Assembly (NCBI GenBank): GCA_014238095.1
Contig: JABABT010000017.1
Coordinates: 1 to 61,482, forward strand
Direction of reading: 5' to 3'
Origin: Candidatus Aenigmatarchaeota archaeon
GTDB taxonomy: Archaea > Aenigmatarchaeota > Aenigmatarchaeia > CG10238-14 > SCSR01
Length of the DNA stretch: 61,482 bases
Shown here: one piece after another, positions 1-61,482 of the stretch
Layout of the letters: the number at the start of each line of letters is the position of its first letter
Position numbering within the stretch: the first letter of the stretch is position 1
Notes under the pieces: generated by a model
Told to the model about the DNA's origin: nothing
What the model saw: only the letters and a program-made list of their open reading frames with translations
Database searches by the model: none
Position numbers and translations under genes: made by a program

Positions 1-147
1 ACTTAAATTTATCCATGGAAGTGTTATTTTTTTCTTTGAATTTATATTTTTTCCAATATATAATAAAAATATAGAAATAAAAATAAATAATATAAAAACA
101 AACAAATTAACAATAGAAAATAACGTTTCTGATTGTTGTTCTAACAT
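1..147 (-). CDS. hypothetical membrane protein, N-terminal part only (runs off left edge)
   Basis: Not in ORF track. Reverse-strand ATG at 147-145 opens MLEQQSETLFSIVNLFVFILFIFISIFLLYIGKNINSKKKITLPWINLS..., with one hydrophobic helix. The frame is open to position 1. Confidence 0.3.
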   Translation of the reverse strand, partial: MLEQQSETLFSIVNLFVFILFIFISIFLLYIGKNINSKKKITLPWINLS

Positions 148-182
148 AATATTTTTTTAAATATTTAAACAATTAAAGATTA

Positions 183-887
183 CTATTCATTATCAATTGA
201 TAAACCTTCATTATTCATTTTTATAGAGAAAATATTTGTACTATGATTAGTTCTTCTCATTTTCCTTATCATCAAATTTCTTGGAGAACCACTTAATCCA
301 TATTCTAAATAATGAAGTACAATAACACCATCTACAATAAATTCTTCAAAACCAAACATACTAACTTTATTTTTCTCATTTTCAGGTATTTCTGAAATTA
401 AAAGACTAGTAACTCCAAATCCTTCAATAGATTTTATATAACTATAAATTTCACTCCTTATTTTACCAATATCCATAGAAGACATTTTCCAACCAAATCC
501 AGCTATTGTTAAACTATCTAATACAAGTCTTGATGCTTTTATTTTTGTAATTTCATTAAATGTTATATCTTCTAATTCTTTCAAATTAGATGGATTAACA
601 TAAATAATTATTAATTTACCGGAATTATAATATTTTTTAAATTCTTCTCCCCAATTAAATTGTTCCATATCTTTTAATATTTCTTCAGTTTTTTGTTCAA
701 GAGATAAATATACACAAGTTTCTTCATTTCTTAAACCTTCTAATAAAAATTGTGAAGAAAATATAGATTTTCCAGTTCCTGTTTGACCAGCAATTAAACA
801 TGTAGATCCTTTGAAAAATCCTCCTTCAATTAAAACATCAAGATTTGGTATACCAGAAGAAATTCTATTTGATATTTTATTTGACAT
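183..887 (-). CDS. KaiC/RecA-superfamily single-domain ATPase (COG0467-like)
   Basis: 234 aa. Start 'SSGIPNLDVLIEGGFFKGSTCLIAGQTGTGKS' is the KaiC/RadB-type N-terminus plus Walker A. 'LVLDSL' is a Walker B-like strand. Confidence 0.75.
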   Translation of the reverse strand: MSNKISNRISSGIPNLDVLIEGGFFKGSTCLIAGQTGTGKSIFSSQFLLEGLRNEETCVYLSLEQKTEEILKDMEQFNWGEEFKKYYNSGKLIIIYVNPSNLKELEDITFNEITKIKASRLVLDSLTIAGFGWKMSSMDIGKIRSEIYSYIKSIEGFGVTSLLISEIPENEKNKVSMFGFEEFIVDGVIVLHYLEYGLSGSPRNLMIRKMRRTNHSTNIFSIKMNNEGLSIDNE

Positions 888-929
888 TAATATAATTTAA
901 TTATATTACTTAAAACATTATCTAAAATA

Positions 930-1418
930 TTAACAATTTAAATTATATAATACTGATTCACATAAAACATTCTCTACATTTTTTTCTGTAATATTATTAA
1001 TAATTACGATTTGATTTGGATATGTTGTAGCATTTAAAAATTTACTAGATATCTGAAATTTAGAATATTTACTAGATCCAGATTTTATTTGTTCTAATAT
1101 TATTTGATTAATTTGAATATTTGTTTGTTTTTGAAATTTTTCAGAAAAAATAATATTTTTTAAAATTCTTTTTTCATCTTCACATATAATACATTTTTCT
1201 CCATATTCATAAGTCATAATAGTTATTCCATTATTTATCAATTCTTGATATTCTAATGTTGAAAGAGTATAATTAATTATAGGATTTATATTTATTGAGT
1301 GTGATACTGTATTTGGAGTTGAAACAAAAAAAGACTGTCCTACAGCAAAACCTATTGTTGAGAAAAACATTAAACCTATTAAAATTACTCCAACTTGTTT
1401 TTTTAATGCGCTTCTCAT
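930..1418 (-). CDS. hypothetical membrane-anchored protein with CxxC
   Basis: 162 aa with an N-terminal TM/signal anchor 'VGVILIGLMFFSTIGFAVG' and a 'CIIC' motif. No family recognised. Confidence 0.5.
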   Translation of the reverse strand: MRSALKKQVGVILIGLMFFSTIGFAVGQSFFVSTPNTVSHSININPIINYTLSTLEYQELINNGITIMTYEYGEKCIICEDEKRILKNIIFSEKFQKQTNIQINQIILEQIKSGSSKYSKFQISSKFLNATTYPNQIVIINNITEKNVENVLCESVLYNLNC

Positions 1419-1521
1419 AATAATGATTATATTTTGTTATATATATTTTAATATTTATATATTAATTTAAAAAATAATATATTTTTTAACATATTAAAAT
1501 AAATGAAAAATTATATATAAT

Positions 1522-4335
1522 TTATTCTAAAAATATAACTGGTTTATTTATATCAGCATTTTTTGCTTTTAATATTTTTGAATTTTCTGATTCTTCAATT
1601 TGAAGTTTAATTGATAATTTATTTTCAATAAATTCCTTAGAATCATTAATAATTTTAATTTGATTTTTTCTTTTCAAAAAATATTCTAATAAATTATTAT
1701 TTTTTTGTAAATATTGAATATATTTTACAACATCATTATTTTTTATATTAGATTTCTTTAATATTGTTTTGAAATTTTTATTTTTATTTTCTAAAAATAT
1801 TTTGAATACATAAAATTTCCATTTTGGAGCTATAATTATAAAAGCTTTTTTTGGTTTTATTCCAGAAATTTTTTCTATTTGATTAATATCATTTATTATT
1901 TTTGTAATAAATTTTTCTCCAAATTCTACTTCCTTGTTTATTTTATCTTCATCTGGTTTAGGCCATTTTTCTAAAGAAATAAAACCTTTTTGTTTTAATT
2001 TTTGCCATAATTCTTCTGATAAATGAGGCATTATTGGAGTATTAATTTTTATAATATTATGAAGAACTTCTTTTAAAATTTTTCCATTACATTTTTTAAT
2101 TCCTCCACATCTCTCAATATATAATTTTAAATCATTTATTGATTGGAAAAATCCATATTTAATTGCAGATCTAAATTTTGTATTTTCAAATGCTCTTGTT
2201 GTATTATCAATAATAATTTGATTTCTACTCAATAGAAACTTATCAAAATCATTTATTTCTTTTCTTTTTGCTAATTTAATATTTGAAATTGTTTTCATTA
2301 AAAAAATCATTCTAGAATTAAATGAATCAATAACATCATATTTCCAATTTGCATCATCCATATTTTCATTTGAACTTACTAAATTTAATCTTAATATATC
2401 AGCTCCATATTTATCAAATATTTCATTTAGTTTTATTACATTACAAAGTCTTTTAGACATTTTTAATCCATTTAAATTAACATAACCGTTAACTGCAATA
2501 GATTTAGGCCATTTATTTTTTTCCCATATTGCAACATGATGAAAAAGATAAAATGTTAGATGATTTTGTATAAGATCTTTACCTGAAAATCTTATATCAA
2601 CTGGATAAAAATATTCAAATTCTTCTCTCATTTTATTAAGAATTTTTTCTTTTATTTTAAGATTTTTTCCTATTCCTTTATGTAAAAATACATAATCAAA
2701 AATTTTATCATCTAAATCATTTTCAGATATTTTATTTTCCTTAATTATATGAGAAATTGTATAATAAGCCATATATATTACAGAGTCACTTAAAGTTTCA
2801 ACAATCCAATTTTGATCCCAGGGCAATTTTGCACCCATTCCAGATTTTCTAACACATGCTTTATCCTTTAACCAGTCTACTGTATTAATAAATTGAGTTC
2901 TTACAGAATCTGGATAAAATTCCATTAATGAAATTGCTTCTTTTACTCTTTTTTTCCATATTGGTGATGAAAATTTTAAAAACCATTGATTTTCTAATAT
3001 TTTTACATAACATCTTGTATTACATCTACAAACTACATCATTCATAATTTCATAAAATAATGTTGCGAATCCATCTTCTAAAAAATCTTTTTGTATTTTT
3101 TCTTTTACTTCAGAAACTTTCATTTTGGAAAATTTTCTACAATTAATTAATATACCTGTATGAAATTCTTTCTTATAAATTAAGTTTGTAATTTCATCTA
3201 ATTTTGCTTTTTCTGATTGATTTGATATTTTCATTTTTTTTACATAATCAATAGCTGGAATTTTTCCTAATTCTGATTTAATTACTGAAATTGGAATTAT
3301 ATTATTTAATATTGATTTTAAATTAAATTTAGAAAATTCTTTTCCATTTTTTAAATTAGATAACCCAACATAGTCAAAAGGTGCATGAGCTGGTACTGAC
3401 ATAACAACTCCTGTTGCTTTTTTTATATCTACAAAATTTGATGGTAATATAGGTATTTTTTTTGATGTTACTGGATTTCTAACATTTTTTCCTATATAAT
3501 TTTCAATATTAACATTACAAATTATTTCAACTTTATGAAGTTGTTCACTAATTTTTTCTACAGCATCTTTTGAAATTATCCATTTTTGATCTTCTATTTT
3601 TGCTTTAACATATTCAGAATTTGGATTTATCCAAATATTTGTTACACCATAAACAGTTTCTGGTCTTAATGTTGCACATGGCATTACTTCACCATTATCT
3701 AGTTCAAATTTTATAACAATAAATTCTGTTGGACTTTCACCCTCACCAATTAATCTATCATGATCTCCTGTTGGAGATTGATCATTAGGACACCAAATTA
3801 CTGGATGTGTACCCTGTACAACATAACCAGAATTTTTCAACATTCTATATTGCCATTGTATAAATTTATTATAATTAGAGTCTATTGCTGTTATAAATGT
3901 ACGTCTCCAATCAACAGAATAACCTATTTTTTTAACAATATCAATCCATTTATTTTTCCAATATTCTGCTACAAATTCAGGTCCTTTTATTTCAAATTCT
4001 TTTATATCAACATCATTCATACCTAATAATTTTAAAATTTCTTTTTGTTCTAAATCTCCTTTTTTTAACCTATCAACTACTCCAACTATTGGTTCTCCAG
4101 TAGCATGAAATCCTTGTGGAAATAAAACATTATAACCTTTCATTCTAACAAATCTAGCATATACATCTCCTCTAAGAAAACTATAAGCATGTCCTAAATG
4201 GGGTGGTCCGTTTACATATGGATAAGGAACTGTAATAAAAAATTTTTCTTTCTTTTTATCTATATTTACTTCAAATATTTTCTCTTTTTCCCATTTCTTT
4301 TGCCATTTTTCTTCAATTTTTTTAAAATCTATCAC
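1522..4335 (-). CDS. leuS: leucyl-tRNA synthetase (archaeal type)
   Basis: 937 aa. HIGH-region 'NGPPHLGHAYSF', KMSKS variant 'KMSKRL', and N-terminus 'IEEKWQKKWEKEKIFE'. Confidence 0.95.
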   Translation of the reverse strand: MIDFKKIEEKWQKKWEKEKIFEVNIDKKKEKFFITVPYPYVNGPPHLGHAYSFLRGDVYARFVRMKGYNVLFPQGFHATGEPIVGVVDRLKKGDLEQKEILKLLGMNDVDIKEFEIKGPEFVAEYWKNKWIDIVKKIGYSVDWRRTFITAIDSNYNKFIQWQYRMLKNSGYVVQGTHPVIWCPNDQSPTGDHDRLIGEGESPTEFIVIKFELDNGEVMPCATLRPETVYGVTNIWINPNSEYVKAKIEDQKWIISKDAVEKISEQLHKVEIICNVNIENYIGKNVRNPVTSKKIPILPSNFVDIKKATGVVMSVPAHAPFDYVGLSNLKNGKEFSKFNLKSILNNIIPISVIKSELGKIPAIDYVKKMKISNQSEKAKLDEITNLIYKKEFHTGILINCRKFSKMKVSEVKEKIQKDFLEDGFATLFYEIMNDVVCRCNTRCYVKILENQWFLKFSSPIWKKRVKEAISLMEFYPDSVRTQFINTVDWLKDKACVRKSGMGAKLPWDQNWIVETLSDSVIYMAYYTISHIIKENKISENDLDDKIFDYVFLHKGIGKNLKIKEKILNKMREEFEYFYPVDIRFSGKDLIQNHLTFYLFHHVAIWEKNKWPKSIAVNGYVNLNGLKMSKRLCNVIKLNEIFDKYGADILRLNLVSSNENMDDANWKYDVIDSFNSRMIFLMKTISNIKLAKRKEINDFDKFLLSRNQIIIDNTTRAFENTKFRSAIKYGFFQSINDLKLYIERCGGIKKCNGKILKEVLHNIIKINTPIMPHLSEELWQKLKQKGFISLEKWPKPDEDKINKEVEFGEKFITKIINDINQIEKISGIKPKKAFIIIAPKWKFYVFKIFLENKNKNFKTILKKSNIKNNDVVKYIQYLQKNNNLLEYFLKRKNQIKIINDSKEFIENKLSIKLQIEESENSKILKAKNADINKPVIFLE

Positions 4336-4429
4336 AAATAATATTTATTTTCTAATTATAAGAATTTCGTTTATTATTGAATTATTATGTTTTGATAAAT
4401 AATATTTAATCTTAAAACAAAATAAATAT

Positions 4430-5638
4430 ATGAAATTTAAACCACCAAAAGGTACAAGAGATTTATTAGAAAAAGATGCAGAAAAAATGAAAAGAATTCA
4501 AGAAATAGTGTCAAAAATATTTGAAATATATGGTTTTGGTCCAATGTTTACACCATCTATTGAGAATTATAATTTATTATCTTCAAAAAATGTTGGTGAT
4601 TCTATTAAAGATGATATTTACTATTTTAAAGATAAAAGTAATAGAGAAATTGGTTTACATTTTGATTTAACCATACCTTTAGCAAGAATAATAGCATCAA
4701 ACCCTTCAATACCAAAACCTTTTAAAAGATATTCTATTGATAAAGTTTGGAGATATGATAATCCACAATCAATGAGATGGAGAGAATTTTGGCAAGCTGA
4801 TATAGATATAATTGGTTCTAATTCTATTTTGTCTGAAGCCGAATTAATTTCTGTTATTTGTAAATGTTTGGACGAACTTGGAATCAATGATTATTATATT
4901 AGATTAAATAATAGAAAATATCTTGATAAAATAATTGGAAAATGTGTAGATTATAATAAAATTAAAAATGTTTACAGAATTATAGATAAACTTGATAAAA
5001 TTGGTAAAGATAAAGTTATTTCTGAATTAAGTAAAATAAAATGTGATAAAAAAGAAATTATTGAATTATTAGATGGAATTAAAATTGAAGATGGAGATAT
5101 TTCATTATTAATTAATTATTTAGAATATTTTGGATACTCTGATAAAATTAAAATAGATACTTCACTTGTTCGTGGACTTGATTATTATACAGGTTTAATA
5201 TTTGAAGTTTCTATTGATGGTAAAATTTCTTGTGGTGGTGGTGGAAGATATGATAATTTAATTTCTGATATTGGTGGAGATAATGTATCTGGTGTTGGTA
5301 TATCTTTAGGACTGGATAGAATTTTAGAAATTTTAAATAAAAATGGGATTCAATTAAACTCAAAAGATAAATTTTTAATTGTTAATGTTGATGAAAATTC
5401 TAAAAAAGAAAGTATAAAAATAGTTCAAAAACTTCGTAATTCTGGTCTACATTGTCAATTTAATTTAAATAATAAATCTTTAAGTAATCAATTAGAATAT
5501 GCTAATTCTCAAAATATAAGATATGTATTAATTATTGGAGATAAAGAAATAAAAATGAAGAGATTTCAATTACGTGATATGAAATTAAATGAACAAAAAG
5601 ATTTTAATATAGATTCCATAATCAGTAAATTTAGTTAA
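4430..5638 (+). CDS. hisS: histidyl-tRNA synthetase
   Basis: 402 aa. 'KPPKGTRDLL' start, 'WRYDNPQSMRWREFWQADIDIIG', 'GGGGRYDNL', 'GVGISLGLDRI', and a C-terminal anticodon-binding domain. Confidence 0.93.
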   Translation: MKFKPPKGTRDLLEKDAEKMKRIQEIVSKIFEIYGFGPMFTPSIENYNLLSSKNVGDSIKDDIYYFKDKSNREIGLHFDLTIPLARIIASNPSIPKPFKRYSIDKVWRYDNPQSMRWREFWQADIDIIGSNSILSEAELISVICKCLDELGINDYYIRLNNRKYLDKIIGKCVDYNKIKNVYRIIDKLDKIGKDKVISELSKIKCDKKEIIELLDGIKIEDGDISLLINYLEYFGYSDKIKIDTSLVRGLDYYTGLIFEVSIDGKISCGGGGRYDNLISDIGGDNVSGVGISLGLDRILEILNKNGIQLNSKDKFLIVNVDENSKKESIKIVQKLRNSGLHCQFNLNNKSLSNQLEYANSQNIRYVLIIGDKEIKMKRFQLRDMKLNEQKDFNIDSIISKFS

Positions 5639-5754
5639 AACATTTCTTCTGGTATATCTATATCTTCTCCAATTATATTTCCACATTCTATACATTGAAA
5701 AATATCTTTTTTTGATTGTATTTCTCCTAAACATTTTTCACATTTTAAATCCAT
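5635..5754 (-). CDS. small zinc-ribbon protein (39 aa), below ORF-track cutoff
   Basis: My translation is MDLKCEKCLGEIQSKKDIFQCIECGNIIGEDIDIPEEMF, with two CxxC pairs. Its stop overlaps the hisS stop. Confidence 0.4.
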   Translation of the reverse strand: MDLKCEKCLGEIQSKKDIFQCIECGNIIGEDIDIPEEMF

Positions 5755-5900
5755 ATTTTTTTTTATAATATTATACTTAAATATTTTTTGTATTTTTATA
5801 ATATATATAATAATTCATATTAATTTTAAATAAATATTAAATTTAAGGAGAAAAATAACTTATTAAACTAAAATACTATATTTTATTCTGAGAAGATAAT

Positions 5901-7715
5901 ATGATAAATAAAAAAATAGTTTGTGATACATCAATAATTATTGATGGTAAAATAACACAATTAATTGAAAAAAAGAAATTGGAAAATACAGATATAATTA
6001 TCCCAATGGCAGTTTTAGATGAATTACAATCACAAGCATCTAAAGGAAGAGAACCTGGATTTGTTGGTTTAGAAGAATTAAAAAAAATTAGAGAGCTTTC
6101 TAAAAGAAGAAAAATAAAGATAAAATTTATTGGGAAAAGACCAACAATGGATGATATTAAGTTAGCAAGATCTGGAAGAATGGATGCATTAATTAGAGAT
6201 ACAGCAAAAAATTCAAATTCTATACTTTACACAGCCGATTATGTTCAAGCTTTAGTAGGAGATGTTGAAGGAATTGAAGTTAATTATATACCAAATCCAG
6301 CAAAAACTGAAAATTTAGATTTTGAAAAATTTTTTGATGAAGAAACATTATCAATTCATTTAAAAGTAAATGTACAACCATTAGCAAAAAAAGGTAAACC
6401 TGGAAAATTTAAATTAGAAAAATTATCAAAAAATATAATAACAGAAGAGCAAATAGAAAATATAATTAGAGAAATAACTGAAGCTGTTAGAAGAAATAAA
6501 GAAGGTAATTTAGAAATTGTAAGGAATGGAGTTATGATAATTCAATTAGGTAAATATAGAATAGCAATAGCAAGACCTCCATTCGCAGATAATTTAGAAG
6601 TAACAGTTGTAAGACCCACTGTTAAATTAAAATTAAGTGATTATAAACTATCTAAAAAATTAATGGAAAGATTAGGTAAAAGTGCAGAAGGAATTTTAAT
6701 TGCTGGTGCACCTGGTTCTGGAAAATCTACTTTAGCAAGTTCATTAGCTGAATTTTATATGAAATCAGGTAAAATAGTTAAAACATTAGAATCTCCTAAA
6801 GATTTACAAGTACCTCCTGAAGTAACACAATATGGAACTATAGATGGTGATTTTTCAAAAACAGCAGATATTTTATTATTAGTAAGGCCAGATTATTCAA
6901 TTTATGATGAAATAAGAAAAACGAAAGATTTTGAAATATTTAGTGATTTAAGATTAGCTGGAATTGGTATGATTGGTGTTGTACATTCAAGTAAAGCAAT
7001 AGACTCTATACAAAGATTTTTAAGAAGAGTTGAATTAGGATTAATACCTCATATAGTCGACACGGTTATTTTTGTAAAAGATGGAAAAATAGATACAGTA
7101 CTTAAATTATCATTAACAGTAAAAGTTCCACATAAAATGATAGAATCAGATTTAGCAAGACCATTAATTGAAGTTAAAGATTTTGAAACTGAAAAAATAT
7201 TATATGAAATTTATACATATGGTGAAGAAAATATAATTTTACCAATTGAATATGAAGAAAATGAATTAAAAGGTATACAAAAACTTGCAATTAAGAAAAT
7301 ATTAGAAGAAATAAAATATTATGATTCGGAAGCAGAAGTAGAAATAATATCAGATAACAAAATAAAAATAAAAGTTGATAATGAAAAAATAGGTAAAATT
7401 ATTGGAAAAGAAGGAATTATAATTAATTCAATTGAAAAAAAACTTGGATTAAAAATAAATATTGAAGCTAAAATATCTTCTATTGGAAAAAATATTCAAT
7501 ATGAAATGAAAGAAATAGGTAATAGTATAGAGTTTATTTTTAATAAAAAATTTATAGGAGGTAAAATTGGAATTTATATTAATGATATTTTCTTACTATC
7601 TGGAATAATTGGTAAGAAAAATAATATTAAAATAATTAAAAATTCTGAACTTGGTGTAAAATTATTAAATGCTTTAATTACTAAGAAAAAAATTAATATA
7701 ATAATTACAAATTAA
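5901..7715 (+). CDS. PIN-domain / PilT-family ATPase / KH-domain protein (archaeal COG1855 type)
   Basis: 604 aa. N-terminal PIN 'IVCDTSIIIDG...MAVLDELQ', Walker A 'GAPGSGKST', and C-terminal KH 'IGKIIGKEGIIINSIEKKLG'. Confidence 0.85.
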   Translation: MINKKIVCDTSIIIDGKITQLIEKKKLENTDIIIPMAVLDELQSQASKGREPGFVGLEELKKIRELSKRRKIKIKFIGKRPTMDDIKLARSGRMDALIRDTAKNSNSILYTADYVQALVGDVEGIEVNYIPNPAKTENLDFEKFFDEETLSIHLKVNVQPLAKKGKPGKFKLEKLSKNIITEEQIENIIREITEAVRRNKEGNLEIVRNGVMIIQLGKYRIAIARPPFADNLEVTVVRPTVKLKLSDYKLSKKLMERLGKSAEGILIAGAPGSGKSTLASSLAEFYMKSGKIVKTLESPKDLQVPPEVTQYGTIDGDFSKTADILLLVRPDYSIYDEIRKTKDFEIFSDLRLAGIGMIGVVHSSKAIDSIQRFLRRVELGLIPHIVDTVIFVKDGKIDTVLKLSLTVKVPHKMIESDLARPLIEVKDFETEKILYEIYTYGEENIILPIEYEENELKGIQKLAIKKILEEIKYYDSEAEVEIISDNKIKIKVDNEKIGKIIGKEGIIINSIEKKLGLKINIEAKISSIGKNIQYEMKEIGNSIEFIFNKKFIGGKIGIYINDIFLLSGIIGKKNNIKIIKNSELGVKLLNALITKKKINIIITN

Positions 7716-7722
7716 TTATTAA

Positions 7723-8793
7723 TTAAATAAAAATATTTATCAAATCCATATCAATTTTATTTAGAAATCTTGAAAATATTTTTCCTATTTTAAATAATTT
7801 ATTTATTAAAAAATTTCTAGATGATAAAATTTTACTTAAAAATAATCCACGTTTTATTGCATTACCAATTTTTTTCTTCCAAACTTTATCATAATTATCA
7901 AAAAAGAACTTATAATCAAATTTTTCCTCTTTCAATGATTTAATAGCAGCATTTGCACAAATTTTAGCTGATATTAAACTAAAAATTATTCCACCACCTG
8001 AATATGGTTTTACTTGACATGCTGCATCTCCAACTACCATAACTCTTTCAGAACTAGTTTTTTCCATAATACCAAATCTAATTATTCCACCAACATTTGG
8101 TTTTTCAAATTTTCCAATCCTTTTCTTTAAAAAATCTTCATAATAATTTCCAGATTTTCTATACGTAGCTAAACCTATTCTTGCAATATTTTTATTTTCT
8201 GGAACAACCCAAGCAAAAAAATTTGGAGAAATTTTAGAACCAAACCATAATTCAATATTATCAAATTTACCTAATGTTGTTGTTTGAACACCTATTAAAT
8301 ATTTTTCTGGATATTTTAAACCAGCTGATTTTCCAACTGAAGAAGAAGCTCCATCTGCTCCTATTAATATTTTTGTTTTGTAAACATTTTTATTAGTAAA
8401 AACTTTAACATATTCTTCCATTAATTTATAAGAAATAAATTTTTCTCCATTTTTTATTTTTATACCTGATTCTTTTGCCATATTGTAAATATATTTATCT
8501 AAACCTGGTCTATCAATAACATAAACCGGATTTTTTGATTTTAAAATAAAATTAGTACCATCTGGAGAATTAAAACTTGCTTTATTTATAGTATTAATTA
8601 TTATTTTTTTTGGTAAAAATGGTAAATATTTTTTAATTCTCCAACTAACTAAACCTGTACATTTACAAGGATATCCTATATTTTTATTATCTTCAATAAG
8701 TAATATATTTTTAGTATAATTTGAAATTAATTGCGCTGTTCTACTACCAGATAAAGCACCACCCACAATTAATACATCAAATATATCATTCAT
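7723..8793 (-). CDS. geranylgeranyl reductase family FAD-dependent oxidoreductase
   Basis: 356 aa. FAD fold 'DVLIVGGALSGSRTA', 'CKCTGLVS', 'VIDRPGLDKY', 'ILIGADGASSSVGK'. The start overlaps the uppS stop by 4 nt. Confidence 0.8.
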   Translation of the reverse strand: MNDIFDVLIVGGALSGSRTAQLISNYTKNILLIEDNKNIGYPCKCTGLVSWRIKKYLPFLPKKIIINTINKASFNSPDGTNFILKSKNPVYVIDRPGLDKYIYNMAKESGIKIKNGEKFISYKLMEEYVKVFTNKNVYKTKILIGADGASSSVGKSAGLKYPEKYLIGVQTTTLGKFDNIELWFGSKISPNFFAWVVPENKNIARIGLATYRKSGNYYEDFLKKRIGKFEKPNVGGIIRFGIMEKTSSERVMVVGDAACQVKPYSGGGIIFSLISAKICANAAIKSLKEEKFDYKFFFDNYDKVWKKKIGNAIKRGLFLSKILSSRNFLINKLFKIGKIFSRFLNKIDMDLINIFI

Positions 8794-9464
8794 ATACCAA
8801 AATTCCTTTTAATTTTACTAAAAAAAACAATTGCTTTTTTAAATTCTCTTTTATTAAATTCTGGAAATAATTTCTTTGATATGAATATTTCTGAATAAGA
8901 TGCATTCCATAACATAAAATTTGACAATCTTGAATATCCACCAGTTCTTATTATTAAATCTAATGGTTTATCTATTAACATATTTTTATCAATATTTTTC
9001 TTAATTAATTTCTTTTTTAATTTTATTAATTTATTAACAACATTAATTATTTCTTCTTTACTATCATAATCTAATAATAAATTTACTTTCATTCCATTAT
9101 TATTATTTGTTTTATTTTCAATTTTTTTCATTTGATTAAGTAAAGATTTTGAAAGTGATTTTCTATTACCAAAAAAATTTACTTTTATATTTTTATTTTC
9201 AAAATATTTTTCCTTTAATTCTTCTTTTAATATTCTTTCAAGTTGATTCAACATAAATATAATATCTGTTCTTTTTTTAAAATTTTCAGTTGAAATTAAA
9301 TATATTGAAACCATTCCTATATTATAATCTATACAAAAATTAATAAAATTTCTTACTTTTTTCCATCCATAATTTATTGTATATAATTTACTATATTTAT
9401 TTTTTTTTGTAAATCTTCTATTTCCGTCTGGAATTAATCCAATATGATATGGTATTTTACTCAT
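8790..9464 (-). CDS. uppS: cis-prenyltransferase (undecaprenyl/dolichyl diphosphate synthase family)
   Basis: 224 aa with the signatures 'HIGLIPDGNRRF' and 'IRTGGYSRLSNFMLWNASYSEIF'. Confidence 0.9.
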   Translation of the reverse strand: MSKIPYHIGLIPDGNRRFTKKNKYSKLYTINYGWKKVRNFINFCIDYNIGMVSIYLISTENFKKRTDIIFMLNQLERILKEELKEKYFENKNIKVNFFGNRKSLSKSLLNQMKKIENKTNNNNGMKVNLLLDYDSKEEIINVVNKLIKLKKKLIKKNIDKNMLIDKPLDLIIRTGGYSRLSNFMLWNASYSEIFISKKLFPEFNKREFKKAIVFFSKIKRNFGI

Positions 9465-9465
9465 T

Positions 9466-10224
9466 TTATTTAACCTTTATTAATTTTGCTTTAGTTAAAG
9501 GAATTAATTTACGATTAGAAATATAAAAACTGTTTTCTATTCTACAACCACCAATATTTTTTACATAAACTCCAGGTTCTATTGTAAATGCCATATTAGA
9601 AACAAAATATATTTTTTTTATTTTTTCCCATTTTTTTAAATTTTTTCCAGTTAAATTATTTCGAGGCATTCCTATTATTGGTCTTTCATGAATTCTTAAT
9701 CCTATACCATGTCCTAAACTATGTCCCATATATAATTTTTTAGATAATATTATATCATCAGTAAATTTATGTAAAATATAACATGGTAATCCATATTTCC
9801 ATTTCTTAATAATTTTATAATAAAGAGAATTAACAAAATCAACAATTTTCTTGGTTTTATTATTAACTTTTCCTTTTATGAAAGGTATAGTTAAATCTAC
9901 TTTATACCCTTTATAACTAGCTCCAAAATCAACATATCCTATACCATTAATTTTTTCAGAAGTAACTGTTGGTTTAGGATGTATCATAGAAGATCTAATA
10001 CCAGAAGCCACTAATGTTCTAAATGATAATTTTCCACCTTTTTTATATATATTTTCTTTAATTCTTTTTGAAATTTCTTTTTCTGTAATTCCTTCCTCTT
10101 TCAAAGATTTATGAATAATAGGTATACATGAATTAGATATTGATGCTGCTTTTTTCAACATTTTAATCTCATAAGATTTCTTAATAATTCCCATATATGA
10201 TCTCTCTTTTATTATAATTATCAA
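9466..10224 (-). CDS. M24 family metallopeptidase (Xaa-Pro peptidase-like catalytic domain)
   Basis: Metal-ligand pattern 'VDFGA', 'VDLT', 'GHSLGHGIGLRIHERP', 'IEPGVY', 'RIENS'. The track start at 10224 is TTG; the ATG at 10194 (MGIIKK...) is an alternative. Confidence 0.8.
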   Translation of the reverse strand: MIIIIKERSYMGIIKKSYEIKMLKKAASISNSCIPIIHKSLKEEGITEKEISKRIKENIYKKGGKLSFRTLVASGIRSSMIHPKPTVTSEKINGIGYVDFGASYKGYKVDLTIPFIKGKVNNKTKKIVDFVNSLYYKIIKKWKYGLPCYILHKFTDDIILSKKLYMGHSLGHGIGLRIHERPIIGMPRNNLTGKNLKKWEKIKKIYFVSNMAFTIEPGVYVKNIGGCRIENSFYISNRKLIPLTKAKLIKVK

Positions 10225-10301
10225 ATATTATATTTAAAATATTCTAATTTACAAAATAATTAATAAATTGTTTTAAATAATACTCATTACTAATTAAATA
10301 T

Positions 10302-12809
10302 ATGTTAGATATAAATCCTATTAATTATAAGCTAAATTTTGAACCAAATTTTCAAAATTTCACATTTAAAGGAAAAGAAACAATTAAAGTAAATTTAAAA
10401 AAAAATGTGAAAAAAATAGTACTTAATTCAGCTGAATTAAAAATTAATGAATTATCTATAATTACAAAAAAAGGAGAAATTTCATCTAAATTCAAATTAA
10501 ATCCAAATAAAGAAGAATTATATATAGATTTTAATGATAAAATTTCTGGAGAAATTGAAATTAAAATTGATTTTGAAGGAATTCATAATGATAAAATGTC
10601 TGGTTTTTATAGAAGTTTACATAAATTTGATAATAAAATTTACAATATGGTAACAACTCAATTTGAAGCTGTTGATGCTAGAAGAGCATTTCCATGTTTT
10701 GATGAACCTAAAGCAAAAGCAACATTTGATATAGAATTATTAGTACCTACAGGTCTTCAAACTATTTCAAATATGCCAATAAAACAAAAGAAGAAGAAAA
10801 TAGGTAAAAATTTATTTATTTTTGATACAACTCCAATAATGTCAACATACCTTCTTTATTTAGGAGTTGGTGATTTTGATTATTTGGAAGATAATTTAAG
10901 AAAAACAAAAATGAGAGTTATTACACCAAAAGGTAAAAGAAATCAGGGAAAAATTGCATTAGATTTAGCAAAAAAATTCCTTAATTATTATGAAAATTAT
11001 TTCAAAATACCATTTCCACTTCCAAAAATAGATTTTATAGCTATACCTGATTTTGCATCTGGTGCAATGGAAAATTGGGGTGCAATAACATTTAGAGAAA
11101 TAGATTTACTTTTTGATGAAAAAAATTCTTCAAAAACAAATTTACATAGAATTGCTGAAGTAATTGCACATGAATTAGCACATCAATTGTTTGGTAACCT
11201 TGTAACAATGAAATGGTGGAATGATTTATGGTTGAATGAAAGTTTTGCAACATTTATGGCAACAAAAGCTGTAAATGATATATTTCCAGAATGGGAATTT
11301 GAAAATAATTTCATATTAGATTCAGTAAATTCTGGAATGAGATTAGATTCTTTAAAATCATCACATCCTATAAATGTCAAAGTAACAAATCCTTCAGAAG
11401 TTAATGAAATATTTGATGAAATTAGTTATGATAAAGGTGGAAGTATTTTAAGAATGTTAGAAGATTATATAGGAAAGGAAAATTTTAGAAATGGTTTGAA
11501 TATTTATTTAAATCGTCATAAATATGGAAATACCGAAACTAATGATTTATGGAAAAGTTTAACAGAAACATCTAAAAAACCAATAAAAGAAATAATGGAT
11601 ACTTGGATACAACAGGTTGGTTATCCTATTATTGAAACAAATTTAGAAGATTTAAAACTAACATTAAATCAAAAAAGATTTTTATCAATGGGTAATTCTT
11701 CAGGAAAAGAATCTTGGATGATTCCTTTATCAATAATAACTGAAGATAAATTTATATCAGATATTATGAAAACTAATAATTATAAATTAAATATTGATAA
11801 TAATACAAAATGGCTCAAAATAAATTTTGGCCAAAAAGGATTTTATAGAGTAAAATATGATAAAAAAAATATTGAAAAATTAAAAAATTTAATTGAAAAT
11901 AAACAAATAAATAACATAGATAGATGGGGTTTATGTTCTGATTTCTTCTCATTATCAATAGCAGGAGAATATGAATTAAAAGAATACTTAAATTTTATAG
12001 AATCATTTAGAAATGAAAAAGATTATCTTGTTCTTCTAGAATTAGGATCTAATTTATATTCAATTTTATTAAAAACATTTAATGAAAATTTTAGTGATAT
12101 AATAAAACAAGAAAATATTAAATTCTTTAGAAGAGTTCTTGATTATGTTGGATGGGATCCTATAAAAGAAGAGGAAATTTCTACAATTCCAATATTAAGA
12201 TCTCTATCAATAATTGTACTTGGGAAACTTGGAGATATGGAAGTAGTAAATGAAGCTAGAAGCAGATTTGATGAATATTTAAAAGATTCAAACACATTAA
12301 GACCAGATTTAAGAAATGCTGTATTTAGTTTAATTACATGGTATGGTAATGAAAAAACCCAAAAAATGTTTATAAATCTTTATAAAAATAGTGAATTAAG
12401 TGAAGAAAGAATAAGATATCTTTCAGCAATAAGTGGTTTTAAAGATAAAAAATTAATATTAAATTCACTTGATTTTAGTTTATCAAAATATGTAAGATCT
12501 CAGGATATTTTATTTGGTATAGCAAGGGTAGAATCAAATCCTTATGCAAAAGATTTAATATGGCCTTGGATGAAAAATAATTGGAAACTCATAAATATGA
12601 GGCTTGGGTCTTCTGTTTCTAATCTTGTAAAAAGAATAATTGGAACATTAGTTATAATAGATACTCTAAAAGAAGAAAAAGAAATTGAAGTTTTTTTCAA
12701 GAAAAATACTATTTCTGGAACTGAGATGGGAATAAAACAAACTCTTGAAAGAATTAAAATAGGACTTAATTTCTTAGATAGAATTAGAAAAGAATTTTCT
12801 CAATTATAA
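10302..12809 (+). CDS. M1 family aminopeptidase (aminopeptidase N / tricorn-interacting factor F3-like)
   Basis: 835 aa with 'GAMENWG' and 'HELAHQLFGNLVTMKWWNDLWLNESFA' (HExxH-x18-E). Confidence 0.9.
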   Translation: MLDINPINYKLNFEPNFQNFTFKGKETIKVNLKKNVKKIVLNSAELKINELSIITKKGEISSKFKLNPNKEELYIDFNDKISGEIEIKIDFEGIHNDKMSGFYRSLHKFDNKIYNMVTTQFEAVDARRAFPCFDEPKAKATFDIELLVPTGLQTISNMPIKQKKKKIGKNLFIFDTTPIMSTYLLYLGVGDFDYLEDNLRKTKMRVITPKGKRNQGKIALDLAKKFLNYYENYFKIPFPLPKIDFIAIPDFASGAMENWGAITFREIDLLFDEKNSSKTNLHRIAEVIAHELAHQLFGNLVTMKWWNDLWLNESFATFMATKAVNDIFPEWEFENNFILDSVNSGMRLDSLKSSHPINVKVTNPSEVNEIFDEISYDKGGSILRMLEDYIGKENFRNGLNIYLNRHKYGNTETNDLWKSLTETSKKPIKEIMDTWIQQVGYPIIETNLEDLKLTLNQKRFLSMGNSSGKESWMIPLSIITEDKFISDIMKTNNYKLNIDNNTKWLKINFGQKGFYRVKYDKKNIEKLKNLIENKQINNIDRWGLCSDFFSLSIAGEYELKEYLNFIESFRNEKDYLVLLELGSNLYSILLKTFNENFSDIIKQENIKFFRRVLDYVGWDPIKEEEISTIPILRSLSIIVLGKLGDMEVVNEARSRFDEYLKDSNTLRPDLRNAVFSLITWYGNEKTQKMFINLYKNSELSEERIRYLSAISGFKDKKLILNSLDFSLSKYVRSQDILFGIARVESNPYAKDLIWPWMKNNWKLINMRLGSSVSNLVKRIIGTLVIIDTLKEEKEIEVFFKKNTISGTEMGIKQTLERIKIGLNFLDRIRKEFSQL

Positions 12810-12857
12810 ACTTAACAAATATTTACTATAACAACTAATTTATATATTATATTTATC

Positions 12858-12933
12858 GGGCTTGTAGCTCAGTTTGGATTAGAGCTACTCCGTCCTAAGG
12901 AGAAGGTCATGGGTTCGAATCCCATCAAGCCCT
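12858..12933 (+). tRNA. tRNA-Arg (anticodon CCT)
   Basis: Hand-folded cloverleaf: GGGCTTG/TA/GCTC-AGTTTGGATTA-GAGC/T/ACTCC-GTCCTAA-GGAGA/AGGTC/ATGGG-TTCGAAT-CCCAT/CAAGCCC/T. There is one A-A mismatch at 27:43 and no encoded CCA. It is a GC-rich island in AT-rich DNA. Confidence 0.85.
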
Positions 12934-12936
12934 CTT

Positions 12937-13674
12937 ATGTTAGAAACAATATTATTTGGAATAATACAAGGTATTTTTGAATGGATACCATTATCAAGTG
13001 AAGCTATAATTATTTTGAGTACTAGTATTATACAAATATCTTCATCTCCAATCGAAGCTGCCTTGATTTTACATTTTGGAACTATATTGTCGATTTTAGT
13101 TTATTTTAGAAAATATTGTATCAAAATAATAACATTAAAAGATAAAAAAATATTAAAATTTTTAACAATATCTACAATAATTTCTCTTTTAATTGGTTTT
13201 CCAATATTCCTTTTATTAAAAGATTTTACACTTGGTCCAAACTTATTGATTTTAATGGGAATTGCGCTTTTAGTAACAGGATATATACGTAAAAATAATA
13301 AGAACATACATATTAAGAGTAAATACCTTCCATTTATTTCTGGAATTCTTCAAGGTTTATCTATTATACCAGGATTATCAAGATCTAGTTCAACAATATT
13401 TGGTTTATCACTTGGAATGAAAGATCCAAAAAAAATTTTAACAATATCTTATATTATGTCTGTTCCTGTTGTTTTAGTATCTACAATTTACTTATCAATA
13501 AATAATTTATTATTATTCAAGAATTTCTTACCAGGTATAGGTATTGCTTTTATAATTGGATTAATTACTCTTCATATAATTTTTTCAATAATTAACAAAA
13601 TCGATTTTTTCAAATTCATAATTATTTTTGCAATTTTATCTTTTATAGGTGCTGGAATTACAATTATAATTTAA
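12937..13674 (+). CDS. uppP: undecaprenyl/dolichyl-diphosphate phosphatase (BacA/UppP family)
   Basis: 245 aa and polytopic. 'GIIQGIFEWIPLSSEA' and 'PGLSRSSSTIFG' correspond to the two UppP motifs. The ATG lies 4 nt after the tRNA-Arg 3' end. Confidence 0.85.
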   Translation: MLETILFGIIQGIFEWIPLSSEAIIILSTSIIQISSSPIEAALILHFGTILSILVYFRKYCIKIITLKDKKILKFLTISTIISLLIGFPIFLLLKDFTLGPNLLILMGIALLVTGYIRKNNKNIHIKSKYLPFISGILQGLSIIPGLSRSSSTIFGLSLGMKDPKKILTISYIMSVPVVLVSTIYLSINNLLLFKNFLPGIGIAFIIGLITLHIIFSIINKIDFFKFIIIFAILSFIGAGITIII

Positions 13675-13817
13675 TATTTTCTCCCCATCAGACACAAGGT
13701 TGAAATCATCTTATATCATTCCGCCCTTCAATCTTCATATGGTTTAGAGATAATTTTTAATAAAAATCATTATAACATAGTATTTTTATTAGAATTAACA
13801 ATAATTAAAGGTAGAAT

Positions 13818-16800
13818 ATGAATTCAAAACCAATAATTACATTTTTTTTATCATTCATTATATTAATATTAATATCTACATCAGTTAATGCTATAACTTC
13901 AAATAATAATAATTTTGAAATTACTTCTAGTAAAATTTATCTTAATTTTAGTAATAATTATAGTTCAAATTTAACAATAAAAACAATAACTTCTTCTGCT
14001 ATTGAAATAAAAATTAATAATTTTACAAATGAATCAAAAATAAGAAATATTTATGGTCAAATTAATAATGAAAATTTCTGTGGTTTTGGTGGTGGATTTG
14101 CTCCTATTATTAAAAATTATGTTAATAATGAATTTAATAATGAATTTATAATGAACGGTAATAATGAAACTATTGTAACATTTTTATTGACAAAAGAATA
14201 TTTAAATTGTTCACCAGGTAAATATTCTGGAAAAATAGAAATTCAAAATAATAATCTTGTATCTGATAATTTAGAAATATATATTGATGTTGAAATACCT
14301 ATTATAGTAGACAATATATTTTATAATTTTTCTGGTATTAGAAATTTTGGAGGTAATTTTTACCAAAATAATGAATCACATTCATATTTTTTTAATACAT
14401 CATTAATTGATAATAAATATTTAACAATTAATTTAGATTCTAATGAAAATATAGATATTTTTATTTTAGACAAGGATAAAAATTTAATATATTCATTTTT
14501 TAAAAATTTAATGGAAAAAAAAATTGTGAAAAATATTACAGATTTTTATGGACCTTATGAAATTCGAATATATGGAAATGTTTCATCAAATTATAATGGT
14601 ACATTATCATTATCAACATTAGATGTAATTGGTGAGGAAAAATTAATTAAAAATGATTTATCTCCATTATATTCAATATCTGAAAATATTGAAATAAAAA
14701 ATATTGGAAATATTACACAAAATAATTTAAAAGAATATTCAGAAATATTTAATATAAATATAACTGAAAATTTAAATGGTAACAATACTTTTGATTTATA
14801 CGTTCCTGATTATGCAAATAAAGTAGAAGTATTAGTTGAATGGGAAAAAGATGGAAATAAAACTTATATTTTAGAATTATTCAATTCTAATAATGAAATT
14901 ATTGGAAAATCTTTTGATAATCATTTAAATTCAAATAATTCAAATATTACCAATTTTACACAAATTATTGAAACAAATAATATAATTAACGGTTTATGGA
15001 AAATATATATAAATACACCAGATTTAAATCCAACAAATTTCATTTTAAAGAAAAAAATATTTTTTAATACAGATAATTGGATTTCAACTAATTTTACTCA
15101 AAGATCATTTAATGAAAATGAAAGTGAAATTATACAAATAAATTTAACTTTAATGGAAGCTTTATATGGAAATTATGAAGGTTTTTTAGGTTATGAAAGT
15201 TTTAATAATTCTGATATAATTATACCAATTAAATTTAATATAAATACAGGTACTATAATTTTAAATAATAAATTTAATTCATCTATTTTATTATTAAATG
15301 ATAATATTGGTAAAAATTTTGAAAGAGAAGTAAAAATACCTTTTAAAAATTTAGGAAATGAAATTTTAAATTATACAATAAAATCAAATAATATATTAAA
15401 ATTAGAAAATAGAAATGAATATATTAATTTTAGTTTAAATTCATTAAATGGAGTAATAAATCCATTTGAAGAAATTGAAATAGAATTAATTTTAAATGTA
15501 AATACTTTAAATACAAAAAATGAAAAAGGAATTTATAATAGTTTATTAGAAATTAATTTTACAGAATCTTATCCATATAAATTACATATATTAGAAATTC
15601 AATTAAATTTAACAGATAATATATTAATTAATTTTACTGAAATAATTTATAAAGATAATCAAAATTCAATATTAGATAATACAATAGAAAATTATGTTAC
15701 ATTAAATTTTGAATTAAAATATTATAATGGAACAACATATATTGAAGAAGAATATATTGGTATTGATGACTTTACATTAAAATTACAACATTCAAATATA
15801 ACAACTGAAAATATTAATATTATTTCTTCAAATATTAATAATATTTTATTTAATAATAATTTATATAAAATTAATTTAACTATTCCAAAAAATATTAAAG
15901 GTGGATATTATAATTTAGAATTAAATTTTGAAAATGATAAAATTTTATCTGGAAATAGAATTTATCAAAATCAAATTGAAAAAGAAATATTAAAAATAAA
16001 TAATTCTAGTATTTTATTATATTCTAATTTTTCATCATGTGAATATAATAATCCAAAATGTGATATATCATATGATTTAGGTTTAAATGAAAAACTTGAT
16101 GTTTATGCATTTGTTACAAATTATGGATTAATAAATTCTAATTTTCTAATTAGTTTTAATGAGAATAATTGTAATGGATATAGATTAAGAGAAAAAATAG
16201 AATCCAATTGTACAAGTAATAGTTTTAATTCTCCAATTTGGAATATAAATAATTTAGAACCTCAAAATACTTGTTATATATCATGGAGAATAGAATCAAT
16301 AACTAAATCTGATTCATGTTATTCAAATATAGATACTTTAAATAATATAATATTTTTTGAAAATGATTTAAAATTAAATATAAAAGTAATTAATTTTACT
16401 TCTTCTAATGATATACTTATTTCTGATAGTAATTCAATATCAAGTAGTCTAATATCAAGTAATCCAATATCAAATATAATAAAATATTTAGAAATTATTA
16501 ACTTACAACCTATAATTAAAATTAATAGTGGAAATGAAATTTTATCAAATTTTACAATAAAAAATCTTAATAATTCCATAATACAAAAAGTAAAAATAAA
16601 TATTTTATTTGGTAATGGTATTAATATATCAATTGTACCAAAAGAATATATAATAAATCCTCTATCTTCAAAAAATATTAATTTTAGAATATATATTGAT
16701 AATAATTTAGAATCTGGAATATATAATGGAAATATTATAGTAAATAGTTCATATCAAAAAATAAACTCTACATTAAAATTAGAAGTTTTTAATGATTATA

Positions 16801-17237
16801 ATAATGAAACAAATATTCAAAAATCTGTTAAAATTTTAACAAATAAAATATTAAATTTAGAAAATTCAACAAATAATTTAGTAAAAAATTTATTAAATAT
16901 AAAATTTAATAAATTCCAAATAATAGTTATAATTTTTATTCCTGTTTCTACAATATTATTATTTATATTAACCCCAATTGAAAAACTAAAAGAAATAAAA
17001 TATAAAATATATTCTATTTTTAATAAAAAATATATACGGAAAAATAAATTAGAATTTATTGAATATGGAAAATTTAATCATAAAATTAGTATAAATGAAA
17101 TTAAATATAAAATATTTCCAATTAAAAAGAAAATTTGTAAATTACATAAATTTAAAAAAAGAAAAAATAATTTAATTAAATATAAAATAAATTTTAAAAA
17201 TATTTTAAAATTTCATAAATATAAAAATAAAAAATAA
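13818..17237 (+). CDS. large Asn-rich secreted surface protein with C-terminal TM anchor and Lys-rich cytoplasmic tail
   Basis: 1139 aa. Sec-type signal 'FFLSFIILILISTSVNA', very many N-x-S/T sequons (e.g. NFSNNYSSNLT), and a TM 'FQIIVIIFIPVSTILLFILTPI' followed by an 85-aa basic tail. No family recognised. Confidence 0.7.
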   Translation: MNSKPIITFFLSFIILILISTSVNAITSNNNNFEITSSKIYLNFSNNYSSNLTIKTITSSAIEIKINNFTNESKIRNIYGQINNENFCGFGGGFAPIIKNYVNNEFNNEFIMNGNNETIVTFLLTKEYLNCSPGKYSGKIEIQNNNLVSDNLEIYIDVEIPIIVDNIFYNFSGIRNFGGNFYQNNESHSYFFNTSLIDNKYLTINLDSNENIDIFILDKDKNLIYSFFKNLMEKKIVKNITDFYGPYEIRIYGNVSSNYNGTLSLSTLDVIGEEKLIKNDLSPLYSISENIEIKNIGNITQNNLKEYSEIFNINITENLNGNNTFDLYVPDYANKVEVLVEWEKDGNKTYILELFNSNNEIIGKSFDNHLNSNNSNITNFTQIIETNNIINGLWKIYINTPDLNPTNFILKKKIFFNTDNWISTNFTQRSFNENESEIIQINLTLMEALYGNYEGFLGYESFNNSDIIIPIKFNINTGTIILNNKFNSSILLLNDNIGKNFEREVKIPFKNLGNEILNYTIKSNNILKLENRNEYINFSLNSLNGVINPFEEIEIELILNVNTLNTKNEKGIYNSLLEINFTESYPYKLHILEIQLNLTDNILINFTEIIYKDNQNSILDNTIENYVTLNFELKYYNGTTYIEEEYIGIDDFTLKLQHSNITTENINIISSNINNILFNNNLYKINLTIPKNIKGGYYNLELNFENDKILSGNRIYQNQIEKEILKINNSSILLYSNFSSCEYNNPKCDISYDLGLNEKLDVYAFVTNYGLINSNFLISFNENNCNGYRLREKIESNCTSNSFNSPIWNINNLEPQNTCYISWRIESITKSDSCYSNIDTLNNIIFFENDLKLNIKVINFTSSNDILISDSNSISSSLISSNPISNIIKYLEIINLQPIIKINSGNEILSNFTIKNLNNSIIQKVKINILFGNGINISIVPKEYIINPLSSKNINFRIYIDNNLESGIYNGNIIVNSSYQKINSTLKLEVFNDYNNETNIQKSVKILTNKILNLENSTNNLVKNLLNIKFNKFQIIVIIFIPVSTILLFILTPIEKLKEIKYKIYSIFNKKYIRKNKLEFIEYGKFNHKISINEIKYKIFPIKKKICKLHKFKKRKNNLIKYKINFKNILKFHKYKNKK

Positions 17238-17244
17238 TTGAAAA

Positions 17245-17592
17245 TTATTTTCTACATAAACTACAACATTTTAATTTTTCTTTATCTGTTAAAATACTTT
17301 CATCTTTTAAAAATTTACATATATTTTGAATCTCAATAGGAGCATCACTTCCATTTGCTATATCTGATGCTGTTTTTTTTACAATATCCATAAGTTTTTC
17401 ATTTGTTTTCATTACATCTGTTTTATTACCTCTTATATTTCTTATATAATAAGAAATTGCTGGTTGTGTTACTCCAAGTTTTTTTGCTACTTCTATTTGA
17501 TTTAAATTATAATTATTAATCAATTCTTGTGTTATTAATGCTCTTATTGTAGGTAAGAAATCTGATATTATTATTTCACAAAATGTTTTCAT
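17245..17592 (-). CDS. HTH transcriptional regulator (small archaeal type)
   Basis: 115 aa. Helix-turn-helix 'LNQIEVAKKLGVTQPAISYYIRN' and a C-terminal 'CCSLC' cysteine cluster. Confidence 0.7.
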   Translation of the reverse strand: MKTFCEIIISDFLPTIRALITQELINNYNLNQIEVAKKLGVTQPAISYYIRNIRGNKTDVMKTNEKLMDIVKKTASDIANGSDAPIEIQNICKFLKDESILTDKEKLKCCSLCRK

Positions 17593-18016
17593 ATTATTTT
17601 ATTAATTATTTAAGTTTAAATATAAATATGTTATTAATTATATAAAAATTCTATTTATATATAATATTATTAACATAATAGAAATGGAAGTATAATATCT
17701 AGGTTTAAATATGTTTCAAAAAATAAATCAGAACCTAAAGAAAAAATAATTAATTATCATTTTATTAAGAATAATATTCCAAAATTAGCAATATCTATTC
17801 AAGGAGAAAATAAATTTAATTTATGTAAATGTTGGGAAAAGTCGATAATGAAATAAAGGTATTTATGATATATCAGTACCTAAATTTAAAAATTAAAATA
17901 ATTTACCTATAATAAAATGGGATAAAAATATTGTGAAAATAAAAAAAATATTGAAGATATTAATAAATATTTTACATATTAATTAGTTTTTATATTTTAA
18001 ATTTCATAATATTATA

Positions 18017-18568
18017 ATGATTAAAAATGATAAATGGATTAAGAAAATGGCAATTGAAAAGAAAATGATTAGTCCTTTTGAAAAAGAACAAATGAGAAAA
18101 AATGTTGTATCTTGGGGTGTTTCTTCATATGGTTATGATTTAAGAGTTTCAGATGAATTTAAAATTTTCACAAATATACATAATACAATTGTGGACCCAA
18201 AAAAATTTGATTCAAAATCATTTATAGATTTCAAAGGAGATGTATGTATAATACCTCCAAATTCTTTTGCACTTGCACGAAGTGTAGAATATTTTAAAAT
18301 TCCACGTAATGTTATGACAATATGTTTAGGTAAATCAACTTATGCTAGATGTGGAATAATTGTAAATGTGACACCATTTGAACCTGAATGGGAAGGATAT
18401 GTTACATTAGAAATATCAAACACAACTCCATTACCGGCAAAAATTTATTCAAATGAGGGACTTGCACAAGTTTTATTTTTTGAAGCTGATGAAGAGCCAG
18501 AAATATCTTATAAAGATAAAAAGGGTAAATATCAGTCTCAAACTGGAATTACAATTGCTAAAATTTGA
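18017..18568 (+). CDS. dcd: dCTP deaminase
   Basis: 183 aa with 'SSYGYDLRV', '[11 protein letters not shown]' and '[18 protein letters not shown]'. Confidence 0.9.
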
Positions 18569-18628
18569 TTATATAATTCTTAATAAATATATATATATTT
18601 AATAATAAAATATCTAATTGAGATTATA

Positions 18629-20362
18629 ATGCAAAAAAATATAAGAAGTCCTATAATTGTAGTAATTGGTCATACAGATCATGGAAAAACAACACTTTTA
18701 GACAAAATAAGAGGAACAACTGTTACAGAAACAGAAGCTGGTAAAATCACACAACATACAGGTGCTAGTTATGTTCCAAGTAAAATTATAAAAAAAATTT
18801 CTGGACAATTATTAAATAAATTTAAAATTAAAATAGAAATTCCAGGATTGCTTTTTATTGATGTTCCAGGTCATAAAGCATTTTTTGGAATGAGAAAACG
18901 GGGTGGTTCAGTATCTGATCTTGCTATTTTAGTAGTGGACTCTAATAAAGGATTTCAAGAACAAACATATGAAAGTTTGAAGATATTGAAAGATTTCAAA
19001 ACACCTTTTATTGTTGTTATAACAAAAATTGATAGAATACGTGGATGGTATCCAATAAAAAATTCTTCTTTTTTAGAAAGTTTTAATAATCAAAAAGATG
19101 ATGTTAAAACAGAATTAGAAAAATCATTATATAATATTGTTTCACAATTATCAGAAAATGATATTGAAGCTGAAAGATATGATAGAATTACTGATTTTAA
19201 AAAACAAGTTGCTATTGTTCCTATATCTTCTAATACTGGTGAGGGTATATCAGATATTTTAATGGTTCTTTCTGGACTTGCTCAACAATTTCTGAAAGAT
19301 AAAATAAAAATTACAAAAGAAAATAAAGGTTCTGTATTAGAAGTGAAAAATTTCAAAGGATTAGGAACAACAATAGATGTTATTCTTTATAATGGAAAAA
19401 TAAAAAAAGGTTATTATACTATAATTGGTGGTATAGAGCCTATTGTTACAAAAATAAAAGCTATATTATCACCTAGAAAATTACAAGAACTTAGAAATGA
19501 AAAACAATTTGAATATGTTGACGAAATATATGCAGCAGCGGGTGTAAAAATATCTGCACCAAATTTAGAAAATGTTATTTCAGGTTCTCCAATAATATTT
19601 GTACCAAATGAAGAAGATATTGAAAAAGCCAAGAAAGAAATTCAAAAAGAGGTAGAATCAATAAAATTTGAGAAAGATTTTAATGGTGTTGTAATAAAAA
19701 CAGATACTCTTGGAAGTCTTGAAGCAATGATTAAAATATTGAATGATGAAAAAATACCTATTAAAAAGGCTAGTATTGGTGATGTTAACAAACAAGATGT
19801 AATTGAGGCTCATAATATAAATAATAAATCGAGAAGTGTTATTCTTGCATTTCATACAAATGTTTCAGAAGAAATTAAATTATTCTCAAAAGATATGAAA
19901 ATTAAATTATTTGAAAATAAAATAATATATAGATTACTTGAAAATTATCAAAAATGGATTGAAGAATTAAATAATAATATATTGAAAGAAAAACAAAATA
20001 TTGTTGTACATCCATGTGAAGTAAAAGTGTTGAAAGGTACTATATTTCGTCAATCTAATCCTGCTGTTTTTGGTGTAGAAATTTTAAGAGGTGTTATTAA
20101 ACCTGGTGTTGTTTTAGCACGTGATGGGAAAAGAATTGATCGTGTTAAAGGAATAGAAAAAGAAGGTAAAAATGTTTATGATGCTATCAGAGGAGATAAA
20201 GTTGCACTTAGTATGGAAAAAATAATTATAGGGAAACATTTAAATGAAGGAGATGTAATGAAAGCAATTATTTCTCCAAATAATATGAAAATATTAAAAG
20301 ATATTTATAATAGATTAAAAGAAGATGAAAAAGAATTATTAAAAGAGGATGAAAATTTTTAA
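18629..20362 (+). CDS. infB: translation initiation factor aIF5B (IF2 homologue)
   Basis: 577 aa. GTPase motifs 'VIGHTDHGKTTLLDKIRG', 'DVPGH', 'TKIDR'. No intein. Confidence 0.93.
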   Translation: MQKNIRSPIIVVIGHTDHGKTTLLDKIRGTTVTETEAGKITQHTGASYVPSKIIKKISGQLLNKFKIKIEIPGLLFIDVPGHKAFFGMRKRGGSVSDLAILVVDSNKGFQEQTYESLKILKDFKTPFIVVITKIDRIRGWYPIKNSSFLESFNNQKDDVKTELEKSLYNIVSQLSENDIEAERYDRITDFKKQVAIVPISSNTGEGISDILMVLSGLAQQFLKDKIKITKENKGSVLEVKNFKGLGTTIDVILYNGKIKKGYYTIIGGIEPIVTKIKAILSPRKLQELRNEKQFEYVDEIYAAAGVKISAPNLENVISGSPIIFVPNEEDIEKAKKEIQKEVESIKFEKDFNGVVIKTDTLGSLEAMIKILNDEKIPIKKASIGDVNKQDVIEAHNINNKSRSVILAFHTNVSEEIKLFSKDMKIKLFENKIIYRLLENYQKWIEELNNNILKEKQNIVVHPCEVKVLKGTIFRQSNPAVFGVEILRGVIKPGVVLARDGKRIDRVKGIEKEGKNVYDAIRGDKVALSMEKIIIGKHLNEGDVMKAIISPNNMKILKDIYNRLKEDEKELLKEDENF

Positions 20363-20366
20363 TTAT

Positions 20367-21095
20367 TTAACAAGTAATTTCATATTTAAATTCATTTTCA
20401 CCAATATCTAATAATAATTTATAATTTTTACCTTCTTCTGAAATTTGATTTAATTTTACAAATACTGTATTGTTAGATTCAAGAATATTTATATTATCCC
20501 AATCTATTGATTTAACAACTTTATTATCAATTTTTACTTCTACATTCTCTAAAATTATGTTTTTTGTTCCATTATTCTTTATAATTAAATTATAAGTATT
20601 TCTAACAAAATCACATGAAACATCAATAATTTCTATACTTTCTACATCATTTATTGTTTTATTCTTATTATTTTCATTTGTATAATTTGAAATTTGTGTT
20701 GATGAATTATCAATTATTTTGGTATTATTATTTAAATTAAGTGATTCTTCTGCAAATATTAATGATATTGATGAATTTATAATTCTTTTTGTAATTTGTA
20801 TTAAATTTTTTGAAATATTTATTAATTTATTATATGAATTTGTTGAATTTGGAATATTTATGTAATTTATTGATTTATTTAAATCTCCATTTATTTGGAT
20901 ATTTATATTATCAATATTTTGTTCAATAATATCTATTCTATTTTTATTTTCTAATGGTAATTTTTCTAAATTTTTATCTTTAAGATTTTCAGTATAAATA
21001 GGTTTTAAAAATCCTGAAATACCAAAAAAAAATAATAATATAATTGAAATTATAGATAATGTAAATATTATTTTCCATAAATTACTTAATATCAT
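20367..21095 (-). CDS. hypothetical membrane-anchored protein with Cys-bracketed C-terminal beta domain
   Basis: 242 aa. N-terminal TM 'IIFTLSIISIILLFFFGISGF'. The C-terminal ~90 aa 'IEIIDVSC...DW...KYEITC' resembles the pilin at 60806. Confidence 0.55.
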   Translation of the reverse strand: MILSNLWKIIFTLSIISIILLFFFGISGFLKPIYTENLKDKNLEKLPLENKNRIDIIEQNIDNINIQINGDLNKSINYINIPNSTNSYNKLINISKNLIQITKRIINSSISLIFAEESLNLNNNTKIIDNSSTQISNYTNENNKNKTINDVESIEIIDVSCDFVRNTYNLIIKNNGTKNIILENVEVKIDNKVVKSIDWDNINILESNNTVFVKLNQISEEGKNYKLLLDIGENEFKYEITC

Positions 21096-21169
21096 ATTTT
21101 CACTAATATTTTATTGAATAAGAAGACTTTTATTCTTAACATTTCAAATAATTAGATATTTTAATTTAT

Positions 21170-21523
21170 TTAATTATTATGAGAAAATTCTGGTAAATCT
21201 ACATTTACATCAATTTGTAATTCATTTATAATATTAGAAATATCTTGATCTAATTCTGTTGTTTGTAATAGGATTTTTTGTTCATCTGTTAATTCATTTG
21301 GAATTTGTATATTTACTGATTCATTTTGTACAGATTCTGTTTCTAATTGTTCAACATTTATAGTTTCAATTTTTTCAATATTAGAACCTATTTTATTTAT
21401 AATATCTTCACCTAAAATTGAATTTACTATAGATGATCCTGGAAGATCAAATCCTTTATATAATAAAAATATGTAAACCAAAATTGCTATTATAATTATA
21501 ATTCCAAACATTAATTTACCCAT
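21170..21523 (-). CDS. hypothetical membrane-anchored acidic protein
   Basis: 117 aa. N-terminal TM 'FGIIIIIAILVYIFLLY' with an acidic extracellular part. It abuts the upstream gene (2-nt gap). Confidence 0.5.
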   Translation of the reverse strand: MGKLMFGIIIIIAILVYIFLLYKGFDLPGSSIVNSILGEDIINKIGSNIEKIETINVEQLETESVQNESVNIQIPNELTDEQKILLQTTELDQDISNIINELQIDVNVDLPEFSHNN

Positions 21524-21525
21524 AT

Positions 21526-22425
21526 TTATTGAACTCCTGTTTCATCTGTTTCATGTGTTTCATTTTCATTATTCTGACGTCTATCACGTAATTCAGATGT
21601 TCTATTAGATATTTTATCTTTTATTCTATTTATTATTGATCTTTCTATATTCTTTTTTGTTTTTTCTATTTCTGATTTTATTCTATCTTCAACACTAACA
21701 TCTTGTACTATTCCTCCTAAATTAACAAATGAGTATATTAATTCAGAAGTATTAGAATTATTAGAATTTCTAATATTTTCAATAATTTGTGTGATTTGGG
21801 TTCTATGATTTTCAATTGTATTATTATCTATTGTTTTATTTTTTAACATATTACATTTTTTAATTATTTCTTCTACTGTTTCATTTACATCAGATAATGT
21901 TCTATAAAAATTACATTCTTCTCTTATTTTATCATTTTTTGATTTATTAGATAAATAATTGAAAATTTTATTTACTCTATTATTCAAATGATTTTGGTCT
22001 ATAACTAAAATTCTAGTAGATTTTTTTATATTTGTACCATTTACAGAATCATTTAAAACAATACCAGCTTTTATAGGAATGATTGATCTATATGTTGAAT
22101 TAATTCCTAATAAATTAATAAATTCTTCACGTTGTGGTATATTACATGTAAATGAAAATTCTCCATTTAATGAAGTTTTTTGTTGATTTGAATCACAAAT
22201 TATTACTCTTTCAGAATTTTGTGTTGATTTAATTGTAATGAAGAAAATTCTATAATCAAATTCTCTATTAAAATCATTTTCTACAGTACCATTTAAAATA
22301 ATTTCATCTCCAAAATTAGCAATTTTATTATTTAATTCTAAATTAATTTCTATTTCAGCTGAAGTTGTATTTGATATTACAATAAATGTCATAATAAATA
22401 CTGAAAATAATATTAAATTTTTCAT
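21526..22425 (-). CDS. hypothetical secreted protein
   Basis: 299 aa. Signal peptide 'LILFSVFIMTFIVISNTTSA', a beta-rich N-terminal half, and a helical, charged C-terminal half. Confidence 0.55.
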   Translation of the reverse strand: MKNLILFSVFIMTFIVISNTTSAEIEINLELNNKIANFGDEIILNGTVENDFNREFDYRIFFITIKSTQNSERVIICDSNQQKTSLNGEFSFTCNIPQREEFINLLGINSTYRSIIPIKAGIVLNDSVNGTNIKKSTRILVIDQNHLNNRVNKIFNYLSNKSKNDKIREECNFYRTLSDVNETVEEIIKKCNMLKNKTIDNNTIENHRTQITQIIENIRNSNNSNTSELIYSFVNLGGIVQDVSVEDRIKSEIEKTKKNIERSIINRIKDKISNRTSELRDRRQNNENETHETDETGVQ

Positions 22426-22492
22426 ATTACAAATTATATTTTATCTTTTTTATACTTTACTACTTTTTTGATTTTGTTGCAAAATTAATTGA

Positions 22493-22509
22493 TTTTTTTT
22501 TTTTTTTTT
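22493..22509. repeat. T17 (A17 on the minus strand) homopolymer in an intergenic region
   Basis: Counted directly: 8 T at 22493-22500 plus 9 T at 22501-22509. It lies between the rad50 stop and the start at 22425. Confidence 0.9.
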
Positions 22510-22569
22510 CAACAATTCTTACTTTTTCCATAAATGTTGGATATTGATTTAATTGACATAATTAAAATA

Positions 22570-24939
22570 TTATTTATCTATTTGTAAAATTTCTGTTGAT
22601 CCATGATTAATTTTATCACGAGTTAATTTATATGCATATCCTGTAACTGCTTTTTCTAATTTTTCATCATGAGTTATTAAGAAAGTTTGATCTATTAAAT
22701 TTCCGATATGTTCACTTAATGTTGTTCCTAAATCTTCTACTGCTTTTGTATCCATATTAACTGTAGGTTCATCAAGAATTAACCATTTTAATTGTGGTGC
22801 TAAAACAAGTGCAAATGATATTCTTAATGTTAAAGATGATATTGTTCTTTCTCCACCTGATGCAAATCCTTCTACATTTACCCATTTATTTGGTCTTTCT
22901 TGAAGTTGTAAAATATAATCACCTTTTTCTATTGTAATTCTTATTCCAATAAAATCTTTATATGAGTAAAGTTTTGGCCATATTTCATTCATTGTATAAT
23001 TAATTGAAGTTATGAATTCTTTTCTTAATTGAATTTGTGTTTCTTCTAATGATTTTTCAAATATATTTAATTGTTTAATTATTTCATCAATTTTATTTAT
23101 ATCATTTAATTCTTTATCATATTTTGATAAAGATATTTCTAATTCATTAATTCTAGATTTTTTATCTGATAAAATTTGTTTCATTGAAATTATTTTTGCT
23201 TCTATATTTTTTTCATTTTCAATTATTTCTTTCCAATTAATTTCTAATTTTATATCATCTTTTCCTAAAATTGATTCTTTCAGTTTAGAAGTATTAAATT
23301 CTATTTGTTTTTTCTGAGTAAATAATTTTTGTATTTTTTCCTTTTTTAATTCATATTCATTCATTCTAGAATATATTTTTTCTAATATTATTTTTCTTTC
23401 TGTATTTTCTAATATATTTTTTTCCAATAATTCATTTTTTGGTTTTAATTCATTTAATTCTTTTTCAAATTTTTGATATTGTTCCTTTAAAATAGCATAA
23501 ATATTTTTATTATTATTTAATTCTGATTTTATATCATCAATATTTTTTATAAATTCTACCATTTCTGAAAGTTTTTCAAGTTGATTTTGTAATTCTTTTA
23601 ATTCATCTTTAGAAATTTTATTTTTTCCCATATCTTTAATAAAAACTTCTTCTAATTTTTTAATATCAAATTTATTTTTATTTATTAAAATTAATTTTTT
23701 CTCTTTAGTTATTTTAGAATTACATAAAGGACATTTATTTTGAATTTCATTAATATTATCTATGATTTCTTTTGAATTTTTTATTTTAATTTTAATTAAT
23801 TCCATACTTGCTTCATATATCTCTATTTTCTTTTTCTTTTTTTCAATTTTTTCTTCTAATTTATCAGGAGATAATTTTTTAGTATCAATAAATCTATTTA
23901 TATCAATTTTCCTTTCTAATTCTGCATTTAACTTATCTAATTTTTCTCTTTTTAATATTTCTGCTTCTGTTTTTGTTTTTTCATAATTTATAAGAAGTTT
24001 ATTATAATTTTCTGATTCTTTCTTAAATAATTTACTCATTTCATCTAAATTTCTAAATAATTCTCTTAAATTTTTATCTATTTCTATTTTATTTTCTCCT
24101 TTCATAGAATCTTCAATTTCTTTTATAGAAATATGTATTTCTTCAATCAATGCAAGAGTTTTTTTTTCATCTGCTTCAAGATTTTTTAACTCTTCTTTTA
24201 TTTTTCTAGAATTTCCTATTTCTTTTTCTATAAGATGTTTTTTTTGAGATTGTTTATTTAATTCAACTTCTAAATATTCTTTTTCTTTACTCATATTAAT
24301 TATAATATTTTTGAATGTTTCTAATGTTTTTTTTGATTCTTCTATATTTAATTTTTCTATAACAATTTGTTTAATATTTTTTTTATCTGAAATTTTTTTA
24401 ATAACTGACATTATATTTAACCTAGCTTTTTCAAATTTATCTATAGTTAATATATCATCAATTTTTTTCATTCTTTGACCACGTGGAATTGTTAAAAAAT
24501 AATCTAAAGAATTTTGTTCTGAATAAATAACTTTACTAAACAATTCATAATTTATTTTCAATATAGACTCAACAACATCATTTACTTTTGACGTATTTGG
24601 TGACTCAATTATTTTACCTTCTTCTTTTATTTCTGAATATGTTGTTCCTTTTCCTTTTTCTATTATTCTCTTTATAGAATAATTTTTTCCATTTAAATGA
24701 AAATAAATTTCAATTTCTGAATTTACTTTTTCAATTGGTTTATTCATTATTAAATCATCAATTTTTAATTTTCTTGCTTGTAAACTAGGAAATGTACCAA
24801 AAAGACAAAAACATACTGCATCAAGTATGCTAGATTTACCACTACCAATTATTCCAACTAAAGCATTTGTACCTTTACTAAAAGCTAATTCTGTATTATT
24901 ATGAGATCTCCAATTTTTTACTTTTACATTTGTTATAAT
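22570..24939 (-). CDS. rad50: DNA double-strand break repair ATPase Rad50 (start non-canonical; track ORF is N-terminally truncated)
   Basis: Zinc hook 'NKCPLCNS', long coiled coils, signature 'SGGERT', Walker B 'LILDEPT'. In-frame upstream of the track ATG (24747) I read '(I)ITNVKVKNWRSHNNTELAFSKGTNALVGIIGSGKSSILDAV', which is the Rad50 N-terminus plus Walker A. That stretch has no ATG/GTG/TTG, but AGGTGG sits 7 nt before the ATT at 24939. Confidence 0.88.
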   Translation of the reverse strand: MITNVKVKNWRSHNNTELAFSKGTNALVGIIGSGKSSILDAVCFCLFGTFPSLQARKLKIDDLIMNKPIEKVNSEIEIYFHLNGKNYSIKRIIEKGKGTTYSEIKEEGKIIESPNTSKVNDVVESILKINYELFSKVIYSEQNSLDYFLTIPRGQRMKKIDDILTIDKFEKARLNIMSVIKKISDKKNIKQIVIEKLNIEESKKTLETFKNIIINMSKEKEYLEVELNKQSQKKHLIEKEIGNSRKIKEELKNLEADEKKTLALIEEIHISIKEIEDSMKGENKIEIDKNLRELFRNLDEMSKLFKKESENYNKLLINYEKTKTEAEILKREKLDKLNAELERKIDINRFIDTKKLSPDKLEEKIEKKKKKIEIYEASMELIKIKIKNSKEIIDNINEIQNKCPLCNSKITKEKKLILINKNKFDIKKLEEVFIKDMGKNKISKDELKELQNQLEKLSEMVEFIKNIDDIKSELNNNKNIYAILKEQYQKFEKELNELKPKNELLEKNILENTERKIILEKIYSRMNEYELKKEKIQKLFTQKKQIEFNTSKLKESILGKDDIKLEINWKEIIENEKNIEAKIISMKQILSDKKSRINELEISLSKYDKELNDINKIDEIIKQLNIFEKSLEETQIQLRKEFITSINYTMNEIWPKLYSYKDFIGIRITIEKGDYILQLQERPNKWVNVEGFASGGERTISSLTLRISFALVLAPQLKWLILDEPTVNMDTKAVEDLGTTLSEHIGNLIDQTFLITHDEKLEKAVTGYAYKLTRDKINHGSTEILQIDK

Positions 24940-26183
24940 AATTTTCCACCTACATCATGAAGTGTTTTTTGATTTCCAGATAATATTGAAATAGTTTTAT
25001 CAATTTCTCCATTTATCATTAATTCAAATAATTGTTGAAAATTAAAATTCAACGAAAATTTTAATTCATCTAAATTATTTTTCAATAAATTTATTCCAAT
25101 TTCTTCAACAGATAATCTTTGTTCTCTAAGAGTTTTCATGAATTCCATTTTTTCTGTTATTTCAACTGATTCTAATTTTTTAACGAAATTTAATAATAAT
25201 TTATCAGAATATTTTTTATTAAATACAGCAATATAATGATCAATAAAATCTGTATCTTTTCCAAATATTTTTACTTTTACTACAGGTTTTTTTAGAAAAT
25301 TTTTATTAACAATATTTGTAAATAAAATATCTAATTCTTTTCTAATAATTTCTGAATTATTATTTTTAATCTCATAATAAAAAAATTTTCTATTTGAATT
25401 TATAGGTATAAATTCTACTTGAGGAGATTTAGAATTTTCAAAATTAATTTTATGGAAACCTTTTACTGATTTTGATTCATTTTCATTAAATTGTGTAGTT
25501 ACAGTACTTCCAAGTATAATAAAAATAGATTCTCCTATTTTATCAATAATTTTATTATGTATATGACCATTTAAAATAACATCAAAACCTTTTGGAAAAT
25601 TTTCTATTTTTAAATCAACTATTTCTAATGGTGAATAAACATATTTATCAATATTTTGATGAATCATTAAAATATTAAAAGAATCAAATATAGGTTTTGG
25701 ATTCCATAATTGAAGTGTTGATTTTGAGTATCTTTCTGGAACTGATGACATACCATGTATTGCAACTTTAACTCCATTCTTTTCAAAAACAATATTTTCT
25801 TTATCAAGATGAATTAATATACCTGCTTGATCAAGTGCTTGTATAACATTTTTCTCATTAGCTAATATTCTATCATGATTTCCATGTAATGATATAAATG
25901 GTATTGAATTTAATGTTCTTTCATGTATTTTCTTTAAATTTTTTGTTGAACTAATAAAATTTATTCCAGATTTTTCTATAAGAGGTTTTGTTAAAATTGA
26001 TATTGCTTTAGCCCAAGTATTTGTTCTTGGATATCTAGAATCAAACATATCTCCAGCACATAATATTAAATCACAATCAAGAGAATTTTCTATAGCCTCT
26101 TTCATATTATCAAATGAATCATCTTCTAAATTAGAATTATGACTTAATCCAAGATGACAATCAGATATAACAGATATTTTCAC
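24933..26183 (-). CDS. mre11: DNA double-strand break repair nuclease Mre11
   Basis: 416 aa with phosphoesterase motifs 'SDCHLG', 'AGDMFD', 'LHGNHD', 'MIHQNI', 'NGHIHN'. Confidence 0.9.
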   Translation of the reverse strand: MKISVISDCHLGLSHNSNLEDDSFDNMKEAIENSLDCDLILCAGDMFDSRYPRTNTWAKAISILTKPLIEKSGINFISSTKNLKKIHERTLNSIPFISLHGNHDRILANEKNVIQALDQAGILIHLDKENIVFEKNGVKVAIHGMSSVPERYSKSTLQLWNPKPIFDSFNILMIHQNIDKYVYSPLEIVDLKIENFPKGFDVILNGHIHNKIIDKIGESIFIILGSTVTTQFNENESKSVKGFHKINFENSKSPQVEFIPINSNRKFFYYEIKNNNSEIIRKELDILFTNIVNKNFLKKPVVKVKIFGKDTDFIDHYIAVFNKKYSDKLLLNFVKKLESVEITEKMEFMKTLREQRLSVEEIGINLLKNNLDELKFSLNFNFQQLFELMINGEIDKTISILSGNQKTLHDVGGKLL

Positions 26184-26273
26184 ATAAATAATTTATTTTT
26201 AATTTATTTAAATTTTAGAATTTTAACTAAAATGAAAACTATATTTAATATGTATACAAATTATAATAATAAT

Positions 26274-27713
26274 ATGTCTAAGAAACAAGGACTTACAGTT
26301 AAGAAATCAAATTTTTCTGAATGGTTTACTCAAATTATTGATAAAGCGGATTTAGCAGATATTAGATATGGAATTCAAGGATTTATTGTTCATAAATCAT
26401 GGTCTATAAGAATAATAAAACAAATAATAAATATGTTTGAAGAAAGTCTTGAAAAAGAAGGACATGAACCTGTTCTTTTTCCATTACTTATACCTGAAGA
26501 GAATTTAAAAAAAGAAGCAGAACATTTTGGATTTTTGCCTGAAGTTTTTTGGGTCAGTCAAAAAGGTGCAAATGAAACATTAAATAAAAGATTAGCATTG
26601 AGACCAACAAGTGAAAGTGCATTTTATCCTATGTATTCTTTATGGATTAGAAGTTATCGTGATTTACCTTTGAAAAAATATCAATCTGTAACTGCTTATA
26701 GAAATGAATCTGTTACTAGACCTTTTATACGTGGACATGAATTTATTTGGATTGAATCCCATGATGTATTTGAAACTCATGAAGAATCATTGAAACAAAT
26801 TAAAAATGATATTAATATTATGAAAAATATTATGATAGAAAAATTAGGAATTCCTATTTTATCTTTTAATAGACCAGAATGGGATAAATTTTTAGGAGCT
26901 GAAAGTACTTTTGCTATTGATGTATTAATGCCAGATAAGAAAGTTTTACAAGTAGGAGCTACACATGATCTAACTCAGAAATTTTCTAAAACTTTTGATA
27001 TAAAATATTTAGATAAAAATGGAAATGAAAATTATGTTTGGCAAACATGTTTTGGTCCTGGTATTTGGAGAATATTTGCTGCATTAATATCAATTCATGG
27101 TGATGATAAAGGACTTAAATTACCATTTGATATTGCACCTATACAAGTTGTAATTATTCCTATAATTTCTAAAGATAATAATTCAAAAATAATTAAAAAA
27201 TGTGAATTATTGAAAAATACTATTGGTAAGAAATTTAGAGTTTATATAGATGATACAAAAAAAACTCCTGGTGAAAAATATAATAAATGGGAATTATATG
27301 GTGTTCCTTTTAGAATTGAAATTGGTATAAAAGAATTAAAATCAAATTTTGTTACATTAAGTAAAAGGTATAATAAAACTAAAATTAAAATTAAATATAA
27401 TTCTTTGGAAAATAAAATAGAAAAACTTTCTTTGGAAATGAATAAAATTTTATTAAATGATGCTAATAAATTTTTAAAAAATAATTTGAGAAATGCTAAA
27501 AATAAAAACGATTTTTTCAAATATGTTGAAAATGGTGGTATTATTAAAGCTACTTTTTGTGGGAAAGAAAATTGTGCTAGAGAAATTCAAAATTATACAA
27601 AAGGATTGAAAATTCGTGGTACTTTTTATGGTAAAAATGAAAAAGTTCTTGGAAAATGTATTTATTGTAATAAATCTGCAAAGAAAAATGTTTATATGGC
27701 TAAACAATATTAA
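26274..27713 (+). CDS. proS: prolyl-tRNA synthetase (archaeal/eukaryotic type)
   Basis: The start is reset to MSKKQGLTVKK... (ATG 26274), because the track start at 26154 overlaps mre11. Class II motifs include 'LRPTSE'. There is a C-terminal Cys cluster, and the protein ends in Tyr as in archaeal-type ProRS. Confidence 0.92.
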   Translation: MSKKQGLTVKKSNFSEWFTQIIDKADLADIRYGIQGFIVHKSWSIRIIKQIINMFEESLEKEGHEPVLFPLLIPEENLKKEAEHFGFLPEVFWVSQKGANETLNKRLALRPTSESAFYPMYSLWIRSYRDLPLKKYQSVTAYRNESVTRPFIRGHEFIWIESHDVFETHEESLKQIKNDINIMKNIMIEKLGIPILSFNRPEWDKFLGAESTFAIDVLMPDKKVLQVGATHDLTQKFSKTFDIKYLDKNGNENYVWQTCFGPGIWRIFAALISIHGDDKGLKLPFDIAPIQVVIIPIISKDNNSKIIKKCELLKNTIGKKFRVYIDDTKKTPGEKYNKWELYGVPFRIEIGIKELKSNFVTLSKRYNKTKIKIKYNSLENKIEKLSLEMNKILLNDANKFLKNNLRNAKNKNDFFKYVENGGIIKATFCGKENCAREIQNYTKGLKIRGTFYGKNEKVLGKCIYCNKSAKKNVYMAKQY

Positions 27714-27914
27714 TTAATATTTTTTTAGAAATTTATAATAAAAATCTAATATGTAAAATAATATTTATTGAAAATATTTAATTTTAAATAAAATTTTAAT
27801 ATTATTTTTTGTAGTGGAATAAATTAATTTTCTAATTTGTTACAAAGTCAATATAACAACAAATATTTAAACCATATTTTCTAAATATAATTAACTAATT
27901 TTGGAGATTTTTAA

Positions 27915-28559
27915 ATGAATATTCCATTTGAATTCAAAAATACAAAACAAGAAAGACCTGAAATGAAGAAGACAGGTACAACAACTTTAGGTATGTTATG
28001 TAAAGATTGTGTTGTTGTAGCAGCTGATAAAAAAGCCACAATGGGATATTTAATAGCAAATAAAGAATCATTGAAAATACAAACATTAGATGATCATATT
28101 GTTATGACTGTAGCAGGTTCATTAGGAGATGCTCAAACTTTAGCAAAATATTTAAAAGCAGAATTAAAACTTTTCAAATTAGCAAATGGGAGGAACATAT
28201 CTGTTAAAGGAGCAGCTTCCCTTTTATCAAATATATTACAAAATAATAAATTTTATCCTTATTTCGTTCAATTAATTATAGCCGGATATGATGATAATGG
28301 ACCATCAATGTTTACACTTGATGCAATAGGAAGTTGTGAAGAAGAGAAAAAATTCTTCTCAACAGGTTCAGGTTCTCCTATGGCTCTTGGTGTTCTAGAA
28401 GATAATTTCAAAGAAAATTTATCAATAGAAGAAGCTAAGAAACTTGCTCATCGCTCAATAAAAGCTGCTATAAATAGAGACATAGCATCAGGTGGTAATG
28501 GAATTGATTTGTGTACTGTTACAAAAAATGGAATTAAAATAACAAAAACATCAATTTAG
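27915..28559 (+). CDS. psmB: proteasome beta subunit
   Basis: 214 aa. A short propeptide is followed by the catalytic 'TGTTTLGM'. A GGAG motif lies upstream. Confidence 0.93.
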   Translation: MNIPFEFKNTKQERPEMKKTGTTTLGMLCKDCVVVAADKKATMGYLIANKESLKIQTLDDHIVMTVAGSLGDAQTLAKYLKAELKLFKLANGRNISVKGAASLLSNILQNNKFYPYFVQLIIAGYDDNGPSMFTLDAIGSCEEEKKFFSTGSGSPMALGVLEDNFKENLSIEEAKKLAHRSIKAAINRDIASGGNGIDLCTVTKNGIKITKTSI

Positions 28560-28590
28560 TTTTGTTCATTTTTTAAAATATAGTGATTAA

Positions 28591-30459
28591 ATGGAAATAT
28601 TAAATAAAATAAAAGAATTACTTCCAGAAAATGTTATAACAAGAGTAGAATTAGAAGGGTCAGAGATAATTGCATATACAAAAGATAAGAAATTTTTTCA
28701 AAATTATGAAGAAGATGTAAAAAAAGTTGTTTCTCAAATTAAAAAAAGGATAGAAATGCGTCCTGAAAAAAATCTAAATATGGATCAGGAATTTACTAAA
28801 GAAAAAATTAAAGAAATTGTTTCTGAAGATGCAAAAATAAATAATATTTATTTTGAACCTGAAAGAAGTTTAGTAGTTATTGTTGCAGAAAAACCAGGAA
28901 TGGTAATTGGGAGAGGAGGAGAATTATTTAAAAAAATTAGGACAGAAACATTTTGGGTTCCAAGAATTGAAAGAGTACCATCCGTAAAATCAGATATTGT
29001 AATGGGAATTAGAAAATATATGCATGAAAATGTTAATTATAGAAAAAAGTTTCTAAATAGAGTAGGAGAAAATATTTTCAAAAAAAATGAAACTAGTAGA
29101 AATTGGATTAGAATTATTGGTTTAGGTGGTTGGAGAGAAGTTGGGAGAAGTTGTTCATTAATTGAAACTCCAAAATCTAAAATTATGATTGATTGTGGAG
29201 TAAAGGCTGGTGCAACAGGATCAGAAATTGCTCCAATATTAAATGCGTCTGAATTTAATTATAGTGACTTAGATGCTATAGTAATTTCACATTCTCATAT
29301 GGATCATGTTGGATTTGTTCCAGCACTTTATGAATATGGTTTTGATGGTCCAATATATATGACAACACCTAGTTTGGATTTAGCAACTTTACTTTGGTTT
29401 GATTTTATTGATGTTATGCAGAAAGGAATTACTAAACCATTATTTACTGCAAAAGGTGTTAAAGAAGCTGTTAAACATGCAATAACTCTTGATTATGGAG
29501 AAGTTTCTGATATCGCACCTGATATTAGACTTACATTCCAACCATCAGGACATATATTAGGATCTGCGTTCCCACATTTACATATTGGTGAGGGTCAACA
29601 TAATATTCTTTATGCACTTGATCAAAAATTTGGAAGAACAATGATGTTAGATCCTTCTTATACAGACTTTCCTAGAGCTGAAACAATTTTAATTGAATCT
29701 ACTTATGGAAGTTATAGAAATGTTTTCCCACCAAGATATGAAACTGAAAAAATTTTCATGGATGCTGTAAACAAAACAATGGAAAGAGGTGGAAAAGTAA
29801 TAATACCATCTTTTGCTGTTGAACGTGCACAAGAAGCAATGGCAATTTTAATTGATAATGGATTTAAATATCCTATTTATTTAGATGGAATGATTTGGGA
29901 TGCAAATGGAATATTTAGTGCTTATCCTGAATACATGTCAAGAACTATGCAAAAGAAAATTTATAATGGAGAAGACCCATTTGCAAGTCCATTAATGAAA
30001 AGAATTTCTTCACATAATGATAGGGAGAAATTATGGGATAGTAATGATCCATGTGTAATTATATCAACAAGTGGTATGTTAACTGGTGGTCCTGTATTAG
30101 ATCATATGAAAAATTTAGGTGAAAATTCAAAAAACACATTAATGTTTATTGGTTATCAATCATCTGTTTCATTAGGAAGGAGAATACAAGAAGGTTATAA
30201 AGAAATACCAATACAAATAGGTTCTAAAATTATTAATCAAAAATTGAATATGGAAGTTGTAACTGTTGAAGGGCTTTCTGGACATAGTGATAGAAAACAA
30301 TTAATGGCATTCCTTAATAGATTACCATGTAATCCTGAACGTGTAATATGTGTTCATGGTGAATCTTCACGTGCGGCTGAATTTGCAGGTGATATTAGTA
30401 AAATATTTGGAGTAGATTCATTTGCTCCAAAAAATCTTGAAGCAATTCGTTTAAAATAA
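28591..30459 (+). CDS. aCPSF1-type KH + beta-CASP metallo-beta-lactamase ribonuclease
   Basis: 622 aa. N-terminal KH 'MVIGRGGELFKKI', MBL motif 'ISHSHMDHVG', and a beta-CASP C-terminus '...GLSGHSD...CVHGE'. Confidence 0.9.
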   Translation: MEILNKIKELLPENVITRVELEGSEIIAYTKDKKFFQNYEEDVKKVVSQIKKRIEMRPEKNLNMDQEFTKEKIKEIVSEDAKINNIYFEPERSLVVIVAEKPGMVIGRGGELFKKIRTETFWVPRIERVPSVKSDIVMGIRKYMHENVNYRKKFLNRVGENIFKKNETSRNWIRIIGLGGWREVGRSCSLIETPKSKIMIDCGVKAGATGSEIAPILNASEFNYSDLDAIVISHSHMDHVGFVPALYEYGFDGPIYMTTPSLDLATLLWFDFIDVMQKGITKPLFTAKGVKEAVKHAITLDYGEVSDIAPDIRLTFQPSGHILGSAFPHLHIGEGQHNILYALDQKFGRTMMLDPSYTDFPRAETILIESTYGSYRNVFPPRYETEKIFMDAVNKTMERGGKVIIPSFAVERAQEAMAILIDNGFKYPIYLDGMIWDANGIFSAYPEYMSRTMQKKIYNGEDPFASPLMKRISSHNDREKLWDSNDPCVIISTSGMLTGGPVLDHMKNLGENSKNTLMFIGYQSSVSLGRRIQEGYKEIPIQIGSKIINQKLNMEVVTVEGLSGHSDRKQLMAFLNRLPCNPERVICVHGESSRAAEFAGDISKIFGVDSFAPKNLEAIRLK

Positions 30460-31806
30460 TTAAAATGGTTGAGATAAATCTAGATTAAAAGTATAAATTT
30501 CAAATAAATCTCTATTAACAATATTTATATATGGAACAACAACTCCTTTCTTTTGACTAATTTGTATTGGATTAAAATTTGATGAAGTAAAAATTGAAGA
30601 AGCTATAAGTAACCTTTTATCATGAGTAAATGATTCTTCTAAAATTCCATTTTCTGAATTTTTTTCTATAAATTTTTCATGTATCCAAATTGCTGATGAT
30701 TTTCCAATTTTATTAAATGTAATATAAGAAATATTAAAACTACTTTCAGCAAATAAAAAATTGCTTGCAGTTGTTGTTCTAAAATTTAAATTAGATTGTA
30801 TATTAAAAGAATAACTATTATCTAAAATAGAAACAAACATTCTACCAGAAAGTTTATTTATTTCAACATAATTTAATAAAAATGATTTTCCATTTGTTCC
30901 TAATATAGTAAAATCATCTAATTCTTTTAATATAATATTAGGATTTGGATTTAATGGATCTGGATTTATATAAATACCATTATTACTTGAACAAGTCCAA
31001 AATTCTATATCATTCATCTCAATACTAAATGTACCTCTAGGAAATGGTTCATTTGGTGTATCTAAACAGTTTTCTATATTTGAATTTATAATTGGTGGTC
31101 TATTTGTATCATTTATTCTTGTTCTAACTTCTATTGGTATATTATAAAAATATTTATGAAATTTATATACTGGAGAGGTTATATCTGGTTGTAATATTAA
31201 GGATATTGGTGTGTTAACACTTCCTTCATCATACCATTCTATTCCAAATATTTTTTTTTTTTTTTTATCTAAATTAGAATTATCTGATATTAATATTACA
31301 CCATTACCTTCATTTATATAATCATTTAATGAATTTTCATAAATTTCTAAATTTAATGTTCTATCATCATCCCATATTAAAAGTACATCAGATTTTTGTA
31401 TTGAATCAAGTTCTGTTTTTATAAATGTAATTCTTATATCTCTTTCATTAATCTTAAATTCATTTATATATAATCTTAAATCTCCGACTAATTTATCAGT
31501 ACATTTACATGCAACAATTATTTCATTTTTTATAGATCCTTCTATATAAGATGAAACAATTAAATTATTTTCTAAATTTAATTTATTATATATAAAATCT
31601 TGTAATTCAACATTATTTCCTATAAATTGATTCATAAGTCCAATTTTATCTATTGTTATTAAAATATCTCTTGCATTTATTATCAAATTAGCTTCAGACC
31701 ATTTATTACCATAAACAGTTTCTGGGAAAAATAAACTAAAAGTTACGAATAATATTATAATTATAGTAATCATTTCAATTACTGGTATTTGTCCTTTTAT
31801 TGCCAT
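30460..31806 (-). CDS. large type IV pilin-like protein (class III signal peptide, KGQ type)
   Basis: 448 aa. The N-terminus 'MAIKGQIPVIEMITIIIILFVTFSLFF' is followed by a large unrecognised domain. The gene contains the A16 tract that encodes KKKKK. Confidence 0.65.
   Translation of the reverse strand: MAIKGQIPVIEMITIIIILFVTFSLFFPETVYGNKWSEANLIINARDILITIDKIGLMNQFIGNNVELQDFIYNKLNLENNLIVSSYIEGSIKNEIIVACKCTDKLVGDLRLYINEFKINERDIRITFIKTELDSIQKSDVLLIWDDDRTLNLEIYENSLNDYINEGNGVILISDNSNLDKKKKKIFGIEWYDEGSVNTPISLILQPDITSPVYKFHKYFYNIPIEVRTRINDTNRPPIINSNIENCLDTPNEPFPRGTFSIEMNDIEFWTCSSNNGIYINPDPLNPNPNIILKELDDFTILGTNGKSFLLNYVEINKLSGRMFVSILDNSYSFNIQSNLNFRTTTASNFLFAESSFNISYITFNKIGKSSAIWIHEKFIEKNSENGILEESFTHDKRLLIASSIFTSSNFNPIQISQKKGVVVPYINIVNRDLFEIYTFNLDLSQPF
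31251..31266. repeat. 16-nt homopolymer (A16 on the coding strand) inside the pilin-like gene
   Basis: Counted: T at 31251-31266. On the minus strand it reads GAT-A16-TATTTGG, which encodes D-KKKKK-IFG. Confidence 0.9.
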
Positions 31807-32366
31807 ACTTGTAATTTCAACTCCCCATAATTTCCATTATCAAATGTTACAATTCTATCAATAGATACTACAAAACTAGAAACTATAGGTCTACCTATTG
31901 TTGTGTCTATATTTTTTGGATGACAATTATTTAATAATATTTCATTATTCAATTTATCTGTTATTATAATTGAAAAATCCAAATTTGTTCCTATTTTTTC
32001 AGTTACTTTTTCATATCCTATACCACCTAATGTTGTATCACATAATTCCATTAATCTATTTATTTTATTTAATGATAAATAATTTCTTTCATTAAGAAAA
32101 TAATTTGTCTTTGTTGCTTGTATATTAGACAAACCAATTCTTTGAATATATTCTGAATCTAATTTAAAAAAATTCCAATTTTCTGGATATCCGGGATCAT
32201 TAATTAAAATTTCAGAAATTTGATATGCTTTTGAACGAATTTCTTGTTCTTCAATTTGTCCTATAAATTTAGGAACTATATTTGTTATTTCAAATAAGAA
32301 ATAAATTACAAAAAAAATGAAAATTACTATAGCTATAATATAATCTATAGATATTTGACCTTTCAT
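31797..32366 (-). CDS. type IV pilin-like protein (KGQ class III signal peptide)
   Basis: 189 aa. 'MKGQISIDYIIAIVIFIFFVIYFLF' has a Q-x-S-x-D start like DUF361/Epd-type pilins. It overlaps the next gene by 10 nt. Confidence 0.7.
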   Translation of the reverse strand: MKGQISIDYIIAIVIFIFFVIYFLFEITNIVPKFIGQIEEQEIRSKAYQISEILINDPGYPENWNFFKLDSEYIQRIGLSNIQATKTNYFLNERNYLSLNKINRLMELCDTTLGGIGYEKVTEKIGTNLDFSIIITDKLNNEILLNNCHPKNIDTTIGRPIVSSFVVSIDRIVTFDNGNYGELKLQVWQ

Positions 32367-32367
32367 T

Positions 32368-33429
32368 TTAAATTCCCAAGAAACCTAATTGAATCAATAT
32401 AAGGAATGCTCCTATAGTTATTCCTGCTAATATTATACTATGTTTTAGTCCTGCTTTTACATTACCTTCACTCATTTGACCAGCAACTAATCCAGAAAAT
32501 ATAGATTGTATCAAAGACATCATAAAGAATAATGATGTATAATAAACTGAGATATTTCGTAATGTTTCTGTTTCATTCTTAAGTTTACAAATATTCTCAA
32601 CTTGATTACTTGGGGCTAATAAACATTTATATATCGTATTATAAATCCAACAAACATTTTCTTCAAAACCAAAAGGATTATTACATGGATTATCTAATTG
32701 TATTAAATTTGAAAGACCTGCTTCAGAATCCTGTCCTGATTGAAATACAGGTAATAAAAATTTATTTATTGCAGCAACTATTACAATAAATATTATAGAT
32801 ATAGCATACATAAGTAAAACATATTGACTTAATAATGCTTTTTTCTCTTTATTTATTTCTTGTAAATTATTTACATTTTCTGCTACTGATTCAAGAGTTG
32901 ATGTTACTTCTCCTCCAGATATAAAAGACTCTTTAATTATTTTTATTGAAGTTGATAATCTCTTACTTTCTTTCATTCTATTTGCAAATCTTGTAAGAAC
33001 TTTATCAAGTGGAATACCCCAACTTAATTGATTTGACATTTTATTTATTTCAGGTGAAAGTGCTCCATAATTATTTTTTGATGTAATTGCAAGTGCTTGA
33101 TGAAATGGAACACCAGATCTAATTGATTCTGTTAAATCATATAATAAATTTGGGAATTTTTCTTCCATTTCTTGAATATTTCTAAATTTCTTATAAACTG
33201 ATAATACAATAGGAATTATATTTATAAAAACAGTCATAATTATTAATATTCCTAAAGCTCCATGGTTACCTGTAATAAAACCGAGAAAAATAAATAATAT
33301 AGAAAATGATAATGTAATTAGAAGAATATGTTTCAGATTTGAAAAATCTGGGAATTTTTTTTTCTTAGATTTATTTTCATTTTTATTTTTCATTATTTTG
33401 GGTTTTTGGTTTTTATTTTTTCCTAACAA
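32368..33429 (-). CDS. type II secretion system F-domain platform protein (TadC-like)
   Basis: 353 aa. Lys-rich N-terminus, then a TM pair, a helical cytoplasmic domain ('LLYDLTESIRSGVPFHQAL', 'GGEVTSTLESVAE') and further TMs. A ~65-aa loop carries 4 Cys. Confidence 0.7.
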   Translation of the reverse strand: MLGKNKNQKPKIMKNKNENKSKKKKFPDFSNLKHILLITLSFSILFIFLGFITGNHGALGILIIMTVFINIIPIVLSVYKKFRNIQEMEEKFPNLLYDLTESIRSGVPFHQALAITSKNNYGALSPEINKMSNQLSWGIPLDKVLTRFANRMKESKRLSTSIKIIKESFISGGEVTSTLESVAENVNNLQEINKEKKALLSQYVLLMYAISIIFIVIVAAINKFLLPVFQSGQDSEAGLSNLIQLDNPCNNPFGFEENVCWIYNTIYKCLLAPSNQVENICKLKNETETLRNISVYYTSLFFMMSLIQSIFSGLVAGQMSEGNVKAGLKHSIILAGITIGAFLILIQLGFLGI

Positions 33430-33430
33430 T

Positions 33431-34300
33431 TTATTCCTCTCCTGGTGTTGATGATTTAATTAAATAAATAAACATAATTGAAATTAATGGCATAAATAAG
33501 AAAATTAATATGAATTGTAGAATAATAATATCTTCACCACCACCACCTATTGCAGAAATTATTGCTGTTAATATTGTGAAAAAAATAGCACCAAGTATTA
33601 TAGCTGTTAAATAAATTTCTATAAAAAGTGTAAGTGTATTTGAAAATTCATGAAGTTTTCTTTTATATTCGTTCATAAAATTTATAGATTTTTGTTTTAG
33701 GTAAATATTCATATCACCACCGGCTCTTATTGTAGATAATAATCCATACAAAAGTTCTGAAAAATTTTTACTCGGTGATCTTTCTACTGCACGTTCAAGA
33801 GCAGTTATTATATCAAGTCCAAAAAGTTTTGTATCATTATTTATATTATTAATTTGTTTTTTTATTTCTCCATATGATGAAAATTTTGTGAATATATTTA
33901 GAGTTTTGAATAAAGGTAATTTTGAACTTGATATTGTAGCAAGATATAATAATGCAAATGGTAATGAATTATTTAAATTACTTTCTTTTGATTTAATTAT
34001 AGATAATGGATATTTTATCATACCAAAAAATAAACCAACTGATGCTACTAAACCAGATAAAATTGCAAAAAGAATTGAAAATAAAATATCCTTAACTAAA
34101 ATTGTAAATAATAAAGAAAATACTGGAATAAATAAAATTAATGCAATTAATGAAATAAGCATAGACATACTTAAATATTCTTGAGTAGTATAAGGCATAT
34201 CTGATTTTTTTAATATTTTTTTTAAATCAGGAAAAAAAATCATAAAATGTTTTGTATATTCTCTAAATATCCTAAAAGCAAAATTCTGAAAACTAGACAT
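33431..34300 (-). CDS. type II secretion system F-domain platform protein (TadB-like)
   Basis: 289 aa and polytopic. The cytoplasmic helical domain 'LLYGLLSTIRAGGDMNIYL' is flanked by TM helices. Confidence 0.7.
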   Translation of the reverse strand: MSSFQNFAFRIFREYTKHFMIFFPDLKKILKKSDMPYTTQEYLSMSMLISLIALILFIPVFSLLFTILVKDILFSILFAILSGLVASVGLFFGMIKYPLSIIKSKESNLNNSLPFALLYLATISSSKLPLFKTLNIFTKFSSYGEIKKQINNINNDTKLFGLDIITALERAVERSPSKNFSELLYGLLSTIRAGGDMNIYLKQKSINFMNEYKRKLHEFSNTLTLFIEIYLTAIILGAIFFTILTAIISAIGGGGEDIIILQFILIFLFMPLISIMFIYLIKSSTPGEE

Positions 34301-36214
34301 TTAAGTATCTCCATATATAATTGACAAAATTTTATTTGGAAAATTATAATACATATTTATTATTTTATATACCTGATCATAATCTTTAATTCCTCTTTGA
34401 TGTAACCATTTTAGAATTGTTATCCTTCTTTTTAACTCTTCAAGTATTTCCTTTTTACCCATTCCTGTTAATCTTGTAATCTTTTTTAATAAAATAGATT
34501 TCTTAACTGTTTCTATATAATCCTTCTCAGAATTCCATTTGAAAACTGTATTTACATTTGGTCTTGATTTATTTGGTTGGAATGTTATCATTTCAACAAT
34601 TGCAGTTGATCTTCTAACAAATTTATTACGATATTTTACACGTGTTAAAAATACAATAAGATCTAAACTTCCTACTAAACTTTTTGGTAAAGAAATTGGG
34701 GCTGTTGTTAATCTATTTACAAGTTTTTCTATATTATCTGCGTGTATTGTTGCATAAGATGGATGACCAGTAGCCATTTGTTGGAATAGAACAGCTGCCT
34801 CTTTACCTCTTACTTCTCCTACAATAATATAATCTGGTCTTTGTCTTAAACTTTCTTTTAGAAGTGCAAACATATCAACTTGACCTCCTTCAACATTTAT
34901 ATCAGATGTTGTTGTTCTAGCAACAGTTGGTACCCAATGTGGATGGGGTAATCTTAATTCTCCTGTATCTTCAATTGATATTATTTTTTTATCTGGTCTT
35001 ATAAAAATTGATATAGCATTCAAAAAACTTGTTTTTCCAGATGCTGTTCCACCAGAAACAAGAATACTTCTTCCATAATCTATAGCCATCCAAATATAAG
35101 CCATTGATTTTATATCAAGTGTACCATATTCAATTAAATGAATTGGTGTCATTGATTCTTTAGTGAATTTTCTAATAGTAAAATTACTTCCTTTCCTTGC
35201 AATATCTGTTGCTAATGTTGCTTGTAATCTACTCCCATCTCTAAGTATTCCATCAAGTAATGGACGTGCAACTGATATTGATTTTCCAGAAAGTTGAGCC
35301 AATTTAGTAATAAAAGAGTCGAGTTCTTCATCTGTATCAAATTTTACATTAGTCATTATTGATCCTATTTTTGGATTTCTATGAAATATAAAAATTGGAA
35401 TACCAAGACCATCACAACTAATATCTTCTATTTGATTATCATGCATTAAAGGTTCTATTTTACCAAGACCCATAAAATCTCTTTCTATGAAATATTGTAA
35501 AATATTTTTTTCATTTTCATTTATATTGAATTTATAATAATTAATTAATTTCTCTATTTCAACCCTTAAATAATTTGATGCTTCAGAAACTTTTAATTTA
35601 GAAAAATCTACATCTAATTTTTCTTCTAAAAGTTCTTTTATTTTACCTAATGTTTTTTTAATATTTTCTGTCATTTTTGGCTCTATAACAGAATAAATAT
35701 ATCTATTTTGTTTGTCATTCCAATATATTTTAACATAAGAAAAAATTTTTTCGTCTTTTTTAGGTCTTTCAGGAATAAGAGGATAAATTATTGGTTTCAT
35801 TTTAGCTGAATCTGGACTAAATTCTGGCATATGAGATTCACTATTAATTTTAGGAATTTCATAACCCATTCCACTCATATCTTCAAAAATCTCATCCTCT
35901 TCTTCAATTGGTTTTGATTGATTATTTATAATATTAAAATTTTGTTGTGGAAGTGATTGGTTGGATATTCCTGTGTTTCCAGATATTATTGGTCTTGATG
36001 TTTGTGTATTTTGTAATTGTTGAGGTAATGTATTATTAATATTTAATGGTATTGTAACTGGTTTTATTACTGGTTTAATTATTATAGGAATTTTTCCCTC
36101 ACTTGTTTCTATTTCTGTTCTTTGTTCTTGTTGTTGCTCATTAAATAAATTATTTATATTTTTTGATTGGTATCCTTTTACCATTTTTTTAAATATTTTT
36201 TTACTTAATTTCAT
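34301..36214 (-). CDS. type II/IV secretion (FlaI/PilB/TadA/VirB11-family) ATPase with low-complexity N-terminal extension
   Basis: 637 aa. Walker A 'SGGTASGKTSFLNAI', 'IISIEDTGELRL', Walker B 'PDYIIVGEVRGKEA', His box 'MATGHPSYATIHA'. The first ~150 aa are Q/N/P/I-rich. Confidence 0.88.
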   Translation of the reverse strand: MKLSKKIFKKMVKGYQSKNINNLFNEQQQEQRTEIETSEGKIPIIIKPVIKPVTIPLNINNTLPQQLQNTQTSRPIISGNTGISNQSLPQQNFNIINNQSKPIEEEDEIFEDMSGMGYEIPKINSESHMPEFSPDSAKMKPIIYPLIPERPKKDEKIFSYVKIYWNDKQNRYIYSVIEPKMTENIKKTLGKIKELLEEKLDVDFSKLKVSEASNYLRVEIEKLINYYKFNINENEKNILQYFIERDFMGLGKIEPLMHDNQIEDISCDGLGIPIFIFHRNPKIGSIMTNVKFDTDEELDSFITKLAQLSGKSISVARPLLDGILRDGSRLQATLATDIARKGSNFTIRKFTKESMTPIHLIEYGTLDIKSMAYIWMAIDYGRSILVSGGTASGKTSFLNAISIFIRPDKKIISIEDTGELRLPHPHWVPTVARTTTSDINVEGGQVDMFALLKESLRQRPDYIIVGEVRGKEAAVLFQQMATGHPSYATIHADNIEKLVNRLTTAPISLPKSLVGSLDLIVFLTRVKYRNKFVRRSTAIVEMITFQPNKSRPNVNTVFKWNSEKDYIETVKKSILLKKITRLTGMGKKEILEELKRRITILKWLHQRGIKDYDQVYKIINMYYNFPNKILSIIYGDT

Positions 36215-36642
36215 TGTGAAACCTTTAATAAATTATTATTATTATTATAAGTTAATATTATTGGTTTATCTGAAATTACTGTACCTACTACTGTATTTCC
36301 TCTAAATAATTTATGATTTTCTGAAGAAGAATTAATTTTTGTTGGAAAAGTTGTTGTTGTTATTTTTTTATTTTTGAAATATAGTTGATTTAATGAATTT
36401 TTTGATGTATCTCTTAAATGTGTCAATATAATTATTTCATCACATCCATTACAACTTACGAATGAATTTACAGAAATTGCTGATATATAATTATTAATAA
36501 CTTTTCTATTTTCATTATTTAAATCTAAAGAAAATAAATCTAATCTATCACTAAATGTTCCGGATATAAGTATGAAAACTGCAAACCCTATAATGAAAAA
36601 TAATATAAATTGAATTATATGAGCTTGTCCTTTAATTATCAT
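36211..36642 (-). CDS. type IV pilin-like protein (KGQ class III signal peptide)
   Basis: 143 aa starting 'MIIKGQAHIIQFILFFIIGFAVFILI'. It overlaps the ATPase start by 4 nt. Confidence 0.7.
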   Translation of the reverse strand: MIIKGQAHIIQFILFFIIGFAVFILISGTFSDRLDLFSLDLNNENRKVINNYISAISVNSFVSCNGCDEIIILTHLRDTSKNSLNQLYFKNKKITTTTFPTKINSSSENHKLFRGNTVVGTVISDKPIILTYNNNNNLLKVSQ

Positions 36643-36695
36643 TGAAACTAAATAAATTTACATTTTTGAATTTAAATTTTTATTATTTTTTAAAT

Positions 36696-37355
36696 TTAAA
36701 TTAATAGAACTGTAATATCAGTAATAATTAATGTTTTAGAGTTAATTTGAGTTGTATTCCTTTTACTAAATTGTAATCTAATATTGTTATTATTTCCTCC
36801 AACAGATTCTAATCCAGCAGTATGTTTTTTTAAATCTATTCTAAATCCATTTTTTTTCTCAACATCTTCAAGTTCTCTTATATAAAGTTTATATGTAATA
36901 TCATAATAATCTGATGATGATGTAAATGTTTCTATACAAATAACACCTAATTCATCTAAACCAAGTATACCAGATTCAATTTTATTTGTATTTGGATTAA
37001 TTTGACATGAATCTCCAGTTAAAGAAACTATTCCTTGTGCATTACTAGCTACTCTACTTAATGTGTTGAAACTTATAGAATTTTCTGTTTCATTTAAAGT
37101 TAATACTCCTTCAGCATCAATTTTTATTGTATCCTGACCTCCATTATTTGCAATTAATTTTATTTTAGATGGAATTGAATTAATATTCGAGTTATCAAAT
37201 AATGCTTTTGTTCTATCATCAATTGCTCTATCTTGATTTTTCTGAATTAATGGTAAACCAAAATTTAATGCAACTGATAAAAGACCTATAGCAATAAGAA
37301 CAATTAATATGGATGCAATAATTTCAGACTGTCCTTTCATTATCATTTTAATCAA
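36696..37355 (-). CDS. type IV pilin-like protein (KGQ class III signal peptide)
   Basis: 219 aa starting 'MIKMIMKGQSEIIASILIVLIAIGLL'. The track start at 37355 is TTG; internal ATGs lie just downstream. Confidence 0.7.
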   Translation of the reverse strand: MIKMIMKGQSEIIASILIVLIAIGLLSVALNFGLPLIQKNQDRAIDDRTKALFDNSNINSIPSKIKLIANNGGQDTIKIDAEGVLTLNETENSISFNTLSRVASNAQGIVSLTGDSCQINPNTNKIESGILGLDELGVICIETFTSSSDYYDITYKLYIRELEDVEKKNGFRIDLKKHTAGLESVGGNNNNIRLQFSKRNTTQINSKTLIITDITVLLI

Positions 37356-37528
37356 ATACTATTTGGAGGAAATAAAGGTCTTCGTTGTCTCATCATTCCA
37401 GGTTTTGGAAATGGTTTCTTTATTTTCTTGTTCATATCTTCAATTGAATCAGTTAATTCTTTATTACTTTCTGCAATTTTCTTATTACTCTCAAGAATTT
37501 CTGTCATTTTTCCAATCATACTTTTCAT
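37352..37528 (-). CDS. small coiled-coil/basic protein (58 aa), below ORF-track cutoff
   Basis: My translation is MKSMIGKMTEILESNKKIAESNKELTDSIEDMNKKIKKPFPKPGMMRQRRPLFPPNSI. It fills the gap between two operon genes, and its stop overlaps the pilin start. Confidence 0.45.
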   Translation of the reverse strand: MKSMIGKMTEILESNKKIAESNKELTDSIEDMNKKIKKPFPKPGMMRQRRPLFPPNSI

Positions 37529-37537
37529 TTCTTCATT

Positions 37538-37870
37538 TTATTCATGTGAAGATTCTGGTTCAGTTGCTGATGATTTTATATAAGATATTAATTCATCTAA
37601 TTTACTAATCATATCCTCTAACCTAGAAGGTAATCTTGAAAGTTCAATTCTAAGTGCATCATTAGCTTTTGCAAGTTCATCTACAAGTTGTTGATTCATT
37701 CTAATAATTTCAACTAATTCATGATAAAAATCTTTAGAATCAAAATTAGAACGAGTACCTTCTATTGATTCTAATCTTTTCTCTATTTTTCTTAATGGAG
37801 AAATAGGAATCAATTCATATTCATGGTCATCGTTATTTTGTTCATTTTTATATTTTTTCATAGGAGTCAT
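37538..37870 (-). CDS. hypothetical coiled-coil protein, first gene of the pilus operon
   Basis: 110 aa with a heptad-like helical region 'LVEIIRMNQQLVDELAKANDALRIELSRLPSRLEDMISKLDELI'. No family recognised. Confidence 0.55.
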   Translation of the reverse strand: MTPMKKYKNEQNNDDHEYELIPISPLRKIEKRLESIEGTRSNFDSKDFYHELVEIIRMNQQLVDELAKANDALRIELSRLPSRLEDMISKLDELISYIKSSATEPESSHE

Positions 37871-37905
37871 TAAGTTAATTTGTGAATTATAATAAATAAA
37901 TGTTT

Positions 37906-37950
37906 ATTTTTTATAGACTTTGTCTAAAAAATGACTTTTGTCTAAAAAAT
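37906..37950 (-). promoter_or_regulatory. putative pilus-operon promoter: TATAAAAAAT box preceded by a tandem 17/18-bp direct repeat
   Basis: The plus strand has GACTTTGTCTAAAAAAT (37916-37932) followed at once by GACTTTTGTCTAAAAAAT (37933-37950). The minus strand has TATAAAAAAT at 37915-37906, about 36 nt before the ATG at 37870. Confidence 0.45.
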
Positions 37951-38162
37951 CGAGTTTTTTTTAGTAAAATAATAAAACCAAAAATAATACTATAATAGAT
38001 TTTTATAGAATATATATTATAATTAAAAATAAAAAATAATGGGAAAAATCAATAAATATTATTTAGAAATTAAACCGAAATAAAAAATTTAATGAAAATT
38101 GAAATTAATTAAAAATACAAATAAATTTCTTTTTAATAAGTTAGATAATTTTTAGAATTTTA

Positions 38163-39809
38163 TTATTCCATTGGAGGTCCGCCGGGTGGCATTCCCATTC
38201 CTGGTTGTGGTCCACTTTTACTTGCAGATATTACATCATCTATTCTCAAAATCATTTCAGCAGCATCTGATGCTGATTTTATAGCTTGTGTTTTTACTTT
38301 CAATGGTTCTACAATTCCTTTTTCTTGTGCATTTATTGTACCACCATCAATAATTCCTATACCAGAATTTACTTTTCCAGCTTCATGATCAGCTCTAATT
38401 TTCACTAATGTATCAATAGGATCTAAACCTGCATTTTCTGCTAAACTTCTTGGAATTATTTCCATTGCATCAGCAAATGCTTTTACTGCAAGTTGTTCTC
38501 TTCCAGTTAATTTCTGAGAAAATTTTTTCAAATGTACTGAAACACTACATTCAGGTGATCCTGCACCATAAACTATTTTTCCATCAGAAACTGCAGAAGA
38601 TACTGCACCAATTGCATCTTCAATACTTCTATCAATTTCATCAACATAATGATCTGTACTTCCTCTTACTAAAATTGTGATAGATTTTGGATCTTTACAA
38701 CCTTCAATGAAAGTCATTGATTCTCCACCTATTTTATTTTCCTCTACATTATCTGCAGAACCAAGATCTTTTTGAGAAAGATCATCAAGATTTGTAACTA
38801 TTCTTGCACTTGTTGCTTTTGACAAAGCTTCCATATCAGATTTTTTTGCCCTTCTAATTGAATATATTCCTTCTTTTGCAAGATAATGTTGTGCAAGATC
38901 ATCTATTCCTTTTTGACAAATGAGAACATTAGCACCACTTTTTACAATTTTATCAGTCATAGATTTAAGCATTTTTTGCTCCTGATCAATAAAAGCCTGC
39001 ATCTGATTAGGTGAAGTTATTCTTATTTCAGCATCTGTTTCTGTTTCTTTTACTTCTAATGCTACATCAATTAAAGCGATTTTTCCATTTGAAACTTTTT
39101 TTGGCATAGCAGGATGAACAACTTCCTTATCAATAACAATACCAGAAATAAGTTTTGTGTCTTCAATTGAAGCACCTGATTTTTTTTCTCTTTTTATATT
39201 TTCATTATCAATAAAAATTTTACCGTTTTTATTTTCAGCAACTTTACTTACTGACTCTACTACAATTTTAGCAAGTAAAGGTGAAATCATTTCAACTGAT
39301 TTTCCAGACATTGATGTTATAGCTATCTTTTCCAATGTTTCTATATCTTTTAAGGAAACTGGTTCACTAATTGATTCAAGATGTTTTATCGCTTCAGTTT
39401 TTGCAATACTAAATCCTTTTGTAATAATTGTTGGATGAACTTCATTATCTAATAATTCTTCAGCTTTTTTCAAAAGTTCTCCAGCAATAATAACTGAAGT
39501 TGTTGTACCATCACCTACTTCTTGATTTTGAGTTTTTGCAACTTCAACCATCATTTTTGCAGAAGGATGTTCAATATCCATTTCTTCTAAAATTGTTACA
39601 CCATCATTTGTTATTATTATATCTCCAATTGAATTAACTAACATTTTATCCATTCCTTTTGGACCTAATGTTGTTTTAACAGCTTCACCAACTGCTTTAG
39701 CTGCTGTTATATTTTGTCTTTGAGCGTCTTTTCCACTTGATCTTAATGTACCTTCTGGTAATATTAAAACTGGTTGTCCACCATAATTTCCCATAATTGG
39801 TTGGTTCAT
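38163..39809 (-). CDS. ths: thermosome subunit (group II chaperonin)
   Basis: 548 aa with '[11 protein letters not shown]', '[13 protein letters not shown]', '[11 protein letters not shown]' and a C-terminal '[10 protein letters not shown]' tail. Confidence 0.95.
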
Positions 39810-39923
39810 AGATTATTTTTATGTTATTATATTATATAAAACTATGTATATAATTTCTATTTAATTTTGGAAAAAATAATAAAAAATTTTTAAACATATG
39901 AATAAGATTTACCTATTTATTTT

Positions 39924-40919
39924 ATGATTGATTTAATAACTTTAGGATTATTTTGTATTGGATTTATATTTTTGATAAAAGGTGCACATATTTTAGTTGA
40001 TGGTGCATCAGTATTAGCTAAAAGGTATGGTGTATCCACATTTATGATTGGGCTTACTGTAGTAGCTTTTGGTACATCTATACCAGAATTAACTGTTAAT
40101 ATAATAGCAGGTATTCAAGGAAATACTGACATAATTTTAGGGAATATTTTAGGTAGTAATATTGCAAATATATTCTTAATTTTAGGTATTATTTCAATTT
40201 TTGTTCCTGTTTTTGTTGGAAGGAAAATAACACGTAAGGAACTTCCAATATCATTACTTGCTATATTAATTCTTTTTTTTATTGCAAATGATTTTCTAAT
40301 TAGTGGTGGTATATCAGAAATAGATAGAATAGATGGTCTTATTCTTATTGGATTTTTCTCAATTTTTATATATTATATATTTAGTATTGCAAGAAAGGGA
40401 AAGAAAAGGAAGGAAATTGAAGAAACTGCTGATGTGGTTTTACATAGAGAAAAGAAAATTAAATCAATAATATTTATTATTGTTGGATTAATTGGTGTTT
40501 CTATTGGTGGTAATTGGATTGTTGATGGTGCTATTGAAATAGCAAGTATTTTTGGTGTTAGTGAAACATTAATTGGTTTAACTATAATTTCTATTGGAAC
40601 ATCAATTCCAGAACTTGCTACTTCTTTGGTAGCATTAAGAAAGAAATTAATTAATCTTGCAGTTGGTAATGTTATTGGATCAAATATATTCAATATATTT
40701 TTAGTTCTTGGTGTAAGTTCTTTGATAACACCAATTCAATTTAATTTAACAAGAAATTTTGAAATTGGAATTGTAATATTTTCAACATTGATATTATTCA
40801 TATTTTTATTTTTAAATGGAAAAATAATGGGTAAAAAATATGAGATTAAAAGATGGCAAGGTTTTGTTTTATTATTTTTATATATTATTTTCATATTAAC
40901 CTCTATATTTAGAGGTTGA
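39924..40919 (+). CDS. Ca2+/cation antiporter (CaCA family, YrbG-like)
   Basis: 331 aa and polytopic, with two alpha-repeats: 'GTSIPELTVNI...GNILGSNIAN' and 'GTSIPELATSL...GNVIGSNIFN'. Confidence 0.88.
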   Translation: MIDLITLGLFCIGFIFLIKGAHILVDGASVLAKRYGVSTFMIGLTVVAFGTSIPELTVNIIAGIQGNTDIILGNILGSNIANIFLILGIISIFVPVFVGRKITRKELPISLLAILILFFIANDFLISGGISEIDRIDGLILIGFFSIFIYYIFSIARKGKKRKEIEETADVVLHREKKIKSIIFIIVGLIGVSIGGNWIVDGAIEIASIFGVSETLIGLTIISIGTSIPELATSLVALRKKLINLAVGNVIGSNIFNIFLVLGVSSLITPIQFNLTRNFEIGIVIFSTLILFIFLFLNGKIMGKKYEIKRWQGFVLLFLYIIFILTSIFRG

Positions 40920-40969
40920 TAAATTTCATAAATATTAAATGTTCAATTACATATAATCCATTTAATAAT

Positions 40970-41068
40970 GGACTTGTAGCTTAGTCTGGTTAGAGCACTC
41001 GACTTATATGTCGGCTAAGCGCCCTCGAAGAAATCGAGAGGTCGCGGGTTCAAATCCCGCCTGGTCCA
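40970..41068 (+). tRNA. tRNA-Ile (anticodon TAT) with a 24-nt intron after position 37
   Basis: Hand fold: GGACTTG/TA/GCTT-AGTCTGGTTA-GAGC/A/CTCGA-CTTATA[intron 41009-41032]A-TCGAG/AGGTC/GCGGG-TTCAAAT-CCCGC/CTGGTCC/A. The body closely resembles archaeal tRNA-Ile(GAT) as I remember it. There is one U-U mismatch in the acceptor stem. Confidence 0.8.
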
Positions 41069-41222
41069 TTATATATAATTAAAAAAATATTACACCTATT
41101 TTTAATTTCTTAAATAATATTACTAAAATAAAATTAATTTAAAGAAATTAATTATAATTATTTAAAATTTTTAAAAAAATAAATATTTTATATAATATAT
41201 TAAATAATTATTGAAAATCCAT

Positions 41223-41846
41223 TTAATATTTAATATAATTAATAATTCTTTTCTTAGGAATTGCACCTTCACGAATTATATTTACTTTTTCATCAATAAT
41301 TTCAATTATTGTAGATGGTTTACCATGTTCACATTCACCAGCATCTAAAACTAAATCAACTTTATCTCCAATTTGATTAATAGACTCTTCAGCAGAATAA
41401 GGATCAGGTTTTCCAGATATGTTAGCTGATGTTGATGTTATTGGAAATTTTAATCTTTTCATTAATTCCTGTATTACTTTATTTGATGATACTCTTATTG
41501 CAATATTATCACCTCCAAATAATTTTCCAAGTGGTACTTTTGCTGGAAGAATCATTGTAATTCCTCCAGGTAGAAAAAAATCTGCTAATTTACATGCATT
41601 CTTATTAAAATATACATATTTTTTTGCTTGTTCAACACTAGAAAATAATATTGATATAGGTTTTTTTCTTTCTCTACCTTTTATATTAAAAACTCTTTCA
41701 ATAGAACCTGCATCCAAAATATTTGCACCAAGACCGTATAAAGTTTCAGTTGGATAAACAATAATACCACCAAGTTTCAAAATTCTAGCTGATTTTTCTA
41801 TTATTTCTGAATCTGGTTTTTCTGAATCTATTTTTAATATTTGCAT
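41223..41846 (-). CDS. tsaC: L-threonylcarbamoyladenylate synthase, short YrdC/TsaC form
   Basis: 207 aa with 'GIIVYPTETLYGLGAN', 'RVFNIKGRERKKPISIL' and 'TSTSANISGKP'. There is no Sua5 C-terminal domain. Confidence 0.85.
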   Translation of the reverse strand: MQILKIDSEKPDSEIIEKSARILKLGGIIVYPTETLYGLGANILDAGSIERVFNIKGRERKKPISILFSSVEQAKKYVYFNKNACKLADFFLPGGITMILPAKVPLGKLFGGDNIAIRVSSNKVIQELMKRLKFPITSTSANISGKPDPYSAEESINQIGDKVDLVLDAGECEHGKPSTIIEIIDEKVNIIREGAIPKKRIINYIKY

Positions 41847-41878
41847 ATAATATTAAAGTTATTTACATAATTAATTAT

Positions 41879-43429
41879 ATGGTATTTGATAATGAGAAAA
41901 AAGATTTTTGGCCATTTGATATAGCAAAAAAATTAACAAATAATTGGAAAGAAAATAATCATATTATTTGTACTGGAACTTCAATTTCAGGTAATCCTCA
42001 TATTGGAAATGCTAATGATGTTATAATTGGAGATTCTATTAGAATAGCTTTAAGAAAAATTGGATCATCTGGGAATTTAATATGGATTGCTGATGATATG
42101 GATCCTTTTAGAAATGTACCAAAAAATATGCCAAATGAAATGGAAAAATATCTTGGTGTACCAGCTGCATTAATTCCAGATTTTTGGGATGATAATCATA
42201 ATGATTTTATAGAACATTTTAAAAATGATTTCATAGAACAACTTGAAAAATTAAAAATAAAACCAAAAATAATGAGTGGTATTAAAATGTATAAAGAAGG
42301 AATGTATAATGATTCAATTAAAATTGTAATGAATAAAAGAAATGAAATTGCTTCTATTTTGAATCAATATAAATCAAAAAAAATTATTGGTGAATGGTAT
42401 CCAATAAATATTATTTGTGAAAAATGTAATAAAATTTCTACTACAATTATTAAAAAATATGATGATGTAAAATATAAAGTTGAGTATTTATGTGATGATA
42501 AAAATATTTTACTAAATAAGAAAAATGAAATTAATGGATGTGGATATAATGGAATTATTTCTATATTAAATGGTAATGCTAAAATTACATGGAGAGTTGA
42601 ATGGGCAGCTAGATGGTCTTTTCTTGGAACAACATGTGAACCTTTTGGGAAAGAACATTCAACATATGGAGGAAGTTGGGATACAGGAAAGGAAATATCA
42701 AAAAAAATATTTAATTACAAACCACCAATGCCAATAATATATGAACATTTTCTTGTTAATGGAAATAAAATGTCTAAATCAAAAGGTAATGTGATAACAG
42801 TAAATGATATGTTAAAATATATGTTACCAGAACATTTAAGATATTGGATATTTCAGGGTAGGTTAACAATTGCAAAAAATATAATATTGAAAGATATTGT
42901 TCCTAAATTATTTAATGATTTCAATAATGCCGAAATGGTTTTTATAAATCCTGAAACTGAAAATGATCCAAAAAAAAGGAACAATTTAATAAGTGCATAT
43001 GAATTAGCTATTGGTGAAAATTATATTAATAAAAATAATTTAGGAAATAATATTAGTTTTGAAGAAATAAAAAAAAATATAATTGAAAATAGAAAATTTT
43101 ATGATGATGAAAAATTAAATAAAAAAATTAAATTAGTTAAGGCATGGATAAATGATTATGAAAAAAGGATTTTTTTTGATGAAAAATTACAAAATTCTGA
43201 GAAAAAATCAATAGAAGAAATAATAAAAATAATAAAAAATGAAACAGATGAAAATAAAATACAAATTGGAATTTTTGAAACTGCTAAAAATAATAATATA
43301 AAACCAATGAAAATTTTTAAACTTATTTATAATATTTTATTAGGATATGATAATGGTCCACGTCTTGGATCTTATATATTACAAATTGGTAAAGAAAATA
43401 TTATTAAAAAATTGGAGAAATGTTTATAA
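41879..43429 (+). CDS. lysK: lysyl-tRNA synthetase, class I
   Basis: 516 aa. HIGH 'SGNPHIGNANDV', KMSKS 'KMSKSKGN', and the class I LysRS architecture. Confidence 0.9.
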   Translation: MVFDNEKKDFWPFDIAKKLTNNWKENNHIICTGTSISGNPHIGNANDVIIGDSIRIALRKIGSSGNLIWIADDMDPFRNVPKNMPNEMEKYLGVPAALIPDFWDDNHNDFIEHFKNDFIEQLEKLKIKPKIMSGIKMYKEGMYNDSIKIVMNKRNEIASILNQYKSKKIIGEWYPINIICEKCNKISTTIIKKYDDVKYKVEYLCDDKNILLNKKNEINGCGYNGIISILNGNAKITWRVEWAARWSFLGTTCEPFGKEHSTYGGSWDTGKEISKKIFNYKPPMPIIYEHFLVNGNKMSKSKGNVITVNDMLKYMLPEHLRYWIFQGRLTIAKNIILKDIVPKLFNDFNNAEMVFINPETENDPKKRNNLISAYELAIGENYINKNNLGNNISFEEIKKNIIENRKFYDDEKLNKKIKLVKAWINDYEKRIFFDEKLQNSEKKSIEEIIKIIKNETDENKIQIGIFETAKNNNIKPMKIFKLIYNILLGYDNGPRLGSYILQIGKENIIKKLEKCL

Positions 43430-44472
43430 TGAATTTATCTAATGTTTTTAAAAATGAAGAAATTCTTTCAACAGAATATATACCTAAAATATTAAAACAT
43501 AGAGAAACACAAATTCAACAAATTGCTAATAATCTAAAACCAATTAATGAAGGTAGAAAAGGTCAAAATACATTTATTTTTGGATCTTCTGGTATAGGTA
43601 AAACTTCAACAATAAAATATATTTTTGAAGAATTCGAAAATGAATGTCAAAATATAAAACCAATTTACATAAATTGTTGGGATTGTAACACATCTATAGC
43701 AATTTTATCTGAAATAACAACAAGACTTGGAAAATTTGTATCAAGAAGAGGTCTTGGTAAAGATGAAATAAATGAAAGATTTTTAGAAGCAGTTAAGAAA
43801 AATAAGGAAAATATTTTAATTTGTTTAGATGAAGTTGATCAATTAATATACAAAGATTCTGGAACTTTGTATAATTTACTTAGAATTAAACAATATATAA
43901 ATAAAGAAATAACACTTGTGATGATTTCAAATAACTCTCATATTTTTTCTAATTTAGAAAATAGAATATTAAGTAGTCTAAATATAGAAGAAATAGAATT
44001 TAAACCATATAATATAAATGAAATGAAAAATATTTTATTAGAAAGATCTAAAAATGCTTTTATAGAATTTGAAAATACTGCTATAACTTTAGCAGCAAAT
44101 AAAGCAATAAATAATGGTGGAGATGTTAGAATAGGTTTACAATGTTTACAAAATGCTGGTAGATTAGCTAACAAAAAAGATTCTACTAAACTAAAACTTG
44201 AATTTATGAAAGAAGTAGTAAAAAAAATGAAAAATCCAAAAAAAGAAGATATTAAAAAAAAATTAAATGAAAATGAAAGAATTATTTTTGGATTAATGGA
44301 AAAAAATGATGATATTTCATTTACAAAATTATATGAAAAATATTGTAAGAAAAAAGAAAATCCAGTAAGTATTAGAATGTTTCAAAATTACATAAATCAT
44401 TTAGAACAAGTTAATATGATAAAATTAAGTGAAAATAAAATTAATGGGAAAAGAATTATTTATAAAAATTAA
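43420..44472 (+). CDS. cdc6: Orc1/Cdc6 replication initiator
   Basis: 350 aa. Walker A 'GSSGIGKTSTI', Walker B 'ICLDEVD', and a C-terminal winged helix. The alternative ATG at 43429 overlaps the lysK stop (TAATG). Confidence 0.88.
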   Translation: MFIMNLSNVFKNEEILSTEYIPKILKHRETQIQQIANNLKPINEGRKGQNTFIFGSSGIGKTSTIKYIFEEFENECQNIKPIYINCWDCNTSIAILSEITTRLGKFVSRRGLGKDEINERFLEAVKKNKENILICLDEVDQLIYKDSGTLYNLLRIKQYINKEITLVMISNNSHIFSNLENRILSSLNIEEIEFKPYNINEMKNILLERSKNAFIEFENTAITLAANKAINNGGDVRIGLQCLQNAGRLANKKDSTKLKLEFMKEVVKKMKNPKKEDIKKKLNENERIIFGLMEKNDDISFTKLYEKYCKKKENPVSIRMFQNYINHLEQVNMIKLSENKINGKRIIYKN

Positions 44473-45740
44473 GCAATAATTGCTGTTCCACCAGCATGCC
44501 ATGAAATTCTAGGTCTTATATTAATAGTAAATACTTTTTCCATATTATCATCTAAAATTACAGCTGCTCCAGGCCATCTAGGTAAAGAATTTATATATTT
44601 CCAAAGATTTTCTGAATGATAAGTTTGCATAACTGAATGAAGGGCTTCTAAATCATCACGTGAAGTAAGTCTATTAGAGATAACAATATCTGTTTGTGAT
44701 AATATGTCTTGATGGATTTTATTTGGCATTTGAGTAATAACCGTAAGACTTACACCGGGTTCTCTTCCTTGTTTTGAAATTATTTTCAAAGGTTCTGAAG
44801 AAACTGTTTCTATATCTGATGGAATAAAATTATGAGCTTCATCTATAATCAACCAAATCATAGGTTTTTTATTTTTTAAAATTTCTCCTGTTATTTTTGA
44901 TACTTCTTCTTCTTTTCTTGCTATAACTCTTATATCATAAATTTTTCTTGATATTAATGCTACAATTAAATTTCTTACACTCCAAGCTTGTGAAGATCTC
45001 AACCTAGATAAATCAATAATAGTAATTTGTCCTGGTTTTATCATTGAAGATATATCTGAACCATTTTCATCAAAAACTCCCCATTGTTCTGCAACAGTTA
45101 ACATATTTTTAATTGCATTTTTTATATCATCTGAAGTTTCATTATCATCTCTAATTTTAGAAATTATATCATCTATTGAAAATTTTTCTTCAGATTTAAT
45201 TAATTGATTTATATTTTTTTCTAATGAAATTCCTATAGAACTTGTTCGTTCTAAATTAAATGCTAATAACCAATCTTCTGCACTAAATTCATAAGGTGCA
45301 ATTGATATTCCTTCATCTATTGGAATATTTGATTTTTCATATTCTTTTAATTGACTTGTTGGTGCAAAAATTTTAATATTATTCATTGCTTGTGGTTTTA
45401 ATTTCCAATCTTCAACTAATTGAATTTGTTGTTCATTTGGAAATTTCATACTCCAAAATATTCCCATTGTATCTATTACAACTGTTGCTATATTTTCTCT
45501 GTATTTTTCTTCTAAATTACAAACTTCTTCTACAAAAACACCAGCAATATATGATTTTCCTGTTCCACGTTTACCACTAATTAAAGAAACATGAGGTCTT
45601 AATAAATCAAATCTAACTTTTGTTGTTAAATGTGCATCTTCACCAGTACCAACAATATGTTTTCCTATGTAACCTGTACATTTATCATTATATATTTCCA
45701 AATCTTTTTTACTTCTACCAACAATTGTCTGATATACCAC
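44469..45740 (-). CDS. HerA-like (DUF87/COG0433) P-loop ATPase
   Basis: 423 aa. Walker A 'SGKRGTGKSY' and Walker B 'WLIIDEAHNF'. Its stop overlaps the cdc6 stop within a shared TTAA. Confidence 0.75.
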   Translation of the reverse strand: MVYQTIVGRSKKDLEIYNDKCTGYIGKHIVGTGEDAHLTTKVRFDLLRPHVSLISGKRGTGKSYIAGVFVEEVCNLEEKYRENIATVVIDTMGIFWSMKFPNEQQIQLVEDWKLKPQAMNNIKIFAPTSQLKEYEKSNIPIDEGISIAPYEFSAEDWLLAFNLERTSSIGISLEKNINQLIKSEEKFSIDDIISKIRDDNETSDDIKNAIKNMLTVAEQWGVFDENGSDISSMIKPGQITIIDLSRLRSSQAWSVRNLIVALISRKIYDIRVIARKEEEVSKITGEILKNKKPMIWLIIDEAHNFIPSDIETVSSEPLKIISKQGREPGVSLTVITQMPNKIHQDILSQTDIVISNRLTSRDDLEALHSVMQTYHSENLWKYINSLPRWPGAAVILDDNMEKVFTINIRPRISWHAGGTAIIA

Positions 45741-45848
45741 AATTAATGTTTAATTTGAATGAACATAAATGTATTTTATATAACAAAAAATTATTTGAAT
45801 TTAGAAAAAGATTAAATTATAAATAACATATTCTATTTTTATTATTAT

Positions 45849-45922
45849 GGGGTTGTCGGCTAATTTGGTTAGGCTTCGAGCTTTGGGAGCTTGCGATCTG
45901 GGTTCAAATCCCAGCGACCCCA
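45849..45922 (+). tRNA. tRNA-Pro (anticodon TGG)
   Basis: Hand fold: GGGGTTG/TC/GGCT-AATTTGGTTA-GGCT/T/CGAGC-TTTGGGA-GCTTG/CGAT/CTGGG-TTCAAAT-CCCAG/CGACCCC/A. Confidence 0.85.
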
Positions 45923-45980
45923 TTTATGATATTTAATTATAAATAACAAAATATTTGATAATATAAAAATTATATTTTAT

Positions 45981-46268
45981 ATGACTGAAAATAAAAAACC
46001 AGAATGGTTAGAAAAAATAATTGAAGAAAGAATAATTATATTGTTTAAATTAGCAAATGAATTTTTAGATAAAAATGAAAAAAGAAGTAAACGTTATATT
46101 CAACTTTCTAGGAAAATTGCAACACGTCATAGAATGAAATTACCAAAAAAATTAAAAAGAAATTTTTGTAAGAAATGTAATATATTATTTACAGATAAAA
46201 ACACTATTAAAAGAAAAAATAATCAAATAAACAAAATTATTTTTAAATGTAAAAAATGTGATTATTAA
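45981..46268 (+). CDS. rnp4: RNase P protein component 4 (Rpp21/Rpr2)
   Basis: 95 aa. N-terminal helical 'RIIILFKLANEF...RSKRYIQLSRKIATRHRMKLP' and a zinc ribbon 'CKKCN...CKKCD'. Confidence 0.8.
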   Translation: MTENKKPEWLEKIIEERIIILFKLANEFLDKNEKRSKRYIQLSRKIATRHRMKLPKKLKRNFCKKCNILFTDKNTIKRKNNQINKIIFKCKKCDY

Positions 46269-46325
46269 TATTATTATATAATGAAGAAACAAATGTTTTT
46301 ATATTTACCATAATAATAATTTTCT

Positions 46326-46748
46326 ATGACATCAGCAAGATTAGCAAATCCAAGAAAACTTATTGAAAGACTTGAAAAAGAATTAAAAAAAGAGGAGAAA
46401 ATTAAACCAACTGAATGGTCAAAATTTGTTAAAAGTGGATCACATAAAATAAGACCCCCATATAATGAAAATTTTTGGTATACAAGATCTGCATCTCTTT
46501 TGAGGAGAATTTATATTGATGGACCTGTTGGTGTTGAAAAACTTCGAAGATTTTATGGTGGAAGGAAAAAAATGGGACATAAACCAGCTAGATCAAAACT
46601 TTCTGGTGGAAATCATTTAAGGAAAATATTACAACAACTTGAAAAGGTTGGGTATATTTCAATGCATAAAAAAGGTGGTAGAAAGATTACATCTAAAGGT
46701 ATGAAATTTATGGATAATATTTCAAAGGTTATAAAAGATGATAAATAA
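46326..46748 (+). CDS. rps19e: ribosomal protein eS19 (S19e)
   Basis: 140 aa with 'WYTRSASLLRRIYIDGPVGVEKLRRFYGGRK' and 'GGNHLRKILQQLEKVGY'. Confidence 0.92.
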   Translation: MTSARLANPRKLIERLEKELKKEEKIKPTEWSKFVKSGSHKIRPPYNENFWYTRSASLLRRIYIDGPVGVEKLRRFYGGRKKMGHKPARSKLSGGNHLRKILQQLEKVGYISMHKKGGRKITSKGMKFMDNISKVIKDDK

Positions 46749-47004
46749 TCAAAATAATTTAGAAAATATAAAAGAAGTTGAATTTATGAGAAAACAAACT
46801 TTAAGAAAAATATTATCTAAATCTGCTATGGAAAGACTTTATCGTGTTAAAATAATAAAACCAAATATAGTAGCAAAAATAGAAGAATATTTAATTGGTC
46901 TTTATCAAAATGGTAAAGTTAATAAAGAAGTATCAGAAAATCAAATAAAAATGATTTTAGATACTGTTAATGGTAAAACAAATATTAACATAAATAGGAA
47001 ATGA
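46738..47004 (+). CDS. PDCD5/TFAR19-like DNA-binding protein (COG2118)
   Basis: 88 aa with 'AMERLYRVKIIKPNIVAKIEEYLIGLYQNGKV'. Its position next to S19e/L37ae is the conserved one. Confidence 0.7.
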   Translation: MINNQNNLENIKEVEFMRKQTLRKILSKSAMERLYRVKIIKPNIVAKIEEYLIGLYQNGKVNKEVSENQIKMILDTVNGKTNININRK

Positions 47005-47008
47005 TTAT

Positions 47009-47239
47009 ATGTCAGGAAAGAAAAAAATTGGTTCAGCAGGAAGATATGGGTCTAGATATGGAAAAAAGGTAAGGAAATTAGTTTCTAATATTGAAAAAAT
47101 ACAAAAGAAAAGACATATATGTCCTCGTTGCGATATGCCTTATGTGAAATGGTTATCAGCTGGAGTTTGGAACTGTAGTAAATGTTATACAAAATTTGCT
47201 GGTGGTGCCTGGACAACAATAATTCAAAGGAGAAAATAA
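47009..47239 (+). CDS. rpl37ae: ribosomal protein eL43 (L37Ae)
   Basis: 76 aa with 'GSAGRYGSRYGKKVRK' and zinc ribbon 'CPRCD...WNCSKC...GGAW'. Confidence 0.92.
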   Translation: MSGKKKIGSAGRYGSRYGKKVRKLVSNIEKIQKKRHICPRCDMPYVKWLSAGVWNCSKCYTKFAGGAWTTIIQRRK

Positions 47240-47240
47240 A

Positions 47241-47369
47241 ATGTACAAATGTATTAGATGTAAAAAAGTAATTGATGAATATGATAACAAAATAAGATGT
47301 CCTTATTGTGGATTCCGAATTTATTCCAAAATAAGACCTGAAATTGTGAGAAGAGTTGTCGCAAAATAA
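47241..47369 (+). CDS. rpoP: RNA polymerase subunit P (Rpo12), below ORF-track cutoff
   Basis: My translation is MYKCIRCKKVIDEYDNKIRCPYCGFRIYSKIRPEIVRRVVAK. AGGAG lies 8 nt upstream, and its position after L37Ae is canonical. Confidence 0.85.
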   Translation: MYKCIRCKKVIDEYDNKIRCPYCGFRIYSKIRPEIVRRVVAK

Positions 47370-47583
47370 TTTTAAATTCAAAATTAAAATACCTTGTAGT
47401 GAACCTAAAATAATTGTTGAAAGTTTAATTCCTGATATTAAAAAAGATAAATATTCTAAAATTAATTTAAAATTTGGAAAAGATTATATTGAATTATTTG
47501 TTTCTAATTCTAAAATTGGACATATGAAAGCTATTGTAAATACTTACATTTCTTTAATACAAACTCTACAAAATATTGAATAA
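47356..47583 (+). CDS. pcc1: KEOPS subunit Pcc1-like protein
   Basis: 75 aa. 'FKFKIKIPCSEPKIIVESLIPD' and 'IGHMKAIVNTYISLIQ' match the Pcc1 pattern as I recall it. It has a TTG start overlapping rpoP, and the synteny with rpoP and pfdB fits. Confidence 0.6.
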   Translation: MSQNNFKFKIKIPCSEPKIIVESLIPDIKKDKYSKINLKFGKDYIELFVSNSKIGHMKAIVNTYISLIQTLQNIE

Positions 47584-47807
47584 ATTTATAATTAAAATCT
47601 TTCAAATATATTTTGTGGAATAAATAATTAAAATTAATAATTATTCAAAAATCCTAATATTTTTTTCATTTATTTTTAATCTTCTGTTTCTTTATTAACA
47701 AACATTTCAAATAATTATTTATGGTTAAATTTGAAGATTTTTAAACAAAAACTTTCAAATATACTTCTTTATAAATATCAATTTTCAGATATGTATGTAG
47801 GATTTTT

Positions 47808-48143
47808 ATGAAAGATATGTCAGATGATACAAAACAAGCATTTATGGAATTCCAAACATACCAACAACAATTTCAGGCTATTGCTGTTCAAAGAGAAAAT
47901 ATGAAAATACAAGAAATGGAAATTGAGAAGGCTCTTGATGAATTAAAAAATACAGAAGAAAAAACAGCTTATAAAATTACTGGTGCTGTTATGGTAAGTA
48001 AACCTATAGAAGAAATAATTTCTGATTTGAATGATACAAAAGAAGCTATTAGTGTTAGGATGAAAAGTTTTGATAAAACAGAAGAACAACTTACAAATAA
48101 AATAAAGGAAATTCAGGAAAAATTAAGAGGTGCTGTTAAATGA
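47808..48143 (+). CDS. pfdB: prefoldin beta subunit
   Basis: 111 aa with a coiled-coil / beta-hairpin / coiled-coil layout ('YKITGAVMV'). The synteny is conserved. Confidence 0.85.
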   Translation: MKDMSDDTKQAFMEFQTYQQQFQAIAVQRENMKIQEMEIEKALDELKNTEEKTAYKITGAVMVSKPIEEIISDLNDTKEAISVRMKSFDKTEEQLTNKIKEIQEKLRGAVK

Positions 48144-48400
48144 TATCAGCATGTACTGAAATTTCCCAAATAATTCAATTACTTGATATAATTATTTCTG
48201 ATAGAACTGTACCAAAAAATATTAGGAAAATTATAGAAGATTCTAAAACAGAATTAAATTCCAATGAAAAATCTAAGGAATTGAAAATTTCAACTGCGAT
48301 TCATTTATTGGATGATATAACAAATGATCCTAATATGCCTCAATATACTAGAACTCAACTTTGGAATACAGTAAGTATGCTTGAAGAACTTAGAAAATAA
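48140..48400 (+). CDS. UPF0147 family protein (COG1698)
   Basis: 86 aa with 'IISDRTVPKNIRKIIED' and 'LLDDITNDPNMPQYTRTQLWNTVSMLE'. It overlaps the pfdB stop by 4 nt. Confidence 0.75.
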   Translation: MISACTEISQIIQLLDIIISDRTVPKNIRKIIEDSKTELNSNEKSKELKISTAIHLLDDITNDPNMPQYTRTQLWNTVSMLEELRK

Positions 48401-48462
48401 TTTTTTTATAATTGGAATTAAATATATAAATCATCTTTTCAATATTAATTTATATTGATTAT

Positions 48463-48819
48463 ATGATTCTAAACAAAATAAAGAAAATTATGAAACAGAA
48501 TTCAAAAAATAAAAATTATATTGAAAAAAATTATTTGGAAATTGTAGAAGATAGTTTAAAATCAAATCAAAATATAGAATTGAAAATTGAAAAATTAAAA
48601 GATTATAATGATGTTGAAAGAGTACAAAAAGAATTAAGAGAAGGTAGTATAATATTTTTGAATATAAAAGAATTACGTGTAAGAGATATTTCTGAATTAA
48701 AAAAATCTGTTGATAAATTAAGAAAAACATGTACAGCAATCGATGGAGATATTGTTGGAATTGAAAATGAATATTTAATAATAACGCCTAGTTTTGCTGA
48801 AATTTATAGAGGTAAATAA
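48463..48819 (+). CDS. sepF: SepF-like cell division protein (DUF552)
   Basis: 118 aa with 'LKDYNDVERVQKELREGSIIFLNI' and 'IDGDIVGIENEYLIITP', typical of archaeal SepF. Confidence 0.7.
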   Translation: MILNKIKKIMKQNSKNKNYIEKNYLEIVEDSLKSNQNIELKIEKLKDYNDVERVQKELREGSIIFLNIKELRVRDISELKKSVDKLRKTCTAIDGDIVGIENEYLIITPSFAEIYRGK

Positions 48820-50313
48820 TTATTTTATAATTTTTCCTATTTCTTCAAATTTTATTTTACCATCTAAAAGATTTCTTAGAATAGATTCTAAAAATTCAAT
48901 TTTAACAAATATTTGTTTCTTAGTATTTCTATCTCTTAATGTAACCTTACCTGTTTCTTTTGTACCATAATCAATTGTAATACAATACAATGTTCCTCTT
49001 TCATCTTCTCTATAATACATTTTACCAATACTACCACTATGGTCAAAAACAGCGTCGAATTTTCCACTTAAATTTTCAAATATTTTTCTTGCTTCAATAT
49101 CTAAACCTGATTTGTTAACAAGTGGAAATACTGCAATTTCAAAAGGAACAATAGGTGAAGGTAGATTCAAAAAAATTCTTTCTCCATCTTTTTTATGAAA
49201 TATTTCTATTAATGAATAAATATTTCTATCTACACCAAATGAAAGTTCTATAACATGAGGAATTATTTTTTTCTTTTTATCACTCAAAAAAACTTTTTGT
49301 GATTTTCCTGATAATTTTTCATGATTTTTTAAATCATAATCTGTTCTATAATGAATTCCACCAACTTCCTTAAATCCTCCAAGACTTAATAAATCTAATT
49401 CAATATCAAAATGGATTTTATTATAAAACGCTTTTTCTTCATTTGAAAGTTTTCTGAATCTAAACTTTTCTTTTGGAATTTTTAAAATATCCAAATAAAA
49501 TTTCTGAATTTTTGACATATAATACACATAAAATTTTGGTATTTTCATATTAGAAACTAAATTATTACATGTAATTTCAATATTTTTTTTATTTTCATTT
49601 AAAATAATTTTATAATCTTTTATTTCATCCCAAGAACTAATATTTTCTATTTCTTCAAAATCAAAAAATATTTGAAGTTCAGCTTGAGTAAATTCACGTG
49701 TTCTTGTAATTAAATTTCTAGGAGATATTTCATTTCTAAAAACTTTCCCTATAATTGCCAAACCCATTGGTAATCTATTTCTTAAAATATTATATTGTCT
49801 CATAAAATTAGTAAAAGCTCCTTGTGCTGTTTCTGGTCTCATAAAAGCATTTTTGTCTTTTTCTCCAATATTAATAGAGAACATCATATTCAATACATAA
49901 AATTCTTTAAATTCTCCTTTACAATTTGGACATTTTATATTATATTTCTTTATTAATTCTTTTAGTTCTTCTATAGTAAGTCCCTCAAAATTTTCTTTTA
50001 GAAAATCTTCGAGTATATGATCAGCTCTATGTTGTGTACCACATTTACTACATTTTGCAACTGGGTCTACAAAATTATTTAAATGACCACTTGCAGCAAA
50101 AACATTTTTATGCATTATATTACTTGGTTCTATTTCTACGAAATTTTCATTTAAACCTAAAAAATATTTTCTCCAAACATTTTCAAATTTCCTTTTCAAT
50201 AAAGTACCATTATTACCATAATCATAAAATCCTGCTAATCCACCATAAATTTCTGATGATTGCCAGAAGAAACCTTTTTTCCTAACAAATTCATCTATCT
50301 TATCTATTTCCAT
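48820..50313 (-). CDS. glyS: glycyl-tRNA synthetase (archaeal/eukaryotic alpha2 type)
   Basis: 497 aa with 'GFFWQSSEIYGGLAGFYDYGNNG', 'MRPETAQG', 'GKVFRNEISPR' and 'ELSFGVDR'. Confidence 0.92.
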   Translation of the reverse strand: MEIDKIDEFVRKKGFFWQSSEIYGGLAGFYDYGNNGTLLKRKFENVWRKYFLGLNENFVEIEPSNIMHKNVFAASGHLNNFVDPVAKCSKCGTQHRADHILEDFLKENFEGLTIEELKELIKKYNIKCPNCKGEFKEFYVLNMMFSINIGEKDKNAFMRPETAQGAFTNFMRQYNILRNRLPMGLAIIGKVFRNEISPRNLITRTREFTQAELQIFFDFEEIENISSWDEIKDYKIILNENKKNIEITCNNLVSNMKIPKFYVYYMSKIQKFYLDILKIPKEKFRFRKLSNEEKAFYNKIHFDIELDLLSLGGFKEVGGIHYRTDYDLKNHEKLSGKSQKVFLSDKKKKIIPHVIELSFGVDRNIYSLIEIFHKKDGERIFLNLPSPIVPFEIAVFPLVNKSGLDIEARKIFENLSGKFDAVFDHSGSIGKMYYREDERGTLYCITIDYGTKETGKVTLRDRNTKKQIFVKIEFLESILRNLLDGKIKFEEIGKIIK

Positions 50314-50335
50314 TAAAATAGTTATATTTTAGTTT

Positions 50336-51361
50336 TTATTTCTTTAACCATGAGCCCAAATTTGATTGTAATCCATCTTTTTTCAAATCTTCTAATTTAG
50401 AAATTCTTTTTTCAATTCTATCTCTAGAGAAACCATAATCATCAGATAATAATTCAATTATTTTATCTGATTGTATTTTTCCCCATTTTATTTCTTTTTT
50501 TTCAGTTACAGGTGGATTTAAGAAAAAATTTAAAATATCATATGGATTATTACTTTCATTCCATTTTATTTTTTCTAAAATTTTATCAAGTGTTTTATAT
50601 TCTCTAACTATTTTTAATGCATTTTTTGGTCCATATCCTTTAATTCCTCTATTATAATCGGTTCCTATTAACATACCAATTAAAATAAGTTGTTCTTGAT
50701 TAATTCCCAGTATTTTTTTTATTTTATTTAATTCTAGAATTTCTGGCCTAACTTCTACCCAAACTTCCTTATTTGGAACTTTCTTTTTTCCTGAAAGTGA
50801 TAAATTTCTTATTAATTTAGGTGCTCCAAATAAAATAGAATCATAATCTTGACTTGAAACTAAATCAACTATATTTTGTTTACAAAGAAATGAACATGTT
50901 GCTTCACCTTCACTAGGAGCATTAATTATTGGAATTCCCATATAGCTTATAAGTTTTTTACTAGATTCTATAACATCAGATGTTATTCTTGTTGTTCCTT
51001 GAGCATAAGTTTTTGCATCCTTTCCTTCTTTTAATGCTATTTTCCATTTTTCCTCAGATTCTTTTTTTCTTTTTTCTCTTTTTTCTAAAGTATACATTTT
51101 GAAATTTGGTGGTTTACCATCAAAAACCATTACTGGTTTTATACCAATTTCTAATTGTTTTGAAAATCTATATAAAAGACCTGATAAATGAGAAGTTATT
51201 CTACCTTGATTATCTTTTAATAATTCTCCTGTAAATCTATCACGTATTATTGATATAAATTGATATATTGTATTATAAGCATCTATAGCAATTTTTTTAC
51301 CCGTAAGTAAATTGATATCTGTTTCTTCTCTTTCTAAAAGACTTGAAATTTGTACTCCCAT
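50336..51361 (-). CDS. fen: flap endonuclease 1
   Basis: 341 aa with 'MGVQISSLL', 'IAIDAYNTIYQF', 'PVMVFDGKPP', 'APSEGEA', 'SQDYDSILFGAP' and a C-terminal PIP-like 'LGSWLK'. Confidence 0.93.
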   Translation of the reverse strand: MGVQISSLLEREETDINLLTGKKIAIDAYNTIYQFISIIRDRFTGELLKDNQGRITSHLSGLLYRFSKQLEIGIKPVMVFDGKPPNFKMYTLEKREKRKKESEEKWKIALKEGKDAKTYAQGTTRITSDVIESSKKLISYMGIPIINAPSEGEATCSFLCKQNIVDLVSSQDYDSILFGAPKLIRNLSLSGKKKVPNKEVWVEVRPEILELNKIKKILGINQEQLILIGMLIGTDYNRGIKGYGPKNALKIVREYKTLDKILEKIKWNESNNPYDILNFFLNPPVTEKKEIKWGKIQSDKIIELLSDDYGFSRDRIEKRISKLEDLKKDGLQSNLGSWLKK

Positions 51362-51413
51362 ATAAGAAATATAAAAAAATAATATATATAAACATCATTT
51401 TCTAAATGTTTTC

Positions 51414-51908
51414 ATGGTATTAAGTTTTTATAAACAAATTGCAAAAATATGGAAAAATCCTAAAGAAAATTTAGGTGAGGTTTTAAAAAATAGACTTATT
51501 CAATGGAGAAAAGAAAATACTATTGTTAAAGTTTCCAAACCTACACGTATTAATCGTGCTAGAAGTGTTGGTTATAAAGCAAAACAAGGATATGTTATTG
51601 CACGTGTAAAAATTGGTAAGGGTGGTAGAAGACGTAAATATTATGGTCGTAGAGGAAGAAAGCCTTCTAAAATGGGTTTAACACATTTTACACATGGAAA
51701 ATCTCTTCAGAAAATATCAGAAGAAAAAGCTCAGAGAAGATTTATGAATACAAATGTTTTAGGTTCTTATTTGGCAGGAGAAGATGGTCAACATAAATGG
51801 TTTGAAATTATTATGGTAGATACTAGTCACAAAAATATTATAAAAAATAAATCAACTAGATGGGTTACTTTTGCTTCTAACAAAAAAAAGTCTTTAAGAA
51901 CTAATTGA
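51414..51908 (+). CDS. rpl15e: ribosomal protein eL15 (L15e)
   Basis: 164 aa with 'WRKENTIVKVSKPTRINRARSVGYKAKQGYVIARVKIGKGGRRR'. Confidence 0.92.
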   Translation: MVLSFYKQIAKIWKNPKENLGEVLKNRLIQWRKENTIVKVSKPTRINRARSVGYKAKQGYVIARVKIGKGGRRRKYYGRRGRKPSKMGLTHFTHGKSLQKISEEKAQRRFMNTNVLGSYLAGEDGQHKWFEIIMVDTSHKNIIKNKSTRWVTFASNKKKSLRTN

Positions 51909-51937
51909 GTTTTAAACTAGTTATTCTAAATAATAAT

Positions 51938-52651
51938 ATGAAATTTCATGATTTACATGTACATTCTGTTTTTTCTTTCGGTGAAAGTAACTTAGAACAA
52001 TTAGCAAAAACTTTTAAAGAACTTGGTTATTCTAGTTTTTGTTATTCTTTTTATTATGAAAATCTTGATCAAATAAAAAAAATTAGAGAATTAATTGAAA
52101 AAATAAGAAATAAAGTTTCAATTAAAATATATTTGGGACTTGAAGCTAGAAATGAAAAAGAAATTGAAAAAATTAAATTAATACGTAAAAAAATTGATGT
52201 TTTTTTGGTTAGTGGGGGTAATCTTAGTGTTAATAGAAAAGCTGTTGAAACACCAGAAGTGGATATATTAACACATCCTGAAAATAATAGAAATGATCCT
52301 GGATTAAATGATGTTCTTTTAAAATTTGCTGCTAAAAATAATGTTGCTATTGAAATTAATTTTAGAGAAATATTAAATTCAAGTAAAAAAAATCGTGCTA
52401 AAATTTTGTCTAATATGTTTCATAATATTAGAATCGCAAAAAAATTCAAAACTCCAATAATAGTTTCATCAGGAGCATTATCACATTTTGAAATAAAAGA
52501 TCCTCTTGTACTTACTTCATTAATTAATTTTCTTGGTTTGGAAATTGATAAAGCTAAAGAAACTTTATCAAAAATACCTGAAAATATTTTAAAAGAATCA
52601 AAAAAACGTATAAGTGATAAATGGATTATTCCTGGAGTTGAAATTAAATGA
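51938..52651 (+). CDS. rnp3: RNase P protein component 3 (Rpp30)
   Basis: The 'MKFHDLHVHS' start is PHP/TIM-barrel-like, and the L15e-Rpp30-Pop5-PsmA synteny fits. The track begins at a TTG (51905); I prefer the ATG at 51938. Confidence 0.7.
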   Translation: MKFHDLHVHSVFSFGESNLEQLAKTFKELGYSSFCYSFYYENLDQIKKIRELIEKIRNKVSIKIYLGLEARNEKEIEKIKLIRKKIDVFLVSGGNLSVNRKAVETPEVDILTHPENNRNDPGLNDVLLKFAAKNNVAIEINFREILNSSKKNRAKILSNMFHNIRIAKKFKTPIIVSSGALSHFEIKDPLVLTSLINFLGLEIDKAKETLSKIPENILKESKKRISDKWIIPGVEIK

Positions 52652-52995
52652 ATCAAAAAAAGAAATTAAAAATTTTAATACCTTCTATGAGAGAAAGAGA
52701 TAGATATATTTATTTTAAAATTATTTCTGAAAATAAAATTTCGTTTTATGATTTGGAAAATGGTATAATAAATACCATTTTAGGATTTTATGGGGAAAGT
52801 GGATTTAGTAAAATGTCTTTTTGGTTAATTAGAAATTTATGGGGTGAAGATAATTGTGGTGTTATAAAATGTAATAATAATTCTGTTTCTAAAATAATTT
52901 TGGGATTGGGTTTACTTCCAAGACTTGGAGATAGTAGAATAATTATTGATATAAATAAAATTTCTGGAACTATTAAAGGTCTAAAAATAAAATAA
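52648..52995 (+). CDS. rnp2: RNase P protein component 2 (Pop5/Rpp14)
   Basis: 115 aa with 'PSMRERDRYIYFKI', 'GVIKCNNNSV' and 'ISGTIKGL'. It overlaps the rnp3 stop. Confidence 0.75.
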   Translation: MNQKKKLKILIPSMRERDRYIYFKIISENKISFYDLENGIINTILGFYGESGFSKMSFWLIRNLWGEDNCGVIKCNNNSVSKIILGLGLLPRLGDSRIIIDINKISGTIKGLKIK

Positions 52996-53072
52996 TAATA
53001 AAGTATTTTTTTATAATAAAATGTAATAGAAAAACAATATAAATAGTCAAAATGAATTCATTATAGGTTTTT

Positions 53073-53771
53073 ATGGTTGAACAAATGCCAGAATATATGG
53101 GATATGATCGTACAATAGCTGTATTTAGTCCTGATGGAAGATTATTTCAAGTAGAATATGCAAAAGAAGCAGTTAAGAGAGGTTCAACAACAGTTGGTAT
53201 TGTTTTTAAAGATGGTGTTTTATTAGTAAGTACTAAATTAGCAAGTGGTATGATGGTTTCTTCATCATCTGAAAAAATATTTGAAATTGATAATCATATT
53301 GCAGCAAGTGCTTCTGGTTTACTTGCTGATGCTAGAGTATTAATAAATCAAGCTAGAGTAAAATCACAAATTCATAAAATAACTTATGAGGAACCTATTG
53401 ATACATGGAATGTTGCACATATTATTGGAGATAAAATGCAAATTTCAACATTATATGCAGGATTAAGACCTTATGGTGTTTCATTTTTAGTAGCTGGTGT
53501 AGATTCTACAGGATCTCATTTAATTGAATCTGATCCATCTGGTATGCTTTATGAATGGAAATGTTATTCTATAGGAAGAGGTGCACAAATTGCAAACAAA
53601 ATTTTAAAACAGAAATGGAAAAATAATATGGATAAAAAAACTGCAATATCTTTAGGAATTGAAGTTATGAAAAAATGTGAAAAAGATAGAAAACAAATTG
53701 ATATTGTACTTGTTACATCTAAAAATAAATTTAAAAGAATTAGTGAAGAAGAATTAAGAAAAGTAAAATAA
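53073..53771 (+). CDS. psmA: proteasome alpha subunit
   Basis: 232 aa with 'YDRTIAVFSPDGRLFQVEYAKEAVKRGST'. Confidence 0.95.
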   Translation: MVEQMPEYMGYDRTIAVFSPDGRLFQVEYAKEAVKRGSTTVGIVFKDGVLLVSTKLASGMMVSSSSEKIFEIDNHIAASASGLLADARVLINQARVKSQIHKITYEEPIDTWNVAHIIGDKMQISTLYAGLRPYGVSFLVAGVDSTGSHLIESDPSGMLYEWKCYSIGRGAQIANKILKQKWKNNMDKKTAISLGIEVMKKCEKDRKQIDIVLVTSKNKFKRISEEELRKVK

Positions 53772-53916
53772 ATTTTTATTCTAAAGGTACTTTTAATACA
53801 AATTTATACTTAACAAAAGTTTTATAAATCTAGTTTTTTATTTATGTTTTTGTAGAAAGAGAAAGATTAAATAATTTAGAATTATGAATTCTCTAACTCA
53901 AAATTTAGGTAAAATT

Positions 53917-54627
53917 ATGTCAATTGGAATAGATAAAGCAGTTGTAGGAAGACTTAAAATACAAGGTCAAAAATTTGAGATATTGGTAGATCCAAATAAA
54001 GTTTTAGAATTTAAAAATGGGAAGAAACATAACATATCTGATATGTTGGCATATCCTGTTATCTATAAAGATGCTGGAACAACAGAAGAGGTAGCACAAG
54101 ATGATGTAAAATTTGCTTTTGGAACAAATGATGTATTAAAAGCAGCAGAAAAGATAATTCGTGATGGTGATATTCAACTTACAACAGATCAAAGGAGAAA
54201 AATGACTAATCAGAAAAAAATACAAATTGCATCAATTATTTCAAAGAAGGGTATAAATCCACAAACAAACACACCACATCCACCAACAAGAATTGAAGGT
54301 TGTATTGATCAAATTGGTGTTAAGATAGATCCTTTTAAAAGTGCTGAAAGTCAGATTGATGAAATTGTTTCTAAAATAAAAACTATTATACCAATTAAAT
54401 TCGAAAAAATATTACTTAAATTAAAAATTTCGGGAGAACATGCTGGTAGAGCATTTCCGATAATTAAACAGATGGGAAGTTTGAAAAATGAAAAATGGTT
54501 GGATGATGGAAGTCTTCAAACAGAAGTTGAAATACTTGCTGGTATACATGAAGAATTCCTTCAGAAAATTTCAAATATATCAAAAGGTGAATATGAATCT
54601 ACTATAATTAAAGAAATGGAGATATAA
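53917..54627 (+). CDS. sdo1: SBDS-family ribosome maturation protein (Sdo1)
   Basis: 'IDKAVVGRLKIQGQKFEILVDP' is a typical N-terminus. I prefer the ATG at 53917 (AGGT 7 nt upstream) over the track start at 53884. Confidence 0.85.
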   Translation: MSIGIDKAVVGRLKIQGQKFEILVDPNKVLEFKNGKKHNISDMLAYPVIYKDAGTTEEVAQDDVKFAFGTNDVLKAAEKIIRDGDIQLTTDQRRKMTNQKKIQIASIISKKGINPQTNTPHPPTRIEGCIDQIGVKIDPFKSAESQIDEIVSKIKTIIPIKFEKILLKLKISGEHAGRAFPIIKQMGSLKNEKWLDDGSLQTEVEILAGIHEEFLQKISNISKGEYESTIIKEMEI

Positions 54628-54628
54628 T

Positions 54629-55246
54629 ATGGAAAAATTAAAAATAGAAACTAGAATAGTAATACCTGGAGAATTTATAGATGAATTAGGAAATAAAGAA
54701 ACTGGGTTAGGAACTTATATTAAAAATAATAAAATATATTCTGAAGTTATAGGTATACTTCGTAATGGAGAATCTGAAGTTTCTGTTATACCATTAAATT
54801 GTAAATACATTCCAAAACATGGAGATAGAATAATTGGAAAAGTGAAAAGTATAGAAATGTCTGGATGGATGATTGATATTAATTCTCCATATATAGGATT
54901 TTTACCAGTTTCAGAAGGTGTTGAAGAATTTGTTGATAATAGAACAGATATTAGTCAATTTTTCAATTTAGGAGACATAATATTATGTCGTGTTTCTCGT
55001 GTAACAAATAACAAATCAACACAATGTTCAATGAAAGATAATTTAGCTAGGAAACTTGTTGATGGAGTTATAATTAAAGTAACTCCAAGTAAAATACCAA
55101 GAATAATTGGAAAATCTGGAAGTATGATTAATTTAATTAAAGAAAAAACTGGAACAGATATTTTTACTGGTCAAAATGGAATTGTTTGGATTGGTGGAAA
55201 AAATTCTGATACAGCAATAAAAGCAATAGAATTAATAAATAAATAA
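54629..55246 (+). CDS. rrp4: exosome RNA-binding subunit Rrp4 (S1 + KH), ended by a possibly premature TAA
   Basis: 205 aa. S1 'PKHGDRIIGKVKSIEMSGWMIDI' and KH 'IPRIIGKSGSMINLIKEKTG'. The 17 in-frame codons after the TAA (SHTKGLTEKVETILGGN) look like the normal Rrp4 C-terminus. Confidence 0.88.
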   Translation: MEKLKIETRIVIPGEFIDELGNKETGLGTYIKNNKIYSEVIGILRNGESEVSVIPLNCKYIPKHGDRIIGKVKSIEMSGWMIDINSPYIGFLPVSEGVEEFVDNRTDISQFFNLGDIILCRVSRVTNNKSTQCSMKDNLARKLVDGVIIKVTPSKIPRIIGKSGSMINLIKEKTGTDIFTGQNGIVWIGGKNSDTAIKAIELINK

Positions 55247-55301
55247 TCTCATACTAAAGGTTTAACTGAAAAAGTTGAAACAATATTAGGAGGAAATTAA
55301 A

Positions 55302-56018
55302 ATGGGAGGAAAATCTGATATAAAATTAATTGATAATGGAAAAAGAATTGATGGAAGAAGTTTAGATGATACTAGAAATGTGAAAATAGATATGGATATT
55401 ATTAATGTTGCTGATGGTTCTGCAAGAGTAGAATTTGGAAATACTATTGCACTTTCTTCTGTATATGGACCTAGAGAATTATTTCCAAGATTTATGCAAA
55501 AACCAAATACAGGAATATTAAGGGCTAAATACAATATGGCTCCTTTTTCTGTAGATGATAGAAAAAGACCTGGATTAGATAGAAGAAGTCAAGAAATTTC
55601 AAAAGTTATGGTAAATGCTATTGAACCTATGCTTTTTTTGGAAGACTATCCTAAATCTGTTGTTGATGTTTTTGTTGAAATTATACAAGCAGATGGTTCA
55701 ACAAGAGTAACTGGAATTAATGCAGCATCTATTGCTATTGCTGCAGCTGGTATACCTATGAGAAATATTGTAACATCATGTTCAGTTGGAAAAATTGAAG
55801 ATAGTCTTGTTGTAGATCTTGATGGAAAAGAAGATAATTTTGGAAGTTGTGATCTTGCTATTGCAATGGCAACTGAAACAAGAGAAATAACTTTACTTCA
55901 AATGGATGGTGCAGTCTCAAAAGATGAATTGAAAAGTCTTCTTGAGAAAGCTGAAAATACATGTAAGAAAATTTTTGAAAAACAAAAAGAAGCTTTGAGG
56001 AATTTATATAAAAAGTGA
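55302..56018 (+). CDS. rrp41: exosome RNase PH subunit Rrp41
   Basis: 238 aa with 'GKRIDGRSLDDTRNVKI', 'DGSARVEFGNT' and 'DRRSQEISK'. AGGAGG lies 8 nt upstream. Confidence 0.93.
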   Translation: MGGKSDIKLIDNGKRIDGRSLDDTRNVKIDMDIINVADGSARVEFGNTIALSSVYGPRELFPRFMQKPNTGILRAKYNMAPFSVDDRKRPGLDRRSQEISKVMVNAIEPMLFLEDYPKSVVDVFVEIIQADGSTRVTGINAASIAIAAAGIPMRNIVTSCSVGKIEDSLVVDLDGKEDNFGSCDLAIAMATETREITLLQMDGAVSKDELKSLLEKAENTCKKIFEKQKEALRNLYKK

Positions 56019-56022
56019 TAAT

Positions 56023-56787
56023 ATGATAGAAACAAATTCAGAGAAAAAAATTAAAGATAATAAAAGATTAGATGGAAGAAGTTTACTTGATTTTAGAAAA
56101 ATTAATGTTGAAACAGATGTTATTAATAAAGCTCAAGGGTCTGCTCATGTTAGAATAGGAAACACTCAAGTTATTGTAGGAGTTAAATTAGCAATTGGAG
56201 AACCTTATGCTGATTCAATTGGTCAAGGAAATCTAATGTGTAGTGCTGAATTTACACCAATGTCTTCACCTAATTTTGAATCAGGTCCACCAAGTCCAAA
56301 TTCTATAGAACTTGCAAGAGTAATTGATAGAGGTATAAGAGAATCAAAATCAATTAATTTAGAAAACCTTTCAATTGATGAAAAACATGTTTGGACTGTT
56401 TTTGTCGATATACATATAATTAGTCATGATGGTAATTTAATGGATGCTGCAGCACTTGCTGCAATATCTGCTTTAAAAACTGCTAAAATACCTAAAATTG
56501 ACAAAGAAAAAATGCAAGTTATTGTTGGTGAATATGAAGGAAATATTCCTATAGATCATGTTCCAATAAATGTTACTGTATGTAAAATTGGAGATAAAAC
56601 AATTTTAGATCCTACTTCAGTTGAAGAAGAATTAATTGATGCAAAACTTTCAATATCTGTACGTGAAGATGATAAAATTTGTGCTTTACAAAAACAAGGA
56701 AAAGAAGGAATACTTATGGAAGAAATTGAAAAAATGATTGATTTAGCAATTTCAAAATCAAATGAAATAAGAAAAATGGTGAATTAA
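56023..56787 (+). CDS. rrp42: exosome RNase PH-like subunit Rrp42
   Basis: 254 aa with 'KRLDGRSLLDFRKINVE' and 'QGSAHVRIGNTQV'. Confidence 0.9.
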   Translation: MIETNSEKKIKDNKRLDGRSLLDFRKINVETDVINKAQGSAHVRIGNTQVIVGVKLAIGEPYADSIGQGNLMCSAEFTPMSSPNFESGPPSPNSIELARVIDRGIRESKSINLENLSIDEKHVWTVFVDIHIISHDGNLMDAAALAAISALKTAKIPKIDKEKMQVIVGEYEGNIPIDHVPINVTVCKIGDKTILDPTSVEEELIDAKLSISVREDDKICALQKQGKEGILMEEIEKMIDLAISKSNEIRKMVN

Positions 56788-56955
56788 ATGGCAATACATC
56801 ATATAACTAAAAAAATAAAATTAATAAAAATTGCTGGGTATAAAAATGCTCCTAGATTGGCAGATATTAAAAAATTTGGTCTTAAAAGAGCAAGAAGTAG
56901 AAGAATTAATGTTGGTAAAATTAAAAAATGGAGAAAAACTAGACTTAGAATTTAA
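56788..56955 (+). CDS. rpl39e: ribosomal protein eL39 (L39e), below ORF-track cutoff
   Basis: My translation is MAIHHITKKIKLIKIAGYKNAPRLADIKKFGLKRARSRRINVGKIKKWRKTRLRI. It is basic and has a 'KWRKTRL' end like L39e. GGTGA lies upstream, and the L39e-L31e-aIF6 synteny is canonical. Confidence 0.6.
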   Translation: MAIHHITKKIKLIKIAGYKNAPRLADIKKFGLKRARSRRINVGKIKKWRKTRLRI

Positions 56956-56969
56956 TTGGTGTATATAAT

Positions 56970-57230
56970 ATGGAAGAAGAAAAAACATTAACATTTAATA
57001 TTAAAAAAGAAGTTTTGAAAAATCCTAAATGGAAAAGAAGTTCAAATACAATTGCAATTTTAAAAAGAAAATTAATGAAATTTACTTCTGATAGAAAAAC
57101 ATCAAGTGTAAAAATTGATGCTAGAATTAATCATAAAATATGGGCTAGAGGTGCTAAAAACCCATTTACAAAAATTAAACTAAGAATAAGAAATATAAAA
57201 GATGGGAAAATAAAAGCTGAATTGGTGTAA
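56970..57230 (+). CDS. rpl31e: ribosomal protein eL31 (L31e)
   Basis: 86 aa with 'KWKRSSNTIAILKRKLMKF' and 'VKIDARINHKIWARGAKNP'. Confidence 0.88.
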   Translation: MEEEKTLTFNIKKEVLKNPKWKRSSNTIAILKRKLMKFTSDRKTSSVKIDARINHKIWARGAKNPFTKIKLRIRNIKDGKIKAELV

Positions 57231-57234
57231 ATGT

Positions 57235-57912
57235 ATGAAGATTCTTCAAACTGATTTTTTTGGAGATTCAAATATAGGTATATTTTCAAAAGTTTCAGAT
57301 AAATTTTTAATTATTGGTAATACTATACAAGATAAAGAGATAAATGATATAAGTAAAATTTTAAAAACCGAAATTTTAAAAACAACAATTTCAAATTCAG
57401 AAATAATTGGTATTTTTTCCGTGATAAATTCAAATGGGATAATTCTTCCAAGAATTGTAACAGATTCTGAATTAAAATCTTTTAAATCTTTTGGGAAAGA
57501 GAATGATATAAATATTGGTGTTATAAATTCTGTACATACATCTGTTGGTAATACAATTTTATGTAATGATAAAGGTGCTATTGTAAGTAAATTAATATCA
57601 TCAAATGATTGTAAGATAATTAAGGATTGTCTTTCTGTTGAAATTGATAATTCAACAATTGCTAACCTTAATAGTGTAGGTTCTTGTGGTATAGCAACAA
57701 ATGAAGGATGTGTTATTCATAGAGATTCTGAAGAAGAAGAAATTAATAAAGTTCAAGAAATACTTCATGTTGAAACAAATATAGGAACAGCTAATTTTGG
57801 ATCACCATTTATTGGAAGTTGTGTTATTGGTAACTCAAATGCTATAGTTGTTGGTAATGGTACAACTGGTCCGGAAATAACAAGAATTATGGAAACATTT
57901 AATTTAATTTGA
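57235..57912 (+). CDS. eif6: translation initiation factor aIF6
   Basis: 225 aa with a '[21 protein letters not shown]' start and a pentein repeat pattern. Confidence 0.9.
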
Positions 57913-58068
57913 TTTTTTTTCATTATCAAATATTGTCATATGACATTTTCCACAATATGATCTAGAATTATTTTTGTGTTGTGCCATATATACACCATCT
58001 CCACATCTAGGACAATTTTTATTTCCAGATTTTATTAAATCACTTGCTTTTATCGATTTGTGTTTCAT
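57904..58068 (-). CDS. rps27ae: ribosomal protein eS31 (S27ae), below ORF-track cutoff
   Basis: My translation is [54 protein letters not shown], a 'CPRCG...MA.H....CGKC' ribbon. It overlaps the S24e end by 29 nt and the aIF6 end by 9 nt. Confidence 0.8.
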
Positions 58069-58327
58069 TTTTATTTTCCTCTTGTTTTTTCTCTTCTATT
58101 TTTGGTTTTTCATTTAAAATATTAATTTTTGCTATTGATTCTGTAATTCCTTTTTTTGTTGAAATAAAATTAATTATTATTTGTGATTCATCGACTCTAT
58201 TGGTTGTTGCTAATTCTTTCTTTAAATCTTTTTTTGATGGTGTTGTTTTATCATGTTTTATTAAAAGTGTAAAATCTTTTCTATTTAACAATAAATTATC
58301 TTTTTTTTCAATAATATCTATTTTCAT
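58040..58327 (-). CDS. rps24e: ribosomal protein eS24 (S24e)
   Basis: 95 aa with '[35 protein letters not shown]'. The S24e-S27ae synteny is conserved. Confidence 0.88.
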
Positions 58328-58331
58328 TTAA

Positions 58332-58520
58332 TCACTCAACATATAAAGCATATTTACCTTCTTCGTTAATATTTAATTTTCTAGCAACTTCACCTTCTGT
58401 ATTTAATATGAAAACTATACCTTTCCAAGTAACTGACATATTATTTGATTTACAAATAGGACATGCTTTTTCAATTGTAAATCTTTTACAGTTTCTACAA
58501 ACTTTGTTTTTTTTTGCCAT
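58332..58520 (-). CDS. spt4: transcription elongation factor Spt4 (RpoE'')
   Basis: 62 aa with zinc ribbon 'CRNCKR...CPICKS' and 'WKGIVFI'. Confidence 0.88.
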   Translation of the reverse strand: MAKKNKVCRNCKRFTIEKACPICKSNNMSVTWKGIVFILNTEGEVARKLNINEEGKYALYVE

Positions 58521-59107
58521 TATTTTTTAGCACCTGATTTTTTTCCTGTTTGTTTTCCCATTTTTTTCGCTCTTGTTATTCTATCATCTTCAATCCAAGA
58601 AATGGATCCTAGACCAGATTGTCTCATTGTTAAACCAATTTTATTTTCATCTGTGAACGAAATTGAAATTATTCTTGCACGAACCCTATCCCCTTTCTTT
58701 AATATACGTTTTGATTCTTTACCCAAAAATACTTCAGATCTACCATCATAACTTACATAATCATCCATTAATTGAGAAATATGAACAAGTCCATCCATTG
58801 GACCAATTCTAACAAATGCACCAAATTCTGTGTTATCAATTACTTCTCCATAAACTGTTTCATGTAATTCTGGTTTAAATGCTAAAATTTTGAAAGTTGT
58901 AGTATAATGAATTCCTGGATCACCTGCAAATATTCTACCTTCACCAATTGTATCAACATTAATAATAGAAAGAACAACACCTATTTTTGAATCTAAAAAG
59001 GATTCATATTTATCACAAATAGCTGCTTTTATAGCATCTTTTTTCTTAGATGAAAATTTATCAGGTGCAACTCTTATTTTATCTTCAATTGTTAAAATTT
59101 TGTACAT
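58520..59107 (-). CDS. rpoE: RNA polymerase subunit Rpo7 (E')
   Basis: 195 aa. 'MYKILTIEDKIRVAPDKF' start and S1 domain 'GEVIDNTEFGAFVRIGPMDGLVHISQ'. Confidence 0.92.
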   Translation of the reverse strand: MYKILTIEDKIRVAPDKFSSKKKDAIKAAICDKYESFLDSKIGVVLSIINVDTIGEGRIFAGDPGIHYTTTFKILAFKPELHETVYGEVIDNTEFGAFVRIGPMDGLVHISQLMDDYVSYDGRSEVFLGKESKRILKKGDRVRARIISISFTDENKIGLTMRQSGLGSISWIEDDRITRAKKMGKQTGKKSGAKK

Positions 59108-59172
59108 TTTTTACTCTCCAAATAATTATTTCTATTTGTTAATTTCAATAGCATTATTTATATAGATTTAGT

Positions 59173-59712
59173 TTATTGGTATTTTTCCTTGTATATTTTA
59201 ATAGAATTCATTATATATTTTTTTGCCTCTTCTTTTCCATCAAATCCAGTAACTTCTACCTTCTTTCCTTCCTTTATTTTATAATTTTCAAACCATTTTT
59301 TCATTTTATCAAGTTCTGATTTATCTAAATCATTTATATCATTAATATCTTTTTTTGTATGATCTTTTACTGGAACACAGATTATTTTATCATCTTTATC
59401 TCCATCATCAATCATATGCATAATTCCAATAGGTCTAGAATTGACCATTACACCTACTGTTGTTGGTTCATCAATAAGTAATATACCATCAGCAGGATCA
59501 CCATCATCTGCTAAAGTTTGTGGAATCAATCCATAATCCCATTCATATTTGAAAGGTTCATGTAATACTCTATCAAGAACTATTACACCAGTTTTATGAT
59601 CAAGTTCAAATTTATTTTGAGAACCTTTAATTATTTCTATTATTATTGATATTTCTTCTGGTGGGTTTTTTCCAGATGGTAATTCTTTCCAAATATTTTG
59701 CATTTTAATCAC
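59173..59712 (-). CDS. ppa: inorganic pyrophosphatase (family I)
   Basis: 179 aa with 'IIEIIKGSQNKFELD', 'YGLIPQTLADDGDPADGILL' and 'DDGDKDDKIICV'. Confidence 0.93.
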   Translation of the reverse strand: MIKMQNIWKELPSGKNPPEEISIIIEIIKGSQNKFELDHKTGVIVLDRVLHEPFKYEWDYGLIPQTLADDGDPADGILLIDEPTTVGVMVNSRPIGIMHMIDDGDKDDKIICVPVKDHTKKDINDINDLDKSELDKMKKWFENYKIKEGKKVEVTGFDGKEEAKKYIMNSIKIYKEKYQ

Positions 59713-60074
59713 TCTATAAATATTTTTTTACATCCACGTAGATATATACTTTTCAATTCTTTTCTTTTTAATCTTCTTCTTAAATTTGAATCATTAGTTG
59801 CTATAATATTATCTTTATTTGAAATTTTAACAAGTATATCATCTGCTAATCCTTTTTCTGTTTCTATAATTTCAAAATTTTCAATTATTTTAAGTGCAAC
59901 CATTGCATATTTACTATCTTTTTGTGTTCTTCTACCTGCTATACTTTTTAATTCTTTTATTACTTGATTTATTGTTGTTAATTTTGAATTTGGTATTAAA
60001 TAATTAAGATTTTCTATTGGTATTTTGAATCTTAATAAATCAATTATAAAATTTGTATCTATAATTATTTTCAT
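59709..60074 (-). CDS. PIN-domain protein, Fcf1/Utp24-like (COG1412)
   Basis: 121 aa with 'MKIIIDTNFIIDLL' and 'IIATNDSNLRRRLK'. Its position upstream of rpoE-spt4 is the conserved one. Confidence 0.8.
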   Translation of the reverse strand: MKIIIDTNFIIDLLRFKIPIENLNYLIPNSKLTTINQVIKELKSIAGRRTQKDSKYAMVALKIIENFEIIETEKGLADDILVKISNKDNIIATNDSNLRRRLKRKELKSIYLRGCKKIFIE

Positions 60075-60135
60075 ATTTATAATTTATATTCCTTATTAAA
60101 AATAAATTAACATTACATATAATTAATATTTTTTT

Positions 60136-60699
60136 TTAAAAATTACCATGTTTAGCTATTGGGAAATCTTTAATTGAAGTATTTGTAATATTTTGAATAG
60201 ATTTGTTTCTTGGTTTAATTTTATCTAATTCTGAATTAGAAATATTACATTTATAGATGAAACAATCTCTTATTTTAGAAAGATCAACAAAAGTTTCTGA
60301 TAATCTTGAATTATCAATATCAGAACTTATTATTTGATTTTTTTTATAGAATGAAGATATTAATGAATTATATAATTTTGATGATTTTACTTCTATTTTG
60401 TTGGAAACTTCTGATTTACCATAAATAATGGAATTATAACAAATTGCTCCTTTAATTATTTTGGAATTATCTTCTATTTTAGTTTTAAATCCATATACTA
60501 AAGAATCTTTATCAATCCATGCTTCATTATATTGAGATAAATTTTTTGAATATTCAATATAACCTCCTTCTTCTCCACGTTTTATATTACCAAAATCTTT
60601 GATAGCTTTAATTTTATGAAGAATATGTCCTTTATATTCTTTAATTTTTTCTCTTTGTATAATATATTTAAATTCATTTTCCATAAATTTAATTAACAA
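60136..60699 (-). CDS. YdcK-like left-handed beta-helix (hexapeptide-repeat) protein
   Basis: 187 aa. 'HKIKAIKDFGNIKRGEEGGYIEYSKNLSQYNEAWIDKDSLVYG' matches the N-terminal motif of bacterial YdcK as I remember it ('..DF.DVK.G..GGWV....LSQ.G.CWI.D.A...G'). Short I/V-x-G/N-like repeats follow. Confidence 0.5.
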   Translation of the reverse strand: MLIKFMENEFKYIIQREKIKEYKGHILHKIKAIKDFGNIKRGEEGGYIEYSKNLSQYNEAWIDKDSLVYGFKTKIEDNSKIIKGAICYNSIIYGKSEVSNKIEVKSSKLYNSLISSFYKKNQIISSDIDNSRLSETFVDLSKIRDCFIYKCNISNSELDKIKPRNKSIQNITNTSIKDFPIAKHGNF

Positions 60700-60805
60700 T
60701 TAAGATTTAAATTCTTAATTTTTCATAAAATAATATTTTTATGTTTAATTTCCATAGAATTTGTAATTATAGAATGTTTATATAGTAAAAATTCAAATGT
60801 AATGT

Positions 60806-61219
60806 ATGTCAAAAGGAGTATCAACAATAATAGCTACTTTATTGATGTTAGTAATAACAGTAGCTTTAGCAGGTACAGCATTTGGATACATTCAAGGAAT
60901 ATTTTCTACACAAGTAGAAGGTAATATTCAAATTGCTGATGTTACATGTAACTCAGATAAAGATATTAGAATAATAGTAAGAAATCTTGATCCAGTAAAT
61001 ACTGTTGACGCAAGTGATTTTATTGTTTCTATTGATGGTGTCTTACAAGATCCAGTAGATTGGAATAGAACACTTTCAACTACAGAAAATACTACAGTAC
61101 TAGATGCTGCTGGTAGAATAACAGGAACAATATATTCAACAGGATATGAAGGAACACAACAATTAAGACTTGTTGGTGGCGGAAATGCTGGAGCACTTGA
61201 AGCTTTAGTAACATGTTAA
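60806..61219 (+). CDS. archaeal type IV pilin (class III signal peptide, Pilin_N type)
   Basis: 137 aa starting 'MSKGVSTIIATLLMLVITVALAGTAFGY'. It is G/A/T/V-rich and visibly less AT-rich than its neighbours. Cys residues occur near the domain start and as the last residue. A TTTATATAG box lies about 25 nt upstream of the ATG. Confidence 0.8.
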   Translation: MSKGVSTIIATLLMLVITVALAGTAFGYIQGIFSTQVEGNIQIADVTCNSDKDIRIIVRNLDPVNTVDASDFIVSIDGVLQDPVDWNRTLSTTENTTVLDAAGRITGTIYSTGYEGTQQLRLVGGGNAGALEALVTC

Positions 61220-61244
61220 CTAATAAAAATTAATAAAAGAGAAA

Positions 61245-61267
61245 TTTTTTAATTTATTTTTTTTTTT
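61245..61267 (+). terminator. oligo-T terminator candidate after the pilin gene (T6 then T11)
   Basis: T6 at 61245-61250 and T11 at 61257-61267, 26-48 nt after the stop. Archaeal RNAP terminates at oligo-T. Confidence 0.5.
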
Positions 61268-61295
61268 ATTTATTTATAATTTTTAATATTATAAT

Positions 61296-61482
61296 TTATT
61301 GAATTATTCCATATCCAATTAATTTCCAATTCCCATTAATCAATCTAGAAATTACAACTCTTTCATTTTTATCTGCTGATATTGGAATTTTCAAATTAGT
61401 TTCAATATTATTTTGTTTCAATTTCTTTATTTCACCAACAGTTCTAGCAGAACCTACATTTAACAATAGATTCTCACCAACA
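61296..61482 (-). CDS. eif2g: translation initiation factor aIF2 gamma, C-terminal end only (runs off right edge)
   Basis: Not in ORF track. My translation is ...VGENLLLNVGSARTVGEIKKLKQNNIETNLKIPISADKNERVVISRLINGNWKLIGYGIIQ*. The '..RVVISR....W.LIGYG.I' end is characteristic of aIF2-gamma domain III. Confidence 0.75.
   Translation of the reverse strand, partial: VGENLLLNVGSARTVGEIKKLKQNNIETNLKIPISADKNERVVISRLINGNWKLIGYGIIQ

What the first reader, a model, noticed from the sequence alone, without database searches (positions are those of the whole stretch)
24748..24951. Rad50 Walker-A N-terminus is encoded upstream of any canonical start codon
Seen: the first ATG/GTG/TTG of the rad50 frame is at 24747. 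The 65 in-frame codons upstream of it read '(W K) I I I T N V K V K N W R S H N N T E L A F S K G T N A L V G I I G S G K S S I L D A V C F C L F G T F P S L Q A R K L K I D D L I'. That is a textbook Rad50 N-terminus including the P-loop, and an in-frame TGA bounds it at 24954-24952. The only start candidates are ATT (24942, 24939) and ATA (24936). An SD-like AGGTGG (24951-24946) lies 7 nt before the ATT at 24939. That spacing matches the GGTG-to-ATG spacing at aIF6 and UPF0147 in this window. The ATA overlaps the mre11 TAA stop as ATAA, a one-base G->A derivative of the ATGA start/stop overlap used by other coupled genes here. Inference: rad50 is translated from a non-canonical ATT/ATA start, probably coupled to mre11 termination. 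Without this segment the protein would lack its ATP-binding loop. A less likely alternative is a -1 slip on GGA-AAA-T that yields an Mre11-Rad50 fusion.
Basis: partly seen in the sequence, partly recalled or inferred. Interest (0 to 1): 0.7.

Follow-up and report, generated by a model that had tools for sequence, protein, structure and literature searches.

The report
rad50 start codon mutated to ATT
In this very AT-rich archaeon, one G-to-T change in the four-base mre11/rad50 overlap (ATGA to ATTA) removed both the rad50 start codon and the mre11 stop codon, so the DNA-repair ATPase Rad50 is either made weakly from a rare AUU start or has very recently been silenced.

Summary
The bounding in-frame TGA is at 24957-24955, not 24954-24952, so the start-less open stretch is 69 codons. 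The 64-65 codons upstream of ATG 24747 encode a genuine Rad50 N-terminus with its Walker A loop.

Across about 200 Aenigmarchaeota homologues, the family Met aligns with ATT 24939. All 80 species loci examined have ATG, GTG or TTG at or within 3 codons of that position. The commonest arrangement, shared by the three closest relatives, is an ATGA overlap with the mre11 stop.

The window reads ATTA at that place. Changing T24937 back to G restores both the rad50 ATG and the mre11 TGA. The ATT is identical in three separate assemblies. No other gene checked in the window needs a non-canonical start.

Best reading (about 0.55): Rad50 is still made at a reduced level from AUU 24939. A GGUGG Shine-Dalgarno motif lies 7 nt upstream, and mre11 terminates 1 nt downstream of the AUU. 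The main rival (about 0.3) is very recent inactivation. A -1 frameshift fusion lacks every defining signal.

This is a one-off start-codon lesion, not a new mechanism. Interest is modest.

The parts
22570..24939 (-). Full-length rad50 reading frame: 789 codons plus a TAA stop, counted from the codon homologous to the family start.
   Evidence: Translation. It is 41-57% identical over 99-100% of its length to 787-789-aa Aenigmarchaeota Rad50 proteins. Pfam AAA_23, SMC_N and AAA_29 hits begin at residues 2-5, and the zinc-hook motif CPLC is present.
24937..24939 (-). ATT codon at the position of the family's start Met. This is the most likely near-cognate start.
   Evidence: M is nearly invariant in this alignment column and I2 is invariant. 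The homologous codon is ATG, GTG or TTG in 78 of 80 species, and the other two have an in-frame ATG 1 or 3 codons upstream.
24937..24937 (-). The single changed base: T here, G in the inferred ancestor. It sits inside the former ATGA overlap at 24939-24936.
   Evidence: Window GGTGGAAAATTAT[T]ATAACA compared with ...ATGATAAC... in relatives. Changing it to G restores both the rad50 ATG and the mre11 TGA.
24946..24950 (-). Shine-Dalgarno-like GGTGG. The GGTG core ends 7 nt before ATT 24939 and 4 nt before ATT 24942.
   Evidence: Sequence. GGTG lies within 20 nt of the start in 42 of 80 relatives, mostly 5-6 nt before it. The window's own GGTG-led genes have spacings of 7-8 nt.
24940..24942 (-). 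Alternative near-cognate ATT, one codon upstream of the homologous start.
   Evidence: It is in frame. A start here would add one residue to the family N-terminus. It cannot be told apart from ATT 24939 by sequence alone.
24934..24936 (-). Alternative near-cognate ATA, overlapping the mre11 TAA as ATAA. It is homologous to the family's invariant Ile2.
   Evidence: A start here would remove residue I2.
24933..26183 (-). mre11: 416 aa, GTG start, TAA stop at 24935-24933. It is one Leu codon longer than the inferred ancestral form.
   Evidence: ORF list, translation, Pfam Metallophos. C-terminal alignment with relatives.
24955..24957 (-). In-frame TGA that bounds the rad50 frame upstream.
   Evidence: Translation and L001 codon read-out.
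24942..24945 (-). AAAA run. It is the only conceivable -1 slip site (GGA AAA T) that would fuse Mre11 to Rad50.
   Evidence: Sequence. There is no X XXY YYZ heptamer and no downstream structure.
24745..24747 (-). First canonical start (ATG, Met65 counted from ATT 24939). This is the start used by gene callers, giving the 725-aa database protein that lacks Walker A.
   Evidence: (P0001).

Best explanation
Shown: the ancestor of this genome had the arrangement usual for its family. mre11 ended in TGA, overlapping the rad50 ATG as ATGA, with a GGTG Shine-Dalgarno motif a few bases upstream. One G-to-T transversion at 24937 turned ATGA into ATTA. That single change abolished the rad50 ATG. It also abolished the mre11 TGA, so mre11 now reads one more Leu codon and stops at the TAA formed by rad50 codons 2-3. 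The change is real and is present in all sampled copies of this organism.

Inferred: Rad50 is still produced, at a reduced level, by initiator-tRNA pairing with the near-cognate AUU at 24939. The neighbouring AUU 24942 or AUA 24936 are less likely. Two features would help. GGUGG lies 7 nt upstream. Ribosomes terminating mre11 do so 1 nt downstream of the AUU, a 7-nt overlap, which allows termination-reinitiation coupling. The region is also unstructured.
For: - Homology places the family Met on ATT 24939.
- All 80 GTDB species loci have a canonical start at or within 3 codons of that position. The ATGA overlap is the commonest class (24-25 of 75) and is present in the three closest relatives and in L007.
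- Every truncated database homologue that was checked had ATG or TTG at that position, or was cut by a contig end.
- The junction is identical in three assemblies that differ elsewhere.
- The 789-codon frame is intact, although 7.2% of possible point changes would create a stop.
- All 19 family-invariant residues within the 64-codon leader are kept, and residues 1-64 are 75-77% identical to L088 and L089.
- Walker A, Q-loop, zinc hook, signature motif, Walker B and H-loop are all readable, and mre11 is intact.
- The SD spacing of 7 nt equals that of the window's own GGTG-led genes.
- The junction RNA is less structured than shuffled controls (z = +1.4 and +1.75).
- Literature: ATGA pairs are coupled by termination-reinitiation in H. 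volcanii, and overlaps from -8 to +10 nt are treated as predictive of coupling (PMC6728339, PMC10666635). In E. coli, AUU and AUA initiate at about 1-2% of the AUG level, and infC and pcnB start with AUU (10.1101/063800). About 30% of putative alternative start sites in H. volcanii ribosome profiling are near-cognate codons (PMC7261190).
Against: - There is no expression or peptide evidence.
- The ATT is unique to this lineage, not conserved as a selected non-AUG start would be.
- Archaeal aIF1 is reported to discriminate against non-canonical starts (PMC6237735, citing work in Sulfolobus).
- The window's Rad50 branch is somewhat longer relative to its neighbours than the branches for ProRS and Mre11 (ratios 1.85 against 1.43 and 1.48). 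This is compatible with slightly relaxed constraint.
- There is no variation inside rad50 among the three assemblies, so selection after the mutation cannot be measured.
Confidence: 0.55

Rival explanations
1. Recent loss of function. The G-to-T change silenced rad50, or left only a Walker-A-less product starting at Met 24747, and too little time has passed for further decay.
For: - The ATT is unique among about 200 homologues and is not conserved.
- The genome is about 23% GC while the nearest Rad50 relatives are 46-56% GC, so G-to-T follows the mutational drift of this lineage.
- The Rad50 branch is mildly longer than the ProRS and Mre11 branches.
- The three assemblies are nearly identical, so they represent a single young population.
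- aIF1 disfavours non-canonical starts (PMC6237735).
Against: - The 789 codons are still open at 20% GC. With 7.2% of substitutions producing a stop, only 3% of neutral copies would stay open after 2% divergence.
- All catalytic motifs and all family-invariant N-terminal residues are kept.
- The partner gene mre11 is intact.
- The SD motif and the unstructured context are preserved.
Confidence: 0.3
2. A -1 ribosomal slip of tRNA-Lys on A-AAA (24945-24942), near the end of mre11, yields an Mre11-Rad50 fusion protein (...HDVGGK-IIITNVK...).
For: The frame geometry is correct: the rad50 frame is -1 relative to mre11, and four A residues allow re-pairing of a single tRNA. One archaeal -1 frameshift on an A-rich site is known, S. 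solfataricus fucA1 (PMC8211752).
Against: - There is no X XXY YYZ heptamer, and the run is only 4 A.
- No stem-loop or pseudoknot lies 5-9 nt downstream. The region folds worse than shuffled sequence.
- The SD-like GGTGG directly abuts the run rather than lying about 10 nt upstream.
- No relative shares the arrangement. All have separately initiated rad50 genes.
- A single point mutation explains the junction without any recoding.
Confidence: 0.04
3. Sequencing or assembly error: the true base at 24937 is G, or the A-run length is wrong so that GTG 24949 is in frame.
For: The source is a metagenome assembly. The window differs from the other two assemblies inside a T17 homopolymer at 22493-22509, so the window consensus may not be perfect everywhere.
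Against: - The junction is base-for-base identical in the window and in two other contigs. These were assembled from different samples (SAMN14422898 and SAMN14422896) and differ from the window elsewhere.
- The lesion is a substitution in non-repetitive context, not a homopolymer indel.
- No full-length ATG-bearing version exists in the protein collection. P0001 is alone in its cluster.
Confidence: 0.04

Closest known systems
AUU-initiated genes of E. coli (infC, pcnB), and the near-cognate AUU/AUA/AUC starts allowed by translation table 11
   Same: The gene's conserved N-terminus begins at AUU, with an SD motif upstream. Initiation is expected to be weak, about 1-2% of the AUG level in E. coli reporters (10.1101/063800).
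   Different: The infC AUU is conserved and serves autoregulation by IF3 (my own knowledge). Here the ATT is a lineage-specific lesion with no sign of conservation. The host is an archaeon that uses aIF1 and aIF2, and nothing has been measured.
Termination-reinitiation coupling at ATGA / TGATG overlaps (Huber et al. 2019 and 2023; H. volcanii and E. coli)
   Same: The two genes are co-directional and encode subunits of one heteromeric complex. The family junction is a 4-nt ATGA overlap with an SD motif inside the upstream gene, and the window has six other such overlaps. The present 7-nt overlap lies inside the -8 to +10 nt range treated as predictive of coupling (PMC10666635).
   Different: The restart codon is no longer canonical. 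Reinitiation on a near-cognate codon has not been shown in those studies, as far as I read them.
Archaeal Mre11-Rad50 operon (P. furiosus, M. jannaschii; PDB 1f2t, 3aux, 3av0)
   Same: Gene order, domain content, Walker A at residues about 30-37, zinc hook and signature motif all match.
   Different: Rad50 here is shorter (about 789 aa). It belongs to the DPANN Aenigmarchaeota clade and has no canonical start.
Programmed -1 frameshift of S. solfataricus fucA1
   Same: An A-rich slip site sits at the junction of two frames in an archaeon.
   Different: fucA1 has the A-AAA-AAT heptamer, rare codons and a stem-loop (PMC8211752). None of these is present here.
AUU/AUA start codons in AT-rich animal mitochondrial genomes (my own knowledge, not tested here)
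   Same: Extreme AT bias goes together with ATN starts.
   Different: In mitochondria this is genome-wide and supported by modified initiator tRNA decoding. Here only rad50 is affected among about 60 genes in the window.

Membership tests
Rad50 (SMC-like ABC ATPase of the Mre11-Rad50 complex) | N-terminal ATPase lobe with Walker A (GxxGxGKS/T) | tested here: met
   GIIGSGKSS lies in the start-less leader. Pfam AAA_23 (E = 4e-17), SMC_N and AAA_29 begin at residues 2-5. PDB Rad50 N-lobes match at E = 4e-16.
Rad50 (SMC-like ABC ATPase of the Mre11-Rad50 complex) | Zinc hook CxxC in the middle of the coiled coil | tested here: met
   CPLC is in the translation, and C/P/C are nearly invariant columns in the family alignment. 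The Pfam Rad50_zn_hook hit scores 21.6 bits, just under the 24.3-bit cut-off.
Rad50 (SMC-like ABC ATPase of the Mre11-Rad50 complex) | C-terminal lobe with signature motif, Walker B and H-loop | tested here: met
   ASGGER, LILDEPT and LITHD are in the translation and align with nearly invariant family columns.
Rad50 (SMC-like ABC ATPase of the Mre11-Rad50 complex) | Encoded next to mre11 (a calcineurin-like nuclease) | tested here: met
   mre11 lies immediately upstream and has a Metallophos hit. The same synteny (ProRS-mre11-rad50) is seen in relatives.
Genes with a functional near-cognate (AUU) start | Conserved N-terminal coding sequence with no in-frame ATG/GTG/TTG between the upstream stop and the conserved region | tested here: met
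   69 open codons without a canonical start, with homology starting at ATT 24939.
Genes with a functional near-cognate (AUU) start | The non-canonical codon is conserved among relatives (as for infC) | tested here: not met
   The homologous codon is ATG, GTG or TTG in 78 of 80 species, and the other two have an in-frame ATG 1 or 3 codons upstream. The same holds for every checked database homologue.
Genes with a functional near-cognate (AUU) start | Direct evidence of initiation: an N-terminal peptide, a toeprint or start-site ribosome profiling | not testable with these tools
   No expression data are available for this uncultured organism.
Termination-reinitiation coupled gene pair | Co-directional pair with a stop/start overlap or a gap of -8 to +10 nt | tested here: met
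   The mre11 TAA (24935-24933) ends 7 nt after the first base of ATT 24939. The range is taken from PMC10666635.
Termination-reinitiation coupled gene pair | Canonical restart codon in the overlap (ATGA, GTGA, TTGA or TGATG) | tested here: not met
   The window has ATTA, whereas relatives and six other pairs in the window have ATGA, GTGA or TTGA.
Termination-reinitiation coupled gene pair | Downstream translation depends on upstream translation | not testable with these tools
   This needs a reporter assay.
Programmed -1 ribosomal frameshift | Slippery heptamer X XXY YYZ in the 0 frame | tested here: not met
   The mre11 frame reads GGT GGA AAA TTA, so only a 4-A run is present.
Programmed -1 ribosomal frameshift | Stimulatory RNA structure 5-9 nt downstream | tested here: not met
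   MFE is -0.5 kcal/mol for the 62 nt downstream, z = +1.75. The 116-nt context gives z = +1.39.
Programmed -1 ribosomal frameshift | Arrangement conserved in relatives | tested here: not met
   All relatives have separately initiated rad50 genes.

The most novel reading that the evidence does not exclude
The most novel reading not excluded is that Rad50 is made only as an Mre11-Rad50 fusion. This would arise by a -1 slip of tRNA-Lys on GGA-AAA-U just before the mre11 stop, giving a single-chain MR complex in a DPANN archaeon.

A milder novel reading is that archaeal termination-reinitiation can restart on a near-cognate AUU. That would make this junction a natural test case.
Probability: 0.04. 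Interest if true: 0.7.

Novelty: new member of a known kind. Interest (0 to 1): 0.3.

Why it matters
Practical point: gene callers truncate this Rad50 to a 725-aa protein with no ATPase domain (P0001), so databases carry a misleading entry. The same callers also mis-start several homologues that do have a canonical start.

Biological point: the junction is a clean natural example of how one mutation in an ATGA overlap hits two genes at once. If Rad50 is still made, it would be a rare archaeal case of AUU initiation, possibly through reinitiation after mre11. It could then serve as a reporter template to test whether archaeal termination-reinitiation tolerates near-cognate codons. If Rad50 is not made, the junction records the first step in losing a double-strand-break repair complex in a reduced, AT-drifting DPANN genome.

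Tried and rejected
- Assembly error. Rejected because three assemblies agree at every base of the junction.
- Recurrent non-canonical rad50 starts in the clade. I checked all six N-terminally short database homologues. P0064, P0106 and P0113 have ATG, P0099 and P0109 have TTG, and P0042 is cut by a contig end. I also checked 80 species loci. The two apparent ATA cases have an in-frame ATG 1 or 3 codons upstream.
- Genome-wide use of ATT/ATA starts. No other long ORF in the window has a conserved domain beginning before its first canonical start.
Rejected because it would delete the invariant Ile2.
- GTG 24949 as the start. It is in the third frame and reaches the rad50 frame only with a +1 shift or a 3-A run. 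The three assemblies do not support that.
- -1 frameshift signals. None found.
- Population test of selection. There are no SNPs inside rad50 among the assemblies, so there is no power.
- Closer relatives to date the mutation. The JGI metagenome scan found only a 54%-identical homologue, and the best protein hit is 57% identical.
- Relative-rate comparison. It gave only a mild, inconclusive excess for Rad50.
Full report
**1. What is in the sequence**

On the minus strand the rad50 frame has its first ATG/GTG/TTG at 24747. Upstream of that the frame stays open for 69 codons, back to a TGA at 24957-24955.

The open stretch reads TGT AGG TGG AAA ATT(24942) ATT(24939) ATA(24936) ACA AAT GTA..., which translates as CRWK-IIITNVKVKNWRSH...GIIGSGKSS. 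mre11 (24933-26183, GTG start) ends GGT GGA AAA TTA TTA TAA, with its stop at 24935-24933. The third frame holds ATG ATG TAG and then GTG 24949, and it does not lead into rad50.

An open run of this length is unlikely by chance in DNA of about 20% GC. P is about 1.4e-3 from composition, and only 1.3% of stop-to-stop intervals in the window are as long.

**2. The leader is genuine Rad50**

When translated from ATT 24939, the protein gives Pfam AAA_23, SMC_N and AAA_29 hits that begin at residues 2-5. The 725-aa version from ATG 24747 keeps only the weak zinc-hook hit. The first 158 residues align with solved Rad50 N-lobes: M. jannaschii 3aux residues 5-148 at E = 4e-16, and P. furiosus 1f2t.

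A search of the large protein collection returns about 300 homologues. The named ones are Candidatus Aenigmarchaeota, mostly 787-789 aa, covering 99-100% of the query at 41-57% identity. The organism's own database entry (P0001) is the 725-aa truncation.

**3. Where the family starts**

About 110 of the 120 listed homologues begin MI(T/K/N)K-V-x-L-K-N-W-R-S-H. In alignments A2 and A3 the Met column falls on ATT 24939, the next column (Ile, ATA 24936) is invariant, and Thr (ACA) follows.

Six homologues looked N-terminally short. P0064, P0106 and P0113 have ATG at the family start and P0099 and P0109 have TTG; all five were simply mis-called. P0042 is cut by a contig end.

A scan of one genome per GTDB species returned 80 loci. 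The homologous codon is ATG in 71, GTG in 4 and TTG in 3. The two apparent ATA cases have an in-frame ATG one codon (L059) or three codons (L078) upstream. The window is therefore the only one of about 200 homologues without a canonical start.

**4. The lesion**

In relatives, the commonest relation between the mre11 stop and the rad50 start is the 4-nt ATGA overlap (24-25 of 75 scorable loci). The three closest relatives (P0002, P0003, P0004, seen in loci L087-L089) and L007 have exactly this arrangement...ATG ATA A...

The window reads GGTGGAAAATTAT-T-ATAACA. Replacing T24937 by G gives ATG ATA ACA for rad50 and ...AAA TTA TGA for mre11. One G-to-T transversion therefore removed the rad50 start and the mre11 stop together. 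mre11 now reads one extra Leu codon and stops at the TAA formed by rad50 codons 2-3.

That version would delete the invariant Ile2.

The direction of the change fits the lineage. The window is 22-23% GC, whereas the nearest Rad50 relatives are 46-56% GC. Low GC alone does not erode the start, however: the 24%-GC relatives L034 and L043 keep GGTGGAA-ATG.

**5. It is not an artefact**

The exact 725-aa product is encoded on two further contigs from different samples (SAMN14422898, 29 kb; SAMN14422896, 2.5 kb). Their junctions are identical to the window base for base. They differ from the window elsewhere: four substitutions in a homopolymer at 22502-22509, one SNP at 21085, and a 36-nt tandem-repeat indel.

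No full-length ATG-bearing variant exists in the protein collection. A JGI metagenome scan found no close relative.

**6. It is not a genome-wide habit**

Among the long ORFs of the window, the distance from the upstream stop to the first canonical start is at most 18 codons. The exceptions are rad50 (69) and the class I LysRS gene (30). For LysRS and nine other ORFs with the longest extensions, eight have a Pfam domain, and in each it begins after the first canonical start. The other two have no Pfam hit.

The window uses SD-like GGTG, GGAG or AGGT motifs before internal operon genes and AT-rich, probably leaderless, contexts elsewhere. It has six ATGA, GTGA or TTGA overlaps.

**7. How it most likely works**

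Shown: the lesion and its uniqueness.

Inferred: Rad50 is still made from AUU 24939.

Evidence in favour:
- GGTG ends 7 nt before ATT 24939. The window's own GGTG-led genes have spacings of 7-8 nt (48140, 56970, 57235), and relatives mostly have 5-6 nt. ATT 24942, at 4 nt, cannot be excluded.
- The junction RNA is less structured than shuffled controls (z = +1.39 and +1.75), as expected for a start region.
- mre11 terminates 1 nt downstream of the AUU, a 7-nt overlap. This is within the -8 to +10 nt range treated as predictive of termination-reinitiation, a mechanism shown for ATGA pairs in H. volcanii and enriched in pairs that encode subunits of one complex (PMC6728339, PMC10666635).
- Near-cognate AUU and AUA initiate at about 1-2% of the AUG level in E. 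coli, where infC and pcnB use AUU (10.1101/063800). About 30% of putative alternative start sites in H. volcanii ribosome profiling are near-cognate (PMC7261190).
- The ORF is intact over 789 codons, although 7.2% of possible substitutions would create a stop. Only 3% of neutral copies would survive 2% divergence.
- All 19 family-invariant residues in the leader and all catalytic motifs are kept, and mre11 is intact.

Evidence against:
- aIF1 is reported to discriminate against non-canonical starts (PMC6237735).
- The ATT is not conserved in any relative.
- The Rad50 branch is mildly longer than the ProRS and Mre11 branches (ratios 1.85 against 1.43 and 1.48).
- No SNP lies inside rad50 among the assemblies, so selection after the mutation cannot be measured.

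**8. Rivals**

- Very recent inactivation is the serious alternative (about 0.3). It fits the uniqueness of the ATT and the AT drift of the lineage. It requires that the event is younger than roughly 1-2% neutral divergence.
- A -1 slip on GGA-AAA-U has the right frame geometry for an Mre11-Rad50 fusion. However, there is no X XXY YYZ heptamer, no downstream structure and no conservation, whereas the one established archaeal case, fucA1, has all three (PMC8211752). Probability about 0.04.
- Sequencing error is about 0.04, given the three concordant assemblies.

**9. Comparison with what is known, and verdict**

The protein is an ordinary member of the Aenigmarchaeota Rad50 clade, and all defining features tested were met. 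The junction behaves like a damaged ATGA-coupled pair. It meets the overlap criterion for termination-reinitiation but not the canonical restart codon. It resembles AUU-start genes such as infC in form but not in conservation.

It is best filed as a new, unverified instance of a known kind (a near-cognate start) or as an incipient pseudogene. It is not a new mechanism.

Interest is modest (0.3). The main value lies in correcting the annotation and in providing a natural template for testing near-cognate reinitiation in archaea.

Noticed in passing
window 21537-21563 (inside the minus-strand ORF 21526-22425): A 9-nt tandem repeat (CTGTTTCAT on the + strand) has 3 copies in the window and 7 in the other assembly L001. 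This is an in-frame 36-nt length polymorphism in a 299/311-aa protein with no Pfam hit.
   Followed up: partly
window 22493-22509: A T17 homopolymer lies just downstream of the rad50 stop. Both other assemblies carry four substitutions inside it (22502, 22504, 22508, 22509). The window's perfect run may be a strain difference or a consensus artefact.
   Followed up: partly
window 40970-41068 (+): Rfam tRNA match of 99 nt (60 bits) that ARAGORN did not report. It is probably an intron-containing archaeal tRNA.
   Followed up: no
window 22570-24747 (-), database protein P0001: The public protein collection holds this Rad50 only as the 725-aa truncation from ATG 24747, which has no ATPase-domain hit. 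Five homologues (P0064, P0099, P0106, P0109, P0113) are also mis-started by gene callers, although a canonical ATG or TTG exists at the family start.
   Followed up: yes
whole window compared with L087-L089: The window is 22-23% GC, whereas the closest Rad50 relatives come from contigs of 46-56% GC with the same ProRS-mre11-rad50...aIF5B synteny. This lineage has undergone a very large AT shift.
   Followed up: partly
L031 (MGIS01000002.1) and L013 (DAIDAX010000012.1): Contigs labelled 'Candidatus Wolfebacteria bacterium' and 'bacterium' carry Aenigmarchaeota-type rad50. The 75-nt stretch around the L031 start printed is identical to that of the archaeal MAG contig L033. These are likely mis-binned contigs.
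   Followed up: no
window 26183 (-): mre11 itself starts with GTG. It is preceded by AT-rich sequence with no SD-like motif, so it may be leaderless. Its start region also overlaps the divergently oriented ProRS ORF that begins at 26154.
   Followed up: no
window starts 8793, 36214, 48140, 51905, 52648, 59712: Six other co-directional gene pairs in the window use 4-nt ATGA, GTGA or TTGA stop/start overlaps, so overlap coupling is common in this genome.
   Followed up: yes

Follow-up and report, generated by a model that had tools for sequence, protein, structure and literature searches.

Which type of filament machine is encoded by a compact pilus-like locus in a small, AT-rich DPANN archaeon, and which protein builds its filament? 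The window, i.e., the whole stretch of DNA analysed, is 61,482 nucleotides long with a GC content of 23.1%, and the nearest relatives of its source are Aenigmatarchaeota. The locus probably encodes the assembly machinery for an archaeal type IV pilus of the AfGspE/PilB3-like Clade 2, in its cluster-2 DPANN form. This reading rests on the gene content, homology, synteny, split platform and signal motifs of the operon, and on the presence of PilA-type genes in cis in its relatives.

Operon layout and the interrupted first gene

The operon runs on the minus strand from 37870 to 30460 and contains nine tightly packed, co-oriented ORFs (Table 1). The spacing between successive ORFs is +9, −4, +53, −4, 0, +1, +1, and −10 nt. 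Nine genes had been predicted; the nine ORFs are present, but ORF1 and ORF2 are one interrupted gene, so that the operon has eight gene families.

Table 1. Features of the pilus operon and the stand-alone pilin gene (a slash marks the cleavage site)
Feature	Coordinates	Strand	Length (aa)	Characteristics
Coiled-coil protein (CCP), N-terminal part, ORF1	37538..37870	-	110	Motif EYELIPxSPLRxLEKR and first coiled coil
CCP, C-terminal part, ORF2	37352..37528	-	58	Same frame as ORF1
KGQ protein, DUF7289-related	36696..37355	-	219 (from TTG)	N-terminus MIMKGQSEIIASILIV
KGQ protein, DUF7266-related	36211..36642	-	143	N-terminus MIIKGQAHIIQFILFF
Assembly ATPase, AfGspE/PilB3-like Clade 2 type	34301..36214	-	637	T2SSE
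Platform, N-terminal half	33431..34300	-	289	One T2SSF domain, 53 bits
Platform, C-terminal half	32368..33429	-	353 (from TTG)	One T2SSF domain, 57 bits
KGQ protein, DUF7287-related	31797..32366	-	189	Q-x-S-x-D start; N-terminus MKGQISIDYIIAIVIF
Large KGQ protein, family without annotation	30460..31806	-	448	N-terminus MAIKGQIPVIEMITIII
PilA-type type IV pilin, stand-alone	60806..61219	+	137	N-terminus MSKG/VSTIIATLLMLVITVALAG

The operon opens with a gene for a cytoplasmic coiled-coil protein (CCP). ORF1 aligned with residues 2–111 of single orthologues of 174–177 aa (71–79% identity), and ORF2 with residues 116–177 of the single-gene orthologues (48–64% identity). The gene is an uninterrupted ORF of 140–260 aa in every other locus that has it (52 of the 87 related loci sampled), and this collinear alignment indicates that ORF1 and ORF2 are one gene. 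ORF1 stops at an in-frame TAA (37540–37538), the commonest stop in the window (43/56 ORFs), and this TAA plus three codons separate the two ORFs. The alignment with orthologues placed the break in a variable linker, and the restart Met of ORF2 is conserved in several of them. ORF1 has no TM segment and matched no Pfam or NCBIfam family. Interruption of the CCP gene may leave this genome with an impaired pilus system.

The intergenic region upstream of the operon (37871..38162, minus strand), which separates it from a thermosome gene, contains AT-rich, TATA-like sequence together with a direct repeat of 14 nt whose two copies match perfectly (37919–37932 and 37937–37950). At a GC content of 23%, motifs of this AT-rich kind would be expected to occur by chance, and they are putative only.

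Four operon products begin with M-x(0–5)-KGQ followed by a hydrophobic segment, as originally predicted. KGQ occurs 6 times in the 122,960 six-frame codons of the whole window, and a six-frame scan of the window found five class-III-like N-termini, namely the four KGQ proteins and one at 60806. The four KGQ starts are therefore far beyond chance. Family searches of the locus confirmed that no archaellum gene is encoded in it and that no prepilin peptidase is encoded in it or nearby. Since no peptidase was found, processing of these proteins is assumed.

Assembly ATPase and split platform

The ATPase is a secretion ATPase with all four T2SSE boxes, as predicted. It matched T2SSE (PF00437) with 107 bits and PilB3_C with 28.9 bits, and it retains intact Walker A, Asp, Walker B, and His boxes. 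It carries a low-complexity N-terminal extension of approximately 150 aa. Among PDB structures, AfGspE (2OAP) scored 375 bits, FlaI 266 bits, and CpaF 154 bits; 2OAP belongs to Clade 2 of Makarova (arCOG01817; PMC4858521). A total of 7931 homologues were found at E ≤ 1e-20 with a top identity of 62%, and the named ones were Aenigmatarchaeota. By best-hit similarity rather than by phylogeny, the ATPase appears closest to Clade 2 (AfGspE) and not to the Epd/EppA Clade 1.

The two genes that follow it each encode half a platform. The N-terminal half matched positions 7–249 of 555 of the ArlJ model, and its family HMM aligned with residues 21–323 of a fused 679-aa haloarchaeal platform (121.7 bits). 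The C-terminal half, whose likelier start is the ATG at 33393, matched ArlJ positions 182–384 of 465 and UpsF positions 269–437 of 484, and aligned with residues 426–678 of the fused platform. The split is real, and the two halves are collinear with the fused haloarchaeal platform. The halves are paralogues (26% identity, E 5e-5). The N-terminal half is approximately 289 aa long in 82/87 loci, and a Cys pair in an extracytoplasmic loop of the C-terminal half is conserved in orthologues (C249 in 71/75, C260 in 74/75). The platform is split in approximately 80 of the 87 related loci, so the split is not a frameshift. The predicted pair of single-T2SSF genes is thus present and conserved, but the split is not new. 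It has been described for Epd and Tad (PMC6668835) and is known in Clade 2 loci, where two tadC genes are frequent (PMC4858521). It has also been described for DPANN loci (PMC9563170, PMC11291902).

In having its ATPase gene followed directly by two neighbouring single-T2SSF genes, the operon recalls the bacterial Tad/Flp (type IVc) system, of which CpaF is a detectable ATPase homologue at the score given above. Tad has been proposed to derive from a split-platform system of archaea (PMC6668835). Unlike Tad loci, the operon has no Flp pilin, TadZ/CpaE, secretin, TadV, or TadE/F/G family, and archaeal ATPases are much nearer relatives of its ATPase. A single comparison with one Tad locus gave only weak scores.

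Pilin-like proteins and the filament subunit

The KGQ proteins were linked to known families through their orthologues. The 219-aa protein, for which the ATG at 37346 or the one at 37340 is the likely start, has orthologues with 46–48% identity in a family of 70 ORFs across the 87 loci. DUF7289, found in the final gene of a haloarchaeal pilus operon (L088), was matched by 15/40 members of this family (best E 4e-9). The 143-aa family has [KR][GAS]Q in 40/47 orthologues, and 10/40 of its members matched DUF7266 (best E 5.9e-7), which also occurs in the haloarchaeal pilus operon. The 189-aa protein scored 25.9 bits against DUF7287 (cutoff 27), and 11/40 of its orthologues matched; in both the haloarchaeal and the window operon, the DUF7287-type gene comes immediately after the platform gene. 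In the haloarchaeal operon, the three DUF families sit with a Pilin_N gene, an ATPase gene, and a platform gene. None of the four window proteins reached a curated family threshold. Of the five proteins thought to lack a recognisable family, three fall below threshold in the window but match DUF7289, DUF7266, and DUF7287 through orthologues, which ties them to the haloarchaeal accessory pilin set. The 219-aa protein is predicted to be a minor or accessory pilin, and the 143-aa and 189-aa proteins are predicted to be minor pilins.

The 448-aa protein had no Pfam or PDB match by sequence. Its orthologues (31–35% identity) hold the same operon position, and its family has 517 representatives (50%-identity clusters, E ≤ 1e-3). 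The structure-prediction check covered this protein only. The AF2 model (pLDDT 59.6) had an alpha/beta domain at approximately 83–190 and beta-rich parts, with no significant Foldseek match. With this as the sole predicted structure, a pilin fold of the KGQ proteins could not be confirmed. The protein is a candidate tip or adhesin subunit.

The original prediction was a self-contained Epd-type pilus, in which the filament is built from the four KGQ proteins after their cleavage by a dedicated EppA-like peptidase needing Gln at +1. The KGQ sites do have the same form as the KGQV, KGQL, and KGQI sites of Methanococcus maripaludis Epd (PMC4371748), whose pilus (Clade 1) has two platform proteins, EpdJ and EpdK (PMC4371748, PMC6668835). 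The 189-aa protein has the Q-x-S-x-D start, and Gln at +1 is present in 40/47 of the 143-aa family and in many members of the 219-aa and 189-aa families. Several minor pilins in the locus, a major pilin elsewhere, and an adhesive role are further likenesses. However, the ATPase is nearest to Clade 2 AfGspE and not to the fast-evolving Clade 1, and EppA (9 TM) has been reported solely from Clade 1 organisms, namely methanococci, methanobacteria, and thermococci; no EppA lies in or near the locus. The T2SSE and T2SSF families were matched, but PF04021/DUF361 was not (no match at E ≤ 1), and a six-frame scan of the window found no Epd-like major pilin of approximately 70 aa. Many orthologues have V, I, F, or A in place of the +1 Gln, which is kept in just 9/42 of the 448-aa family, and the homologous haloarchaeal accessory proteins have RAQ sites. 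PilA-type pilins with KG/[IV] share the operon in approximately 30 relatives. Since orthologues vary in having Gln at +1, a dependence on EppA is not supported, and we consider an Epd-type pilus unlikely.

A PilA-type pilin gene was found at 60806, 23 kb from the operon and beyond the segment considered in the original prediction. Its product scored 35.7 bits against TIGR02537 (cutoff 20) and 24.8 against Pilin_N (cutoff 25.2), and its N-terminus is UpsA-like. The gene has a GC content of 32.6%, compared with 23.1% for the window; a TATA-like box precedes it and an oligo-T tract follows it. In approximately 30 related loci, a homologue is found shortly before the ATPase gene and on the operon strand, with the best matches in L033 (7.7e-16) and L031 (2.5e-12). 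Where its position was checked (three loci, L031, L023, and L033), the homologue lies between the CCP and 219-aa genes or directly upstream of pilin-like genes. Stand-alone major pilin genes are common in archaea (PMC4858521). Synteny in relatives and family membership suggest that this pilin is probably the major pilin of the machine, supplied in trans, and the operon as predicted is not self-contained. We infer the division into minor and major pilins for the KGQ and PilA-type proteins. The cleavage site of this pilin is KG/V, whereas that of the operon proteins is KG/Q; if two stringent peptidases act as in M. maripaludis, the pilin and the operon proteins could belong to different systems.

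It is quite unlikely that the four pilin-like proteins form a short pseudopilus of a secretion or DNA-uptake device (T2SS/competence-like) and not a long adhesive pilus. The operon here has four minor-pilin-like genes and no PilA-type gene, and DNA uptake by pili has been proposed for DPANN (PMC9563170). The coiled-coil protein has been likened to attachment proteins (PMC11291902); it has no signal peptide and would need unconventional export if extracellular. However, the PilA-type gene is in the same operon in approximately 30 relatives and is retained at 60806 in this genome, family searches of the operon found no nuclease, DNA-binding, or ComEC-like genes, and the homologous haloarchaeal loci have Pilin_N genes. 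A reduced archaellum (motility) locus is very improbable: the top NCBIfam models are FlaI for the ATPase (405 bits) and ArlJ for the platform halves, and many homologues are named "flagellar protein FlaI" by JGI, but the FlaI score is under the 550-bit cutoff, the ArlJ scores are far under theirs, the operon proteins match no archaellin, ArlF/G, ArlH, or ArlC/D/E/X family, the KaiC-like gene at 183–887 is 30 kb off with 51 bits on the ArlH model, and 0/87 related loci have archaellum genes in the operon. The original call of a type IV pilus machine, as opposed to an archaellum, is supported.

For the Clade 2 pilus, we propose the following mechanism. A prepilin peptidase encoded elsewhere would trim the M-x(0–5)-KG leader off the class III signal proteins. 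The hexameric ATPase would dock on a membrane platform of two polypeptides, the counterparts of the N-terminal and the C-terminal half of the ArlJ/PilC-type protein that is usually fused. The four KGQ proteins would act as minor pilins that initiate assembly of the filament and form its cap, and the 448-aa protein would be the likely adhesive subunit at the distal end. The shaft would be polymerised in trans from the PilA-type pilin. The CCP may be a conserved accessory or regulatory component, its gene split here by a nonsense codon. We infer that the pilus functions in adhesion or host contact.

Relation to known Clade 2 and DPANN loci

The Clade 2 pili (AfGspE and Hfx. volcanii PilB3/PilB4-type; Makarova, Koonin & Albers 2016, PMC4858521) are among the closest known systems; the ATPase of the operon is nearest to 2OAP, and its C-terminus matches PilB3_C. 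These pili share a PilA-family major pilin, often a stand-alone gene, two tadC genes in many loci, and class III accessory pilins. The haloarchaeal operons carry DUF7287, DUF7288, DUF7266, and DUF7289; three of the accessory pilins are homologous to the DPANN ones, and the position of DUF7287 is shared. The two haloarchaeal loci inspected differ in a fused platform of 679–701 aa, a far longer ATPase, and the order of the accessory pilin genes, and they have no detectable counterpart of the 448-aa and coiled-coil proteins.

Comparison across DPANN genomes showed the eight-gene order of the operon to be conserved in dozens of genomes from Aenigmatarchaeota, Nanoarchaeota, and Nanohaloarchaeota. 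A thermosome gene adjoins it in 40/87 related loci (the window segment not counted), including those of Nanohaloarchaeota (L075 and L078). Related DPANN loci include the Tad-like TadA/TadB/TadC clusters of Nanohaloarchaeota and Undinarchaeota (PMC9563170) and the pilus "dark matter" loci of DPANN (PMC6393860).

Hamm et al. 2024 (Nat Commun, PMC11291902) report that a type IV pilus locus, "Locus 1", is conserved in cluster-2 DPANN, including Aenigmarchaeota, Nanoarchaeota, Nanohaloarchaeota, and others. They describe a coiled-coil protein, PilA/FlaF, ATPase, and TadC beside a chaperonin gene, and several Locus 1 proteins were seen by proteomics in Ca. Nanohaloarchaeum antarcticus. The window operon matches Locus 1 in its coiled-coil gene, pilin-like genes, CpaF/FlaI-type ATPase, TadC-type platform genes, and thermosome neighbour, and hence is an already-described locus type. 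The likeness to Ca. Nha. antarcticus was drawn from that published description and not from sequence. Compared with Locus 1, the coiled-coil gene is interrupted in the window and the PilA-type gene lies outside the operon. The four class III proteins and the DUF family links are not resolved in the description as consulted. The operon adds one more example of an established DPANN pilus locus.

Layout, conservation and identity of the operon

The pilus operon in the window is real and well conserved, and loci of this kind have been described before; it is not a new kind of machine. The window is strongly AT-rich (GC content 23%), and its gene content is that of archaeal housekeeping, including thermosome, aCPSF1, proteasome and aminoacyl-tRNA synthetase genes. 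The minus strand carries nine ORFs between 37870 and 30460, with spacings of +9, −4, +53, −4, 0, +1, +1 and −10 nt, which agrees with the co-oriented, closely packed arrangement of the original prediction. The predicted number of nine genes has to be corrected to eight, as the first two ORFs form one gene, a single ORF in 52/52 other loci having it. A perfect 14-nt direct repeat (TTTGTCTAAAAAAT, 37919-37932 and 37937-37950, spacing 18 nt) lies approximately 50-80 nt upstream of the first start codon of the operon. It could be a putative regulator binding site, or a chance occurrence in AT-rich DNA.

Features of the window and of a homologous haloarchaeal operon
Feature	Coordinates	Strand	Remarks
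Single-domain KaiC-like ATPase	183-887	-	PF06745, 163 bits
Platform gene pair	32368-34300	-	one PF00482 domain each
Coiled-coil protein ORF2, 58 aa	37352-37528	-	same frame as ORF1
Coiled-coil protein ORF1, 110 aa	37538-37870	-	upstream of in-frame TAA
Stand-alone PilA-type archaeal type IV pilin, 137 aa	60806-61219	+	MSKG followed by VSTIIATLLMLVITVALAG; KG/VS site
Haloarchaeal homologous operon L088	Halobaculum halophilum plasmid NZ_CP058531.1, locus coordinates 4457-14312		fused 679-aa platform

Homologues of the ATPase number in the thousands; the best share 59-62% identity, and those with names come from Candidatus Aenigmatarchaeota MAGs. Five homologue neighbourhoods showed one gene order: coiled-coil protein (CCP), ~218 aa, ~143 aa, ATPase, 289 aa, ~345 aa, ~173 aa and ~445 aa. 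Each operon protein of the window has an orthologue at the equivalent position, and thermosome and aCPSF1/proteasome genes are among the flanking genes of these five neighbourhoods. The ATPase search was then extended to one genome per GTDB species. A single ATPase query recovered nothing, and a 12-sequence alignment yielded 80 more loci, mostly from Aenigmatarchaeota, with some carrying Nanoarchaeota or Nanohaloarchaeota labels; the complete genome of Ca. Nanosalina sp. VS9-1 was among the latter. Family HMMs derived from the first loci were run over 87 related loci. The N-terminal platform half was found in 82 loci and the C-terminal half in 80, and ORFs were assigned to the 219-aa (70), 189-aa (59), 143-aa (47) and 448-aa (42) families. 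This comparison across DPANN genomes confirmed that the gene order is kept in related loci of Aenigmatarchaeota, Nanoarchaeota and Nanohaloarchaeota (n = 87). The thermosome gene adjoins the operon in 40/87 loci, with the window segment not counted and Nanohaloarchaeota included. Among the five neighbourhoods, the interval from the thermosome gene to the pilus operon holds a NUDIX gene and an extra ~152-aa gene in L001, L002 and L003 (locus coordinates ~4344-5289), the NUDIX gene alone in L004, and neither in L007. Both genes are absent at that position in the window (37871-38162).

The locus matches the published description of Locus 1 of cluster-2 DPANN archaea (Hamm 2024), which comprises a CCP, FlaF/PilA-like filament proteins, a CpaF-type ATPase and TadC, with an adjoining chaperonin gene (PMC11291902). 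Like Locus 1, it has a CCP, pilin-like genes, an ATPase, a TadC platform and a chaperonin neighbour, and occurs in several phyla. It is also consistent with the Tad-like TadA/TadB/TadC clusters reported in Nanohaloarchaeota and Undinarchaeota, in which 'no pilins were annotated' (PMC9563170).

The first gene of the operon encodes the CCP and is interrupted in the window. Its two ORFs are separated by a TAA (37540-37538) and three codons, and together they align collinearly, over their full length, with 140-260-aa orthologues encoded by single ORFs. The CCP gene is present in 52/87 other loci and is uninterrupted in all 52. The orthologue alignment places the TAA in a variable linker with conserved helical segments on both sides, and the start Met of ORF2 is kept in several orthologues. 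The interruption is explained either by a recent nonsense mutation, which would make it a tolerated fission or a pseudogene, or by an error in sequencing. Recoding is unlikely, since TAA terminates 43/56 window ORFs as a normal stop, and stop-codon reassignment was rejected. The CCP lacks TM segments, and Pfam and NCBIfam scans gave it no curated family. Its counterpart is the coiled-coil protein described for conserved pilus loci of DPANN archaea (Hamm et al. 2024, PMC11291902).

Split platform and clade of the ATPase

Two T2SSF-like polytopic proteins had been predicted beside the ATPase, and PF00482 matched both adjoining genes above its cutoff (53.4 and 56.7 bits vs 25.2). Coverage of the ArlJ/UpsF model showed that the 289-aa protein is the N-terminal half of a platform and the 353-aa protein the C-terminal half. 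The two halves are paralogues (26% identity, E = 5e-5). Family HMMs placed them collinearly on the fused 679-aa platform of the haloarchaeal operon, the N-half at 21-323 and the C-half at 426-607 and 632-678. The predicted split is genuine, as two single-T2SSF genes occur in ~80/87 loci. A frameshift or assembly artefact was rejected, because the fission is conserved across the clade, in about 80 genomes. PDB sequence searches with both halves gave no matches.

The split platform is already known. Two single-T2SSF genes occur in Epd-like and Tad systems, for which gene fission has been argued (Denise et al. 2019, PMC6668835), and two tadC genes are found in Clade 1 and many Clade 2 loci of the archaeal pilus classification (Makarova et al. 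2016, PMC4858521). The arrangement in the window is analogous to that of bacterial Tad, in which TadB and TadC are two single-domain platform genes. Against one Tad locus (L090, Salipiger plasmid), the platform halves scored weakly (17.9 and 35.8 bits). In this single low-power comparison, the N-half matched the first Tad T2SSF gene better and the C-half the second, by weak margins, a pairing that appears to be the opposite of the published mapping of TadC to the N-half and TadB to the C-half (Denise et al. 2019, PMC6668835). The bacterial Tad parts Flp pilin, TadZ/CpaE, TadV, RcpA secretin and TadE/F/G had no match in the operon by Pfam and NCBIfam.

Conserved cysteines were observed in predicted extracytoplasmic parts of three operon proteins. 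C249 and C260 of the C-half (32368-33429, minus strand) are conserved in 71/75 and 74/75 orthologues, respectively. The others are C100-x-C102-T103 of the 448-aa protein and C109 and C148 of the 189-aa protein. Their conservation suggests possible disulfides or metal binding.

The 637-aa ATPase was matched by PF00437 (107 bits vs cutoff 24.9), and its Walker A, Asp box, Walker B and His box are all present and invariant in the 12-sequence alignment, in line with the T2SSE ATPase with four boxes originally described. The closest solved structure is AfGspE (2OAP, 375 bits), followed by S. acidocaldarius FlaI (266) and CpaF (154), and the C-terminus matches PilB3_C. AfGspE (AF0659) is assigned to Clade 2, arCOG01817, in the Makarova supplement (PMC4858521). 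The ATPase is not EpdL-like (Clade 1) by similarity, 2OAP being the nearest. Judged by best-match similarity, the locus would be a Clade 2-type pilus system and not an Epd system of Clade 1.

An archaellum was rejected, as the original prediction had also held. The NCBIfam FlaI model scored 405 bits on the ATPase, under its cutoff of 550, and ArlJ models scored 82 and 44 bits on operon proteins vs cutoffs of 400-570. Archaellin, ArlB, ArlF/G, ArlH, ArlC/D/E and ArlX had no match among the operon proteins in Pfam and NCBIfam scans, so the locus is not an archaellum. A regulatory role in archaeal type IV pili has been suggested for KaiC-family ATPases. The KaiC-like gene of the window was set aside as an ArlH-like partner; it lies 30 kb from the operon and its product scored 51 bits on the ArlH model, well under the cutoff of 215.

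Class III proteins, peptidase and filament

Four operon products begin with M-x(0-5)-KGQ followed by a hydrophobic helix, as predicted. The class III scan covered six frames and required [KR][GA]-X and a hydrophobic stretch of at least 16 residues near the N-terminus. It recovered these four proteins and the ORF at 60806-61219, and no others. The tripeptide KGQ occurs six times over all six reading frames of the window. Since class III N-termini are confined to these ORFs and KGQ is rare, the pattern is real and not due to chance.

The four KGQ proteins passed none of the curated pilin models of Pfam and NCBIfam. Their families can be linked to haloarchaeal DUF families. The 219-aa family matched DUF7289 (15/40 orthologues, best E 4e-9), the 143-aa family DUF7266 (10/40, best E 5.9e-7) and the 189-aa family DUF7287 (11/40). 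For the window copies, the 189-aa protein reached 25.9 bits vs the DUF7287 cutoff of 27, and the others had no DUF match. A literature search found no papers on these DUF numbers. The gene order of the Halobaculum operon is Pilin_N, hypothetical, ATPase, fused platform, DUF7287, DUF7288, DUF7261-like, DUF7266 and DUF7289. Because the DUF families occur together there, the DPANN KGQ proteins of the 219-, 143- and 189-aa families probably belong, in divergent form, to the accessory (minor) pilins typical of this kind of system.

An exhaustive profile search (E ≤ 1e-3) returned 517 representatives of the 448-aa family; a word-indexed search gave 5 relatives, or 8 with a 31-sequence profile. The family has no Pfam match, its profile found nothing meaningful among PDB sequences, and hhalign gave no significant alignment with the DUF7288 and DUF7261-like proteins of haloarchaea. 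The AlphaFold2 model from 5 sequences was unusable (pLDDT 45). With 10 sequences, pLDDT rose to 59.6, and the model showed, at moderate confidence, an N-terminal helix, an alpha/beta domain at ~83-190 and beta-rich regions. Foldseek found no match in the PDB at E ≤ 0.001. The alpha/beta domain had flavodoxin-like, ThuA-like and CheY-like matches, and these being weak, no fold is claimed. The size of the 448-aa protein, its last-gene position, and its C-x-C-T motif and other cysteines fit a candidate distal or adhesive subunit.

The KGQ site had been read as that of Epd pilins processed by EppA. This reading is correct for M. maripaludis, in which the Epd pilin sites are KGQV, KGQL and KGQI, EppA requires Gln at +1 and FlaK rejects it (PMC4371748); its transfer to the window locus is opposed by the evidence. 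EppA is reported in Clade 1 organisms only (PMC4858521), and PibD enzymes are reported to be +1-tolerant (PMC4371748). KGQ is found in all four class III proteins of the window operon. Among orthologues, +1 Gln occurs in 48/70 (219-aa), 40/47 (143-aa), at least 42/59 (189-aa) and 9/42 (448-aa), the remainder having V, I, F or A. Two accessory proteins of the haloarchaeal operon L088 carry RAQ sites, and these predicted sites show that +1 Gln occurs outside EppA-bearing lineages. PF04021 (DUF361/Class III signal) matched no operon protein at E ≤ 1. Epd major pilins are ~70 aa, and a six-frame scan of the window found no small class III ORF (at least 40 aa). A 9-TM EppA, frequently part of the locus in Epd systems, is absent from the operon, the window and the related loci. 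Together the evidence argues against assigning the window locus to EppA/Epd.

The original prediction also stated that no prepilin peptidase is encoded in the locus, and the 61-kb window holds no A24-family candidate. The polytopic proteins it encodes are limited to BacA, a Na/Ca exchanger and both halves of the platform, and a search for GxGD-type motifs in the window and up to ~8 kb from the ATPase in each of the 87 loci found none. As the window offers no candidate, the peptidase would be encoded elsewhere.

The stand-alone protein at 60806 passed TIGR02537, the archaellin/type IV pilin N-terminal model (35.7 bits vs cutoff 20), and its N-terminus is UpsA-like. About 30 related loci encode a homologue a short distance upstream of the ATPase, on the same strand as the operon; in the three inspected, L031, L023 and L033, the PilA-type gene lies between the CCP and 219-aa genes or immediately precedes the pilin-like genes. 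L033 (7.7e-16) and L031 (2.5e-12) gave the best matches. In the window, a TATA-like box precedes the 60806 gene and an oligo-T tract follows it, and its GC content of 32.6% is similar to that of the thermosome gene and well above the window mean. These features weakly suggest that it may be highly expressed. Archaeal major pilins are typically stand-alone genes (Makarova et al. 2016, PMC4858521). Since relatives keep PilA homologues inside the operon and stand-alone major pilins are usual, the shaft pilin of the window is read as encoded in trans, and the 60806 protein is likely the major pilin. The operon would then provide the assembly machine and the minor pilins, with the PilA-type shaft pilin supplied from outside. 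On this reading the operon would not be self-contained, as had been supposed.

Putative function and meaning

DPANN archaea rely on host-cell contact, for which type IV pili are the foremost candidate structures. A role of DPANN pilus loci in adhesion or host contact has been proposed, and several proteins of the conserved locus, coiled-coil proteins included, were detected by proteomics in Ca. Nanohaloarchaeum antarcticus (PMC11291902). Adhesion or host contact is a plausible putative function of the operon. A pseudopilus, secretion or DNA-uptake machine is less likely, and the PilA-type genes encoded in cis in relatives count against it.

The 1139-aa protein at 13818-17237 (plus strand) has an N-terminal signal-like segment, a C-terminal TM segment and no Pfam match, and is a candidate large surface protein. 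Its gene lies in the lowest-GC stretch of the window (~16%). Three consecutive N-terminally anchored proteins without a recognisable family (242, 117 and 299 aa) are encoded at 20367-22425 on the minus strand.

Two further readings are considered improbable. In the first, the DPANN Clade 2 pilus would represent an intermediate stage in evolution that bears on how Epd and Tad systems arose; in the second, the CCP would be a cargo or attachment factor that the machine displays for host contact. The first reading draws on the combination of a Clade 2 ATPase, collinear platform fission and prepilins rich in +1 Gln, widespread in DPANN. The conserved CCP has no signal peptide. If the display reading of the CCP were true, its interruption would mark a lineage that is altering its host interaction.

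This analysis adds the correction to eight genes with an interrupted CCP, the DUF links, the evidence against EppA/Epd and the trans-encoded PilA-type pilin. It also carries a caution, as +1 Gln alone is no basis for inferring EppA dependence. Roles are proposed for unannotated genes of the conserved DPANN pilus locus. Four would encode class III accessory pilins, of which three have links to haloarchaeal DUF families; the large protein, from a family of ~500 representatives, is a candidate for the tip; and the shaft would be built from a PilA-type pilin, whose gene may lie in cis or in trans.
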